Counted from the first letter of the stretch, positions 1 to 64,000 are shown. The stretch is DNA of 64,000 bases from Gammaproteobacteria bacterium (GCA_965221695.1 OZ244905.1:1792001-1856000); one strand, 5' to 3'. A program made the numbers and translations. The notes: a model not told the origin generated them from the sequence alone.

Positions 1-272
1 ATCTTAATGCGATCATAGACCTCCAGCGCATCAACCCTATCCCAAACCCTGTTCACGATAGAGCGCTGCTGTGTCGCGCCGTAATTTTCCGTAGCATCAA
101 GCAGTATGGACAGGGTAACGGCAGTGTGTCCTTTTTCTGCCGGACAATAAGTATCATCATCAGTTCTTGGTGATTCAAAGATGAATAACGCACATATCGC
201 AGCTAAGGCAACTATGGACAGGATAATAAATAAGTTCCTGGCAACGGACGTTTTCTTCTTCCTCCGTCTCAT
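1..272 (-). CDS. Partial membrane-anchored protein, possibly vWA-like (runs off the window start)
   Basis: Manual translation from ATG at 272: MRRRKKKTSVARNLFIILSIVALAAICALFIFESPRTDDDTYCPAEKGHTAVTLSILLDATENY..., open to base 1. Basic N-terminus, one TM helix, then a beta-strand ending in DxT. Starts 8 bp after the upstream stop. Confidence 0.7.
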   Translation of the reverse strand, partial: MRRRKKKTSVARNLFIILSIVALAAICALFIFESPRTDDDTYCPAEKGHTAVTLSILLDATENYGATQQRSIVNRVWDRVDALEVYDRIK

Positions 273-280
273 AACAGTTC

Positions 281-1756
281 CTAAGATATCGTGATAGTAA
301 GTGGGTCAAGGAGAACGATTTCTTTAGACGACTTAATATTGTTTATCATATCTTTAAACTGCTGATTTAACTTGGTGGTGGTCTCGAGTAACTGTTTAAT
401 GAGAATCTCCTTGCGGTCTTCTATATTGTCTGATGGAAGCTCAAAAATTGCTATCGTTATTCGAGACAACTGTGGCTCGCGTTTGAAATAGGTCGGAGCC
501 GGTGTCTTCCTGTATTTCGTATTGGTCTGCCGATACTGGTATATCAGTTCCTGATAATCATCGTTAAGGGCATGGCAGGTGCGTTCACATTTTCCTTGGA
601 ACGCGTTGATACTGGCTATAAGTTCCTGCTCACGGGAAAAGCTGTCAACAAGTTTGCGTTTTTCACATTCTATGTCGTTTGTTCCCTTCTTGCGTAGTTC
701 TTGGTGTTTTTCTATTGCTTCAGACATTTCCGTATCGTATTTATTCCGCTGTTTATGATAGCGTCGGGCTTTTTCTCCATACTGAGGATAACGATCATCT
801 TTTGTCAGTCCTTCCCAATAGCCAAAGAGAAAAATGAAAAGTCCTGCGATAGCCAGTAGCACTGACCATACATCGTTAATTCCTAAAGGCGATGCCCAAA
901 AATCATGTAAGGCGGTGACGCCTATATTTGATATCTGATTATTCAACTCTGTCAGGATTGCGACACTATCCTGCTGAGAACTTACGGTCAACTTTAGCGC
1001 TGCGGAGCGATAATGGCCCATTAACAAATTCAGCCCAATCCCAAAGATTATTGTAAAACTTGTTACTATCAATCCAATGCTCTTTTTTTGAGGATGTCGC
1101 GCCCATGGATAGCTGCTCCAGCGTCCTCCAAATTCATTAGCGATCAAAAGTGGAAGCCAACAATTAAGAACGCAGTACATGATCGATAGAACAAGGACCA
1201 TAGGCAACCCTCCGCTCTCTCTTAAAAGGAATACGGTGATCACCACTTCTATAACAAACGCAAATAGCATCATTAGCCAGCAAGTCCATGGATCCTGATA
1301 TACCGGAGTTCTATCTAACAATTGATGCTCATGACGGAAGTGGCGTAATTCATCGGCAAGGGATCTCAGATTATCAGCGTTCTCAGCTAACGATGCCTGA
1401 ACTGCTTTTCCTTCAATGATAACCTGATCACCCAATGCCTGTAGTTTATCCTGGACTACATCAACGTTCCAGGATGCATGTATTTTTGAAAGCCTGGAAG
1501 TGTTCCTTTGTTGGCGATCTTCGTAGTTCTGCATATATTCGCGCATGCGTTCTTCACACTTTTTGCGAATTGTCTGTTCCGTAGAGGTTTCTTCGTCTGA
1601 CGCGGACGCAGGATGTTCGTTTGCTCCATCGATCTGCGCTTGCTCAATCAAGTGTGTTGACCTGTAGATTTCCTCTTTGTCGAGAGGCGGGAACGGGCTC
1701 AGGATATCTGCTTGGTCGGGTTCCGTATTGCCAAACAAGCGTCGGAACCATTTCAT
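281..1756 (-). CDS. Hypothetical multi-TM protein with N- and C-terminal coiled-coil regions
   Basis: 491-aa ORF with about 4 hydrophobic segments in the middle and charged helical ends; AT-rich region. Confidence 0.8.
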   Translation of the reverse strand: MKWFRRLFGNTEPDQADILSPFPPLDKEEIYRSTHLIEQAQIDGANEHPASASDEETSTEQTIRKKCEERMREYMQNYEDRQQRNTSRLSKIHASWNVDVVQDKLQALGDQVIIEGKAVQASLAENADNLRSLADELRHFRHEHQLLDRTPVYQDPWTCWLMMLFAFVIEVVITVFLLRESGGLPMVLVLSIMYCVLNCWLPLLIANEFGGRWSSYPWARHPQKKSIGLIVTSFTIIFGIGLNLLMGHYRSAALKLTVSSQQDSVAILTELNNQISNIGVTALHDFWASPLGINDVWSVLLAIAGLFIFLFGYWEGLTKDDRYPQYGEKARRYHKQRNKYDTEMSEAIEKHQELRKKGTNDIECEKRKLVDSFSREQELIASINAFQGKCERTCHALNDDYQELIYQYRQTNTKYRKTPAPTYFKREPQLSRITIAIFELPSDNIEDRKEILIKQLLETTTKLNQQFKDMINNIKSSKEIVLLDPLTITIS

Positions 1757-1924
1757 CGGATTTTCTCTGGGCTGGTGTGAATCACATATTGCTTCATGAC
1801 GACAGTGTCTTGATTATTATTTTGGGATGAGTATGCATACCCTGCCTTCCCCCTGACAGCCCTTGCGCAATTCAGTTAAATTGGTAATTGGACAAAAGGA
1901 TAATCTCTTGCCCCGAGTTATTCA

Positions 1925-1960
1925 ACTTCTAAAACCTCTTCTAAAACCACTTCTAAAACC
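1925..1960. repeat. 3 x 12-bp tandem repeat (A/T)CTTCTAAAACC
   Basis: acttctaaaacc tcttctaaaacc acttctaaaacc read directly. Confidence 0.85.
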
Positions 1961-2287
1961 ATCGCGACATAAACCTGGAGTAATGTTCCAGACATTTGTC
2001 ACTGTATCAGCGTATTTGCCCTCAACTATCCCATTAATGTCAGAAAATCAGTTTATGTCGTGACTGGATGTTGAAATGTTGCTCAATCCAATCCGTCCAT
2101 CAAAAATGTAAGATACGATATACAATCTTTGAGTTTTCTCATTATAACGGTGCGGATTCACCAACTGTAAACACACAATGGTTTTATTGAGTGTTACAGG
2201 AAAAATAAGGAAGTTCTAAAGATAAAGGGTTAGTATTTGATATGCCTTACCAGAGTTTCTCTCGGCGGGTAAGACAGGACTCATATA

Positions 2288-2656
2288 TCAATAGGATGCA
2301 AAGTCACAGCTCAGCTTGATGCCGGTAGCTTTGGCAACGGGCAAAATTGCTCGACTGCCGGGAACCTTTTGCAGGTCAACCAGGCCATATCGCTCAAATG
2401 TTTTTAACGTTCTACTCAGGTTGCTGCTCTTTCGTCCGCTTAATTTTTCCAGATCCTTGATGCTGGACGGTTTCTGTTCCGCAATCATTTTCAGTAAACG
2501 AACATTGTTATCACTCAACACCTCACTAAATGATTTCATCGAACTGAACCATATTTTCGGTTCTCCTCGACCTGGTTTAACACGACCACCAGCAATGTCC
2601 AATACCCGCTTCTCAAATCGTTCTCTTGGCATAATACCGACATGTAAATTAGCCAT
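2288..2656 (-). CDS. HTH antitoxin/regulator (HVO_A0114/COG4190-like)
   Basis: PKIWFSSMKSFSEVLSDNNVRLL...PSSIKDLEKLSGRKSSNLSRTLKTFERYGLVDL pattern; lies downstream of a DUF6516-like fragment. Confidence 0.8.
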   Translation of the reverse strand: MANLHVGIMPRERFEKRVLDIAGGRVKPGRGEPKIWFSSMKSFSEVLSDNNVRLLKMIAEQKPSSIKDLEKLSGRKSSNLSRTLKTFERYGLVDLQKVPGSRAILPVAKATGIKLSCDFASY

Positions 2657-2668
2657 GCTTTTTGCCTC

Positions 2669-2883
2669 TTAATCCAGGACAGCACTCTGTATTCTTTTTG
2701 TCACTTCATTAAAAAAATCTTCTAACAATTGTTCGGCACTCTCAAAACTGTAAGGAGTTCCTGGATCATCTTTGCGATAATGAGCGTGATCATATTCCAC
2801 AATACGGCCCTTATACTTCCTGCGCCCCTTTCCAGGCGGCGCATGGGCATTATCGAATGTAGACCGATATCCATGGTATCCAT
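2669..2883 (-). pseudogene. DUF6516/TumE-like toxin remnant, internally deleted and frameshifted
   Basis: C-terminal FDNAH...YDHAH...PYSFESAEQLLEDFFNEV is recognisable. The plausible start MDTMDIGL (ATG 2883/2874) is in another frame directly before FDNAH. Confidence 0.6.
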
Positions 2884-2891
2884 ATATTAAC

Positions 2892-2908
2892 TTATCAGCA
2901 GTTGATAA
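2892..2908. promoter_or_regulatory. Perfect inverted repeat TTATCA-N5-TGATAA, candidate TA autoregulatory operator
   Basis: ttatca gcagt tgataa immediately upstream of the ATG at 2883. Confidence 0.55.
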
Positions 2909-2989
2909 TAATATTATAGTCTGAAACCTGAAAAAGTAAAGTCCCCCTTCAGAAATAGGGATATTGTTTACGCTATAGTCCCCTTTCAA

Positions 2990-5056
2990 TTAAAATGGCT
3001 TCCTCACCGACACCCCGCCATACACGTTCAGGGTCGGCGCCGGCTCAAACACTCTGCCGCCGAAGCCATTCAGGCGCAGGTTGGACATGTATTTCGTGTC
3101 GAACAGGTTATTGATGCCGATGAACGGCGATAATTCAACTCCGCCGAGCTGAAAGGTGTGTCCGGCTCTCAGGTTTGATACTTCATAGGAATCGGAAATA
3201 ACGCTGTTGGTGTTATTCACTGCCAGGTCGTCCACTGCGAGGATATCCCAGCTAAGGTAGAACCCCGAATCATGGTTGTACGCCAGTTCCGCAAAAAACT
3301 GGTTTTCCGGTATGCCAGGCAGCATCTTGCCTTCCGCCGCCATGTTGGTGGGGAAACTGTCGAACTCGAAGTCGGAATAGGTGTACGACGCGGTCAACCG
3401 CAAGCCGTCCACGATGTCAACAACGATAGATGCTTCGATGCCATTGCGGTCGGTATCGGCATTTTCAAAAAATGAGCGATTGCCGATATTGGATACACTG
3501 ACCACCTCGTCTTCCACTTCCATTATGAATCCGGCGATATCGAAGTATACGCGCCCGCCGATGAGTCCTCTGGCGCCTATCTCGAAACTGTCGGCGTTCT
3601 GCGCGTCCACGGAAGCAAACCCACCCAGGTTCACATTGAGATTGCGCGCCGGGTTGGCCAGTTCGGTAAAGGTGGGCGTCTCGAAAGCGGTTGCGTAATT
3701 AAAATAGAGGCTCACCGCATCCGTTGCCGACCAGGTCAGACCGACGCTAGGACTGAATTCATCGAAATCCAGTTCGCCGGACTGGTCGGCGTTGGCCAGG
3801 AAGCGATCCTTGACGGACAGGTCCACCATGTCATAGCGGCCGCCCAAGGTAAGTTGCAGGTTATCGGCCAGGGCCAAGCTGTTGCGGATGTAAAACCCGT
3901 AAGCTTCCGCTTCTTCCAACTGGTCGAATGATAAAGCGCCTTTAATTCCAGCGTCATTAGAGTAGCGTTGCCGATCGTCTTCCTGGATGTCGATGTCGAA
4001 ACCAACACTAAACTGGTTGGGAAGGCCGAGTAATTCTCCCGTGTAGGTATATTGAGCGCCGCCACCGAAAAAGAATCGGTCGAATTCGACGACACCGTCA
4101 TCCGAGACGAAGCGGATATGGGACCCTATAGGCAGAAAAGTCTGGAAATCCCGCCACAGGTAGTAATTGCGCACCCTGATCTCATGGTCCTCGCCGAAAC
4201 TGTGGCGATAGATCCAACCGACCTTTTGCTGTTCCAGTTCCTCCCCGGAGTTGGAACTCAGGTTCCTGGGTTGGGCCTGGCGCCGGTCCGCTTCCACGTC
4301 AGCCGACCTGATACCGCCTGCATCGTCCGCCTGCGGGGAGTCCACCAGGTTGAAGATCACTGTCAGGTCGGAGTCATCATTGAATTCATAGCGGAACTTG
4401 CTGTTCACCAGTCCGTGCTCGACCCTGGAGTTGTCGCGATAGCCATCGTTCTCCATGTAAGAACCATTGACAAGGTAATTCAGTTTACCGGTCTGCCCGC
4501 CGAACTTGAGTTGATATTTTTGGTGGTCGTATTCCCCCACTGTCACCCTGGCTTCGGCAAACGGCGTCTCCGGACCATCCTCGGTATATAGACTCATTAC
4601 GCCGCCGGAGGCGCTGCCGTACAGTGAGGAAGAAGGCCCGCGGATGACTTCGATGCGGCCTACCGAACCAATATCAATGTCATCAACGCCGCTCTGGCCG
4701 TCGGCCAGGGTTGCCGGCAGATCATCGACGAATACCTTGATACCGCGAATACCGAAGTTTGCGCGTGCGCCGAAACCCCGGATCGCTACCCGCAGGTCCT
4801 GGGTAAAGTTATAACGGTTCTGGAAGAACACGCCGGGCACCCGGTTCAGTGATTCGTCCAGGCCCAACTGCTGTCGTCCGGCCTGGATGGTGTCCTGCTC
4901 CACCACGCTGACCGCGCTGGAGACATCAGCCAATGACTGGTCCAGGCGCGTTGCGGTAACGATTACTTCGTCAAGCTCAGTGACTGCGTAACCGGATGTA
5001 GAAAAGATCAGTATACCCGCGGCGACTGACCGTATGATAAAACGTTGATTTTCCAT
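2990..5056 (-). CDS. TonB-dependent receptor (YncD-like family)
   Basis: Signal peptide, TonB box (EVIVTA), ESLNRVPGVFFQNRYNFTQDLRVAIRGFGARANFGIRG plug, RIEVIRGPSSSLYG, C-terminal F. Confidence 0.9.
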   Translation of the reverse strand: MENQRFIIRSVAAGILIFSTSGYAVTELDEVIVTATRLDQSLADVSSAVSVVEQDTIQAGRQQLGLDESLNRVPGVFFQNRYNFTQDLRVAIRGFGARANFGIRGIKVFVDDLPATLADGQSGVDDIDIGSVGRIEVIRGPSSSLYGSASGGVMSLYTEDGPETPFAEARVTVGEYDHQKYQLKFGGQTGKLNYLVNGSYMENDGYRDNSRVEHGLVNSKFRYEFNDDSDLTVIFNLVDSPQADDAGGIRSADVEADRRQAQPRNLSSNSGEELEQQKVGWIYRHSFGEDHEIRVRNYYLWRDFQTFLPIGSHIRFVSDDGVVEFDRFFFGGGAQYTYTGELLGLPNQFSVGFDIDIQEDDRQRYSNDAGIKGALSFDQLEEAEAYGFYIRNSLALADNLQLTLGGRYDMVDLSVKDRFLANADQSGELDFDEFSPSVGLTWSATDAVSLYFNYATAFETPTFTELANPARNLNVNLGGFASVDAQNADSFEIGARGLIGGRVYFDIAGFIMEVEDEVVSVSNIGNRSFFENADTDRNGIEASIVVDIVDGLRLTASYTYSDFEFDSFPTNMAAEGKMLPGIPENQFFAELAYNHDSGFYLSWDILAVDDLAVNNTNSVISDSYEVSNLRAGHTFQLGGVELSPFIGINNLFDTKYMSNLRLNGFGGRVFEPAPTLNVYGGVSVRKPF

Positions 5057-5124
5057 CTTGGCTCCCCTGAGAAAAATGTAATATCCGGCAGAAAACGTGC
5101 CAATTCAGTGAGAGATATTATAAA

Positions 5125-5153
5125 GGAACCTCTGAGATTAAGTCAGAGCTTCC
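5125..5153. repeat. Family-A short palindromic element (29 bp)
   Basis: GGAACCTCTGA gattaag TCAGAGCTTCC. Confidence 0.85.
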
Positions 5154-5179
5154 TTTGGATGGTCACTCGTCAGAAAAAA

Positions 5180-5590
5180 CTACGACGGCATCATCTTCGG
5201 ATGAGATACCATCTCCACCTGTTCACGAGTCCATGGTTGAGCACTGTCGCAGTAGATTTCCATGACCGGCCTGACCCAGGATGCGTCGTCCAGGGTGCCC
5301 GCCTTGAGAACAGTGATGGTAGCTACTGCCGATGGTTCGCTGGTGATAACCGACGCGCAGCGCCCGCAGAAATTGCGGTCCAGGGTATTTCCGCTGTCTC
5401 CGGTATCCACATAGGTGGTCATTTCACCGTGGATATCCACGGATCCTCTCGGCATAACCAGGTTTAACGAATATGCCCCGCCACTTTGCTTCTGACAGTT
5501 GATGCAATGACAGATCACCGTCGCCAAGGGGTCTGCCGCGCTCGTGTAACGAATGTTGCCGCACAGGCAACCGCCTTCAATCTTTGCCAT
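5180..5590 (-). CDS. GFA/CENP-V family Zn-binding protein
   Basis: GGCLCG...CHCINCQK...FCGRCAS motifs. Confidence 0.92.
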   Translation of the reverse strand: MAKIEGGCLCGNIRYTSAADPLATVICHCINCQKQSGGAYSLNLVMPRGSVDIHGEMTTYVDTGDSGNTLDRNFCGRCASVITSEPSAVATITVLKAGTLDDASWVRPVMEIYCDSAQPWTREQVEMVSHPKMMPS

Positions 5591-5649
5591 GTTTTTCTCC
5601 TGATGGATATTAAAGTACGAGCCTCACCTGGTAAGTATAGGCGAATTAA

Positions 5650-5803
5650 GGAACCTCTGAGATTAAGTCTTAGAGGTTCCTACGATACAAGGATGTATCG
5701 TCAAAATCAATGACTTTAAGGCATTGATTTTGTGGGGAAAACAAAAATCGCATTTTTGTTTTCCGTACTCTGACAAGTCCAGGATGGACTTGTCAGAGTT
5801 TCC
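5650..5803. mobile_element. Family-A MITE-like element, 154 bp, five consecutive hairpins, TTAA on both sides
   Basis: TTAA|GGAACCTCTGA...TCAGAGTTTCC|TTAA; hairpins at 5650-5680, 5683-5700, 5702-5732, 5736-5764, 5767-5799. Confidence 0.8.
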
Positions 5804-5823
5804 TTAATATCTCAGTTCCGGAT

Positions 5824-5849
5824 AACTCTGAGACTTAATCAGAGTTTCC
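5824..5849. repeat. Family-A short palindromic element (left end eroded)
   Basis: AACTCTGA gacttaa TCAGAGTTTCC. Confidence 0.75.
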
Positions 5850-5896
5850 TTTAAGAGGTTATTGAGAATCTGAATATCTGCAAAGCTACCCGCTCT

Positions 5897-7021
5897 TCAT
5901 AATTCCTTGGCAGCTTGTTTGTGAACCTCCAGCAGCGCCGGGATGGTTTCCGGTGGGCGGCGGCCGAAACCGCATTCGGTACTGATACCGAAGTCTGTTT
6001 TGTACTGCTTTGCAACGTCGATACGCGTTGTTGTGCCTTCAACCCCGTCGGTGAGATGTACCAGGCCCAGGTATAGGTGTGTGGCGTCGCTGAGTTGTTG
6101 CAATGGCCGGTAGTAGGCATCATCTTTTCGGTCCCGCGGCGCCGGCATGTGCACCCAGTTGACCTTGCGCCCTGCATGCTTAACCGCTTCGTTGGCCAGG
6201 TGGACGCAGACCGACAGGTCGCGTGGCTCGAATATATGCTTGTGACCGATGTCGCCATAGCAAAAATGGATGCCGAACTCGACCTCGGGCGGGACATTGG
6301 CGGCAAAGGTTTTCAGGATTTGTCGAAAGCGTTTATCAGGGCTCCCCATCAGCAGCTTTGCCAGCAACGGTATTTTCATCGGTAGCTTGTGGCCGGTGAT
6401 TCGTGCCTCATGTTCCAGCACACTGCTTACGTTATCCCACTGTATGGCCAGGTCCTCGGGTGGTATTACCTCCAGCATGCGCCTGATATCCGCGGCCATT
6501 GCGTTTTCATAGGCGGGAATGAAATAGCGCATATCAGCAAAGCGATCCACAAACAAGCACATGCCGTCCACGACCGCCGGCAACGACACCTGGAACCTGA
6601 CTCCTGCGGGGATGATGCCCTGCTCGCGGACTGCGCAAAAAGTCTTGTAGGACTCGATAGCCGCTTCAGCGTACCCGAGTGTTTCAAAACGCAGAGTCTT
6701 GACTCCGTTGCGCAGACCGAATTTCCATAAATCCGACGCGTCGTTGGCCATCGGTATCCAGTCCTCACTGGGATTTCGCCATTCAAGCGGGTTGTCCGGG
6801 TCCACCGGCGGCGGGCGCAATAGGGTGACCACATCCGGATGCCTCGCATAAACAGTATGAGCAAGGTGGCTGATGTACTTGGAACGGTTACCCGTCTCAC
6901 CATCCGGGATTCTTGCGAGGAAGTTTCCGACGGCTGCGCAACACTTGTGAAATACCTCGCCGGCATTGTTACCGGCGATGCTGCCGACAAAATGTATCCT
7001 GTTTCTGTCAGCTATCTTCAT
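5897..7021 (-). CDS. UROD/MetE-like fold protein of unknown function (putative Zn ligands)
   Basis: IHFVGS, RIPDGETGNR, RFQVSLP, LAIQWD, HFCYGD, ECGFGR; start overlaps the upstream stop (ATGA). Confidence 0.75.
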   Translation of the reverse strand: MKIADRNRIHFVGSIAGNNAGEVFHKCCAAVGNFLARIPDGETGNRSKYISHLAHTVYARHPDVVTLLRPPPVDPDNPLEWRNPSEDWIPMANDASDLWKFGLRNGVKTLRFETLGYAEAAIESYKTFCAVREQGIIPAGVRFQVSLPAVVDGMCLFVDRFADMRYFIPAYENAMAADIRRMLEVIPPEDLAIQWDNVSSVLEHEARITGHKLPMKIPLLAKLLMGSPDKRFRQILKTFAANVPPEVEFGIHFCYGDIGHKHIFEPRDLSVCVHLANEAVKHAGRKVNWVHMPAPRDRKDDAYYRPLQQLSDATHLYLGLVHLTDGVEGTTTRIDVAKQYKTDFGISTECGFGRRPPETIPALLEVHKQAAKEL

Positions 7022-8217
7022 TTGTTGCGGGCAGACAGGTATTTCAGCGTCGGGAGCATGATGGCCCGAAGCGTGCGTTGCAGGGCTGACAATACCGGTC
7101 CCACTACTTTCGTGTTCTGTGCCGAGGTGAAATTCCCGATGCCGAGGCTGTCACGGAGTTCGCCACCCAGGACCTGCATCGGGGTGTCAAGCGGGATGCC
7201 GGTGGCGTCGGCGATGCGGTCCATCTTCTCGTAATGCGCGACCAGGGCGGCGGCATCCACGAGTTGTTCCGGTCCGAGCTTGTCAAGAATTTCCTCGCGT
7301 ATGCGTTCGAGTGCGGGTTCGTCTCCGGTAACCGCGGCGGTCGCAAAATCGGATAGCAGAGCGCCATGGGCTACCCCGCCGTCGGAACCGTTGGCCCCTT
7401 CGACGGCCAGGCGCAGATCGACCTCCTGCCCCGTAATCTCAGCGCTCGCACGGAGCGCCGCCGCATGTGCGCTGGTTCAGTAGAAGCACTCGTTCAGTGC
7501 TGACACCCGGGTTGCGATCAGCTCTGTCTGGCGGCGGTCCAGCGAGCGCTGCGCGGTGAAGTTCACCAGGTCGGCAAAAGTCAGGTATTCTGCTTGTGCC
7601 AGCTTCTGCAGGCCGCGCGCTTCGTCCGGTACAAGGCTCAGAGAACGTACGATATTCGGCGCGACGGGTAAGGGCACATCTGCGTAGAGATCTGCGTCCG
7701 GACCGCTCGGCTTGGCCAGCAGCGGCACAAAAGCGCCGTAAAAAAGCTTGCCGCTGGCTTTTCTGCGCGATGGATCACCCGCTTGTGGTTCAGGCAGCGA
7801 CCGCGGGGCGATCCCGAGACTGCGGCAAAACGCGTCAACACTAATCGTGAGTACAGTAATGCTGATGATCTCAACATATTGTTCGGGAGTAAGACCATCT
7901 CCAATGGCCTTGTCATAGAAGACACGCGACAGCCTCTGCGGGTCAGTGGTTACCCGATGAATCACCTCAACCGCTGCCGCCGGCAGGATGCCTTCGCTAT
8001 CATGCTCTCCCTCTACCGCGTAAGGGGACAGCGCTGACTTGCGCTCTGCGCAGAAGGCACAGTTCCGTGCCAGGCGTACTTCTGCGGCAATGGATACACG
8101 TTCGCGTCCGTCCCACCAGGCGCCCGGTTGTGCGAGCCGGCTCCATTCCTGCTGTTGGGCGTTGGCTAGATCGGCGCGCACGGGGACCGGCGTGTCGGGA
8201 TAAAATGCGTGTCTCAT
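7018..8217 (-). CDS. AhpD/carboxymuconolactone-decarboxylase-like selenoprotein, 399 aa, with Sec at TGA 7477-7479
   Basis: ORF 8217..7477 ends ATRVSALNECFY-TGA. The same frame continues without a stop (TSAHAAALRAS...) into ORF 7260..7018, giving NxCxYUxxxH, the AhpD CxxC-x3-H motif. SECIS-like hairpin follows. Confidence 0.85.
7440..7460 (-). promoter_or_regulatory. Candidate bacterial SECIS hairpin
   Basis: CGGCGCUC-CGUGC-GAGCGCUG: 8-bp stem with one G-U pair; the loop has GU at positions 2-3 and follows 24 nt after the UGA. Confidence 0.7.
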
Positions 8218-8319
8218 TATGGTCTCGCCTGTTTTGAATATTTTATCCCACTCGCCAGCTCACCTCACAATACTTGGAATACATTATGATGGTTCAAGCG
8301 TACTGTTTTTTGCCAGCGC

Positions 8320-9288
8320 TCATGGCCTGTCGTTTCGCAGGTGGTTGGCCCGGTAGCGCGAAGGCGTTGTGCCCATACTGCGTCGGAAAGCTTTGCTGAA
8401 CGCGCCTTCTGATTCATAGCCGACCAGTTCTGCGATCTGAGACAAGGATAGCGCGCCGTTGCGGATTTCACAGGCCGCTCGATGCATGCGCGTTTTATAC
8501 AAGTAATTCACCGGCGTATCTCCAATTACTTCGCGAAAACGACTAGCAAATGCCGAACGGCTCAGCAATGCCTCATTGGCTAGACTGGCAACAGTCCATG
8601 GATGATCCAAGCGGGAATGGATCGCGTTGATCGCCCGTTTAATGCGCGAATCTATCAGGCGTGAATTCCAGTTAATATCTTCGCTGAGTAGAGAAAATTC
8701 CATAAATTCTATTGCGATGATTTCCGCAAGTCGCTTGACAATAGCCTCGCGTGCGTCTTTGGAAGCGGTGTATTCAAGCAGTACCAGGTTAATGATATGC
8801 TCAAGCCGCTGGTATATCCGGACATCGTCCGGCGTGACAAGTATCGCTGCTGGAATCACATTCGGCAATGGGTTGGATGAAACCGGGATAGACGCTCTTA
8901 TGATGACCGTCGCTGAAGTATTTAACGCGTTGACAAAATCGAAATCTTCCAGACTGATGAAAGGATCGGAAGCCCTCACATCGACTTTTGTACTGATGGT
9001 GTCCCGCAATGTGTGCCCCGCGCCGCTAGGCAACGTCATGATGCTGTTAGCGCCCACCTCGACTGGCCCGTCGCCATCCATTTCAAACACAGCTTTACCC
9101 TTTCGAAACGCGTACAACAAAGCGATATCTCCTTGAGGGACTGTCAACGACCAGGGTCGTGAAAAAGCGGCTATGCTTATCCACGCTTCAGGCACCCGGA
9201 TATCAAGCAAAGAGTTCATAAAATTCTCCGGACAATTCTCGAACAAGCTCACTCGGACGTCTAACACTTGCTTCAGAACGTCTCTCAA
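8320..9288 (-). CDS. AraC-family regulator with N-terminal cupin domain (RclR-like architecture)
   Basis: PWTVASLANEALLSRSAFASRF...IAELVGYESEGAFSKAFRRSMGTTPSRYR; start codon uncertain. Confidence 0.88.
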   Translation of the reverse strand: MRDVLKQVLDVRVSLFENCPENFMNSLLDIRVPEAWISIAAFSRPWSLTVPQGDIALLYAFRKGKAVFEMDGDGPVEVGANSIMTLPSGAGHTLRDTISTKVDVRASDPFISLEDFDFVNALNTSATVIIRASIPVSSNPLPNVIPAAILVTPDDVRIYQRLEHIINLVLLEYTASKDAREAIVKRLAEIIAIEFMEFSLLSEDINWNSRLIDSRIKRAINAIHSRLDHPWTVASLANEALLSRSAFASRFREVIGDTPVNYLYKTRMHRAACEIRNGALSLSQIAELVGYESEGAFSKAFRRSMGTTPSRYRANHLRNDRP

Positions 9289-9315
9289 GTAGAGAAATCC
9301 ATTGTTATTTTATGT

Positions 9316-9340
9316 AACCTCTAATCAAGTCAGAGGTTCC
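9316..9340. repeat. Degenerate family-A palindromic element
   Basis: AACCTCTA atcaag TCAGAGGTTCC. Confidence 0.65.
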
Positions 9341-9438
9341 TGCGGCACAGGGTTGTGTCGCCAATATCAATGACAATAAATCATTGATATTGCGAGCACA
9401 ACAAAAATCGCAATTTTGTTGTGCGTGCTCTGATATGG

Positions 9439-9466
9439 AAAAAAAAAGCCGCCCTTTCGGGCGGCT
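9439..9466 (-). terminator. Rho-independent terminator of the phasin gene
   Basis: Minus strand AGCCGCCC-GAAA-GGGCGGCU followed by a long U run. Confidence 0.88.
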
Positions 9467-9526
9467 GACCAACCGCAGGTCCTGGGGGAAGGGAAATCCT
9501 GCGGCAAGGAGGGTTGAGTTGCCAGC

Positions 9527-9910
9527 TTATTTGCTTTGGGGGGCTGCTTTAGTGGCTGTTTGAGAAGCAGTTTTCGCTTTGGTTGCTGCCACGGGCACAT
9601 CCTGCCTGATGGTCTCGGTGACAATCTGCTGCACCTTATCGGTATAGGTGACGCCCAGCTCCATGGCAGCCTGGCTGTCCTTGATAAAACGCTCACCGAG
9701 CGTTTTTACCATTTCCGCCTGTTCGGTGAAGTACTTCTTCAAGCCATCAATATCATTGATGTCGGCAGTAGATTTCAACTGCTCAACACCCAGCCTGGTG
9801 GTGTCATTGATTGACTTGAGCTGGATATCCAGCAGCTTTTCTACATTTTCCAATGCCAAAGCATTGATCTCTTTTACGGGTTCAAAGTATTTTGTGGTTG
9901 GTACATTCAT
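9527..9910 (-). CDS. phaP: Phasin family protein (PHA granule associated)
   Basis: Helical NALALENVEKLLDIQL pattern and Ala/Lys/Thr-rich tail; ATG at 9910 has a GAGGAG RBS. Confidence 0.75.
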   Translation of the reverse strand: MNVPTTKYFEPVKEINALALENVEKLLDIQLKSINDTTRLGVEQLKSTADINDIDGLKKYFTEQAEMVKTLGERFIKDSQAAMELGVTYTDKVQQIVTETIRQDVPVAATKAKTASQTATKAAPQSK

Positions 9911-9935
9911 GGTTGATATCTCCTCGTTTAGTTGA

Positions 9936-9979
9936 ATGTTGCAATGCATCATAAACCAATGTCTTGTGCAATGCAACAA
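9936..9979. promoter_or_regulatory. Two PhaR-type boxes upstream of the phasin
   Basis: ATGTTGCAATGCATCAT (9936-9952) and TTGTGCAATGCAACAA (9964-9979). Confidence 0.55.
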
Positions 9980-10116
9980 AAAAATGCAATTTTTTTAAAA
10001 AAAAACTACATTTTTTTTATAAATCTATATAAAACAAAAAGTTATATAAGAAAAATATTATGTGTTAGGGCTGTTTTCTGGTTCTGAATCCGGTGTTTTA
10101 CCGGATTTTTGGGGTA

Positions 10117-10170
10117 AGTCCGGATATAGCGCAAGTGGATCTGCGCCCAAACTTGCGCTATATATGGGCT
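10117..10170. repeat. Family-B inverted-repeat element (20-bp arms)
   Basis: AGTCCGGATATAGCGCAAGT-N14-ACTTGCGCTATATATGGGCT. Confidence 0.7.
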
Positions 10171-10180
10171 GGAAAGAGTA

Positions 10181-11275
10181 CTAGGATTCCTGTTCAGTTA
10201 CAGGGTCGCGCACCAGGTCTGAGAGGGTCTGGTTGTACAGTTCCGCCTTGGATGCGGATAAAAGATAGGCCCAACCCTGTACCAGGCTGTTGAGGATTTC
10301 AGCTTCCTGTTCGGGTGTCTGTTTGTTTGCTTCCTCCATGCTTGTTTCCGCCGACGCCTCATCAACGGTTTCTGCGCTGACCGGCCGCGCCGCTTGCGCG
10401 CCAAATGAAAATCTTGCGTAGCTTTGTTCCCCGCTTTTCACGACCTCGATCTTAGCCGTCAAACCATCGAATGTAGTCACCTCGATGATGGAATCCGACC
10501 GGGAAAAATCAAAACTATTCTCTTTTCTCACACCTTCCACAAATATATTTTCCAGGATGGATGCCATCCGGCCGATAAGATATTCGGACTCTTGCTCCTT
10601 GCCTTCCGGTATATCCAGCAATGTCAGATCATCTGCGAGTTTATCTCGGTTCAGGACCAGTTCCACCCCGTCCGCAGGCCGTATGCGGACAGCCTTGACA
10701 CGTTCTCCTTCGATATCGATGATATCTCTCTTGATCCAGTCGATGATATCGGCGCTGACCGATAATCTGCCTTCCACCAGCAGTGTCTGTTGCTGATCGG
10801 GAATGCGCACATACAAACCCGGCGCGCTTGCAGCGGATTTGCTACGCCGAGTATTGCCGACTACCAGCTCTGCCAGCACATCGCCATTGCTCGCTAACCT
10901 GAGCAGGTGAGAGGTGGCGCCCTTACTATCGGGGGCTTCCACGCCCAGCCTCTTGTACAGGTCGGGATTATCCGTCTTTTCCGCTATCACCAGAAGATTG
11001 GAGACGGCCAGCGCGATTTGCTTTATCTTGTCTACCAGCGCCGGATAATCGTCAGCCTCGGCAATACTCCAGCTATCCGCCACGCGCCGAATGGTCAGCG
11101 TGGATTGAGCGTCGCGTACCACCAGTTCGCTTATATCATTGATCCGTTCTGCAAACCCCGGGAACAGTGTCGTTTTTTCTCTGTTTGTCTGGGGCGCCCT
11201 TTGCTGGCTGACAAGCGCTGCCGCGACGGCGACAATGACTGTCAGTACTATGATTATCTTATGGCGGTTGTTCAT
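10181..11275 (-). CDS. DUF4340 domain protein
   Basis: N-terminal TM, LFP..., WSIAEADDYPA, YKRLGVEAP, GLYVR; last gene of a Gld-like ABC module. Confidence 0.8.
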   Translation of the reverse strand: MNNRHKIIIVLTVIVAVAAALVSQQRAPQTNREKTTLFPGFAERINDISELVVRDAQSTLTIRRVADSWSIAEADDYPALVDKIKQIALAVSNLLVIAEKTDNPDLYKRLGVEAPDSKGATSHLLRLASNGDVLAELVVGNTRRSKSAASAPGLYVRIPDQQQTLLVEGRLSVSADIIDWIKRDIIDIEGERVKAVRIRPADGVELVLNRDKLADDLTLLDIPEGKEQESEYLIGRMASILENIFVEGVRKENSFDFSRSDSIIEVTTFDGLTAKIEVVKSGEQSYARFSFGAQAARPVSAETVDEASAETSMEEANKQTPEQEAEILNSLVQGWAYLLSASKAELYNQTLSDLVRDPVTEQES

Positions 11276-13137
11276 CAGACTCTGCGGCGCGCCCGTTGTA
11301 TGCCCGCGACCAAAGCGAGCAAAGCTATGATTAACGGTATCAGGCCGATGTTTATAAATTTGAGGTGGGCGCCCAGGCGCTCGATATTTTTTTGCAGTTC
11401 GTGCTGTACTGCGCGCAATTCCTTACGCGTCCTGATTTGCTCGAGCCTGAATTTTTCAATTTCAGCGGCCTGTTCCTCAGTGAGCAACAACGCGTTGTCT
11501 CCTCCTTCCTGTTGCAGTTGGGCAATTTTCTGTTCAGTCTCTTCCAGGCGCGACTGCAACGCCTGTTCCTGTTCGCGGAAGCGGGCCTCAGCATCCCGCT
11601 GTATCTGTTCAACCACGGTGAACGGACGGGAAAATTCTCCGCGGCTGCGCAGGCTGATCAGGTCGGTATTGCCCGACAAATTTTCCAGCGTATTGATGAC
11701 GAAATCGCCATTGTTGGCAATGCTTTGGGGAATCTCAACACCGAAGAAATTCTGCCTTCTGATCCAGAAATGGTCAGCCAGGATGTCGGTGTCTCCGACC
11801 AGAACGACATCCACCCTGCCCTCCTTGATGATATCATCAGCAGAGGCTGTTTGTTCGTTTTCGTCCTCAATCAAGACCCCGTCAGGGTAGGCGCTGGGCA
11901 CATCGCCGCTGATGCGCGCCGCGAGCGTTAACGGAATATTGCCGGATTCGAAGTTAGACAGCATCACGTTGGGGTCGCGCTGGAAGAAAATCAGGTCCCG
12001 TTGCATTCTCATCGAGTCGGCCGTGGTCTGGATCAGCGGCGCAAATTCGACCATTGCGTCCTCTTTTCGGTCGATGATCCCTGCGCTACCCATATGGATC
12101 AGATTCAACTCGCTGGTGCTGAAATCCTGCCGATCAAAGTTGGCTGCCTCCAGCCTTATCCAGGGCAGGTAATTACTCTCCTGCGGACCGCGCGCGCCCT
12201 GAGTCTGCACCCGCATCGCCAGGTTGATGTCCGCGGCGACCTCACTAGCGCTCACTTCCAGACCCCAACCTTGCAACATTTCATTCAGGTTGGAAGACAG
12301 ATCCGGCATGACATACGGGTTTGCCGGATCCGGTTCGGCGTTGTCCCCTTCCGCCAGTGGATCAACAAACAGCATGGCATGACCACCTCGCAGCAGATAC
12401 TGATCTATGGCAAATAGCGCCTGTTCGGTAAAGCCCTTGGGATGGACAACCATCAATACATCGACATCTTCATCGATGGAGTCGGCGGTTGCGCCGAGGT
12501 TGCGCACATCAAAGAACTCCTCCATCACGTCGATGATAGCCCACCGCTGCTGTATGCCTCGCACAGGGTCGCCGAATAGCGGCAACCCGGACATTACACC
12601 GATAACCCGTTTGTTCGGGTTGGCGAGGTTATAGATCAGCTTGGTTATATCGTATTCCAGCGCGTCTTCCCGGCTAGCCTGAAAAAACGGAATGATTGCC
12701 TCATCATCCGTAGAGTTGACGCCTACCAGGCCAAAATAGGCAAGATCGCCCGCAGCCGAGACAGAGATGCCATTCAAACCACTGGCAACGGCTTGGTCCT
12801 CTTCCTCCGAAAACGGTTCTGGCTCAATGACGGACAGTTCGATCTTGCCGCCGGATTTTGCCGCGTACTCTTCCAGCAGGTCGCGTACCCGGTTGGCGTA
12901 ATTGACCAGTTGCGGAAAGTCAGCCATGGTCTTGCGGGATACGTACAAATCCAGGGAAACAGGCTCATCCAGGGAGGTGATAATGTTAATGGAACCCGGT
13001 GACAGGGTGAACAGCTTATTCTCAGTCAGGTCAAGCCGAACCCCGGTAAACAGGTTGTTGCTGATGGTAATCAGCGACACCGCCAGAACTGCCGCCAACA
13101 GGATGCCCGAGCCTGATAAAAGACGTTTATACCTCAT
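11275..13137 (-). CDS. GldG-family ABC auxiliary component
   Basis: RLDLTENKLFTLSPGS, LEYDITKLI, VLMVVHPK, AIDQYLLRGG..FVDP, C-terminal coiled coil and TM. Confidence 0.88.
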   Translation of the reverse strand: MRYKRLLSGSGILLAAVLAVSLITISNNLFTGVRLDLTENKLFTLSPGSINIITSLDEPVSLDLYVSRKTMADFPQLVNYANRVRDLLEEYAAKSGGKIELSVIEPEPFSEEEDQAVASGLNGISVSAAGDLAYFGLVGVNSTDDEAIIPFFQASREDALEYDITKLIYNLANPNKRVIGVMSGLPLFGDPVRGIQQRWAIIDVMEEFFDVRNLGATADSIDEDVDVLMVVHPKGFTEQALFAIDQYLLRGGHAMLFVDPLAEGDNAEPDPANPYVMPDLSSNLNEMLQGWGLEVSASEVAADINLAMRVQTQGARGPQESNYLPWIRLEAANFDRQDFSTSELNLIHMGSAGIIDRKEDAMVEFAPLIQTTADSMRMQRDLIFFQRDPNVMLSNFESGNIPLTLAARISGDVPSAYPDGVLIEDENEQTASADDIIKEGRVDVVLVGDTDILADHFWIRRQNFFGVEIPQSIANNGDFVINTLENLSGNTDLISLRSRGEFSRPFTVVEQIQRDAEARFREQEQALQSRLEETEQKIAQLQQEGGDNALLLTEEQAAEIEKFRLEQIRTRKELRAVQHELQKNIERLGAHLKFINIGLIPLIIALLALVAGIQRARRRV

Positions 13138-13146
13138 GTCCGATAC

Positions 13147-13884
13147 TCAGTTGGCCTTGCGGGAATCGATAACCACGACATTGGCATACAACCAAAAAGC
13201 GATCAGCGTGAGGTAATACACCAGATCGCGCAGATCGATCACGCCTTTGTTGATGGAATCGAAGTGGGTAAGAAAACTGAGCGACGAGATTACGTCCACC
13301 AGGGCCTGAGGCGCCCAGCCCTGGAAAAAATCCAGCACCAGCGGAAAGCCGCTCAGAATGAACAGAAAACAAATGACGACACTGATCACAAAGGCAATGA
13401 CCTGGCTTTTTGACAGAGCTGATATACAAGAACCGATGGCGAGGAAGCCCCCGGCCATGAGCAGGCTGCCGAGGTAGCCGGCCAGGATAACGGTGTTGTC
13501 CGGGTCGCCGAGGTAATTTACGGTGATCCACATCGGGAAGGTCAGCGTCAGGGCTATTGCGGTAAAACACCAGGCGGCCAGGAACTTACCAAGCACGGCA
13601 TCCGTGACCGAAATGGGCAAGGTCATAAGCAGTTCAATGGTGCCGGTCTTGCGTTCTTCGGACCACAGACGCATGGAAATAGCCGGTATCAGAAACAGGT
13701 AAAGCCAGGGGTGAAACCGGAAAAACGGTTCCAGATCTGCCTGGCCCCGTTCGTAAAACGCGCCCAGATAGAAACTGAAAATGCCAGTCAGAAACAGGAA
13801 TATAATAATGAAGACATAGGCAACAGGGGTATGGAAATACCCATATAGTTCCCGCTTCAATACGGCTTTGACGCTGTTGTTCAT
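13147..13884 (-). CDS. GldF-like ABC-2 permease
   Basis: RELYGYFHTPVAYVF, MRLWSEERKTGTIELLMTLP. Confidence 0.9.
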   Translation of the reverse strand: MNNSVKAVLKRELYGYFHTPVAYVFIIIFLFLTGIFSFYLGAFYERGQADLEPFFRFHPWLYLFLIPAISMRLWSEERKTGTIELLMTLPISVTDAVLGKFLAAWCFTAIALTLTFPMWITVNYLGDPDNTVILAGYLGSLLMAGGFLAIGSCISALSKSQVIAFVISVVICFLFILSGFPLVLDFFQGWAPQALVDVISSLSFLTHFDSINKGVIDLRDLVYYLTLIAFWLYANVVVIDSRKAN

Positions 13885-14651
13885 GACTGACCCGCTTGTC
13901 CCTGGTTTGTGTAGAACCGGCTGGTTATTGCGCGGAACGCATCGTCGTAGTCTTGCTGTTCGGACTGCGCGCGTAATTCGGCCGGCGTGCCATCAAACAG
14001 GATCTGGCCATCAGCGATTATAATCGCCCTACTGCATACGGCATCGACTTCCTCAAGGATATGGGTGGAGATCACGATCGCCTTGTTCTCAGCCATTTCC
14101 TTGATCAAACTCCTGACTTCGTGTTTCTGGTTAGGGTCCAATCCATCCGTGGGTTCGTCCATGATCAGCACATCCGGGTCGTGTAATAGAGCTTGCGCCA
14201 CGCCAACGCGGCGTTTGTAACCCTTGGACAAGGTTTCCACAGTCTGTTCCAGAACATTATCGAGGTGCACAAGGTCGACAACTCTGCTGATCCGCTGTTG
14301 TTTTTCCGCGCCGTTATAACCGCGTATCTCGGCCACGAACTCCAGAAACCGAATGACTGTCATTTCGCCATAAGCCGGGGCGCCTTCCGGCAAGTATCCG
14401 ATGCATGACTTTACGCTGATCGGGGAAGTCCTGACGTCGTGTCCGTTAACCAACGCGGTCCCGTCAGTCGGTTCGAGAAACCCGGTAATCATCTTCATGG
14501 TGGTTGACTTGCCGGCGCCGTTGGGCCCCAGGAAGCCCAATACCTCGCCATGGCGTACGGAAAAGGAAACATTCCGCACCGCATGAATGGGTCCGAAGCG
14601 CTTATCCAGTCCTTTGACCTCGATTGCCGGCGGCTTGTTATCAACTGTCAT
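13881..14651 (-). CDS. GldA-like ABC ATP-binding protein
   Basis: GPNGAGKST, LSKGYKRR, LIMDEPTDGLDP. Confidence 0.92.
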   Translation of the reverse strand: MTVDNKPPAIEVKGLDKRFGPIHAVRNVSFSVRHGEVLGFLGPNGAGKSTTMKMITGFLEPTDGTALVNGHDVRTSPISVKSCIGYLPEGAPAYGEMTVIRFLEFVAEIRGYNGAEKQQRISRVVDLVHLDNVLEQTVETLSKGYKRRVGVAQALLHDPDVLIMDEPTDGLDPNQKHEVRSLIKEMAENKAIVISTHILEEVDAVCSRAIIIADGQILFDGTPAELRAQSEQQDYDDAFRAITSRFYTNQGQAGQS

Positions 14652-14845
14652 AATCAATATTGAGTTGCTTCATTCAAATTAAGGTAGCCCTGCATAAATC
14701 AGGGATTCCTTAAAGGGAGTTAATGCCTATCAGGGAGAACACCTTTAAAGCAGCGTATTTTCCATATTTTTCAGTGTTCGTCAATACTCTGCGTCAGGAC
14801 GCCCAGGGTAAACGCATACTTTTTTTGCTGTGTAAATTGTACTGA

Positions 14846-15712
14846 TCAGGAGGAACTTGGCCGTTTCAAGCGGTATAGAGCTGAGATATCTTCATCGCCA
14901 TAGCCCTGTTCCATCAGTTGTTCATAATGTTTGAGGGTCATATCTACCAGCGGCAGTGAAAACCGGTCCAGTTCCTGAGTCATACCTTTGCAGATGGTCA
15001 GGTCCTTGTGGTGCAGGTTCAGTTTGAACCCGGTCGCGTTGTCATTCACCAGCATGGTCTTGCCGCGATGGTCCAGGAACCAGTTGCCCGCGGCCCCTTT
15101 CGCAACAACATCCACCACCTTGTTCATATCCAGCCCCATGGCCTCGCCGAAGGCCAACGCCTCGGTCACAGCCTGGTTGACACCGGCGCACATGATTTGA
15201 TTCACTGCCTTGCAGGCCTGGCCGCTGCCGGTGGGTCCTATCAGCGTAATGGTTGCGGCGATTGAACGAAGCGTGCCCTCAGCCCGGGCCAACGCCGCGC
15301 CATCACCGCCAACCATCATTGCCAGGGTACCGTTTTTTGCGCCTTCCACTCCACCAGATACGGGACAGTCCAGGAAAGCTAAGCCGTTTTTTGCCAATTC
15401 TGCCGCAGCCTGCTTTGCAGTAGCGCTGCTGACAGTGGATGTATCCACGACAATGGCGCCGGTTTTTGCGCTCGATGCAACCTGCCCAATCATTTCCAGA
15501 ACGTCCGTATCCCGGGACACGCACAAGAGTATAAGTTCGCACTTTGCAGCTAACTCAGCGGGCGATTGAAACCGGATTACGCCGGTTTTCCGCGCCATGT
15601 TCTGCGCTTTGCTCCGGGTGCGGTTCCAGACACCATGCAGATGGCCTGCCTTATGCAGGTTCATCGCCATGCCGCTACCCATTGCGCCCAAGCCAATTAC
15701 TCCGGTTTTCAT
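14846..15712 (-). CDS. NAD(P)-dependent beta-hydroxyacid dehydrogenase (3-hydroxyisobutyrate/tartronate semialdehyde family)
   Basis: GLGAMG, FLDCPVSGG, KAVNQ. Confidence 0.9.
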   Translation of the reverse strand: MKTGVIGLGAMGSGMAMNLHKAGHLHGVWNRTRSKAQNMARKTGVIRFQSPAELAAKCELILLCVSRDTDVLEMIGQVASSAKTGAIVVDTSTVSSATAKQAAAELAKNGLAFLDCPVSGGVEGAKNGTLAMMVGGDGAALARAEGTLRSIAATITLIGPTGSGQACKAVNQIMCAGVNQAVTEALAFGEAMGLDMNKVVDVVAKGAAGNWFLDHRGKTMLVNDNATGFKLNLHHKDLTICKGMTQELDRFSLPLVDMTLKHYEQLMEQGYGDEDISALYRLKRPSSS

Positions 15713-15768
15713 TCAATAACCCTCCAGGCTTCGTGTTTGCTTTTGCCCACGCTCGACATCTATCGCCT

Positions 15769-18700
15769 TCACTCAATCACGACCAGCAGGTCGCCGCTAT
15801 CAACCACATGGTTGGGGCTGACCACCACCCGTTTGACGATGCCGTTTTTACCGGCTGGGATGGCGGACTGCATTTTCATAGCTTCCAACACGACCAGCGT
15901 ATCGCCCCGTCTGACGCGCTGCCCGACAGACACCTCCAGCGTCACGACCAGTCCGGGCATGGGCGCGGCAAGATGGCTTGGGTCGGCGGGGTCCGCTTTC
16001 TCATTCTGGTGTATTTCATGGCTCAGGTTGTTATCCCTGACGATCACTGTCTGGGGCTGGCCATTCAGCTCAAAAAAGACCCGGCGCATTCCCTCATCAT
16101 CGGGCTCCGATGTTGCCAGGTAATGGACAATTGCCTGCCGATTATCCTCAAAAGTCAACACCGTCTCGTCGCCGCTTTGCAGGCCATAGAAAAAAATATG
16201 GGTCGGCAAAATACTGACATCGCCGTATTTGCGTTCCATTTCAGCATAATCCATGAAGACATTCGGGTACATCAGGTAGGACGCAAGATCGAAATCGGAC
16301 ACTTCCCCTTTGAGTTGCGCCGCAAGGTTTTCTCTGGCCTGCTCCAGGTCGGCGGGCGGTAAAGAGGCGCCCGGTCGTCCCTGAAGAGGCGTTTCGCCGT
16401 TCAGCGCTTTTGCCTGTAATGTCTGCGGAAACCCGCCAACGGGTTGTCCCATCTCCCCTCGAAAAAACTGGACTACCGAGTCCGGGAAGGCAATTTTCTG
16501 CTTGGGATCGAGAATATCCTGTTTCGTCAAACCCGCGCTTACCATTGCCAGGGCCATATCGCCGACTACCTTCGAAGTCGGCGTTACCTTGACGATATCG
16601 CCGAACAGTTCGTTAACATCCGCATAGGCCCGGGCGATTTCCGGCCAGCGTCGGTCGATACCGAGAGCGCGCGCCTGTTCTCTCAGGTTGGTGTACTGGC
16701 CACCGGGCATTTCGTGCGCGTACACTTCCGAGGCGCCTGACCTGAGATCAGGCTCGAAGGCGCGATACTGTTCCCTTGCTTCTTCCCAATAGCGGCTGAT
16801 CACATGGATCGCTTCCCGGTCCAGTCGGGCGCTCCTGTCGGTATGCTCCAGGGATGCGACAATTGATCCCAGGTTCGGTTGCGAAGTCAGTCCGCTCATA
16901 CTGTCGATGGCCGCGTCGACAATATCGACTCCAGCTTCCACTGCCGCCAGCACGGTTGCGGCGGCGATGCCGCTGGTATCATGGGTATGCAAGTGAATCG
17001 GGAGGTCTGTTTCCTGCTTCAGCGCGGTAATCAGCAGCCTTGCCGCGCCCGGTTTCAACAGGCCGGCCATGTCTTTTATACCCAGGATATGCGCGCCCAT
17101 TGCCTGGTATTGGCAGGCCAGGTCCAGGTAATAGTCCAGGGTATACTTCTGTTTCCCGGGGTCCTGTATGTCGCCCGTATAACAGATTGCAGCCTCAATG
17201 ATTTTCCCGGTTTCCCCGACCGCATCCACCGCAATGCGCATGTTTTCCGGCCAATTGAGACTGTCGAAGATCCGGAATACGTCAATGCCTGCAATGGCCG
17301 CCTGGTTCACAAAAAATCGGACCACATTGTCCGGATAGCTTTTGTAGCCCACTGCGTTCGAGGCGCGCAGCAACATCTGCTGCATGATATTGGGCATGGC
17401 TGAACTTAAATCGAACAGTCTTTGCCACGGGTCCTCGTGCAGAAATCGTAGCGCCACATCGAATGTGGCGCCGCCCCAGGACTCCACGGAAAACAGTTCT
17501 GACATGTTGCGCCTGTAGAATGGCGCGATCGCGACCAGGTCTTTTGTTCTGAACCGGGTCGCCAGCAACGACTGGTGCGCGTCGCGAAACGTGGTATCGG
17601 TCACCAGGGTCGTGGACTGTTCCCGGATCCAGTCAACCAGGCCTTTTGCCCCGTTTTCCTCAAATATTGCCTTCGGCCCGGTTGCTGGTGGTTGGCCGGC
17701 GCATACCGGTGTCACCGGTTCACGCAAGGATATCGGGACCGGCCTGTCCTTCACGTCATTGTTGCCGTTCACGATCACATCGGCAATAAATCTCAGCAAT
17801 CGCTCGACCTGGCCTTGTCCCTTGCTGGATTCAAACAATTCGGGACTTTCGTCGATAAAACGCGTGTTGTAATTGCCGGACCGGAAACCCGGGTGGGTAA
17901 GAAGCTGTAATAAAAACGGCAGGTTGGTAGCCACGCCGCGCACCCGAAACTCCATCAGCGCTCGCCTCATCCGGTTGATACTCTCTTCGCCGTCACTGCC
18001 GCGCGCAGTGACCTTGACCAGCAGGCTGTCATATGCCCGAGATATCCAGGCCCCAGTATAGGCGGCGCCACCGTCGAGACGTATCCCGGGCCCGGCGGGA
18101 CTCCGGTAAGCGATGATATTGCCGTAATCCGGTATGAAGTTGTTGTTCGGATCCTCGGCGGTTACGCGGCATTGAATAGCTGTGCCGTTGATGCGAATAT
18201 CGGATTGGCGAGGAACCATGGAACCGGAGCGGCCAATCTGTTCTCCTTGCGCAATCCTAATTTGCGCCTTGACGATATCAATGCCTGTTATCTCTTCTGT
18301 TACCGTATGTTCGACCTGGACCCTGGGGTTAACCTCAATGAAGTAAAATGTCTGGTCGCTCTTATTGTACAGAAACTCAACGGTTGCCGCATTGTTCACG
18401 CCGGCTTTGCGGGCCAGCTTGACTGCAGCCCGGCAGATTTCTGCGCGCTTTTTTTGTTCAAGATAAATGGCCGGCGCGCGCTCAATGACTTTTTGATGGC
18501 GGCGTTGTAATGAGCAATCACGCTCGTATAAATGCACGACATTGCCGTGATGGTCGCCCAGTATCTGCACCTCGATATGCAGCGCGTCCTCAACCAGTTT
18601 TTCAAAAAATACTTCCCCGTTGCCGAATGAGGTCTTTGCTTCCTGGCGCGCGCGCTTTACCGTGTCATGCAATCCCTGCAAATCCCGCACTATCCTCATG

Positions 18701-19221
18701 CCGCGTCCGCCGCCGCCCCAACTGGCCTTCAACATCAAAGGGAAACCGATGGACCTGGCTATATGTTCAGTCTCTGGTTCATCATCCGGCAACGGTCCTG
18801 AGGCGGGCATTACCGGAATGCCGGCCCGAGCCGCCAGTTCCCGCGCGGCCACCTTGTTGCCCAGTTCCCGTAGCACATCTGCCCGAGGACCGATAAATTG
18901 TACCCCCTGCCGTTCACATTGCTCGGCAAAATCAGCGTTTTCGGACAAAAAGCCGTAACCCGGATGCAGCGCGTCACACTCCGCATCAAGCGCTACACGC
19001 AGGATATCCGCGCCGTTCAGATACGCCTCTACAGGACCGGCGCCCAGTCCCACCTGATAAGACTGATCAGGCTTGAACCGGTGTAAAGACAAGCGATCTT
19101 CCTCGGAGAAGATACCAACCGTGCCGATACCCAACTCTTTCGCCGCGCGCACGACCCGCACCGCGATCTCACCCCGGTTGGCGACCAGTATGCGTTTGAT
19201 TGGATTTCTGTACTCGGACAC
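15769..19221 (-). CDS. pyc: Pyruvate carboxylase, single-chain (BC-CT-BCCP)
   Basis: LVANRGEIA, ERDCSLQRRHQK, DTTFRDAHQSLLATR, HLHTHDT, EAMKM biotin site; GTG start. Confidence 0.96.
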   Translation of the reverse strand: MSEYRNPIKRILVANRGEIAVRVVRAAKELGIGTVGIFSEEDRLSLHRFKPDQSYQVGLGAGPVEAYLNGADILRVALDAECDALHPGYGFLSENADFAEQCERQGVQFIGPRADVLRELGNKVAARELAARAGIPVMPASGPLPDDEPETEHIARSIGFPLMLKASWGGGGRGMRIVRDLQGLHDTVKRARQEAKTSFGNGEVFFEKLVEDALHIEVQILGDHHGNVVHLYERDCSLQRRHQKVIERAPAIYLEQKKRAEICRAAVKLARKAGVNNAATVEFLYNKSDQTFYFIEVNPRVQVEHTVTEEITGIDIVKAQIRIAQGEQIGRSGSMVPRQSDIRINGTAIQCRVTAEDPNNNFIPDYGNIIAYRSPAGPGIRLDGGAAYTGAWISRAYDSLLVKVTARGSDGEESINRMRRALMEFRVRGVATNLPFLLQLLTHPGFRSGNYNTRFIDESPELFESSKGQGQVERLLRFIADVIVNGNNDVKDRPVPISLREPVTPVCAGQPPATGPKAIFEENGAKGLVDWIREQSTTLVTDTTFRDAHQSLLATRFRTKDLVAIAPFYRRNMSELFSVESWGGATFDVALRFLHEDPWQRLFDLSSAMPNIMQQMLLRASNAVGYKSYPDNVVRFFVNQAAIAGIDVFRIFDSLNWPENMRIAVDAVGETGKIIEAAICYTGDIQDPGKQKYTLDYYLDLACQYQAMGAHILGIKDMAGLLKPGAARLLITALKQETDLPIHLHTHDTSGIAAATVLAAVEAGVDIVDAAIDSMSGLTSQPNLGSIVASLEHTDRSARLDREAIHVISRYWEEAREQYRAFEPDLRSGASEVYAHEMPGGQYTNLREQARALGIDRRWPEIARAYADVNELFGDIVKVTPTSKVVGDMALAMVSAGLTKQDILDPKQKIAFPDSVVQFFRGEMGQPVGGFPQTLQAKALNGETPLQGRPGASLPPADLEQARENLAAQLKGEVSDFDLASYLMYPNVFMDYAEMERKYGDVSILPTHIFFYGLQSGDETVLTFEDNRQAIVHYLATSEPDDEGMRRVFFELNGQPQTVIVRDNNLSHEIHQNEKADPADPSHLAAPMPGLVVTLEVSVGQRVRRGDTLVVLEAMKMQSAIPAGKNGIVKRVVVSPNHVVDSGDLLVVIE

Positions 19222-19518
19222 GCGCTAAAATTTCACGGCAAAAAAGAATGCCTATCTTAGCGCAGTATCAGGTCAAAGCAATACGGGAAGCGCAAGCGCT
19301 GTGACCGCGCCGCTCTTGCGGAACAGGCAAATACAGTCCTTAGATGATGCAGACGAAATTATTGAGCGCAGTTCCACTCCCATGGAAAATATTGAAAAAA
19401 CTTGATATTTCCAGTTTAGGTATTATGGTTAAAGTATATTTCTTGCAATTTGCTCGTTTCGGATAAAAACATTCTTTCAGCAGTTAATTTTACTTGATTA
19501 TTTGGGGTAGGAATAACG

Positions 19519-29310: not shown

Positions 29311-31316
29311 GTGAACAAGCGATATGTACAGGTTGCGCTGCCGGTACCGTTGCGCAGACAGTATGACTATATCGTCGGCGACCCGTTCAAGCACATCAAG
29401 TTGTTACCGGGGATGCGGGTCAGCGCACCCTTCGGACGCCGCAAGGAGCAGGTCGGCATCGTGCTGTCGGTCTCTGACCACACGTCTGTCCGGCCTGATC
29501 GGTTAAAGTCCCTCAGTAATATCATTGACGATGAACCGCTTTTTTCACTCCGCCACTTCGAGCTACTGTGCTGGGCGCCGACTATTACCACCATCCAGTC
29601 GGTGAAGCGTTATTCAGCGCTTTGCCTGTGCGGCTACGGCAGGGAAAAGGACTGCCCGATAAGGACAGCGATATACCAGCATCTTCCTCGAAGAGCGTGA
29701 TTGAAGACAGGGGTTTTGACCTGAACCCGCAACAAATCCTGGCGATTGACGCAATCTCGGCAAATCCGGATAAGTATCGCGCTCACTTGTTGCAGGGGGT
29801 AACGGGCAGCGGCAAGACGGAAGTCTATATTGAAGCGGTAAAACGCGTGCTGGCACAGAACAGGCAGGCGCTGATCCTGGTGCCTGAAATCGGCTTGACG
29901 ACACAATTCATCGACCGGCTCAGGCAGCGTCTCGCGGTCGACATCCGCGTCCAGCATTCCGCGCTGAACGAGACAGAACGGCTGCGCAACTGGGTCGCGG
30001 CGAGGAATGGCATTGCGCCGGTGATCATCGGAACCCGTTCCGCAGTCTGGACGCCACTGAAATCCCCCGGGATATACATTGTAGACGAAGAACACGATCC
30101 ATCTTACAAACAGGACAGTGGGTTCCGTTATTCTGCCAGGGACATTGCATTGCTTCGCGGCAAGTTTGACGCGGCGCCGGTTGTGCTGGGTTCCGCCACG
30201 CCTTCGCTCGAGACAATAAAAAATGTCAGCAACGGCAAATTCGCGCAACAGGATCTGCCGGCCCGGGTATCCGGAGCAAAGCCGCCGGAAATCCGCTTCA
30301 TCGACCTTCGAAATGAACCGGTCTCCGGCGCCGTATCGAAAATCCTGTTGGATGAGATTGCAGCCACGCTGGACCATGGCAACCAGGCATTGCTGTTCCT
30401 CAACAGGAGAGGCTATGTGCCCGTCATTCTCTGCCACAGTTGCGGCTGGTATGCAGAATGCAGCCGCTGCAGCGCAAAGTTGACCTACCATAAAGATAAA
30501 CACTGCCTGGTCTGTCACCATTGCGACGCCCGCAGGAGTCTGCCGGCAACCTGTCCGGACTGTGGCGAGGCCGAACTGGTCGAAGTCGGTCATGGCACCC
30601 AACACCTGGACCAGACCCTTGCCGAACATTTCCCGAAGGCGAGGATCTTGCGCATAGACCGCGACAGCACCCGCCGTAAGGGATCCATGGAGAAGATGAT
30701 CAGGGAGATCACGACGGGCGATGCCGATATACTGATTGGCACGCAGATGCTCGCCAAGGGGCACCATTTTCCGCGCCTGACCCTGGTAGGCATCGTCGAC
30801 GCGGATGCAGGACTGCTCAGCACCGATTTTCGTGCCAGTGAACGTATGGCCCAGCTCATAGTCCAGGTGAGCGGCAGGGCCGGACGAGAGAACAGGCCCG
30901 GTACCGTTTACATCCAGACCCACTTCCCCGGACATCCGCTGTTGCAAAGCCTGGTCTCACGGGGTTATGCCGATTTTGCCCGTTTGCTGTTGGGTGAAAG
31001 ACAGGACGCGCAGTTGCCCCCTTATGCCAGTCTCGCGTTACTTGGGGCTGAAGCTACCGGACGCGAAGCCGCTGAAACTTTCCTGAGTGAGGCGCGCGAT
31101 CAACTGGGTGATGACCGCGACTTGCATATCTTCGGGCCGGTGGCCGCGCCGATTGAAAAGAGAAGGGGGCGTTATCGCAGCCAATTGCTGATCCTGTCCG
31201 GTAACAGGAACACGCTCAGAAAAATGTTAGCGCCCTGGTGCCGCGCACTGGAAGCGATGCCCGCGGCTAAGCGCACCCGGTGGTTTCTGGATATCGACCC
31301 CCAGGATATGTTGTGA
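29311..31316 (+). pseudogene. priA: Primosomal helicase PriA with a 1-nt frameshift near 29575-29577 (pseudogene or sequence error)
   Basis: N-terminal VALPVPL..YDY..GMRVSAPFG..ELLCW in one frame; ADYYHHPVGE, GVTGSGKTEVY, DEEHD and Cys-rich region in another. Confidence 0.85.
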
Positions 31317-31317
31317 G

Positions 31318-31965
31318 TCAGCGCAACTCAATCAACATGAATTCTATATTATTGTCCGTCAATCTGCGGCGCACGTCTTGCATTTCGCCAACGCTGGTAT
31401 AAGGTCCCAGGCGCACCCGGTGCCTGACATCCTGGGCATTGAGCAGGACCCGCTGGATGTCGGCAAAGATACCCAGTAATGCCAGTCGCGCCTTGACCTG
31501 ATCTGCTGAATCAAAATCCTTGAACGAGCCAACCTGGAGGACATAACCGGTTACGCCATCGTCTGCGCCACGCTCCAATGCTGCGTACTGTTCCTGTTCA
31601 GCAACTGTTTCGTCACTCTGACCCGGGGCGAGACGCTCTTCGGCCGCCGCCGCAGGCGCTTCTTCCCGAGGGCCATCTTCACCGGCCATCCATTCGGAGA
31701 TATTGACTTTCTTGTTGCGCAACGTGTCGTAGAACGTGAATTTGACATCGGGTTTATCCATTTCAGTTGGCGCCTGGGTTACTTCTGCCGGGCTGAAAGG
31801 ATCGGCTTCTGAACTCGGCGCGGCAACCTGGTAGCGCAAAAAAACGATGAATGCAACTAACAACCCAATGGACAGCCCGGACAGGAATGAGAGTATGTTG
31901 CCGCCGATGAAGGCGCGCTCGCGCTTGGTTTTGGAACCGGTTTTTTTCTGGTATTTCGCCCGCAT
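31318..31965 (-). CDS. SPOR-domain cell division protein (FtsN-like)
   Basis: Single TM, FTFYDTL, YVLQVGSF..AD..KARLALLG..HRVRLGPY. Confidence 0.88.
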   Translation of the reverse strand: MRAKYQKKTGSKTKRERAFIGGNILSFLSGLSIGLLVAFIVFLRYQVAAPSSEADPFSPAEVTQAPTEMDKPDVKFTFYDTLRNKKVNISEWMAGEDGPREEAPAAAAEERLAPGQSDETVAEQEQYAALERGADDGVTGYVLQVGSFKDFDSADQVKARLALLGIFADIQRVLLNAQDVRHRVRLGPYTSVGEMQDVRRRLTDNNIEFMLIELR

Positions 31966-32225
31966 TTGTCATTCGGAGTTTATCACAGATGTACTCCTGC
32001 GAGTACGTTTTCTACAATGCTGCGAGCAGGAATGCGATGGCAGCGACCACAGCCGCCAGCGTAATTTAATGGGGTCGGGTCTATCTGCACAATCTCACGT
32101 CCCAAGTGCGCGTAGCAATCGTCAAGGTGATGGACGATCTGAAAAACGTAGCAATCAAACTCTCATGATCAGGTCTCTGCACACGTATGTAACTGTTGGC
32201 ACAAGACCAAGGTCAGTCCCACGTA

Positions 32226-32444
32226 CCACTCCCACAACAGCAGGAGTCCAATCGAAAACTGTGCCACCCGAAGGGCGACCCATTGTTCACCTGGATTCCT
32301 GCTTACGCAGGAATGGGTTCGGGGGGACGCTCACATGAACATCGCCACCATAACCACTCCCGCGAAAGCGGGAGTCCAGTCGAATACTGCGTCGCCCGCA
32401 GGGCGACCCCTTGTCTCACTGGATTCCCGCTTCCGCGGGAATGG
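32226..32444. repeat. Two tandem REP-doublet (REPIN/dRS3-like) units, 128-bp period
   Basis: Unit 2 (32354-32444): CCACTCCCGCGAAAGCGGGAGTCCAG...GTCGCCCGCAGGGCGAC...CTGGATTCCCGCTTCCGCGGGAATGG; unit 1 (32226-32316) is a diverged copy. Confidence 0.8.
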
Positions 32445-32533
32445 GGCGGGGCGCAGGTCAGCTAGCAAAATTTACGTAGAAATATAACGTAAACTCGGAT
32501 TAACGCGGCGCCGGCCTGAAACGGGCTGTTCAA

Positions 32534-33265
32534 TTATGGCCTGCCCGCCTCGATCAATGCCTGGGCCAGTAGTTTGGGGTTGGTATAACAGACTTCATGG
32601 CTACCCGGCTTCTGCACGACCCTGCACAGGCCCAGGCGGTCCGCCATCCTGGGATACCAGGCATACTCTCCATGGGGCAGGACAAGATCATCCGTGAAGT
32701 TGATATAGCTCCTGGGGACGTTCAGCCGTTGAAAGCCCCGCATGCTGATCTTTTCGTTTTGTGAATAGACACAGACCGGCTTCAGGCCCGCATAAACCCG
32801 CTCGGCCGTTTCCAGGTCGGCATCGTTGATGAAGCGTTCGCGAAAAACGTCGAAAGGCAACATCCAGTTGGTTCTCTCGCCTTCTTTTTTGATGATCGCG
32901 TCAAACATCTGGCGGTGCCCGGGTGTTACCACATCATAGATGCATTCCCCGTCTTCCAGCACCAGGGCGTTCTGAAATACCAGACGCTTGACGCGGTCGG
33001 CCACCTGTTCTGCCACGTTCGGAATCACGATCCCGGCAAAGCTGTGGCCCGCCAGGATGAAGTCGCGGATGTCTTTCTCCAGGATGTAGTCAACCACGGA
33101 CCTCACACAATCCGCCTGGGTGAAAAAATTGCCGGCTTCCTCACCGTGGCCGGCCATCGTTGGCGCATAGGCGATGTGGCCGTGCCTGTTGAGTTCCTCG
33201 ATCACCTGACTCCAGCAGGATTCATCGTGCATGGAACCATGCACCAGCACAAATGTCAGTTTCAT
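32534..33265 (-). CDS. Alpha/beta hydrolase (methylesterase-like)
   Basis: FVLVHG, LAGHSFAG nucleophile elbow, PGSHE. Confidence 0.9.
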   Translation of the reverse strand: MKLTFVLVHGSMHDESCWSQVIEELNRHGHIAYAPTMAGHGEEAGNFFTQADCVRSVVDYILEKDIRDFILAGHSFAGIVIPNVAEQVADRVKRLVFQNALVLEDGECIYDVVTPGHRQMFDAIIKKEGERTNWMLPFDVFRERFINDADLETAERVYAGLKPVCVYSQNEKISMRGFQRLNVPRSYINFTDDLVLPHGEYAWYPRMADRLGLCRVVQKPGSHEVCYTNPKLLAQALIEAGRP

Positions 33266-33320
33266 GTCTGTATATGTCTCACTATAATCATCACCGAGCG
33301 GGTTGATATCATTAAGCAAC

Positions 33321-34202
33321 CTACTCGCCGCCCCCGGCTTCTGTCAAGGCCGACTCCCAGGCAATCAGCGCTTTTTTGTTCTCGATTCCCCAGCGATAAC
33401 CTCCCAGCAAGCCGGATGTGCGTAAAATACGATGGCAGGGTATCAGGTAAGAGACCGGATTGGCGCCCACTGCAGAAGCTGTGGCTCTAACGGCTGAAGG
33501 GTTGCCGGTAAGTTGCGCCAACTGCTTGTAGGAGATCAGACTCCCTTCCGGTATTCTGAGCAGGGCGCGCCAGACATTGACCTGGAAATTTGTGCCTCTG
33601 ACGAAAAGACGAAACTGTTTCTGATGCCCGTCACGTTCTTGATTTCCGGCGTTGAACAGGCTGTTCGCCAATGGGCCGGTACGTAGCGGATCGCAGTAAA
33701 TCTGCGCCGCGGGCCAACGCTTGTCCATCTCGTTTGCCTCCTGCTCAAGCAGTTCCATTGAACCGAACGCCAATTCGCAGATGCCTTTATCGGTCAGCGC
33801 CAGCAACATCATCCCGATCGGACAAGGATGGATGCCATAATATATCTTCAGGCCGTAACCGAGTCGCTTGTATTGACCCGGGGTAACTGCCTCGATGGAA
33901 ACAAACTGATCATGCAGCCGGCCTGGCCCCGACAAACCCAGGTCAAGCGCCGTGTCAAGTATACTGGCCGATTTATCCAACAATTTCCTCGCGTGCTGTA
34001 CCGTCAGGAACTCCAGGAAGCGCTTGGGACTCACCCCCACCCAGGACGTGAATTTCTTCTGGAAGTGCCAGGGGCTCAAGCCGAAGTGGGTCGCTACCTG
34101 CTCAAGAGAAGGTTGCAGGCCGGCGTTATCGCGAATATAGGCAATCGCTTGCGCAATCTGTTCATAATCTCCCGCCTGGGTTAAGCGATTAGCGACATTC
34201 AT
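33321..34202 (-). CDS. Ada-like bifunctional AraC-HTH / O6-methylguanine-DNA methyltransferase
   Basis: QPSLEQVA..GLSPWHFQKKF, GTNFQVNVW, IPCHR active site. Confidence 0.92.
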   Translation of the reverse strand: MNVANRLTQAGDYEQIAQAIAYIRDNAGLQPSLEQVATHFGLSPWHFQKKFTSWVGVSPKRFLEFLTVQHARKLLDKSASILDTALDLGLSGPGRLHDQFVSIEAVTPGQYKRLGYGLKIYYGIHPCPIGMMLLALTDKGICELAFGSMELLEQEANEMDKRWPAAQIYCDPLRTGPLANSLFNAGNQERDGHQKQFRLFVRGTNFQVNVWRALLRIPEGSLISYKQLAQLTGNPSAVRATASAVGANPVSYLIPCHRILRTSGLLGGYRWGIENKKALIAWESALTEAGGGE

Positions 34203-34269
34203 CGGAAAAGTATAGGTTATTCAGACATCCCATCCACCCGAATCTTGCTATCCGGCACAGAAGAACCAG

Positions 34270-34629
34270 TCAAGCGAAAGGAACAAGTCGTGATCTTCGA
34301 ATACGTTTGTCACGTGTAAGCAATGGCACACGATGGACAATGCTCGTCGCCGCTATCAATTCATCAGCCGGGTCACTCCGGAAATCCAGTTGAGTTGAAA
34401 CGCGAGCTATGTCCAAATCAATAGGCCAGACGTGAATACTCGACAAAACGGTCTCAATCTCCGGTTCATCGAGGTCAATCAGGATTCTGCCAAGTTGAAC
34501 AAGCTTTGCTAATTCCCATAGGACAATGGCAGAAATGCCCCAGGGATTATCTCTGAGCAGAGACCGCTCGCTGGGACGAATCTCATCGCACAACGCGTGG
34601 ATCAGAACATGGGTATCAAGATTGATCAT
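34270..34629 (-). CDS. PIN-domain (VapC) toxin
   Basis: INLDTHVL, ISAIVLWE, DPADELIAAT, LLTRD. Confidence 0.9.
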   Translation of the reverse strand: MINLDTHVLIHALCDEIRPSERSLLRDNPWGISAIVLWELAKLVQLGRILIDLDEPEIETVLSSIHVWPIDLDIARVSTQLDFRSDPADELIAATSIVHRVPLLTRDKRIRRSRLVPFA

Positions 34630-34849
34630 CGGCATCCCATGCCAGCCCGGTCGAAAAAATGTCCCCATGCACAGAGAGTTTGTTACGCAGACATCCAATC
34701 AATGATCCGGGCTGTTTCGGGTAAGGAATGACCCGGGCGACAGGCCGGCCGTGCTTGGTAATCACAATACCCTGAGCATCAAGATTGTCAAGCAACGCCA
34801 GGCAATGTTCCTTGAATTTTGCGGCGCCGATGGTGGGTAGAGATTTCAT
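34616..34849 (-). CDS. Phd/YefM-family antitoxin
   Basis: AKFKEHCLALLD...IVITKHGRPVARV. Confidence 0.9.
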   Translation of the reverse strand: MKSLPTIGAAKFKEHCLALLDNLDAQGIVITKHGRPVARVIPYPKQPGSLIGCLRNKLSVHGDIFSTGLAWDADDQS

Positions 34850-34926
34850 TGAAAATAAAGTGTCTATATTTTATGACCAGTCACATATTATGGACATATT
34901 TTCGATATTGTCAATTATCATGTTAA

Positions 34927-35005
34927 GGAACATCTGATTAAGTCAGATGTTACTACGATACAAGGATGCATCGACAAGTCCAGGATGGACTTGTTCAGAG
35001 TTTCC
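34927..35005. mobile_element. Family-A element, 79-bp internally shortened form, TTAA on both sides
   Basis: TTAA|GGAACATCTGATTAAGTCAGATGTTAC TACGATACAAGGATGCATCG ACAAGTCCAGGATGGACTTGT TCAGAGTTTCC|TTAA. Confidence 0.82.
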
Positions 35006-35480
35006 TTAAATTCATCGGGCTGAGCACGATGCCGTCCTCATCGGCATAGAGCCAGTCTCCAGGTTTGAAGGTGGCGTCGGCGAAGTTCAGGGTGATGTCG
35101 CGTTCGCCCTTGCCTTGCTTGACGCTGCGCCTGGGGTTCGTGCCTAGGGATTTGATGCCGATCTCCAGTGTAGAGATGACTGCGGAATCCCTGATGCATC
35201 CATGGACGATCAATCCCTCCCAGCCATTCTTTATACCCAGTTCCGCCAGCTTATCGCCGACCAGGGCGCAACGGATTGACCCGCCGCCATCCACCACCAG
35301 CACGCGGCCATCGCCAGGTTCTTCCAGGGCAGCACGGACGAGGGAATTGTCCTCGAAACACTTTACCGTGGAGATGGGGCCGGCGAATGCTGTTTTGCGA
35401 CCGAATGACTGCATCAGAATGTTGGCCACCTGGACTTTGCCTTCATGCTCATCGTAAAGATCTGCTGTTGAAAATGTCAT
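34995..35480 (-). CDS. rraA: RraA/MenG-family protein
   Basis: TADLYD, TVKCFEDNS, VLVVDGGGS, GCIRD, YADEDGI. Confidence 0.92.
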   Translation of the reverse strand: MTFSTADLYDEHEGKVQVANILMQSFGRKTAFAGPISTVKCFEDNSLVRAALEEPGDGRVLVVDGGGSIRCALVGDKLAELGIKNGWEGLIVHGCIRDSAVISTLEIGIKSLGTNPRRSVKQGKGERDITLNFADATFKPGDWLYADEDGIVLSPMNLRKL

Positions 35481-36838
35481 TTCTTTTGCCTGTTCCGCTT
35501 CCAGTCTTTGACGACTTTCGCTTGCCGTTTGTTCATTGCCAGGGCATCGGCCTGCACGTCTTTGGAAATCGTGGCGCCGGCAGCTATCGTGGCGCCGTCG
35601 CTGATTCTCAGCGGGGCGATGAGTTCGGTATTGGAACCGATAAACACGTCATCGCCGATGATTGTCCTGTGTTTCTCAACCCCATCGTAGTTGCAGGTAA
35701 TTGTTCCGGCGCCAATGTTAACCCGTTCACCCACCTTGCTGTCGCCGATGTAGCTCAGATGGTTCGCTTTTGACCCCTGACCTATTTCCGATTGTTTTAT
35801 CTCGACGAAATTGCCGATATGTATGTCTTCACCGAGGCTGGAACCGGGTCGAATCCTGGCGAACGGCCCGATCCTGTTGCTTGCGCCGATATCGGCATTA
35901 TCCACAATGCAGTTGGCAAAGATATTTGCCCCGTCCCCAATGCGGGTATCCCGGATCACGCAGTTGGGGCCGATCGAAACCCGGCTGCCGATATTCACAT
36001 CCCCTTCTATGACGACGTTGATGTCGATAAAAACATCCTCGCCGGTTCTCAGACTCCCGCGCAAATCGAAGCGCGCCGGGTCGGCCAGGGTGACTCCCCG
36101 CCGCATCAATTCCTCAGCCTGCAGAAGCTGGTAGTGACGTTCCAGCTCTGCCAGTTGGACACGGTCATTCACGCCTTTTATCTCCATGACCGATGCGCTG
36201 GAAAGCGTCCGCACCGCTACACCTTCGGCAACAGCCAGACCGACAATATCCGTCAGCAGGTATTCCTGTTGGGCATTATCGTCGGTGAGCTGACCCAGCC
36301 ATTTTTTCATTCGCGCCGAACGCACTACCATGATCCCGGTATTGATCTCGCACAAGGATTTCTCCGCTTCGCTGGCATCTTTCTGTTCGACGATTTTCAG
36401 GATCTTGCCCTCATGATCGCGCACTATACGGCCATAACCCGTGGGGTCTTCAACGCGGGCGGTAAGCAGGCTGAACCCGGTATCTGCCGCCGCTTCCGCA
36501 AGCGCGGCCAGGGTTTCCCGGGTAATCAAAGGCACGTCACCATAGAGAACGATGACATGATGGGATCGGGGAATGGAATCGATAACCTGCATCAAGGCAT
36601 GGCCAGTGCCCAGTTGCCGCTCCTGTCTGACCCAATGAGCGCGCAAGGTCTGATGCGCTGCGCGTACCTGCTCGCCCCCGTGCCCGTCAATAATATAGAC
36701 CTGATCACAGGCGCGGATGGCGCTATCGTAAACATGCGCCAGCAGTGTTCTGCCCGCCAAGGTATGCATGACCTTGGGCAGTGAGGAGCGCATACGCTTG
36801 CCTTGTCCGGCGGCAAGGATAACAGCGCTCAGAGGCAT
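35477..36838 (-). CDS. glmU: Bifunctional UDP-GlcNAc pyrophosphorylase/acetyltransferase
   Basis: LAAGQGKRM, hexapeptide repeats, NHLSYIGD, GAGTITCNYDG. Confidence 0.97.
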   Translation of the reverse strand: MPLSAVILAAGQGKRMRSSLPKVMHTLAGRTLLAHVYDSAIRACDQVYIIDGHGGEQVRAAHQTLRAHWVRQERQLGTGHALMQVIDSIPRSHHVIVLYGDVPLITRETLAALAEAAADTGFSLLTARVEDPTGYGRIVRDHEGKILKIVEQKDASEAEKSLCEINTGIMVVRSARMKKWLGQLTDDNAQQEYLLTDIVGLAVAEGVAVRTLSSASVMEIKGVNDRVQLAELERHYQLLQAEELMRRGVTLADPARFDLRGSLRTGEDVFIDINVVIEGDVNIGSRVSIGPNCVIRDTRIGDGANIFANCIVDNADIGASNRIGPFARIRPGSSLGEDIHIGNFVEIKQSEIGQGSKANHLSYIGDSKVGERVNIGAGTITCNYDGVEKHRTIIGDDVFIGSNTELIAPLRISDGATIAAGATISKDVQADALAMNKRQAKVVKDWKRNRQKK

Positions 36839-36953
36839 GATATCGAGTTACGGTTCATCTACCACGGGCGACTGAATGCAAGAGACATACAGGGTTGTAT
36901 GGTAGCAGATTTTTTGTTTGTGTCCTTATCCGTTTATTGCGTGAGACATAGCG

Positions 36954-37376
36954 CTAACGCCCGCTGCGCTGGCGTAACCGGCGGATAGCTTGCAGTTGGG
37001 CAACTGCTTCTGCGTTTCTTGCCAGAGCAGTGGCGTATTCCATTTCCGCTTCGCGATCGTGTAACTGGCGTTCGGCTTCCTCCTTGGCCTTGAGTACCGC
37101 CGCTTCATCTAGGTCTTCGGCGCGCATGGCCGTATCTGACAGTACCGTGACCACATTCGGTTGCACTTCCAGCATCCCGCCGGATACATAAAATCCCTCC
37201 TCGTTGCCACCGGCATGCCTGACACGGACTTCACCGGGCGCCAGTTGTGTCACCAACGGTGTGTGTCCCGGCGCAATACCCACTTCTCCCAGGATAGCCG
37301 GCGCAAAAACCATTTCCGCATCACCGGAAAAGATTTCCTTTTCGGCGCTGACGATGTCAACCTGTATCGTACTCAT
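36954..37376 (-). CDS. atpC: ATP synthase epsilon
   Basis: DIVSAE, GEVGIAPGHTPL, VSGGMLEVQP. Confidence 0.96.
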   Translation of the reverse strand: MSTIQVDIVSAEKEIFSGDAEMVFAPAILGEVGIAPGHTPLVTQLAPGEVRVRHAGGNEEGFYVSGGMLEVQPNVVTVLSDTAMRAEDLDEAAVLKAKEEAERQLHDREAEMEYATALARNAEAVAQLQAIRRLRQRSGR

Positions 37377-37453
37377 AATCTACTCCACCTCTCTCGCCAA
37401 TCCAGTTGCCGCTGCGGCAAGCCTGTTTTCGCTGGCATGCAGTTCCGACCGCA

Positions 37454-38863
<1,410 letters not shown>

Positions 38864-38883
38864 TTATCCTCGATAAATTTAAC

Positions 38884-38912
38884 AGAAGCTCTGACTTAAT
38901 CTCAGAGTTTCC
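38884..38912. repeat. Family-A short element between atpG and atpD
   Basis: AGAAGCTCTGA cttaatc TCAGAGTTTCC; near reverse complement of the copy at 5125. Confidence 0.85.
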
Positions 38913-38926
38913 TTGGATTGATATAA

Positions 38927-39790
38927 TCAGACTGCCGCTGCGCCGCCGACAATCTCTGAAATTTCCTGTGTGATCGCAGCCTGGCGCGCCTTGTTGTAAA
39001 TCAATTGCAATTCTTCGATCAGCGTTCCGGCATTATCGGATGCGCTTTTCATCGCTACCATGCGCGCCGCCTGTTCACAGGCGATATTCTCCACCACCGC
39101 CTGGTAAATCAACGATTCGATATAGCGTTGCAACAACTGCTCAAGCACCTCTTTGGCATCGGGCTCATAAATGTAATCCCAGTAATGTGTTAATTCCTCG
39201 TCCTGAATGGAGCGAATCGGCAAAAGCTGCTCAACCGTTGGTTTTTGTGTCATTGAATTGACAAAATGGTTGGAGACGATGTACAACTCGTCGATCTTCT
39301 CCTGCAGGTAAGCATCCAATATTGCCTTGATAGCGCCGATCAGTATATCGAGACCGGGAGCATCCCCGATATGAGTAGTCTGGGCGAGGACGTTTGTGCC
39401 GAAGCGTCGGAAATAGCCTGCCGCCTTGTTGCCGATGATACTCAGATCAATGCCAATCCCGGAGTCATCCCATTCTTTCATCTTCGCAAGAACATCGCGA
39501 AACAGGTTTGAGTTAAGTCCGCCACAAAGACCGCGATCGGTAGATATCACGATCAACCCGACACGCTTTATCTCCGTCCTGGGAACAAGATAAGGATGCT
39601 TGTATTCAGGATTGGCCGCGCCCAGGTGGGCAATCACATTGCGTATCTTATCGGCGTACGGGCGCGCGGCGCGCATCCGTTCCTGTGCCTTGCGCATCTT
39701 GCTCGCGGCAACCATTTCCATGGCCTTGGTGATCTTCTGCGTGTTTTTCACGCTTGCGATCTTGGTACGAATTTCTTTGCCTACTGCCAT
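38927..39790 (-). CDS. atpG: ATP synthase gamma
   Basis: [36 protein letters not shown]. Confidence 0.98.
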
Positions 39791-39872
39791 TTGCTCTTGT
39801 TGTTCCTGATGTTTACGCTGACACTGCCCGGATAAGGACTATTATCCCGTTGGTTGAAAAGTCCGGGAGACC

Positions 39873-41414
39873 TTACCATGTATGATTCTGTTTGAAATCC
39901 TCCAGGCTCTTTGTTAAAGCAGCCTCAACGGCTTCGGTATACGCTGCTTTTTCCTGGATTTCCGCCATCAGTTCTTTCTGCTCGCTATGCATGTAGTCAT
40001 GCAATGCCGCCTCGAAATCACTCACCTTTTCCAACTCCACGTCATCGAGGAAACCGTTTTCTACCGCAAAAAGACTCACCGCTATCGCAGCTACGCTTAA
40101 CGGGGAGTATTGTTTCTGTTTCATCAATTCCATCACGCGCTGACCGCGTTCCAACTGTTTGCGGGTTGCTTCATCCAGGTCGGAGGCAAATTGCGCAAAT
40201 GCAGCCAGCTCACGGTATTGGGCCAACGCCAGGCGGATACCACCGCCCAGCTTCTTGATGATCTTTGTCTGCGCCGCGCCGCCCACGCGGGAAACCGATA
40301 AACCGGCGTTAATAGCCGGTCGGAAACCGGAATTGAACAGGTCTGTTTCCAGGTAAATCTGGCCGTCGGTGATTGAAATCACGTTGGTGGGGACAAACGC
40401 GGACACATCGCCTGCCTGGGTCTCGATAATGGGCAATGCAGTGAGCGAACCGGTCTTGCCCTTAACCTTACCGCCGGTCATTTTCTCGACTGCGTCTGCA
40501 TTGATACGAGACGCCCGTTCCAGCAATCTTGAATGCAGGTAGAAGACGTCGCCCGGGTAGGCTTCACGCCCCGGCGGTCGCCGCAACAACAATGAGACCT
40601 GGCGATAAGCCCAGGCTTGCTTGGTCAAGTCATCATAAATTATCAGCGCGTCTTCACCGCGGTCACGAAAATATTCACCCATCGCGCAACCGGAGTAAGG
40701 CGCAATATACTGCATTGCCGCGGAATCCGATGCGGTGGCCGCAACAATGATGGTGTGTTCCAGCGCCCCGTGTTCTTCCAGTTTGCGAATAACAACATTG
40801 ATTGACGAGGCCTTTTGTCCAATGGCCACGTAGATACATTTCACCCCGGTGCCTTTCTGGTTGATGATGGTATCCACTGCTACTGCGGTTTTCCCGGTTT
40901 GCCGGTCGCCGATGATCAACTCGCGTTGCCCGCGCCCGATCGGTACCATCGAGTCGATAGATTTCAAACCGGTTTGTACCGGCTGTGAAACGGACTGTCT
41001 CTGAATCACGCCGGGCGCGATCTTTTCGATGGGTGAGGATTCATCGGTATCGATTTCGCCTTTCCCGTCAATGGGAGTCCCCAGCGAGTCGACGACGCGT
41101 CCCAATAATGCCTCTCCCACGGGTACTTCCAGGATGCGCTTGGTGCATTTGACGGTATCGCCTTCGGAAATGTGTTCGTAACTTCCCAGTATCACGGCGC
41201 CGACTGAATCCCGTTCCAGGTTAAGAGCCAGGCCGTAGGTATTACCGGGAAATTCGAGCATCTCCCCCTGCATCGCATCACTCAGACCATGGATCCTGGC
41301 AATCCCGTCCGACAGGTTGACCACTGTGCCTTCCGTGCGCGCTTCGGTATCCAGGTCAAAATCCTGTATCTTCTTTTTTATCAGTTCACTGATTTCTGTA
41401 GCGCTGATTGACAT
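39873..41414 (-). CDS. atpA: ATP synthase alpha
   Basis: [20 protein letters not shown]. Confidence 0.99.
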
Positions 41415-41548
41415 CGCTGTTCCTCATTTTTTCTTTCAATAGCCGCAGATGAGACAGGCAGACACAAACCAGATGGTGTTGAAGCGGTCGGCCCTTCAGT
41501 CTGATACTGTTTTTCATCTACAGTCGGGTATGATTTGTGGGTTTCACG

Positions 41549-42082
41549 TCAGCTTAGTTGATTACGCATTTCGGTCAGCCGGCCACGCAAAGACGCATCA
41601 ATGATCGAATCACCGGCGCGGATAACAGCGCCGCCAATCAAGGACTGGTCGATTGAAGTAACGATATTTACCTGTTTGCCCAAGCGTGCCGATATTGAGC
41701 CGGCTATAGTGTCCTTTTGTTGCTGGTCCAATTCATATGCCGTTACGACTTCAACTTCCAGCCTGCCTTCCGCGTCTGCCCGCATCTGTTCGTACAACTG
41801 CTTAATCTGCGGCGCATATTGCAACCGCTCTGCCTGAACCAGTATCTTTACCAGGTTTCGGCCTGTGTCGGAAAGCCCATCGCGATACACATCAAAGATC
41901 AATTCCTGCAGTTGCTCCGAACTGACTTTGGGGTTGAAAATCAGCCGGCGCATATCAGGGTCGGAGACAAGCAGGCCCAACAAGTCCAGCATGCTCGACC
42001 ACTCCGCCACCTGTTGCGACTCCTGGGCCAACTCAAACACGGCGGTCGCATAAGGTCTTGCTATGGTGACATTCTCTAGCAT
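41549..42082 (-). CDS. atpH: ATP synthase delta
   Basis: TIARPYA, LIGGAVIRAGD..IDASLRG. Confidence 0.96.
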   Translation of the reverse strand: MLENVTIARPYATAVFELAQESQQVAEWSSMLDLLGLLVSDPDMRRLIFNPKVSSEQLQELIFDVYRDGLSDTGRNLVKILVQAERLQYAPQIKQLYEQMRADAEGRLEVEVVTAYELDQQQKDTIAGSISARLGKQVNIVTSIDQSLIGGAVIRAGDSIIDASLRGRLTEMRNQLS

Positions 42083-42112
42083 CGGTGCAATAGCGTCCTA
42101 TTTGAGGCTGTG

Positions 42113-42583
42113 TTACAAACGTGCGCCAATGTTGGCCAATACTTCATCATGCGCGGTCTTATCGACTTCACGCATCAGGATTTGTTCGGCGCCGGCCAAC
42201 GCAAGCGTCGCGACTTCCTCTCGCAACTGGTCTCTCGCCAGGGTGCGTTCCTGTTCGATTTCAGACCGGGCTGCTTCGATCAAGCGTTCGCCTTCCGTCT
42301 TTGCCGTGTTCTTCGCTTCTTCCATAATCTCATCCCCGCGTCTTTGCGCCTGGGCGATGATCTCCGCGGCCTGTTGTTTGCCTTCTTCCACCAACTCCAC
42401 CAGGCGGCGGTCGGCTTCCGTCAGCTTGGTCTGACCGGCCTCAGCGGCGGCGAGGCCATCGGCGATACGTTTTTCGCGTTCCTGCAGGGCCTGCATTATC
42501 GGCGGCCAGACAAACCGCATACAGAACCAGACAAAGATGAACAGCGATATCGCCTGGCCGAGCAGGGTAAGATTAATGTTCAT
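42113..42583 (-). CDS. atpF: ATP synthase b
   Basis: [22 protein letters not shown]. Confidence 0.97.
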
Positions 42584-42602
42584 GCAGCAGGCTCCGCGCT
42601 GT

Positions 42603-42956
<354 letters not shown>

Positions 42957-42970
42957 TTATAGATGGAAAG

Positions 42971-43792
<822 letters not shown>

Positions 43793-43821
43793 TTAATCCT
43801 CCGTCTGCTTCCTGTGCTACG

Positions 43822-44223
43822 TTACCCTCGACCGGCGCGCAGGTTCACACTCAGCGCCCAGGCGTATACTGTCAGCGTCGCGGCATACGTGGTCACGAAT
43901 ACCGGAAAATTGACCGGCGCCGTCGCAAACACGATGCAGAACAGCGCTATCACCAGTAATATTTTCATAAAATGCGCCAGGCACAGGTTTCTGACGAACT
44001 GCTGCGCGCTCTTCGCCTTGCTGCCGAATACCTTTCTCCCCGTATACCACGTCGATAGCGCGCTGATGCCACCTGCAAGAATGGCAGACAAGGCCGCGAT
44101 GCGGCCCAGCGCCGGCAGCAGCAATACGCCGGCACAGAGCGCTATGCCGATTTGCATCAATGCGATCCTGTCAGGAACGACATTTATTCTCGGAGATTTC
44201 AAAAACCTGTCCACCAGGCACAA
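43822..44223 (-). CDS. atpI: ATP synthase protein I
   Basis: Small 4-TM protein heading the atp operon; start uncertain. Confidence 0.7.
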   Translation of the reverse strand: MCLVDRFLKSPRINVVPDRIALMQIGIALCAGVLLLPALGRIAALSAILAGGISALSTWYTGRKVFGSKAKSAQQFVRNLCLAHFMKILLVIALFCIVFATAPVNFPVFVTTYAATLTVYAWALSVNLRAGRG

Positions 44224-44536
44224 CTCCCGTTTACGAGATGTGTTCAGTTGTATTTCTGCCCGGGGATCGGACCGTTCAGTCGTTGCTTTTATCCACGGTA
44301 ACGGGCAAAGTCGGGCGATTATAAAGGACTTGTCAGATTAAATCAATCATTGCGTTGCACAAAATTATTTCCCGAGCTTTTTATAGCCGTCTGATACAGT
44401 TTTAATATTGCTTTGAGACCAATCCAGCCAGTTTCTTACGTGCCTGCCAGCATTTTATATCTGCCTTTACAATAAGGATAAATATCGAATTTGATAGACG
44501 GTTCCATAAGAACTTCGACTTTGATTTGTCAACCTC

Positions 44537-44562
44537 GAAGACCTGACTTAATCAGAGGTTCC
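44537..44562. repeat. Degenerate family-A element
   Basis: GAAGACCTGA cttaa TCAGAGGTTCC. Confidence 0.65.
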
Positions 44563-44564
44563 CT

Positions 44565-44617
44565 ATTTTAGGTTGACTCTAAAATAAACATGTCTATTAT
44601 AGAGTTAGCTCTAAAAT
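44565..44617 (+). promoter_or_regulatory. Sigma70-like promoter overlapped by two related imperfect palindromes
   Basis: TTGACT(44573)-N16-TATTAT(44595); ATTTTAGGTTGACTCTAAAAT and ATTATAGAGTTAGCTCTAAAAT. Confidence 0.55.
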
Positions 44618-44646
44618 TTACATGAACAAAGACGCACTGTGCAATA

Positions 44647-45783
44647 ATGACTATCCATCGATACCTGACAGCGAGTGTCAAGGCAGACCTGGCGGAAAAA
44701 ATGGTCTTTTTGGGTGGACCAAGGCAAGTGGGTAAAACGACGCTTTCCCTCAGCCTGATACCTGGCGCTGACGAGTCTCATCCGGCATACCTGAATTGGG
44801 ACTTGCACGAGGTCCAACGCATGCTCCTGAACGGGCAATTGCCGGCGGAGCAATCGCTGCTTATTTTAGATGAGATTCACAAGCACAAAGGCTGGCGCAA
44901 CCTGGTCAAGGGCTTTTACGATAAACACAGGTCAAATAAGCGTTTTCTCGTTACCGGCTCGGCGCGTCTGGATCATTATCGGCGCGGTGGCGATTCATTA
45001 CAGGGACGTTACCATTACTTGCGTCTGCATCCTTTTTCGTTATACGAATTGAATGCTGCGCCAACCGGGTCGGATTTATCGGCATTACTGCGTTATGGCG
45101 GTTTTCCCGAACCGTTTTTAAAGCAGAACACCCGTCATTGGAAAAGGTGGCAGAGGGAAAGACAAAGCCGTGTTATACAAGAGGACCTGGTCAACCTGGA
45201 AAACGTGAAGGAAGTATCGCAACTGGGTTTATTGGCCCGGATCTTGCCCGATAAGGTGTCTTCAACCCTTTCCGTCAACAACCTGAAACAAGACTTGTCT
45301 GTCGCCTATGAAACTGCGGAGAGGTGGGTCACGATCCTGGAAAACCTTTACTATTGTTACAGGATTTCGCCCTATGGGTTGCCCCACTTGCGCGCCTTGA
45401 AGAAAGAGAGGAAGCTGTATCTTTGGGATTGGTCTCTTTGTAGCGATGCCGGCGCGCGCTTCGAGAATATGGTCGCATCCCACTTGTTGAAGTATTGTCA
45501 TTTCCTGGAAGATACCGAAGGCGATGCGATGGCATTGACGTTTATTCGGGATGCGGCCGGGAGAGAGCTTGACTTTGTCGTGACGCAAAACGGCAAGCCA
45601 CTATTTGCGGTTGAATGCAAAACCGGGGAACGAAACCTGGGCAAGAACATCGCGTACTTTTCTCAACGCACCGATATTCCTTATTTTTACCAGGTACATA
45701 TCGGGGACAAAGACTACGAACAGCCGGAATTAAACGCCAGAGTTATTCCGTTTACTCGTTTTTGTGAATTGTTGAAATTATAA
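44647..45783 (+). CDS. AAA+ ATPase (AAA_14 + DUF4143, COG1373-like)
   Basis: GPRQVGKTT, ILDEIHK, VTGSA, SLQGR, GGFPE, KLYLWD, ELDFV..FAVECK. Confidence 0.9.
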   Translation: MTIHRYLTASVKADLAEKMVFLGGPRQVGKTTLSLSLIPGADESHPAYLNWDLHEVQRMLLNGQLPAEQSLLILDEIHKHKGWRNLVKGFYDKHRSNKRFLVTGSARLDHYRRGGDSLQGRYHYLRLHPFSLYELNAAPTGSDLSALLRYGGFPEPFLKQNTRHWKRWQRERQSRVIQEDLVNLENVKEVSQLGLLARILPDKVSSTLSVNNLKQDLSVAYETAERWVTILENLYYCYRISPYGLPHLRALKKERKLYLWDWSLCSDAGARFENMVASHLLKYCHFLEDTEGDAMALTFIRDAAGRELDFVVTQNGKPLFAVECKTGERNLGKNIAYFSQRTDIPYFYQVHIGDKDYEQPELNARVIPFTRFCELLKL

Positions 45784-45861
45784 AGCGGAAACCCAACCAT
45801 AACGGCCGCCTTGCCCGACAAGCGCGGATCTGCATTACTTTAATCATTCTCAGCATTTGGT

Positions 45862-46485
45862 TTAGCGCTCCCAGGTCCACGCTATCACCTTGGCCACATC
45901 TTAAACAAACACCGGCGTAAAACGCGCCTCGGCACAGGCCAATGGAAATACCAGCGGCGCCAACTTGAGCAATGTCGCAAAGCGGTTGAAGAAACTGTCC
46001 TCAATACCGAAAATCACAGAAGGATGGTAACTGGTGACCCGGATACCTACGGCGGCATGAACCATATCTTCCGCCGCCCCCTTGCTGCGCAGGTAATGGC
46101 TGGCTCCGGCCAGCGCATCCGCATCGATTGCGCTCATATGCAACAGGCGCTGTATGTTGAGCCGCCGGCAAGCGCGGATAACCTTGCCGGTCAACTCCAC
46201 ATGCACATGGTGAAAACCAGAATCGTTGCGCCCACCCTCATTCAGAATCCCGACCAGGTTGATGACCGCATCACAGCCAGACAATGCAGCAGAGAGTTGC
46301 TCCTGGTCGTGAACATCTACCTCAACCTGCTCCAGGTTCGCCAAGGAACCAAGAACTGGGTGGTTGCCCGTCCGTAAGCGTGTCAATATTTTCAACTCAT
46401 AACCGGCATGGCTCAATTCCCGAGCGAGCGCGCAGCCGAGAAAACCACTACCACCAAGGATGCCGATCTTTCTGATGTTATACTC
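45862..46485 (-). pseudogene. NDUFA9-like NAD-dependent epimerase/SDR pseudogene
   Basis: ILGGSGFLG, AVINLVGIL, HMSA, YLRSK. In-frame TAA in PVFV*DVAKV, a second stop soon after, and no proper start codon. Confidence 0.78.
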
Positions 46486-46738
46486 ATTCCTGGTGTGTAG
46501 AGATGAATGGTAAGGTATCGCCCTGAATTTATGTATTGTTATTTTGAGAGACAATAAGCAACACGAGGGGAGTACACCACCATAAAACAAGATACTGTAG
46601 TTGCCCTGAAAATGCCAGAAGATGATGAGGATATTCAGGCCCGTAGTATTTGGTGAGGTTGTCTGTCCATAAACGGGAATTGGATTGTGTATTCGTTCAA
46701 CAATATCTAAGAAGTATTACCTGTAGCGCTTCGGTGTG

Positions 46739-47839
46739 TCACCTCACCGGCAGCGTCAGCGTGGGTCCCCTGGATTGGGTTTGACCGGCCTGCAGGTCGA
46801 ACAATTGTCTTAGCAGCATGAAGGTGGATTTAGTTTCGAGGTCAGTGTCTTCAATGTAGAACCAGTGGTTGCGGTAGTAGGTGGCGATGTACGCGTTTTC
46901 GGGTCGTTCGGTGGCGGATTTGACTTTGAACAAGCGGCCGGCCGGGGTGTTGTTCCAGTCGAATGCGCCGCCGGTTTTTGCTGTTGTGGTAGTAACAAGG
47001 CCGTCGTACCGATGGCGGGCCGGAATTTCGACATTTTGCGACAGGTAATACAGCAGGCCGGAGATGGAACGGGTGCGTACTGACCATTGCGTGTGTTTTA
47101 TTTCCAGGAAGTCTGTGCTCAATTCAAAGTCATTGATATTACGGTCCAGTTGCAGCAACTCATAAATCCGGTCAGTTTCATATTTGTGATCATCCTGGCC
47201 GGTAACCAGTCTGACGATGATGGCATCGCCGCCCTCATTTTGCCTGGCGCCGATTTCTATCAACTGTTTTTTTTGTAGCGCGCTCAATGCTTGCAGTAAA
47301 ACGCTGAATTGTTCGTGCTCAGGTTCATGCTTCGGGGTCGGCCCGGAGGCGTTGGGCGCGTTGTAGAGATCATTGATTCGTTCCAGGCACAGGCCGAACA
47401 CCCGATCGATATTCCAACCTGATTGTGTCAACACCAGGATGTCTTCCAGTTGCACGGGGCTGAGGATGCTCTTTAGCAGATCTTCACCTTGCAGGGGTGT
47501 GTAGGAAATTGTTGGTTTGTCGAAATAGGCGACCCCGGCGCCGGGGCTGATACTGTCGCTGCCCCCGAAATTGACTCCGGCATTGAGCCCGGCATTCGCG
47601 CTCAGCGACAGGCTAGCCGTCACGCTACCGATTTCCAGGAAAAAAGGCACATCACGGTAGCGCATCCGCACCAGGTTTTGCAGCATCTGCTCATTGATGG
47701 AGGCAATTATGGCTTGATTGTAGGCGGGATGCGTGCGTTCCAGGGCCGTCGGGCCGAACGCTGACTGGCAGCCGGATAGCAGGACCGGCAGTGTCAATAT
47801 AAGGAGGGCGCTAATAAGGCGGTTGCGCATGGTGGTCAT
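46739..47839 (-). CDS. Hypothetical lipoprotein
   Basis: Lipobox LLSGC; YNQAI..EQMLQNLVRMRYRD.PFFL, PTISYTPLQG, WFYI.DTD..TKSTF. Confidence 0.8.
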   Translation of the reverse strand: MTTMRNRLISALLILTLPVLLSGCQSAFGPTALERTHPAYNQAIIASINEQMLQNLVRMRYRDVPFFLEIGSVTASLSLSANAGLNAGVNFGGSDSISPGAGVAYFDKPTISYTPLQGEDLLKSILSPVQLEDILVLTQSGWNIDRVFGLCLERINDLYNAPNASGPTPKHEPEHEQFSVLLQALSALQKKQLIEIGARQNEGGDAIIVRLVTGQDDHKYETDRIYELLQLDRNINDFELSTDFLEIKHTQWSVRTRSISGLLYYLSQNVEIPARHRYDGLVTTTTAKTGGAFDWNNTPAGRLFKVKSATERPENAYIATYYRNHWFYIEDTDLETKSTFMLLRQLFDLQAGQTQSRGPTLTLPVR

Positions 47840-47903
47840 AGATCGGAAGTCTACAGGATAGTGAGGTAGACATGAAGAATTTACTGGACGCTAAAAGCAG
47901 AGT

Positions 47904-47986
47904 GTCGCCTTAAGCGACCTGTTGTTTTACTGGATTCCCGTTTTTCAGCCTGCCCCTGTATGGCGTTGAGCAGGGGCGAGAATGGG
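47904..47986. repeat. Degenerate REP unit related to 32226-32444
   Basis: GTCGCCTTAAGCGACC...CTGGATTCCCG...[GCCCCTG..CAGGGGC]GAGAATGG. Confidence 0.5.
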
Positions 47987-48007
47987 ATAAGAAAGACTGT
48001 TCTTTTG

Positions 48008-48025
48008 AATGAATAATCATTCATT
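48008..48025. promoter_or_regulatory. Perfect inverted repeat AATGAAT-N4-ATTCATT, candidate TetR operator
   Basis: About 62 bp upstream of the first gene of the catabolic cluster. Confidence 0.6.
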
Positions 48026-48087
48026 TCTTGTGGACAGTATAACCCGGATATGGCATGATACGAATCGCATAACTCATCTCGGCCGAC

Positions 48088-49419
48088 ATGTCACGCAAAC
48101 ACGATAAATCAGCAGCACATTTTCAGAAGGCGTTGACTCGCCTGCCGCTGGGCGTGACTTCCAATTTTCGCTACTGGGGGGATGACAGAACGATTTACAT
48201 CAAACAGGGGAAAGGCGCCCGGATTTGGGATATCGACGGCAACGAATACATCGACTACCGCATGGGTTACGGCCCCGCTATCCTCGGGTACGCTGATGAA
48301 AGGGTCGACGAAGCCGCCCGTCACGGCATGGAGACAGGCGGCGTGTTCGCGCTGGCGACGGAGCTTGAATACCAGGTTGCTGAACGTCTTTGTAAGATGG
48401 CGCCGTCTGCCGAACAGGCGAGATTTTCCGTATCCGGAACGGAAGCGGTGATGGCTGCCTTGAGGCTGGCCCGAGCCTGTGCCGGTAAGGATGAGTACGT
48501 GCTGGTTGAAGGGGGTTATCACGGTATATTCAGCGAGGCGTTATGGTACTCTGAGGTCGAGAACTGGCAGGAAAAAGAAGGAGACCCGGCGCTGCTGCCC
48601 TATGGTGATGGCGTGCCAGACCTTTACCGCCACTTGGTTCACAGTGTTCCCTTGAACGATTCCGATCGCCTTGAAAGCCTGTTCCGACACCGCGCTGATA
48701 AAATCGCCGCATTCCTGATTGAACCTATCATGGGTAATTGCTGTTCCATCACCGCCAGCAACCAATACCTCAAGGATACGCGCGAACTGTGCAGCCGTTA
48801 TGACGTGATACTGATCATCGACGAGGTAAAAACCGGGTTCCGGGTCGCTAAAGGAGGCGCACAGGAACTGCTGGGGGTGGATGCGGACCTTTGCGCGTTT
48901 GCAAAAGCCATGGCCAACGGTTACCCGATTTCCGCGTTGGCCGGCAAGGAAGAATATATGCGCGCTATCGGAGACGGGGTGACCCATGGCGGCACTTACT
49001 GTGGCCACTCGGTCTCCCTGGCTGCCGCTGAAAGAACTCTGCAGATTCTCGATGAGACGGACGCGCTGGGATCCATCGCCGCCCGGGGCGAACAACTGCT
49101 GCAAGGCCTCGGCGAGGTATTGACCCGGCGCGGCATCCCTCATTGTTTTGTTGGTCATCCCTCCATGCCAGGATTATTCTTTAGTTCGGAACCGCCAAAT
49201 GACTACCGCGACTGGGCGCGTTCCGATTACACTTTCTACAAGGCGCTGGCGCCTAACCTGCATGACGCCGGCGTGCTGGTGGAACCTGATTCGCGCGAGC
49301 CGTGGTTCCTTTGCGAAGCCCACGATGAAGCCTGCATAGAAGAAACCGTGACAAAGTTTGAACAAGCGGTACACGTGACGCTCGAACAGCAACAGGGTAA
49401 GCGCTACGGAGCCGTCTAA
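48088..49419 (+). CDS. Class III PLP aminotransferase (GSA-aminomutase-like)
   Basis: WDIDGNEYIDY, SGTEAVM, GGYHG, IIDEVKTGFR, FAKAMANG. Confidence 0.88.
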   Translation: MSRKHDKSAAHFQKALTRLPLGVTSNFRYWGDDRTIYIKQGKGARIWDIDGNEYIDYRMGYGPAILGYADERVDEAARHGMETGGVFALATELEYQVAERLCKMAPSAEQARFSVSGTEAVMAALRLARACAGKDEYVLVEGGYHGIFSEALWYSEVENWQEKEGDPALLPYGDGVPDLYRHLVHSVPLNDSDRLESLFRHRADKIAAFLIEPIMGNCCSITASNQYLKDTRELCSRYDVILIIDEVKTGFRVAKGGAQELLGVDADLCAFAKAMANGYPISALAGKEEYMRAIGDGVTHGGTYCGHSVSLAAAERTLQILDETDALGSIAARGEQLLQGLGEVLTRRGIPHCFVGHPSMPGLFFSSEPPNDYRDWARSDYTFYKALAPNLHDAGVLVEPDSREPWFLCEAHDEACIEETVTKFEQAVHVTLEQQQGKRYGAV

Positions 49420-49507
49420 GCTGTATTCTCCATATATCATGTTTCCGATAACGCCAAACGACCTGGTGAGAAACACGGGTTAATACAGCCAACGGAGAAC
49501 AGAAGTC

Positions 49508-51124
49508 GTGAAGCATTATGACGCAATCGTCATCGGCGCCGGTCACAATGGCCTGACCAATGCCGCATTCCTGGCCAAGGCCGGTTTGTCTGTGCTGGTC
49601 GTGGAAAAAAATCCCTGGATAGGCGGCGCGTCTGTCAGCCGCTCCTTGTACCCGGGCTGGACTTATTCCAACTGTTCCTATGTATGCAGCCTGTTCCGCC
49701 CGGAGATCTACCGCGACCTGGAGTTGGCGCGCCACGGCCTGCAGGTCATTCCTTATGAAGGCGGCATCACCTTTATGCGCAACGGGGATTATTTTGGTAG
49801 TTATGGCGACGAGGAGCGCCAGTATCGGGAAATGGCGAGGCATTCAAGACGCGATGCCGACGCGTATTTTCGCTATGAGGCGGATGTGATGCGTCAGACC
49901 CAACTGATACGTCCGCTGTTAATGCGGACACCGCCGGACCCGACATCGTTCAGACCCCGGGACATCATGGAATTGATCCATTTCATAAAATCCTACTGGG
50001 ACCTGGGCGAGGAAGCCCTGTGCGATACCGTCCGCTTTTGGACCATGAGCATCGGCGACTTTCTGGACGAATATTTTGAAACAGACGTGATCAAAGCACA
50101 CCTGGCCGGCAGCGGCATTATCGGCACCGCGCTGGGGGTTTATTCTCCGGGCTCGGCCTACGTGTTGCTGCATCATTATATGGGCGATGTGGACGGCAGT
50201 ATCGGCTCCTGGGGTTTTGCACGAGGCGGCATGGGCGCCATCGCCAATGCTCTGGCCGGCGCTTTCCAGGCCCATGGCGGCGAGATTAAAGTCGATGCAG
50301 GCGTTGACAAAATCCTTGTGGACGGACGACGCGTCAAAGGCGTGGCGCTGGAAAACGGCGACGAATTCCACGCCGATATCGTCGTTTCCAATCTCGATCC
50401 GAAACGCACCTTCCTGGACATCATGAATGCAAGAGACCTGCCGCCGGAGCTGGTGAGCAAAGCGCGCAACTTCAAGATTCGCGGCTCTTCCGGGAAGCTC
50501 AATATCGCCCTGGACGGCATGCCCTCGTTTCATGCCATCTCCGGCGACCATGAGTTGTTCAAAGCGGATTTTCATTTTATCGACTCGCTGGAACGCATGG
50601 AACTGGCCTACGATGACTGGAAAAACGGTACCTGGTCAAAAGATCCTTACCTCGATACCCTGATACCCACCCGCGTCGACCCGACCATGGCCCCGCCCGG
50701 CAAACACATGATGAGCGTATTTGTCCAATATTGCCCGCCGCAAGTGAACGGCGAGGACTGGACCGATGAGCAACGGGATCAGTTCGGGCAAACCGTGATT
50801 GACCAGATTTCGGAATACAGTCCTGATTTCAAGGATTTGATCCTGCATGCTGAAATCCGCACACCGCGGGAGTTGGAACAGGAAGTGGGGCTGACCGAAG
50901 GCAACATCTTCCAGGGTGAACTGACCTTCGACCAACTGCTGTTTAACAGGCCCTTCCCTGGCTATGCTCGCTATCGAGGGCCTCTGCAAGGCATGTACCT
51001 GTGTGGTTCCGGCACGCACCCGGGCGGCGGCGTAATGGGCGCGCCGGGCGCTAATGCCGCCAGGGAAATCCTGCGCGACCTGCGCCGCGCCAATGTCGTC
51101 CCGGAAACGTTTTGTGATGACTGA
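49508..51124 (+). CDS. FAD-dependent oxidoreductase, COG1233/PYROXD2-like, subunit 1
   Basis: GAGHNGL, GGMGAI, GNIFQGEL, YLCGSGTHPGGGVMGAPG. Confidence 0.9.
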   Translation: MKHYDAIVIGAGHNGLTNAAFLAKAGLSVLVVEKNPWIGGASVSRSLYPGWTYSNCSYVCSLFRPEIYRDLELARHGLQVIPYEGGITFMRNGDYFGSYGDEERQYREMARHSRRDADAYFRYEADVMRQTQLIRPLLMRTPPDPTSFRPRDIMELIHFIKSYWDLGEEALCDTVRFWTMSIGDFLDEYFETDVIKAHLAGSGIIGTALGVYSPGSAYVLLHHYMGDVDGSIGSWGFARGGMGAIANALAGAFQAHGGEIKVDAGVDKILVDGRRVKGVALENGDEFHADIVVSNLDPKRTFLDIMNARDLPPELVSKARNFKIRGSSGKLNIALDGMPSFHAISGDHELFKADFHFIDSLERMELAYDDWKNGTWSKDPYLDTLIPTRVDPTMAPPGKHMMSVFVQYCPPQVNGEDWTDEQRDQFGQTVIDQISEYSPDFKDLILHAEIRTPRELEQEVGLTEGNIFQGELTFDQLLFNRPFPGYARYRGPLQGMYLCGSGTHPGGGVMGAPGANAAREILRDLRRANVVPETFCDD

Positions 51125-52676
51125 CCGTTACGATGCAATCGTCATAGGCGCCGGCCATAATGGCCTGGTTTGCGCCGCGTACCTGGCCCGCGCCGGTTAT
51201 TCAGTACTGGCGCTGGAAGCGAACGAGCAAGTCGGCGGCTGCGCCATCACCCGGGAGTTCGCTCCCGGCTATTCGGTCTCCGCCGGCGCGCACCTGTTGT
51301 GCGGATTGCCCGCGCGTATCGTCCACGACCTGGCGCCGGAACGGCGCGGCCTTCAATGGGCGGCCGCCGGCATGGATACGGTCGCGCTGGCGCCGGATGG
51401 CAATCACCTTACCTTGGGCCAGGATAGTGTGAACGGCCTTGAACTGCCCGGAGACGACCGCGCCGCATACCCCCTGTTCCTGCGCAAATACCGGCGCTTT
51501 GCCCGCTTGTTGCAAAAGACATTCCTGCGCCGACCTCCCCGGCTCGCCCATAATAGCCCGACGGAGCTGGCGCGCCTGGCCGGTCTGGCCCTGGAAGTGC
51601 GCCTGCTGGGCAAAGACCTGATGCGTGAATTGCTGCGCACCGGGGCAATCAATATCTACGATGTATTGCAGGAAACCTTCGCCGATAAGCGCTTGAAAGG
51701 CGCGCTCTCCCTGGATGCCCTGCTCGGCGCCAACCTGGGGCCGCGCTCGCCTGGTTCAGTCCTGACCTTCCTGTACCGATTGGCGGGACAGTGGGACCAT
51801 AGCGGCGTCTCGCTGCCCGCGGGAGGAATGAGCGCGCTGGCCCGCGCGCTGCGCAATGCCGCCGAGACCGCTGGGGTCGAGATCAGAACCGCGACACCGG
51901 TCAAGCGGGTGTTACTGGAACATGACCGGGCAGCCGGCGTAGAAACCGCATCAGGCGAACAGATAGCGGGGAGACTGATCGTATCCAATGCCGATCCGAA
52001 AACCACCTTCCTGCAACTGGTCGGAGCCAGGCACATGGAGACGGGTTTTGTCAGGCGCATTAATAATATTCGTATGCAGGGCAAGGCGGCCAAATTACAT
52101 CTCGCCCTGGACGGATTGCCGGAATTCCGGGGACTGACCGCGGCGCAAACGGGTCAAAGACTGCTGGTTGCGCCCTCGATGGATTATCTCGAGCAGGCAT
52201 TCGACGCCTCCAAGTACGGCAGGTTTTCTGAACAGCCAGCGCTGGAAATCAGTATCCCGACCAGCCACGACCAGAGCCTGGCGCCGTCCGGCAAGCATGT
52301 ATTGTCCGCCATCGTCCAGTACGTTCCCTTCCGGCTTCGTTCCGGTTGGGAAACCGGCAAAGACGCCCTTAAGCAATTGCTGATAAAACGCTTGGAGCAA
52401 TATGCGCCCGGCATCGGCAAGCAGGTAATTGCCGCAGAGTTGCTGGGGCCGCCGGACCTGGAAACAGAATTCAACATGCATGGCGGCCACTGGCATCACG
52501 GCGAATTAAGCATGGATCAATTTCTGATGCTACGGCCAGTCCCGAGCGCGGCGCGCTACCGCGCGCCGCTCACCGGACTGTACCTGTGCGGCGCCGGCTG
52601 CCACCCCGGCGGCGGTATAACCGGCTTGCCGGGATACAACGCCGCCAGGGAAATACTGAAACAGGAGAGGGCTTAA
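51117..52676 (+). CDS. FAD-dependent oxidoreductase, COG1233-like, subunit 2
   Basis: MTDRYDAIVIGAGHNGL, GHWHHGEL, YLCGAGCHPGGG; overlaps the previous gene. Confidence 0.9.
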   Translation: MTDRYDAIVIGAGHNGLVCAAYLARAGYSVLALEANEQVGGCAITREFAPGYSVSAGAHLLCGLPARIVHDLAPERRGLQWAAAGMDTVALAPDGNHLTLGQDSVNGLELPGDDRAAYPLFLRKYRRFARLLQKTFLRRPPRLAHNSPTELARLAGLALEVRLLGKDLMRELLRTGAINIYDVLQETFADKRLKGALSLDALLGANLGPRSPGSVLTFLYRLAGQWDHSGVSLPAGGMSALARALRNAAETAGVEIRTATPVKRVLLEHDRAAGVETASGEQIAGRLIVSNADPKTTFLQLVGARHMETGFVRRINNIRMQGKAAKLHLALDGLPEFRGLTAAQTGQRLLVAPSMDYLEQAFDASKYGRFSEQPALEISIPTSHDQSLAPSGKHVLSAIVQYVPFRLRSGWETGKDALKQLLIKRLEQYAPGIGKQVIAAELLGPPDLETEFNMHGGHWHHGELSMDQFLMLRPVPSAARYRAPLTGLYLCGAGCHPGGGITGLPGYNAAREILKQERA

Positions 52677-53860
52677 TGGTAGCTCGGGTCGCAGCGCAAC
52701 GGGTTTTACCCACGCCGTTTCATCGGCGCGCCGCAGCCGCGTGCGAGACCAATCTCTGGTCATCCTGGGCGGGATATACCGTCGTGGACTGCTATACCTC
52801 CGTGGAAGATGAATATTTCTCCATCCGTAACGCAAGCTCGGTGTTTGACCTCAGCCCCATGACCAAGTATCGCATCAGCGGTAAGGATGGGCTGGCCTAC
52901 CTGGACAAGCTGATGACGCGCAGGATGGACAAGCTGACCCCCGGGCAGGTCATGTACACACTCTGGTGCAATGATCAAGGGCGCCTGCTGGATGACGGAA
53001 CCGTCTTCCACCTGGGCGACAATCAATGGCGCTTGTGTTCCCAGGAACCACACCTGGACTGGCTGCTGGCAAGCGCCTTGGGTTTTGCTGTCGAGATTCG
53101 CGACGAATCGGAGGAACTGGCTGCCCTGGCTGTGCAAGGCCCCACTTCCTGCCGGACACTGAAAGCCATGGGCCTGGCAGATATCGAGCTACTCAAACCC
53201 TTTTCAGCGCGCGTTTTTCCATTTGAAAATAACGAACTGCTGATCTCGCGCACCGGTTTTACCGGCGACCTGGGTTATGAGTTATGGATGCAACCGGATG
53301 CTGCGGAATCCGTATGGGATGCCCTGTTCACGGCCGGCGCGCCGTTCGGCATCACGCCCATCGGCGGCCAGGCCCTGGATATTGCCCGCCTTGAGGCCGG
53401 TTTCATCCAGCCGGAAGCGGAGTTCATGCCTGCGGCCAACCTGGTGCGCCCGAACCGGGGCCGTTCCCCGTTCGAACTGGGTCTTGGCCACCTGGTGCAT
53501 CTCGACAAGCCGGTTTTCAACGGCAGACGGGCTTTGCTGGAAGAACAGCAACAAGGGTCGCGCTATCGCCTGGTCAGGCTGGATGTCGCCGGCAACAAGC
53601 CGGCCAGCGAAGCGTTTATTTACAATCACAAGGAGCAGGAGGTCGGGCACGTGACCTCGGCGGCCTGGTCACCCAGCGCCAAGATGAATATCGCCCTGGC
53701 CTCGTTGCAGATGCCCTGGGGCAGACCCGAGGATGAACTGTATGCGGAAGTATATTACGATAGCGAATTACAGTGGAACCGCCTCATGGCCCGCTGCAAA
53801 GTGGTGGAACACGCTTTTTTTGACCCGCCGCGACGGCGCAAGACCCCGGCGGATTGCTGA
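52676..53860 (+). CDS. GcvT-family aminomethyltransferase/demethylase
   Basis: EYFSIR..VFDLSPM, LLDDGTV, AVQGP, SRTGFTGDLGYEL, ARLEAG; TAATG coupling. Confidence 0.92.
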   Translation: MVARVAAQRVLPTPFHRRAAAACETNLWSSWAGYTVVDCYTSVEDEYFSIRNASSVFDLSPMTKYRISGKDGLAYLDKLMTRRMDKLTPGQVMYTLWCNDQGRLLDDGTVFHLGDNQWRLCSQEPHLDWLLASALGFAVEIRDESEELAALAVQGPTSCRTLKAMGLADIELLKPFSARVFPFENNELLISRTGFTGDLGYELWMQPDAAESVWDALFTAGAPFGITPIGGQALDIARLEAGFIQPEAEFMPAANLVRPNRGRSPFELGLGHLVHLDKPVFNGRRALLEEQQQGSRYRLVRLDVAGNKPASEAFIYNHKEQEVGHVTSAAWSPSAKMNIALASLQMPWGRPEDELYAEVYYDSELQWNRLMARCKVVEHAFFDPPRRRKTPADC

Positions 53861-53914
53861 ACAAAAAACATGATCTGACGGCTGCTCCCAACACAGCGAA
53901 CCCGGCGTAACAGC

Positions 53915-55309
53915 GTGAACAACTGCAAACAGACAACTCCGGAGGAACTGCAGGAATTTCTGGAAAGACACCCTGACACGAAGATGGTCGAACTCCTGCT
54001 GCCCGATATCAACGGTATCCTGCGGGGCAAACGTGTCGGCAGAGACGAACTCAATGCCTTGTACCGGCAGGGACTTAAAATGTGCGCCTCGACCCCGCTC
54101 ATCGACAGTCGCGGCGAAATTACCTTTGATATAAACCTGGGCACCCGGGACGGAGACCCGGATATCATGAGTTATCCGGTGGCCGGCACGCTGGCCCCGG
54201 TTCCCTGGTTGGGCGATTCAGCCATTGCTCAGGCATTTGTTACCTTGCGCGACCTGGATGGCGCGCCCTGGTTTGCTGACCCCCGTCAGGTATTGCGGCG
54301 CGTGTGCGACAAGCTGCAAGAACTGGGTTTGCGGGCGGTGGTCGCAACGGAATTCGAGTTTTACCTGCTGGAAACTGGGGAGGGCAATGCGCCACAGCCG
54401 CGTCTGGGCAGGATTCCCGGCACCGGACTGAAGCAACAAGGCCTGCAATATGCCAGCCTGGAGGATTTGTGGGAATGCGACCCGCTGCTCCGGGATGTGC
54501 AGCGCAACTGCGAAGCGCAAAACGTGCCCGCAAGCGCCGCGTTGCCTGAATTTTCTCCGGGGCAGTTTGAAATCAACCTTCACCACCAGGACGACCCGGC
54601 GCGCGCCTGCGACCACGGCGCAATGCTGAAACGCATCATCAAGGGAACCGCCTGCCGGCATGGACTGGGCGCGGCCTTCATGGCAAAACCCTTTGACAAC
54701 TACGCCGGCAGCGGGCTGCATATTCATGTCAGCCTGTTCGATGAGCAGGGAAACAATGTCTTCGCCGGCCCTGAAGACGAAACCAGGCCGTCCGTTTCCA
54801 GCGCGCTCAGGCATGCGGTAGGGGGGCTGCAACAGACCATGGCCGATGCCATGGCTTTGTTCGCTCCCAACGCCAATTCTTACCGGCGCCTGCAACCTGA
54901 CTCGTTTGTCCCGCTAAGTCCGAACTGGGGTTATAACCATCGGGCGGTTGCTTTGAGAGTGCCGGTGTGCGGCCGCCAGGATACCCGCATAGAACATCGG
55001 GTGGCAGGCGCGGATGCCAACCCGTACCTGGTAATGGCTGCGGTCCTGGCCGGCATTCATTACGGCATCACCCGTCAATGTGAACCAACTGAAATGATCG
55101 CTGAAGGGACTATGCTGGATAAACAGGAGATCGCCTTGCCGCGCCGTTGGGACGCAGCCCTGGACCGATTCCAGCACAGTGATGTGTTGCCGGAGTACCT
55201 GGGAGAGAAGTTTTGCCAGGTATTCGAGCTGGTCCGGCGCAGTGAGTGCGAACGCTTTCACAGCCAGGTCAGCAACCGTGATTACGAGTGGTATCTGCGC
55301 GGTGTTTAA
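53915..55309 (+). CDS. Glutamine synthetase-like gamma-glutamyl-amine ligase (PuuA/PauA type)
   Basis: DINGILRGKR, EFEFYL, EFSPGQFEINL, FMAKP, GSGLHIH, NANSYRR, EHRVAGADANPY. Confidence 0.9.
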   Translation: MNNCKQTTPEELQEFLERHPDTKMVELLLPDINGILRGKRVGRDELNALYRQGLKMCASTPLIDSRGEITFDINLGTRDGDPDIMSYPVAGTLAPVPWLGDSAIAQAFVTLRDLDGAPWFADPRQVLRRVCDKLQELGLRAVVATEFEFYLLETGEGNAPQPRLGRIPGTGLKQQGLQYASLEDLWECDPLLRDVQRNCEAQNVPASAALPEFSPGQFEINLHHQDDPARACDHGAMLKRIIKGTACRHGLGAAFMAKPFDNYAGSGLHIHVSLFDEQGNNVFAGPEDETRPSVSSALRHAVGGLQQTMADAMALFAPNANSYRRLQPDSFVPLSPNWGYNHRAVALRVPVCGRQDTRIEHRVAGADANPYLVMAAVLAGIHYGITRQCEPTEMIAEGTMLDKQEIALPRRWDAALDRFQHSDVLPEYLGEKFCQVFELVRRSECERFHSQVSNRDYEWYLRGV

Positions 55310-55442
55310 CTCGCATTCCAACAAGTCCGCTCAACCCGAATCTCTCATTACCAATTGATGCGATGATCGCTAACAGCAAACATCTATCCGATGCTGACAA
55401 GTGAATTGATGGGATCTTCGAGTTAGAGGTAAACTGAGAGTT

Positions 55443-56633
55443 ATGTCTTCACTATCACAACTCATTGACAACCAGCCGGAAGGGTTTTCCCTGCAACAGG
55501 CATTTTACCGGGATGCCGATATATACCGGCGCGAACTGGAGCGGCTGTTTATGAAGTCCTGGTTGTATGCCGGGCATGTCAGCCAGATTCCAGAAACCGG
55601 CGATTATTTTCTGTATGAACTGGCCGATGAATCCGTGATCATCGTACGCGCAGGCGAGAATTCCATTAAGGCATTCCTGAACCTGTGCCGCCATCGCGGT
55701 TCCCGTATCTGCCTGGAAGCGGAAGGCCGGCAGAAACTGCTGGTATGTCCATACCATGGCTGGACTTACCAGCTTGACGGCGCGCTGCGGGGCGCCAACT
55801 ACACACCGCCGGATTTCCAACGTTCGAATTATGCTCTGCGCGAGGCGCGGCTGGAGACGCTGCACGGGATGATCTTCATCAATTTTGACGAACAGACAGC
55901 CTCTTTCCAGCCGCTACGGCGCGATTTGGACGACTGCCTGCAGCCCTACAGGCTGGAACAGACCAAGGTGGCTCACAAGCAGAGTTACCCTATCCAGGCA
56001 AACTGGAAACTGGCGCTGGAAAATTATTGCGAGTGCTATCACTGCGTTCCCGCTCACCCCGAGTATGCTGAAGGACATGGCCGCTCATTTCCTGAGAAGG
56101 AGATGTCCGGCCTGCTGAAGCAGGTCATGGAACGAGGTAAACGGCTGGGACTGACCGATCATTGCGTTGACAAGAGCTGGTTGCATTCCGGCGTCGCCAA
56201 CGCAGACCGCGGCTTTGATCGCTATCCCCTGCTGAACGGCTTTGTCACCGGCAGCCGGGACGGCAAACCCGTGGCGCCGCTGCTGGGAGACCTGCGCGGT
56301 TATGACGGCGGCGCAACTGATATTCAGATCGGGCCGTTCACCTTTGCCCTGGCCTACTGCGACCACTTGGTCATCTATCATTTTCGCCCTTTGAATGTAG
56401 CCGACTGTGTTTGTGACATCACCTGGCTGGTCAATGAAAACGCGGTAGAGGGAAAAGATTACCATCAAGAGGAGCTGATCTGGCTCTGGGACATCACTAC
56501 CGTTGCCGACAAACGCATTATCGAGGACAATCAGAAAGGCATAAATTCCGCGTTTTACCAGCCAGGACCTTATACCGGCATGGAAGGTTTCACCCGCGGG
56601 TTCATCGACTGGTATCTGCGCGCGATGAAATAA
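55443..56633 (+). CDS. Rieske non-heme iron oxygenase alpha subunit (quaternary-amine/GbcA-like group)
   Basis: CRHRG..CPYHGW, NWKLALENYCECYHCVPAHPE, WDITTVAD. Confidence 0.9.
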   Translation: MSSLSQLIDNQPEGFSLQQAFYRDADIYRRELERLFMKSWLYAGHVSQIPETGDYFLYELADESVIIVRAGENSIKAFLNLCRHRGSRICLEAEGRQKLLVCPYHGWTYQLDGALRGANYTPPDFQRSNYALREARLETLHGMIFINFDEQTASFQPLRRDLDDCLQPYRLEQTKVAHKQSYPIQANWKLALENYCECYHCVPAHPEYAEGHGRSFPEKEMSGLLKQVMERGKRLGLTDHCVDKSWLHSGVANADRGFDRYPLLNGFVTGSRDGKPVAPLLGDLRGYDGGATDIQIGPFTFALAYCDHLVIYHFRPLNVADCVCDITWLVNENAVEGKDYHQEELIWLWDITTVADKRIIEDNQKGINSAFYQPGPYTGMEGFTRGFIDWYLRAMK

Positions 56634-56635
56634 CG

Positions 56636-57289
56636 ATGCGCAAGAGAGATCCGGGGAGCATCCCCGACAACAGGACCCTGGCAAAACAACGCCGCCAGGA
56701 ACAACTCATCAAGGCCACTATACGCTGTGTTGCCAAACGCGGCCTTTCCGCTACGACTATGGCGGACATCACCCAAGAGGCGGGGCTTAGCCTGGGGATC
56801 GTCAACCTGCACTTCAAGAGCAAGGACAAGCTGTTACTGGAAACCCTGAAATATCTGGCGGAAGAATATCGCCAGGCATGGGAAAAAACGTTACGCACGA
56901 CAGGGCCGGGGCCGGCGGAGAAACTTGCCGCCCTGGTAGAACTGGATTTTAGCAAAGCGATCTGTGATCACAAAAAAATCTCGGTGTGGTTCGCCTTCTG
57001 GGGCGAGGCCCGCGCGCGCCCCGTCTATATGAAAACCTGCGCCGAATATGACCACTATTACGTGCAGGAGGAAGCGCAACTGTTTGCTGAAATACTGCGT
57101 GACGATGACAACAACCGCCTTGATCCGATGATGCTGGCTACGACACTGGATGCGCTTGTGGACGGTCTGTGGGTGGATATGCTGTCAGCGCGGAATGCAA
57201 TCAGCCGTAACCAGGCCAAGCAACTGGTGATGGACTATCTGTGCTCAGTCCTGCCGGATCATTTTCACCGCACCGCCGAGCCGGACTGA
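56636..57289 (+). CDS. TetR-family regulator (BetI-like)
   Basis: RRQEQLIKAT..GLSLGIVNLHFKSKDKLL, VWFAFWGEA, ALVDGLW. Confidence 0.9.
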   Translation: MRKRDPGSIPDNRTLAKQRRQEQLIKATIRCVAKRGLSATTMADITQEAGLSLGIVNLHFKSKDKLLLETLKYLAEEYRQAWEKTLRTTGPGPAEKLAALVELDFSKAICDHKKISVWFAFWGEARARPVYMKTCAEYDHYYVQEEAQLFAEILRDDDNNRLDPMMLATTLDALVDGLWVDMLSARNAISRNQAKQLVMDYLCSVLPDHFHRTAEPD

Positions 57290-57375
57290 CCAACGATGGG
57301 GCAATCTCCGGATAACAGCGCCAGGGAGTGGGAGACGGGCCGGATGCGACGCAAACGAACGCGGCGGGTTTCACT

Positions 57376-58491
57376 ATGACGATGGCAGCGAACCGGCTTC
57401 CTCAGTATACAGGGAAGGCCATCCTGCTGATGCTGTTGGCGCTGTCATGCATGGCGCTTGCGGCGGAAGAAAAAGTCGTCAACATGTATAACTGGGCGGA
57501 CTATATCGGCCCGGCCACCATCGAAGATTTTGAACGGGAATACGGCATCAAGGTCAATTACGACATCTACGATACCACGGAGATTGTGGATGCCAAACTC
57601 ATGTCCGGCAATACCGGTTACGATGTCGTTGTGCATGCCGCGTCTTATTCCGCCCGCCTTATTGAGGCCGGCGTGTACCAGCCCTTGGAGCGCAGCCGCC
57701 TTGATAACTGGAAATATCTGGACCCGGACATTATGCAGATCATGGACGACTTCGACCCCGGAAACCGTTATGCGGCCCCGTATATGTGGGGAACGACTGG
57801 TATTTCCTATAACGTGGACATGCTCAGGGAACGCTACCCGGACGCGCCGCTGGATAGCGCCGATTTCTTTTTCAGGCCTGAAATCATTTCACGCTTTGCC
57901 GATTGCGGCGTGACCATGCTGGATGGCCCCATCGATGCGCTGCCTTCAGTCATGAGTTTCCTGGGTTATCCGGGCAATTCCATTGACCCGCAGCATCTGC
58001 GCGCGGCGGAACATGTGATGAAATCCATCCGGCCTTATATCCGCTATTTCAGTTCCGCCAAGATGCTGATCGACATGCCGAACAAGGAAGTATGCGTGGC
58101 CATGAGCTGGTCAGGTGATTATATCGTGGCCCGTAGCCGCGCCGCGGAGGCCGGCGTTGACATCAACCTGGCCTATGTCATGTCGAAAAACGCTGTTCAT
58201 ACCTGGATTGACTCCATGTTTATTCCCAGCGATGCCCCGCATCCGGACAACGCCCACCTCCTGGTCAACTTTCTGCTGCGCCCGGAGGTGATTGCGCAGG
58301 TTTCCAATTTCATTGGTTATGCCAACGCCAATCAGGCCGCGACTGCGCTGGTGGACCCGGACATTGCCGCAGACCCGGCCATTTATCCTGACGCCGATGT
58401 GCGCAGCCGCATGGAACTCTCCCTGGTCTATTCTCCCAAGATGGAGAGAAACCGGTCCCGGGCCTGGACGCGGATTAAATCAGGTCTTTGA
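57376..58491 (+). CDS. Polyamine-type ABC substrate-binding protein (PotF/SpuD-like)
   Basis: YNWADYI, GYDVVV, PYMWGTTG, SWSGD, WTRIKSG. Confidence 0.9.
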   Translation: MTMAANRLPQYTGKAILLMLLALSCMALAAEEKVVNMYNWADYIGPATIEDFEREYGIKVNYDIYDTTEIVDAKLMSGNTGYDVVVHAASYSARLIEAGVYQPLERSRLDNWKYLDPDIMQIMDDFDPGNRYAAPYMWGTTGISYNVDMLRERYPDAPLDSADFFFRPEIISRFADCGVTMLDGPIDALPSVMSFLGYPGNSIDPQHLRAAEHVMKSIRPYIRYFSSAKMLIDMPNKEVCVAMSWSGDYIVARSRAAEAGVDINLAYVMSKNAVHTWIDSMFIPSDAPHPDNAHLLVNFLLRPEVIAQVSNFIGYANANQAATALVDPDIAADPAIYPDADVRSRMELSLVYSPKMERNRSRAWTRIKSGL

Positions 58492-58511
58492 AAACTGTGG
58501 TGTAATACCAA

Positions 58512-59606
58512 GTGGACAAAACGCTCATTCAGATTGAAAACCTCTGTAAACATTACGGCGATTTTCCCGCTGTGCGTGACGTCAGTCTCGATATTTTCCA
58601 GGGTGAATTGTTTTCCATACTCGGTGGTTCGGGTTGCGGTAAGACCACCTTGCTGCGCATGCTGGCGGGATTTGAGCAACCGAGTTCCGGCAGGATCCTG
58701 ATCGATGGCATCGATATGGCCGGCGTGCCCCCCTATGAGCGCCCTGTCAATATGATGTTCCAGTCATATGCCATCTTCCCGCACATGAATGTTGAGGATA
58801 ACGTTGCCTACGGCCTGAAGAAAGAGGGCCTGCCGAAATCAGCGGCGCGCGCGCGGGTGGACGAAATGCTGGAACTGGTGCAACTGGCGGAGTTCGCCCG
58901 CCGCAAACCCCGACAGCTATCCGGCGGCCAGCGGCAACGGGTCGCCCTGGCGCGGGCGTTGGTCAAACGTCCTAAAGTCCTGCTTCTGGATGAGCCGCTG
59001 GCGGCGCTGGACAAGAAGCTGCGCGAGCGCACCCAGTTCGAGTTGATGAACATCCAGGACCAGACCGGCGTGACGTTTATCGTCGTCACTCATGACCAGG
59101 AGGAAGCCATGACCCTGTCGACCCGCATCGCAGTTATGCGCGAAGGCAGGTTTATCCAGTGCGGCGCGCCGCAACAGATCTACGAATATCCGGCGAACCG
59201 CTATGTTGCGGATTTTTTCGGAACCATCAATTTGTTCGAAGGCTTGGTCAGCCGCGTTGACGGTGACAACATAACAATAACATGCGCTGCGGTGAACGCT
59301 GACATCAAAGCAAAAACGACGACCCGGATCAACCGTTCCGATCGGCTGACGGTTGCCGTGAGACCTGAGAAAATCTCGATCTCGAAAAAACCTCCAGACG
59401 CCGGCGTTGCGGCCGCGCTGAAAGGGGTGGTCCTGGACCTGGGCTATTACGGGAGCCTATCCGTGTACCGCATCAGCACAGATGCGGGATTCGTTGTCCA
59501 AGTCAGCGCCCAGAACCGAATGCGCTCAGCCGAAAGAAGCCTGGAATGGGATGACGTGGTATACCTTTCCTGGGATATTGGCAGCAGCGTGGTATTAGCA
59601 GAATGA
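58512..59606 (+). CDS. Polyamine ABC ATP-binding protein (PotG-like)
   Basis: GGSGCGKTT, PPYERPVNMMFQSYA, LSGGQRQR, TOBE tail. Confidence 0.92.
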   Translation: MDKTLIQIENLCKHYGDFPAVRDVSLDIFQGELFSILGGSGCGKTTLLRMLAGFEQPSSGRILIDGIDMAGVPPYERPVNMMFQSYAIFPHMNVEDNVAYGLKKEGLPKSAARARVDEMLELVQLAEFARRKPRQLSGGQRQRVALARALVKRPKVLLLDEPLAALDKKLRERTQFELMNIQDQTGVTFIVVTHDQEEAMTLSTRIAVMREGRFIQCGAPQQIYEYPANRYVADFFGTINLFEGLVSRVDGDNITITCAAVNADIKAKTTTRINRSDRLTVAVRPEKISISKKPPDAGVAAALKGVVLDLGYYGSLSVYRISTDAGFVVQVSAQNRMRSAERSLEWDDVVYLSWDIGSSVVLAE

Positions 59607-60499
59607 CACATTCGGACAAGCTTTGGCGGCTCGTGGTCATCTCCACGCCCTATCTGTGGCTGTTGGTTTTTTTTCTGTTGCCGTTCCTGTTCGTCCTCAA
59701 GATCAGTTTTGCCGATCCGATCGTCGCGCTACCGCCGTTTACCGCGCTATTCGATCCTGCCAGGGAAGGCGGACGCTGGTTCCAGATCACACTGGATAAT
59801 TACCGCTTCATACTCGAAGATGACCTGTATTGGATCAGTTACTTCAAATCGATCAGGATTGCCTTCATCTCGACCTGCCTGTGCCTGCTCATCGGATACC
59901 CGATGGCTTATGCCATCGCTCGGGCCGCGCCGGGCTGGCGCAACCTGTTTCTATTCCTGGTCATCCTGCCGTTCTGGACCTCGTTTCTGCTGCGGGTTTA
60001 CGCCTGGATGGGCATGCTGAGCACGAACGGCGTGATCAACAACCTGCTGATCGGGGCGGGTCTTATTGACCAACCCTTGAAACTGTTGTACACGGATTTT
60101 GCGGTCTATATGGGCATCATTTACTCGTACCTGCCATTCATGATCCTGCCGTTGTACGCCAACCTGGAGCGGTTGGACTACAGTCTGAACGAAGCGGCAG
60201 CGGATCTCGGCGCCAGGCCCCTGGCAATTTTCCGTGATATCACACTCCCTCTTTCCTTACCCGGCATTATCGCGGGCTGCCTGCTGGTGTTCATTCCTGC
60301 GCTGGGGGAATTTGTCATTCCGGCCTTGCTGGGCGGACTCGATTCGCTGATGATAGGCCGTACCCTGTACGATGAATTTTTTACCAATCGCGATTGGCCG
60401 CTGTCGTCAGCGGTTGCTGTTATCCTGTTACTCATCCTGGTGGCGCCCATCATGCTGTTCCAACATTACCAGGCGCGCGGGACCGCGGACCAACCATGA
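59603..60499 (+). CDS. Polyamine ABC permease (PotH-like)
   Basis: ILPFWTSFLLRVYAW, EAAADLGA. Confidence 0.92.
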   Translation: MTHSDKLWRLVVISTPYLWLLVFFLLPFLFVLKISFADPIVALPPFTALFDPAREGGRWFQITLDNYRFILEDDLYWISYFKSIRIAFISTCLCLLIGYPMAYAIARAAPGWRNLFLFLVILPFWTSFLLRVYAWMGMLSTNGVINNLLIGAGLIDQPLKLLYTDFAVYMGIIYSYLPFMILPLYANLERLDYSLNEAAADLGARPLAIFRDITLPLSLPGIIAGCLLVFIPALGEFVIPALLGGLDSLMIGRTLYDEFFTNRDWPLSSAVAVILLLILVAPIMLFQHYQARGTADQP

Positions 60500-60530
60500 T
60501 CTGCCAGCGTTCCATTGCGCGCCAGCCCCG

Positions 60531-60566
60531 CCATTACCGCGCAAGCGGAGATCCATTGGATTCCGG
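60531..60566. repeat. Degenerate REP doublet in the potH-potI spacer
   Basis: CCATTACCGCGCAAGCGGAGATCCA TTGGATTCCGG. Confidence 0.5.
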
Positions 60567-60581
60567 TTTACAGGACAAATC

Positions 60582-61412
60582 ATGAACAAACCGCGATCCA
60601 GGTTTCTGTTGACTGTGCTCTGCTTTGGTTATGCGTTCCTTTATATCCCGATCGTCATGGTGATGGTATATTCGTTCAACGATTCCCGTATTGTCTCGGT
60701 CTGGGGCGGTTTTTCTCTGCGCTGGTATGCGGCTCTGCTGGAGAACCGGCAGCTACTTGAGGCGGCCCTGCTCAGCTTGCGCATTGCCTTCATCAGCGCC
60801 ACCTTTGCCACCGCGCTGGGGACGCTGGCCGGACTTGCCCTGGCTCGGATCAGGAAGTTCCGCGGCAGGCTACTTTTTTCCGGCCTTATCGCGGCGCCGC
60901 TGGTCATGCCGGAGGTCATCACCGGGCTATCGTTGTTGCTGCTGTTTGTCAGCCTGCAGGATTTCACCGGCTGGCCGGGCGGACGAGGCGCCATGACCAT
61001 CACCATTGGTCATATCACCTTTTCCATGGCCTATGTCGCAGTGATTGTGCAATCGAGATTGATTTCCATGGACCAGTCCCTGGAGGAAGCGGCCATGGAC
61101 CTGGGCGGACGGCCATTCCAGGTGATGTTTGATATTACCTTGCCCATCATCGCGCCGGCCATGCTGTCCGGCTGGTTGCTGGCATTTACCCTGTCGCTGG
61201 ATGATCTGGTGATCGCCAGTTTCGTGTCCGGCCCGGGCGCCAGCACCCTACCCATGTGGATTTTCTCCAAGGTCCGCCTGGGCGTCACCCCTGACGTCAA
61301 CGCGCTGGCGACCCTGATCATTCTCACTGTCAGCCTCGGGACGTTCATCGCCGGCCTGATTTTGCTGCGCCAGCATCGGCAACAACGGCAGGCCAGCCAC
61401 TCATCCGCTTGA
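60582..61412 (+). CDS. Polyamine ABC permease (PotI-like)
   Basis: FLYIPIV..YSFN, PLVMPEVITG, LEEAAMDLG, FTLSLDD. Confidence 0.92.
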   Translation: MNKPRSRFLLTVLCFGYAFLYIPIVMVMVYSFNDSRIVSVWGGFSLRWYAALLENRQLLEAALLSLRIAFISATFATALGTLAGLALARIRKFRGRLLFSGLIAAPLVMPEVITGLSLLLLFVSLQDFTGWPGGRGAMTITIGHITFSMAYVAVIVQSRLISMDQSLEEAAMDLGGRPFQVMFDITLPIIAPAMLSGWLLAFTLSLDDLVIASFVSGPGASTLPMWIFSKVRLGVTPDVNALATLIILTVSLGTFIAGLILLRQHRQQRQASHSSA

Positions 61413-61427
61413 ACCCGAGGGCCAGTT

Positions 61428-62267
61428 ATGTTCATCGCCAATTTCCATGTTCTGAAACAATCCGCCAAATGGATTGTGTATTCCTTGCTGCTGGTAAATT
61501 TCGCTTTTTACCTGAATTGGGACTGGCATGTCGCCACTCATGCGCTGGCGCCAGCGGCGCCGCTAAATCATTGGTTGCGGGCTTTTGCTGCGTCCATCGA
61601 CCACGCGTCCTGGCTCACTCTGATCATCCTGTTCGAACTGGAAACCTATACCCTGTCCGATGAAGCATTCACCCCGCTGGTAAGAAGAACCATGCATGGG
61701 ATTCGTCTGTTGTGTTACCTGTTTATCTTGCATACGGTCTATGCTTACAGCCACAGCGCGTATGAAGTCCAATATAAAGTGGAGCAGGCAACGGGCGTGT
61801 CCGACCTGTGCCAGGTAGCAGACGGGCGTCTATCGTTTGTCTACAACCAGCAATATACCTATCTCAATGAAGACAACTGCGCAGAACTTGGCCAAGGCAA
61901 TGAATTTTTTCTGCTGGAGAAGGGGCTGGTGATTGCCGACTCCATCAGCCTGAAGAGAGAAAGATGGCTGGCATGGTTGGATCTGGTTGAGGCTGTGATC
62001 TGGCTATTCATCATGGGACTGATCGAAGCAACCATCAGACTGCAGGAACGCGGGATATCAAGAGGACGGACCATGGCTACGCTGAATTATCTCAAGTTTG
62101 CCGGTTTTAGCGCGTTGATAGGCATCGCGTCTCACTGGGGACTGACCGGCCTGTTGCTGAATTTCTGGGATGAAATCCTTTGGATAGGCGGATTTGTCGC
62201 GATCGAGATGAACATGTCGGACTGGCGCGAAGAACTTGAGGGAGAGCAGGTCGTAAGGCTGGCCTGA
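61428..62267 (+). CDS. Hypothetical multi-TM membrane protein
   Basis: About 6 hydrophobic segments and a loop with two Cys; tightly spaced within the operon. Confidence 0.75.
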   Translation: MFIANFHVLKQSAKWIVYSLLLVNFAFYLNWDWHVATHALAPAAPLNHWLRAFAASIDHASWLTLIILFELETYTLSDEAFTPLVRRTMHGIRLLCYLFILHTVYAYSHSAYEVQYKVEQATGVSDLCQVADGRLSFVYNQQYTYLNEDNCAELGQGNEFFLLEKGLVIADSISLKRERWLAWLDLVEAVIWLFIMGLIEATIRLQERGISRGRTMATLNYLKFAGFSALIGIASHWGLTGLLLNFWDEILWIGGFVAIEMNMSDWREELEGEQVVRLA

Positions 62268-62274
62268 GGTTGCC

Positions 62275-64000
62275 ATGCGGCAGATTTATACCCCCAAAGC
62301 CGTATTCGATGAAGCGCTGGAACTGGTAAATGCCGGCAATCCGGGCGCGGCTGAGCGTATTTGCAGGGAGGCCCTGGAGCGAATTCCCGATGATGTCAAT
62401 ATGTTGGGGCTGTTGGGCGCAATACTGGTAAAAATGCGCCGACTGGATCAGGCCGAGCGGGTGTTGCGGCGCACAGTGCGCCTCGCTCCCACCTTTGCCA
62501 AGCCTCACGAAGACCTGGGTTTCGTATTGCTTGAACTGGAACGCTACCAGGAAGCTGTCGGCGTTCTGCAGAAGGCAGTGCGGCTCGATCCCAAGCTTGA
62601 GTTCGCCCAGTTCAACCTGGGCAAGGCCCTGGCGATGACCGGCCAGGGCGAGCAGGCCGATGCCGCCTTTGAGGAGTCCTTCTCCCTGTCGCCGGAACGA
62701 AAGCTGCTGGCCGAAGCCGCCAGGCTGCACAAGGAAGGCAAGCTCGAGGAAGCGGAAAAACGCTATCGCCAAGCGCTGAAGAACAACCCCGATAATGTTG
62801 ATGCCATGCGCCTCCTGGCCATGGTGGCAGCGGCGTTGAAGCGCTTTGATGACGCCGAACGCCTGTTGCGGCGCGCGCTTGCCATCGCGCCGGACTACCT
62901 GACTGCGCTCATTGACCTAGGCCGGGTATTGAAAGAGCAGGACCGCTTTGAAGAAGCCATCGAATGCTTCAAAAAAGCCGTTGCCATCAACCCAAATAAC
63001 CCGCAGACCCATTTTCTGCTGGCCGGCGTCTGCGCGCCCGCGGCGCTGAACCATGAGGCGGTGGAAGCGTATCGGCAGACTCTGGCGTTATCCCCGAAGC
63101 ATCCGGGCGCGCTGCTCGGCCTCGGCAATGCTTTGAAGACCATCGGTCGCGTGGACGAAGCAATACAGTCCTACCATGACTGCATCAAGATAAAGCCCAA
63201 TAACGGCGAAACCTACTGGAGCCTGGCAAACCTCAAGACGTACCGGTTCAACGATGAACAACTGGCGGAAATGGAAAAACGGGTCGAGCAAAATGACACG
63301 GCCGGCGCAAAATCGGAGGTCAATTTTCTGTTCGCGTTGGGCAAGGCCTACGACGACCGGCAGGATTACGAGCGGGCCTGGCGCTACTACGAACGAGGCA
63401 ACAGCAAGCAGCGCATGCTGGTTCAATATGACCCGGTCCATACCGAGACTGTCAACGATAGCATCATTGAGGTCTTTGAGAAGCCTCTACTGCAAGAAAA
63501 AAGGGGTTCCGGCCATCCGGACCCGGCGCCCATATTTATCCTGGGGCTGCCGCGCTCCGGTTCCACTCTGATTGAGCAGGTTCTGGCCAGCCACAGTCAA
63601 GTGGAAGGCACCAGCGAACTGCCATACCTGGGCCGGGTCGCCACATCGCTGAACAGAAACCGGCCGGACGGCGTCAACTACCCGCAAGCCGTATGCGAGC
63701 TGGAACCGGAAAATTTTGCCACCCTGGGCAAGGATTACCTCCGCTACGCGCAACTGCACCGGACCGAAGGCAAGCCGCGCTTTATCGACAAGATGCCGAA
63801 CAATTTTCCCACCATCGGCTTCCTCTGCCTGATCCTGCCTGAAGCAAAGATCATTGATGCGCGCCGGCATCCCCTGGCAGCCTGCGTAGGCAATTTCAGA
63901 CAACACTACGCCAGGGGCCAAACCTTTGCCTATGACTTGACGGACATCGGGGAATACTACCTGCAATATCAGCGCATGATGGACCACTGGCACGAGGTCT
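62275..64000 (+). CDS. TPR-repeat sulfotransferase (partial, runs off the window end)
   Basis: Manual translation from ATG 62275: TPR repeats, then IFILGLPRSGSTLIEQVLASHS (PAPS-binding loop) and FIDKMPNNF. Absent from the ORF track because there is no stop in the window. Confidence 0.92.
   Translation, partial: MRQIYTPKAVFDEALELVNAGNPGAAERICREALERIPDDVNMLGLLGAILVKMRRLDQAERVLRRTVRLAPTFAKPHEDLGFVLLELERYQEAVGVLQKAVRLDPKLEFAQFNLGKALAMTGQGEQADAAFEESFSLSPERKLLAEAARLHKEGKLEEAEKRYRQALKNNPDNVDAMRLLAMVAAALKRFDDAERLLRRALAIAPDYLTALIDLGRVLKEQDRFEEAIECFKKAVAINPNNPQTHFLLAGVCAPAALNHEAVEAYRQTLALSPKHPGALLGLGNALKTIGRVDEAIQSYHDCIKIKPNNGETYWSLANLKTYRFNDEQLAEMEKRVEQNDTAGAKSEVNFLFALGKAYDDRQDYERAWRYYERGNSKQRMLVQYDPVHTETVNDSIIEVFEKPLLQEKRGSGHPDPAPIFILGLPRSGSTLIEQVLASHSQVEGTSELPYLGRVATSLNRNRPDGVNYPQAVCELEPENFATLGKDYLRYAQLHRTEGKPRFIDKMPNNFPTIGFLCLILPEAKIIDARRHPLAACVGNFRQHYARGQTFAYDLTDIGEYYLQYQRMMDHWHEV

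Follow-up and report, generated by a model that had tools for sequence, protein, structure and literature searches.

A conserved pair of CrtI-fold flavoproteins ordered with a GcvT-like protein: a putative folate-coupled N-demethylase in an operon with a polyamine-type importer

The question raised by this locus is what two overlapping flavoprotein genes and a gene for a stand-alone folate-binding protein do together amid genes for amine uptake and breakdown. In the analysed window, a stretch of 64,000 nucleotides, ORF detection and searches against Pfam and NCBIfam located eight gene types within positions 48088-61412, all on the plus strand (Table 1). They are those listed by a previous sequence-only reading of this DNA: an aminotransferase, two flavoproteins (FlavA and FlavB), a GcvT-like protein, a glutamyl-amine ligase, a Rieske oxygenase, a TetR regulator and an importer. 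The overlap and the coupling that it had described were also found. With its true start at the ATG at 51117, and not at the ORF-list start at 51054, FlavB overlaps the end of FlavA by 8 nt (FlavA stop 51122-51124), and the ATG of the GcvT-like gene shares one base with the TAA of FlavB (TAATG coupling). The start of the PotI-like permease was also corrected, to an in-frame ATG at 60582 with AGGA before it. Membership of the operon is uncertain for the gene that follows it, the product of which had no family match in Pfam or NCBIfam and fell only into unnamed Atlas clusters; a homologue with 73% identity also follows potI in a related locus (L103). Our preferred answer, with a probability of roughly 0.55, is that FlavA, FlavB and the GcvT-like protein together act as an oxidative N-demethylase that is coupled to folate and works on a methylated di- or polyamine, a chemistry and a substrate that we infer from the evidence set out below.

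Table 1. Genes and control elements of the locus, with positions counted from the first nucleotide of the window.
Feature	Position	Strand	Evidence
Hairpin and T run, terminator-like on both strands	47904-47918	.	Consensus match only
Operator-like palindrome TGAATGAAT-n-ATTCATTCA	48006-48025	+	Perfect inverted repeat with 7-nt arms
Promoter-like site (TGGACA, 17 nt, CATGAT, TG before -10)	48031-48059	+	Consensus match
Class-III (HemL/GntE-like) aminotransferase	48088-49419	+	PF00202, E 1.9e-60
FlavA, CrtI/COG1233-fold flavoprotein, 538 aa	49508-51124	+	Family matches, fold
FlavB, FlavA paralogue, 519 aa	51117-52676	+	35% identity to FlavA
Stand-alone GcvT-like folate-binding protein, 394 aa	52676-53860	+	PF01571 and PF08669
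GS-like ligase, candidate gamma-glutamyl-amine ligase	53915-55309	+	PF00120, E 4.3e-94
Rieske non-haem-iron oxygenase alpha subunit, GbcA-like	55443-56633	+	PF00355 and PF00848
BetI-like TetR-family regulator	56636-57289	+	PF00440 and PF13977 (BetI-type C-terminal domain)
PotF-like periplasmic binding protein	57328-58491	+	NF007962, PotF structures
PotG/PotA-like ABC ATPase	58512-59606	+	TIGR01187
PotH-like permease	59603-60499	+	NF007963
PotI-like permease	60582-61412	+	NF007889; start corrected
Hydrophobic 279-aa membrane protein, possible last gene	61428-62267	+	15 nt after potI

A profile search with FlavB returned 80 related loci, 63 of which extended far enough to either side of FlavB to be judged. 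The order FlavA-FlavB-GcvT on one strand was kept in all 63, and the co-occurrence across genomes that had been set in advance as a check was thereby found; 59 of these trios are intact, three are frame-broken (L031, L097 and L099) and in one (L062) FlavB and GcvT share a reading frame, a single record in which a sequencing error is possible. As the 80 loci are kin selected through their likeness to FlavB, these counts are not independent. Carriers include Steroidobacteraceae, Woeseiaceae, Halieaceae, Mesorhizobium, Shinella and Kiloniellaceae, and the trio is also retained in a more distant copy (GcvT 39%, FlavA 56%). By a start-codon heuristic, FlavA and FlavB overlap in 52 of the 56 complete loci, and the gap between FlavB and GcvT is at most 20 nt in 46 of them. 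Since the gene arrangement recurs in related genomes, it is far from chance; a literature search on the trio found no paper. Most of the gene fusions that the databases seem to show are frameshift artefacts. Two database proteins, each a single record with a possible sequencing error, join a full FlavA-like module to GcvT (P0167) or to a GFA domain (P0169), and may tie the flavoprotein family to one-carbon handling.

The other genes of the cluster are variable companions of the trio. Among the 52 long loci, PotG (a polyamine-type ABC protein) was found beside it in 36, a BetI-like TetR in 35, the aminotransferase in 26, the Rieske gene in 22 and the GS-like ligase in 11. Given the last two counts, the GS-like and Rieske genes are accessories and not part of the core. 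Folate-cycle neighbours are rare, with a PurU-like gene in 1/52 long loci. At single loci, a formyl-THF deformylase-like gene (L064) and a GFA formaldehyde-activating domain (L041) were seen.

FlavA and FlavB were aligned over 524 positions, and both keep the GxGxxG motif, the acidic residue after it and the HPGGG motif. FlavA is the better conserved of the two; in 57 orthologues it has a mean column identity of 75% and an invariant YSNCSYVCSL motif, and FlavB has an invariant GGHWH motif (G456, G457, H458, W459 and H460). The AF2 model of FlavA (pLDDT 84.8, pTM 0.88) had as its best fold match a carotenoid desaturase of the CrtI type (4rep, TM 0.77/0.84), and the next matches were the amine oxidases NicA2, MAO and putrescine oxidase. 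This CrtI/amine-oxidase fold, which is not the DAO fold, bears out the earlier view that the flavoprotein family differs from that of dimethylglycine dehydrogenase. The soxB model gave 24 bits with FlavB, over the dinucleotide-binding start only.

As far as the available text of the two reports goes, the two characterised relatives of pairs of this type, the limonene dehydrogenase CtmAB and a delta-24 sterol desaturase, are heterodimers (PMC11061730) of two paralogous subunits, each with a flavin, which are 27% and 26% identical (PMC4109377, PMC11061730). FlavA and FlavB, at 35% identity, are likewise adjacent paralogues of the phytoene-desaturase-like family, and by analogy we infer that they form a heterodimer. 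In both enzymes FMN is covalently bound to a His, but their N-terminal flavinylation motif G-F-L/R-X-N/S-T/L-H-A, which places the flavin-bearing His in both subunits, is not kept here: at that position, placed by motif only, FlavA has G-W-T-Y-S-N-C-S with an invariant Cys56, and FlavB has G-Y-S-V-S-A-G-A-H59, with the His two places further on. CtmAB uses a ferredoxin and its reductase, whereas neither is encoded in the cluster, in which no electron-acceptor gene (ETF, ferredoxin) and no Rieske reductase gene was found.

The same reports, in the text available, describe CtmAB and the sterol desaturase as oxidising allylic terpene or sterol carbons and not amines (PMC11061730, PMC4109377). With allylic C-H oxidation in the only assayed heteromeric relatives (PMC11061730, PMC4109377) and a carotenoid desaturase as the best fold match, FlavAB might instead be a carbon-chain dehydrogenase, desaturase or hydroxylase acting on the skeleton or the CoA ester of the imported compound, the GcvT-like protein, though predicted to dock on FlavB, serving a separate folate-dependent step. 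Many related loci do add genes for an ADP-forming acyl-CoA synthetase (12/52 long loci), an acyl-CoA dehydrogenase (19/52) or a 3-hydroxyacyl-CoA dehydrogenase-thioesterase (9/52). We nevertheless regard such a function as unlikely, as it gives no role to a folate protein that is invariably ordered with the flavoprotein pair, a partner that CtmAB and the sterol desaturase do not have; moreover, hydrophobic isoprenoid substrates are unfit for a PotF-type importer, and the fold matches that follow 4rep are amine oxidases.

In the N-demethylase reading, the GcvT-like protein would be the acceptor module for the one-carbon unit. The closest solved relative of its profile is the C-terminal THF domain of TMAO demethylase (Tdm; 9q5a, 1.1e-73), followed by T-proteins, DmdA, dimethylglycine dehydrogenase and SoxA, and its DDGT, LGYE and RIEAG motifs, invariant or nearly so in the 57 orthologues, align with that domain. 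Matches to the folate domains of DMGDH, DMGO and SoxA (4p9s, 1pj5, 1vrq and 2gag) ranged from 1e-37 to 1e-42. The best NCBIfam match was also Tdm (NF053776, 251 bits, cut-off 1100), and covers model positions 388-760 of 763 only. The THF domain of Tdm traps the formaldehyde released by amine demethylation; the N-terminal catalytic part of Tdm is absent here, where the reaction partner would be the flavoprotein pair. A housekeeping T-protein of glycine cleavage was considered and rejected, as the protein scored 160.9 bits with the gcvT equivalog TIGR00528 (cut-off 235.85), its own genome (96.85% complete), in which gcvH is present, gave no match to gcvP or to a canonical gcvT, and the gene occurs in only 9/22 other genomes of the genus. 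Elsewhere in its own genome there are two SoxA-like genes and one DMGDH-like gene.

Structure prediction, proposed earlier for the trio, returned a complex of FlavB with the GcvT-like protein, with a score of 0.86 compared to 0.00 for the best of three controls. This mark was attained by 116/157 solved complexes and 2/215 mismatched pairs, rates that hold only roughly here because our own alignments were used for the fold. The runs agreed in at least 97% of the contacts, with a partner pLDDT of at least 89. Interface residues of the GcvT-like protein were more conserved than the rest (0.77 vs 0.65), a difference reached by 301 of 10000 random sets, whereas those of FlavB were no better conserved than the rest (0.62 vs 0.63). 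In the predicted complex the GcvT-like protein docks beside the conserved loop of FlavB, which suggests that an intermediate may be handed over.

This suggested hand-over bears on a different role for the GcvT-like protein, as a methyltransferase like DmdA or LigM that needs no redox step. It would take the methyl group of an onium or ether compound and transfer it to THF, giving 5-methyl-THF, and FlavAB would then oxidise the demethylated product. DmdA (3tfh, 2.8e-44) and LigM (5x1i, 9.2e-26) are indeed related to the GcvT-like profile, and the regulator is BetI-like. The protein is, however, far closer to the formaldehyde- or iminium-capturing domain of TMAO demethylase and to T-proteins, and together with the docking this makes a methyltransferase of that kind quite improbable in our view.

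The N-demethylase reading also requires a substrate, and here the importer is informative. The transporter is of the same type as PotFGHI of E. coli, and its binding protein matched PotF structures with E values of about 1e-101 to 1e-103 and keeps the diamine-binding residues of PotF, which we take to be W37, D39, Y40, W244, D247, D278 and Y314 in PotF numbering; putrescine itself, an amine without a methyl group, could apparently be bound too. The ATPase passed the polyamine subfamily model TIGR01187 (405.9 bits, cut-off 355.6). In contrast, no equivalog cut-off for PotFGHI, PuuA, GbcA or BetI was reached: 380 bits vs 636 for PotF (NF007962), 458 vs 613 for PotG, 394.6 vs 489 for PotH (NF007963), 342.5 vs 476 for PotI (NF007889), 227 vs 650 for the gamma-glutamylputrescine synthetase model, 320 vs 670 for GbcA (NF058607), and, for BetI, 118.7 vs 201.3 (TIGR03384) and an almost sufficient 117.9 vs 118 (NF001978). 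The best NCBIfam match of the aminotransferase was GntE (NF041362, 459 bits, cut-off 525). The polyamine-type ABC genes and the amine-enzyme neighbours agree with the setting of amine import and catabolism put forward in the sequence-only reading, whereas its suggestion of a lysine derivative as substrate finds no support, the binding protein being PotF-like with its diamine-binding residues kept.

As in the Puu pathway and the GbcAB/BetI system, a GS-like ligase, a Rieske alpha subunit and a BetI-type TetR are encoded here, but the genes for PuuB, PuuC, PuuD and GbcB are absent from the cluster. A cluster for common putrescine utilisation, relying on glutamylation of the Puu kind and transamination of the Spu kind and with the trio as an unrelated neighbour, would account for the PotFGHI-like importer with its PotF ligand residues and for the presence of both the GS-like ligase and the class-III aminotransferase. 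We consider it very improbable, since across the related loci the trio is constant and these Puu-like parts are variable, the cut-offs of the Pot, PuuA, GbcA and BetI models were not reached, and Pfam and NCBIfam searches of the cluster gave no PuuB-, PuuC- or PuuD-like gene.

We return to the N-demethylase, as part of what is probably a TetR-repressed operon for the uptake and breakdown of a putrescine-like di- or polyamine that is itself probably N-methylated. The PotFGHI-type transporter would import this compound, and FlavA and FlavB, as a heterodimeric flavoprotein after the two characterised enzymes of the sub-family, would produce an iminium by oxidation of an N-methyl (N-CH2) bond. From its docking site beside the conserved GGHWHH loop of FlavB, the GcvT-like protein would then pass the one-carbon unit to tetrahydrofolate, the product being 5,10-methylene-THF and not released formaldehyde. 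Of the accessory enzymes, the aminotransferase could take off a terminal primary amine, the GS-like ligase could gamma-glutamylate a free amine, and the Rieske enzyme could demethylate or hydroxylate a more substituted one.

On this reading the trio would be analogous, in split form, to dimethylglycine/sarcosine dehydrogenase and to heterotetrameric sarcosine oxidase, a CrtI-fold flavoprotein replacing the DAO-fold one. Dimethylglycine and sarcosine dehydrogenases, dimethylglycine oxidase and SoxBDAG also combine an N-methyl-oxidising flavoprotein, as FlavAB is proposed to be, with a GcvT-type folate module. In the dimethylglycine/sarcosine family, however, the DAO-fold FAD domain and the folate domain belong to one chain, whereas here there are two flavoproteins of the CrtI/COG1233 fold, and the folate module forms a polypeptide of its own. 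Sarcosine oxidase has its folate domain on a second, non-catalytic nucleotide-binding subunit, an arrangement that FlavB with its GcvT-like partner resembles. No subunits of heterotetrameric sarcosine oxidase or N-methylglutamate dehydrogenase (SoxB-type beta, delta, gamma; soxD/soxG-like) were found in 48088-62267. On the whole, the earlier interpretation is partly supported.

A link to human PYROXD2 had also been drawn. The ESM Atlas clusters nearest FlavA bear the automatic name PYROXD2-like, and the likeness comes through these names and not through a direct sequence comparison. In the available text of the reports, PYROXD2 is an orphan mitochondrial flavoprotein whose function is not established (PMC8777681), and levels of trimethylamine and dimethylamine show an association with the HPS1/PYROXD2 locus, but with HPS1 favoured as the causal gene (PMC9286311). 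Neither the cluster names nor this locus lends support to a lysine derivative as substrate.

Regarding control of the operon, the terminator-like site stands between an upstream minus-strand gene and the operon. The operator-like palindrome lies about 82 nt upstream of the aminotransferase start, adjoining the -35 element of the promoter-like site, and is kept in 7/8 same-genus loci with diverged flanks, L106 being the one without it; the BetI-like TetR may bind there. Across the genus, the elements TGGACA and TGGCAT(G/C)AT recur when the upstream regions are aligned.

The 11 genes of the cluster lie head to tail, all on the + strand, as judged from the ORF list and from Pfam and NCBIfam matches (see the table). 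Reading of the junctions placed the start of FlavB at an ATG that overlaps the end of FlavA (TGA) by 8 nt, and the start of the GcvT-like gene within a TAATG with AGGAG upstream; the start of PotI was also corrected. FlavA and FlavB, two paralogous flavoproteins of the CrtI/COG1233 fold, are 35% identical over their full length. Therefore, the gene calls, the corrected junctions and this identity bear out every observation of the sequence-only reading, in which all eight gene types had been named; its interpretation was that FlavA, FlavB and the stand-alone GcvT-like protein (the trio) would form a three-subunit THF-dependent N-demethylase. The 279-aa gene 3' of potI had no Pfam match even at a lax threshold and none in the Atlas.

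Positions of the cluster genes, of putative control sites and of other features in the window
Feature	Position	Strand	Remarks
Probable selenoprotein	7030-8217	-	includes ORF 7477-8217
Calcium-binding RTX/serralysin-like repeat protein	19519-21657	+	GC 0.45; GC skew 0.155 (strong positive)
Genes between atp operon and cluster	43751-46590		196-aa ORF and the two genes that follow
AAA_14/DUF4143 ATPase	44647-45783		
Short SDR/epimerase-like gene	45901-46590		
Hairpin	47904-47918		T runs on both strands; closes upstream gene
Palindrome	48006-48025		TGAATGAAT-n-ATTCATTCA; directly 5' of promoter-like site
Promoter-like site	48031-48059		TGGACA-17-CATGAT, TG upstream
Whole cluster	48088-61412	+	
Class-III aminotransferase	48088-49419	+	nearest NCBIfam model GntE, 459 bits vs cut-off 525
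FlavA	49508-51124	+	PF01593/PF13450; crtI_fam and CrtO models far below cut-off
FlavB	51117-52676	+	PF01593/PF13450; crtI_fam and CrtO models far below cut-off; corrected start
GcvT-like protein	52676-53860	+	PF01571 and PF08669; corrected start
GS-like ligase	53915-55309	+	glutamine-synthetase catalytic domain
Rieske alpha subunit	55443-56633	+	GbcA-like, 320 bits vs cut-off 670
BetI-like TetR	56636-57289	+	BetI-type C-terminal domain
PotF, PotG, PotH, PotI	57328-61412	+	Pot-like, under equivalog cut-offs; corrected PotI start 60582
TPR-repeat protein	62275-63999	+	C-terminal sulfotransferase domain; 3' of cluster

The co-occurrence of the trio across genomes, a check proposed together with the demethylase claim, was followed with a profile of FlavB orthologues run against species-representative genomes. 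At least 388 relatives were obtained, from which the 80 best loci were retained; 63 of these had room on both sides of FlavB and could be judged. An automatic rule detected an intact FlavA before FlavB and a GcvT gene after it in 59 of these 63; the full set is present in the remaining four as well, with one gene split over two frames in L031, L097 and L099, and with FlavB and GcvT joined in-frame as a 937-residue ORF, all motifs intact, in L062 (9968-12781, a Pseudomonadales MAG). All three coding regions were thus present in 63/63 judgeable loci, a count that measures linkage and not independent events because the loci are kin and were picked by their likeness to FlavB. Among the 56 complete loci, a start-codon heuristic gave an overlap of FlavA and FlavB in 52, and a distance from FlavB to GcvT of no more than 20 nt in 46. 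The carriers belong to the Gamma- and Alphaproteobacteria, and the arrangement is kept even in a copy whose GcvT identity is only 39%.

In the same-genus comparison, which covered 7 of the 9 other genomes with a match, the order aminotransferase, FlavA, FlavB, GcvT, GS and Rieske was the same in all seven, with an extra ADP-forming acyl-CoA synthetase in one and an acyl-CoA-dehydrogenase-like gene 5' of potF in four. Orthologues of the GcvT-like protein were detected in 9/22 other genomes of the genus, 0/18 sampled nearby genomes of other genera and 10/400 other genomes sampled across the phylum (6/212 genera, including its own). The trio GcvT orthologue is an accessory trait. Another genome, G013, encodes a second GcvT paralogue (35% identity) without flavoprotein neighbours.

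The profile of the GcvT-like protein was closest to the folate domain of the TMAO demethylase Tdm (9q5a, 1.1e-73), followed by true T-proteins, DmdA, dimethylglycine dehydrogenases and oxidase, SoxA and LigM. Its motifs DDGT, LGYE and RIEAG align with Tdm and are invariant or nearly so. A methyl transfer of the DmdA/LigM type followed by oxidation would suit the more distant of these matches, with Tdm ahead of both, and we consider it improbable. A housekeeping T-protein was discarded on three grounds: the score of 160.9 bits against a gcvT cut-off of 235.85, the patchy occurrence within the genus, and the lack of a gcvP match in a 96.85%-complete genome in which gcvH is present (C1:1163224-1163589). 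As neither gcvP nor a gcvT above the cut-off was found in this genome, a canonical system for glycine cleavage seems to be missing from the organism. Elsewhere, the genome encodes two SoxA-like genes and a single DMGDH-like gene.

The model of FlavA (pLDDT 84.8, pTM 0.88) matched, in this order, the carotenoid desaturase 4rep (TM 0.77/0.84), 3ka7 and CrtI 4dgk, and then nicotine oxidoreductase, monoamine oxidases and putrescine oxidase. Both flavoproteins keep the GxGxxG dinucleotide-binding motif, the Glu after it and the C-terminal HPGGG. In the available text of the sources, the assayed enzymes built of two paralogous subunits of this family are only CtmAB, a COG1233 limonene dehydrogenase with 27% identity between its subunits and a need for ferredoxin (PMC4109377), and a delta-24 sterol desaturase with FMN on each subunit, bound to the His of G-F-L/R-X-N/S-T/L-H-A (PMC11061730); the accessible part of the latter also points out uncharacterised relatives in Halieaceae. 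In contrast to the desaturase, FlavA has an invariant G-W-x-Y-S-N-C-S (Cys56) at this motif and FlavB has a His59, nearly invariant, two positions later; therefore, the flavin-attachment feature is not kept as described. That FlavA might hold its flavin through a cysteinyl link is no more than conjecture. As far as the same texts go, both assayed enzymes oxidise carbon, not nitrogen-bound carbon, which counts against an N-demethylase and would fit a carbon-chain dehydrogenase; however, such an enzyme would leave the folate partner unexplained, and we regard it as unlikely, if less so than the methyl transfer.

A predicted complex was obtained from alignments of FlavB and GcvT with 57 orthologues each. 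The fold score was 0.86 (median of three runs) versus 0.00 for the best of three controls, with contact agreement of at least 97% between runs and a partner pLDDT of at least 89. The pass mark was reached by 116/157 solved complexes and 2/215 mismatched pairs, rates that are only a rough guide as our own alignments were used. No solved structure in which a CrtI-fold protein is bound to a GcvT protein is known to us, so it seems unlikely that the fold passed by recall of a training structure. The structure prediction suggested for the trio, run here with FlavB and GcvT, supports a docking of GcvT on FlavB. For FlavB, the predicted interface comprises a loop (303-313) as well as residues 477 and 484, the latter two lying C-terminal to the invariant GGHWH(H)GE loop at 456-463; for GcvT, it comprises residues 71-79, 99-100, 129-137 and 279-285. 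Conservation of the GcvT interface was 0.77 versus 0.65 elsewhere, a value reached by 301 of 10000 random sets, whereas that of FlavB was not higher than elsewhere (0.62 versus 0.63). FlavA and FlavB add up to 1057 residues and the three chains to 1451; a FlavA-FlavB contact is proposed from precedent alone.

Database proteins with fusion-like lengths were also inspected. P0155 and P0157 lost their likeness across the presumed FlavB-GcvT junction and were rejected as frameshift artefacts. P0162-P0166, of FlavA-FlavB length, align to FlavA only up to residues 344-505, with an unaligned stretch after this in four of them, and were likewise taken as artefacts. P0167 consists of a GcvT module and then a full FlavA-like module, and P0169 of a region with a GFA formaldehyde-activating domain and then a full FlavA-like module. 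Both would lend side support to a link between the flavoprotein family and one-carbon handling. However, they and the L062 ORF are single records that could be sequencing errors, and the fusion evidence is weak.

The neighbours of the trio were counted in the 52 loci of at least 18 kb. PotG was found in 36 of them and TetR in 35, followed by aminotransferase (26), Rieske oxygenase (22), acyl-CoA dehydrogenase (19), aldehyde dehydrogenase (17), ADP-forming CoA ligase (12), GS-like ligase (11), PF01593 amine oxidase (9) and 3-hydroxyacyl-CoA dehydrogenase-thioesterase (9). The all-against-all comparison of ORFs in the 80 loci used a non-overlapping subset, which in GC-rich DNA sometimes includes antisense ORFs. 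A PurU-like gene was present in a single long locus (L064), and in L041 a GFA domain lies close to the trio; this rarity of folate-cycle neighbours counts against the N-demethylase, as does the finding that the cluster encodes neither an electron-acceptor gene nor a Rieske reductase. In many soil relatives of the Steroidobacteraceae type (L084, L025, L058 and others), the trio is accompanied by an ADP-forming acyl-CoA synthetase, an acyl-CoA dehydrogenase and a 3-hydroxyacyl-CoA dehydrogenase with a fused thioesterase domain, a set that resembles the gamma-butyrobetaine/carnitine route. With such CoA-type neighbours, the skeleton may end as an omega-(methyl)amino acid.

The PotF-like protein matched PotF structures, the chains of which are engineered variants, with E values of about 1e-101 to 1e-103. 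At what we take to be the ligand-contact residues of PotF, it keeps W37, D39, Y40, W244, D247, D278 and Y314, with Asp for E185, Ala at residue 38 and Trp at residue 276. Such a pocket would also fit plain putrescine, which counts against the N-demethylase. It would equally suit an ordinary putrescine cluster with the trio as a passenger; set beside the constant linkage of the three genes, this view appears highly improbable.

The best reading, to which we give a probability of roughly 0.55, is that a putrescine-like amine is imported, N-demethylated by the trio with folate coupling, and its skeleton then disposed of. The amine would be taken up and TetR released from its operator, FlavAB would oxidise an N-methyl group, and GcvT docked on FlavB would trap the carbon on THF. 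The skeleton would be removed by transamination, plus aldehyde oxidation and CoA-dependent steps in many relatives, glutamylation and the Rieske enzyme being lineage-specific extras. At somewhat less than even odds, the trio would define a new class, by its architecture, among the folate-coupled N-demethylases of amines: a CtmAB-type CrtI-fold heterodimer (possibly with a cysteinyl flavin in FlavA) would stand where dimethylglycine and sarcosine dehydrogenases have their DAO-fold module, and would pass the iminium carbon to the docked GcvT. The cluster is real; that it demethylates amines with folate coupling, on another flavoprotein scaffold than the known systems, is still inferred as to chemistry and substrate. 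To our knowledge, folate-linked amine demethylation is found only where the flavoprotein has the DAO fold, as in dimethylglycine and sarcosine dehydrogenases and in sarcosine oxidase, or in Tdm. No paper on the trio was found in a literature search that covered mostly journals open without subscription.

If this were true, a second, unrelated flavoprotein scaffold would do the same job, a case of convergent enzyme design, and widespread unassigned 'phytoene desaturase family' genes would be given a reaction. Bacteria of marine sediments and soils (Woeseiaceae, Halieaceae, Steroidobacteraceae, Mesorhizobium) would use methylated polyamine-like compounds as a nutrient. For the PYROXD2-like proteins, a large orphan branch to which the human mitochondrial enzyme belongs, N-methyl amine oxidation would be the first testable reaction type, and the trio might guide work on human PYROXD2. 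This likeness comes from the nearest Atlas clusters of FlavA, which bear automatic PYROXD2-like names. In the accessible text of PMC8777681 the function of PYROXD2 is called unknown, and in that of PMC9286311 the link of its locus to methylamine levels is left between HPS1 and PYROXD2. The trio is a compact unit and cultured carriers exist, among them Mesorhizobium sophorae ICMP 19535, Lentisalinibacter orientalis YNA5901 and Candidatus Seongchinamella marina IMCC8485.

The distance from the palindrome to the aminotransferase start was constant in 7/8 genus loci, with diverging flanks. The palindrome would look like the phylogenetic footprint expected of a candidate operator of the BetI-like TetR. 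Rfam searches over 44000-64000 detected no riboswitch or other RNA element, the lone match having an E value of 0.8. In L103, L107 and L109, the cluster sits 3' of the atp operon and a conserved hypothetical gene, and the genes found here between the atp operon and the cluster are absent from that place; they look like a small insertion. Beyond the other border, the TPR/sulfotransferase protein has a 43%-identical counterpart in genome G228 (L112, 17362-19473), about 3 kb from the trio-side TetR gene, and a sulfotransferase is also found near the trio in L064.

A second tandem flavoprotein pair, without an adjacent GcvT, is encoded in the same genome (C1:691353-694499; L009 8192-11521), with a LigM-like gene about 6 kb away on the opposite strand. 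Two single flavoprotein copies (C1:1374042-1375634 and C1:2540862-2542430) each lie directly 3' of a TonB-dependent receptor gene, which suggests that other substrates of the family enter via the outer membrane.

Elsewhere in the window, an RTX/serralysin-like gene and a probable selenoprotein gene were observed. The ORF within the latter matches only positions 1-238 of the 357 in the AhpD-related 'CFYUT' (seleno)protein model; read with TGA as U, the gene encodes 396 residues with C-F-Y-U-T at codon 247, and a tRNA-Sec gene is present at C1:1498762-1498854.
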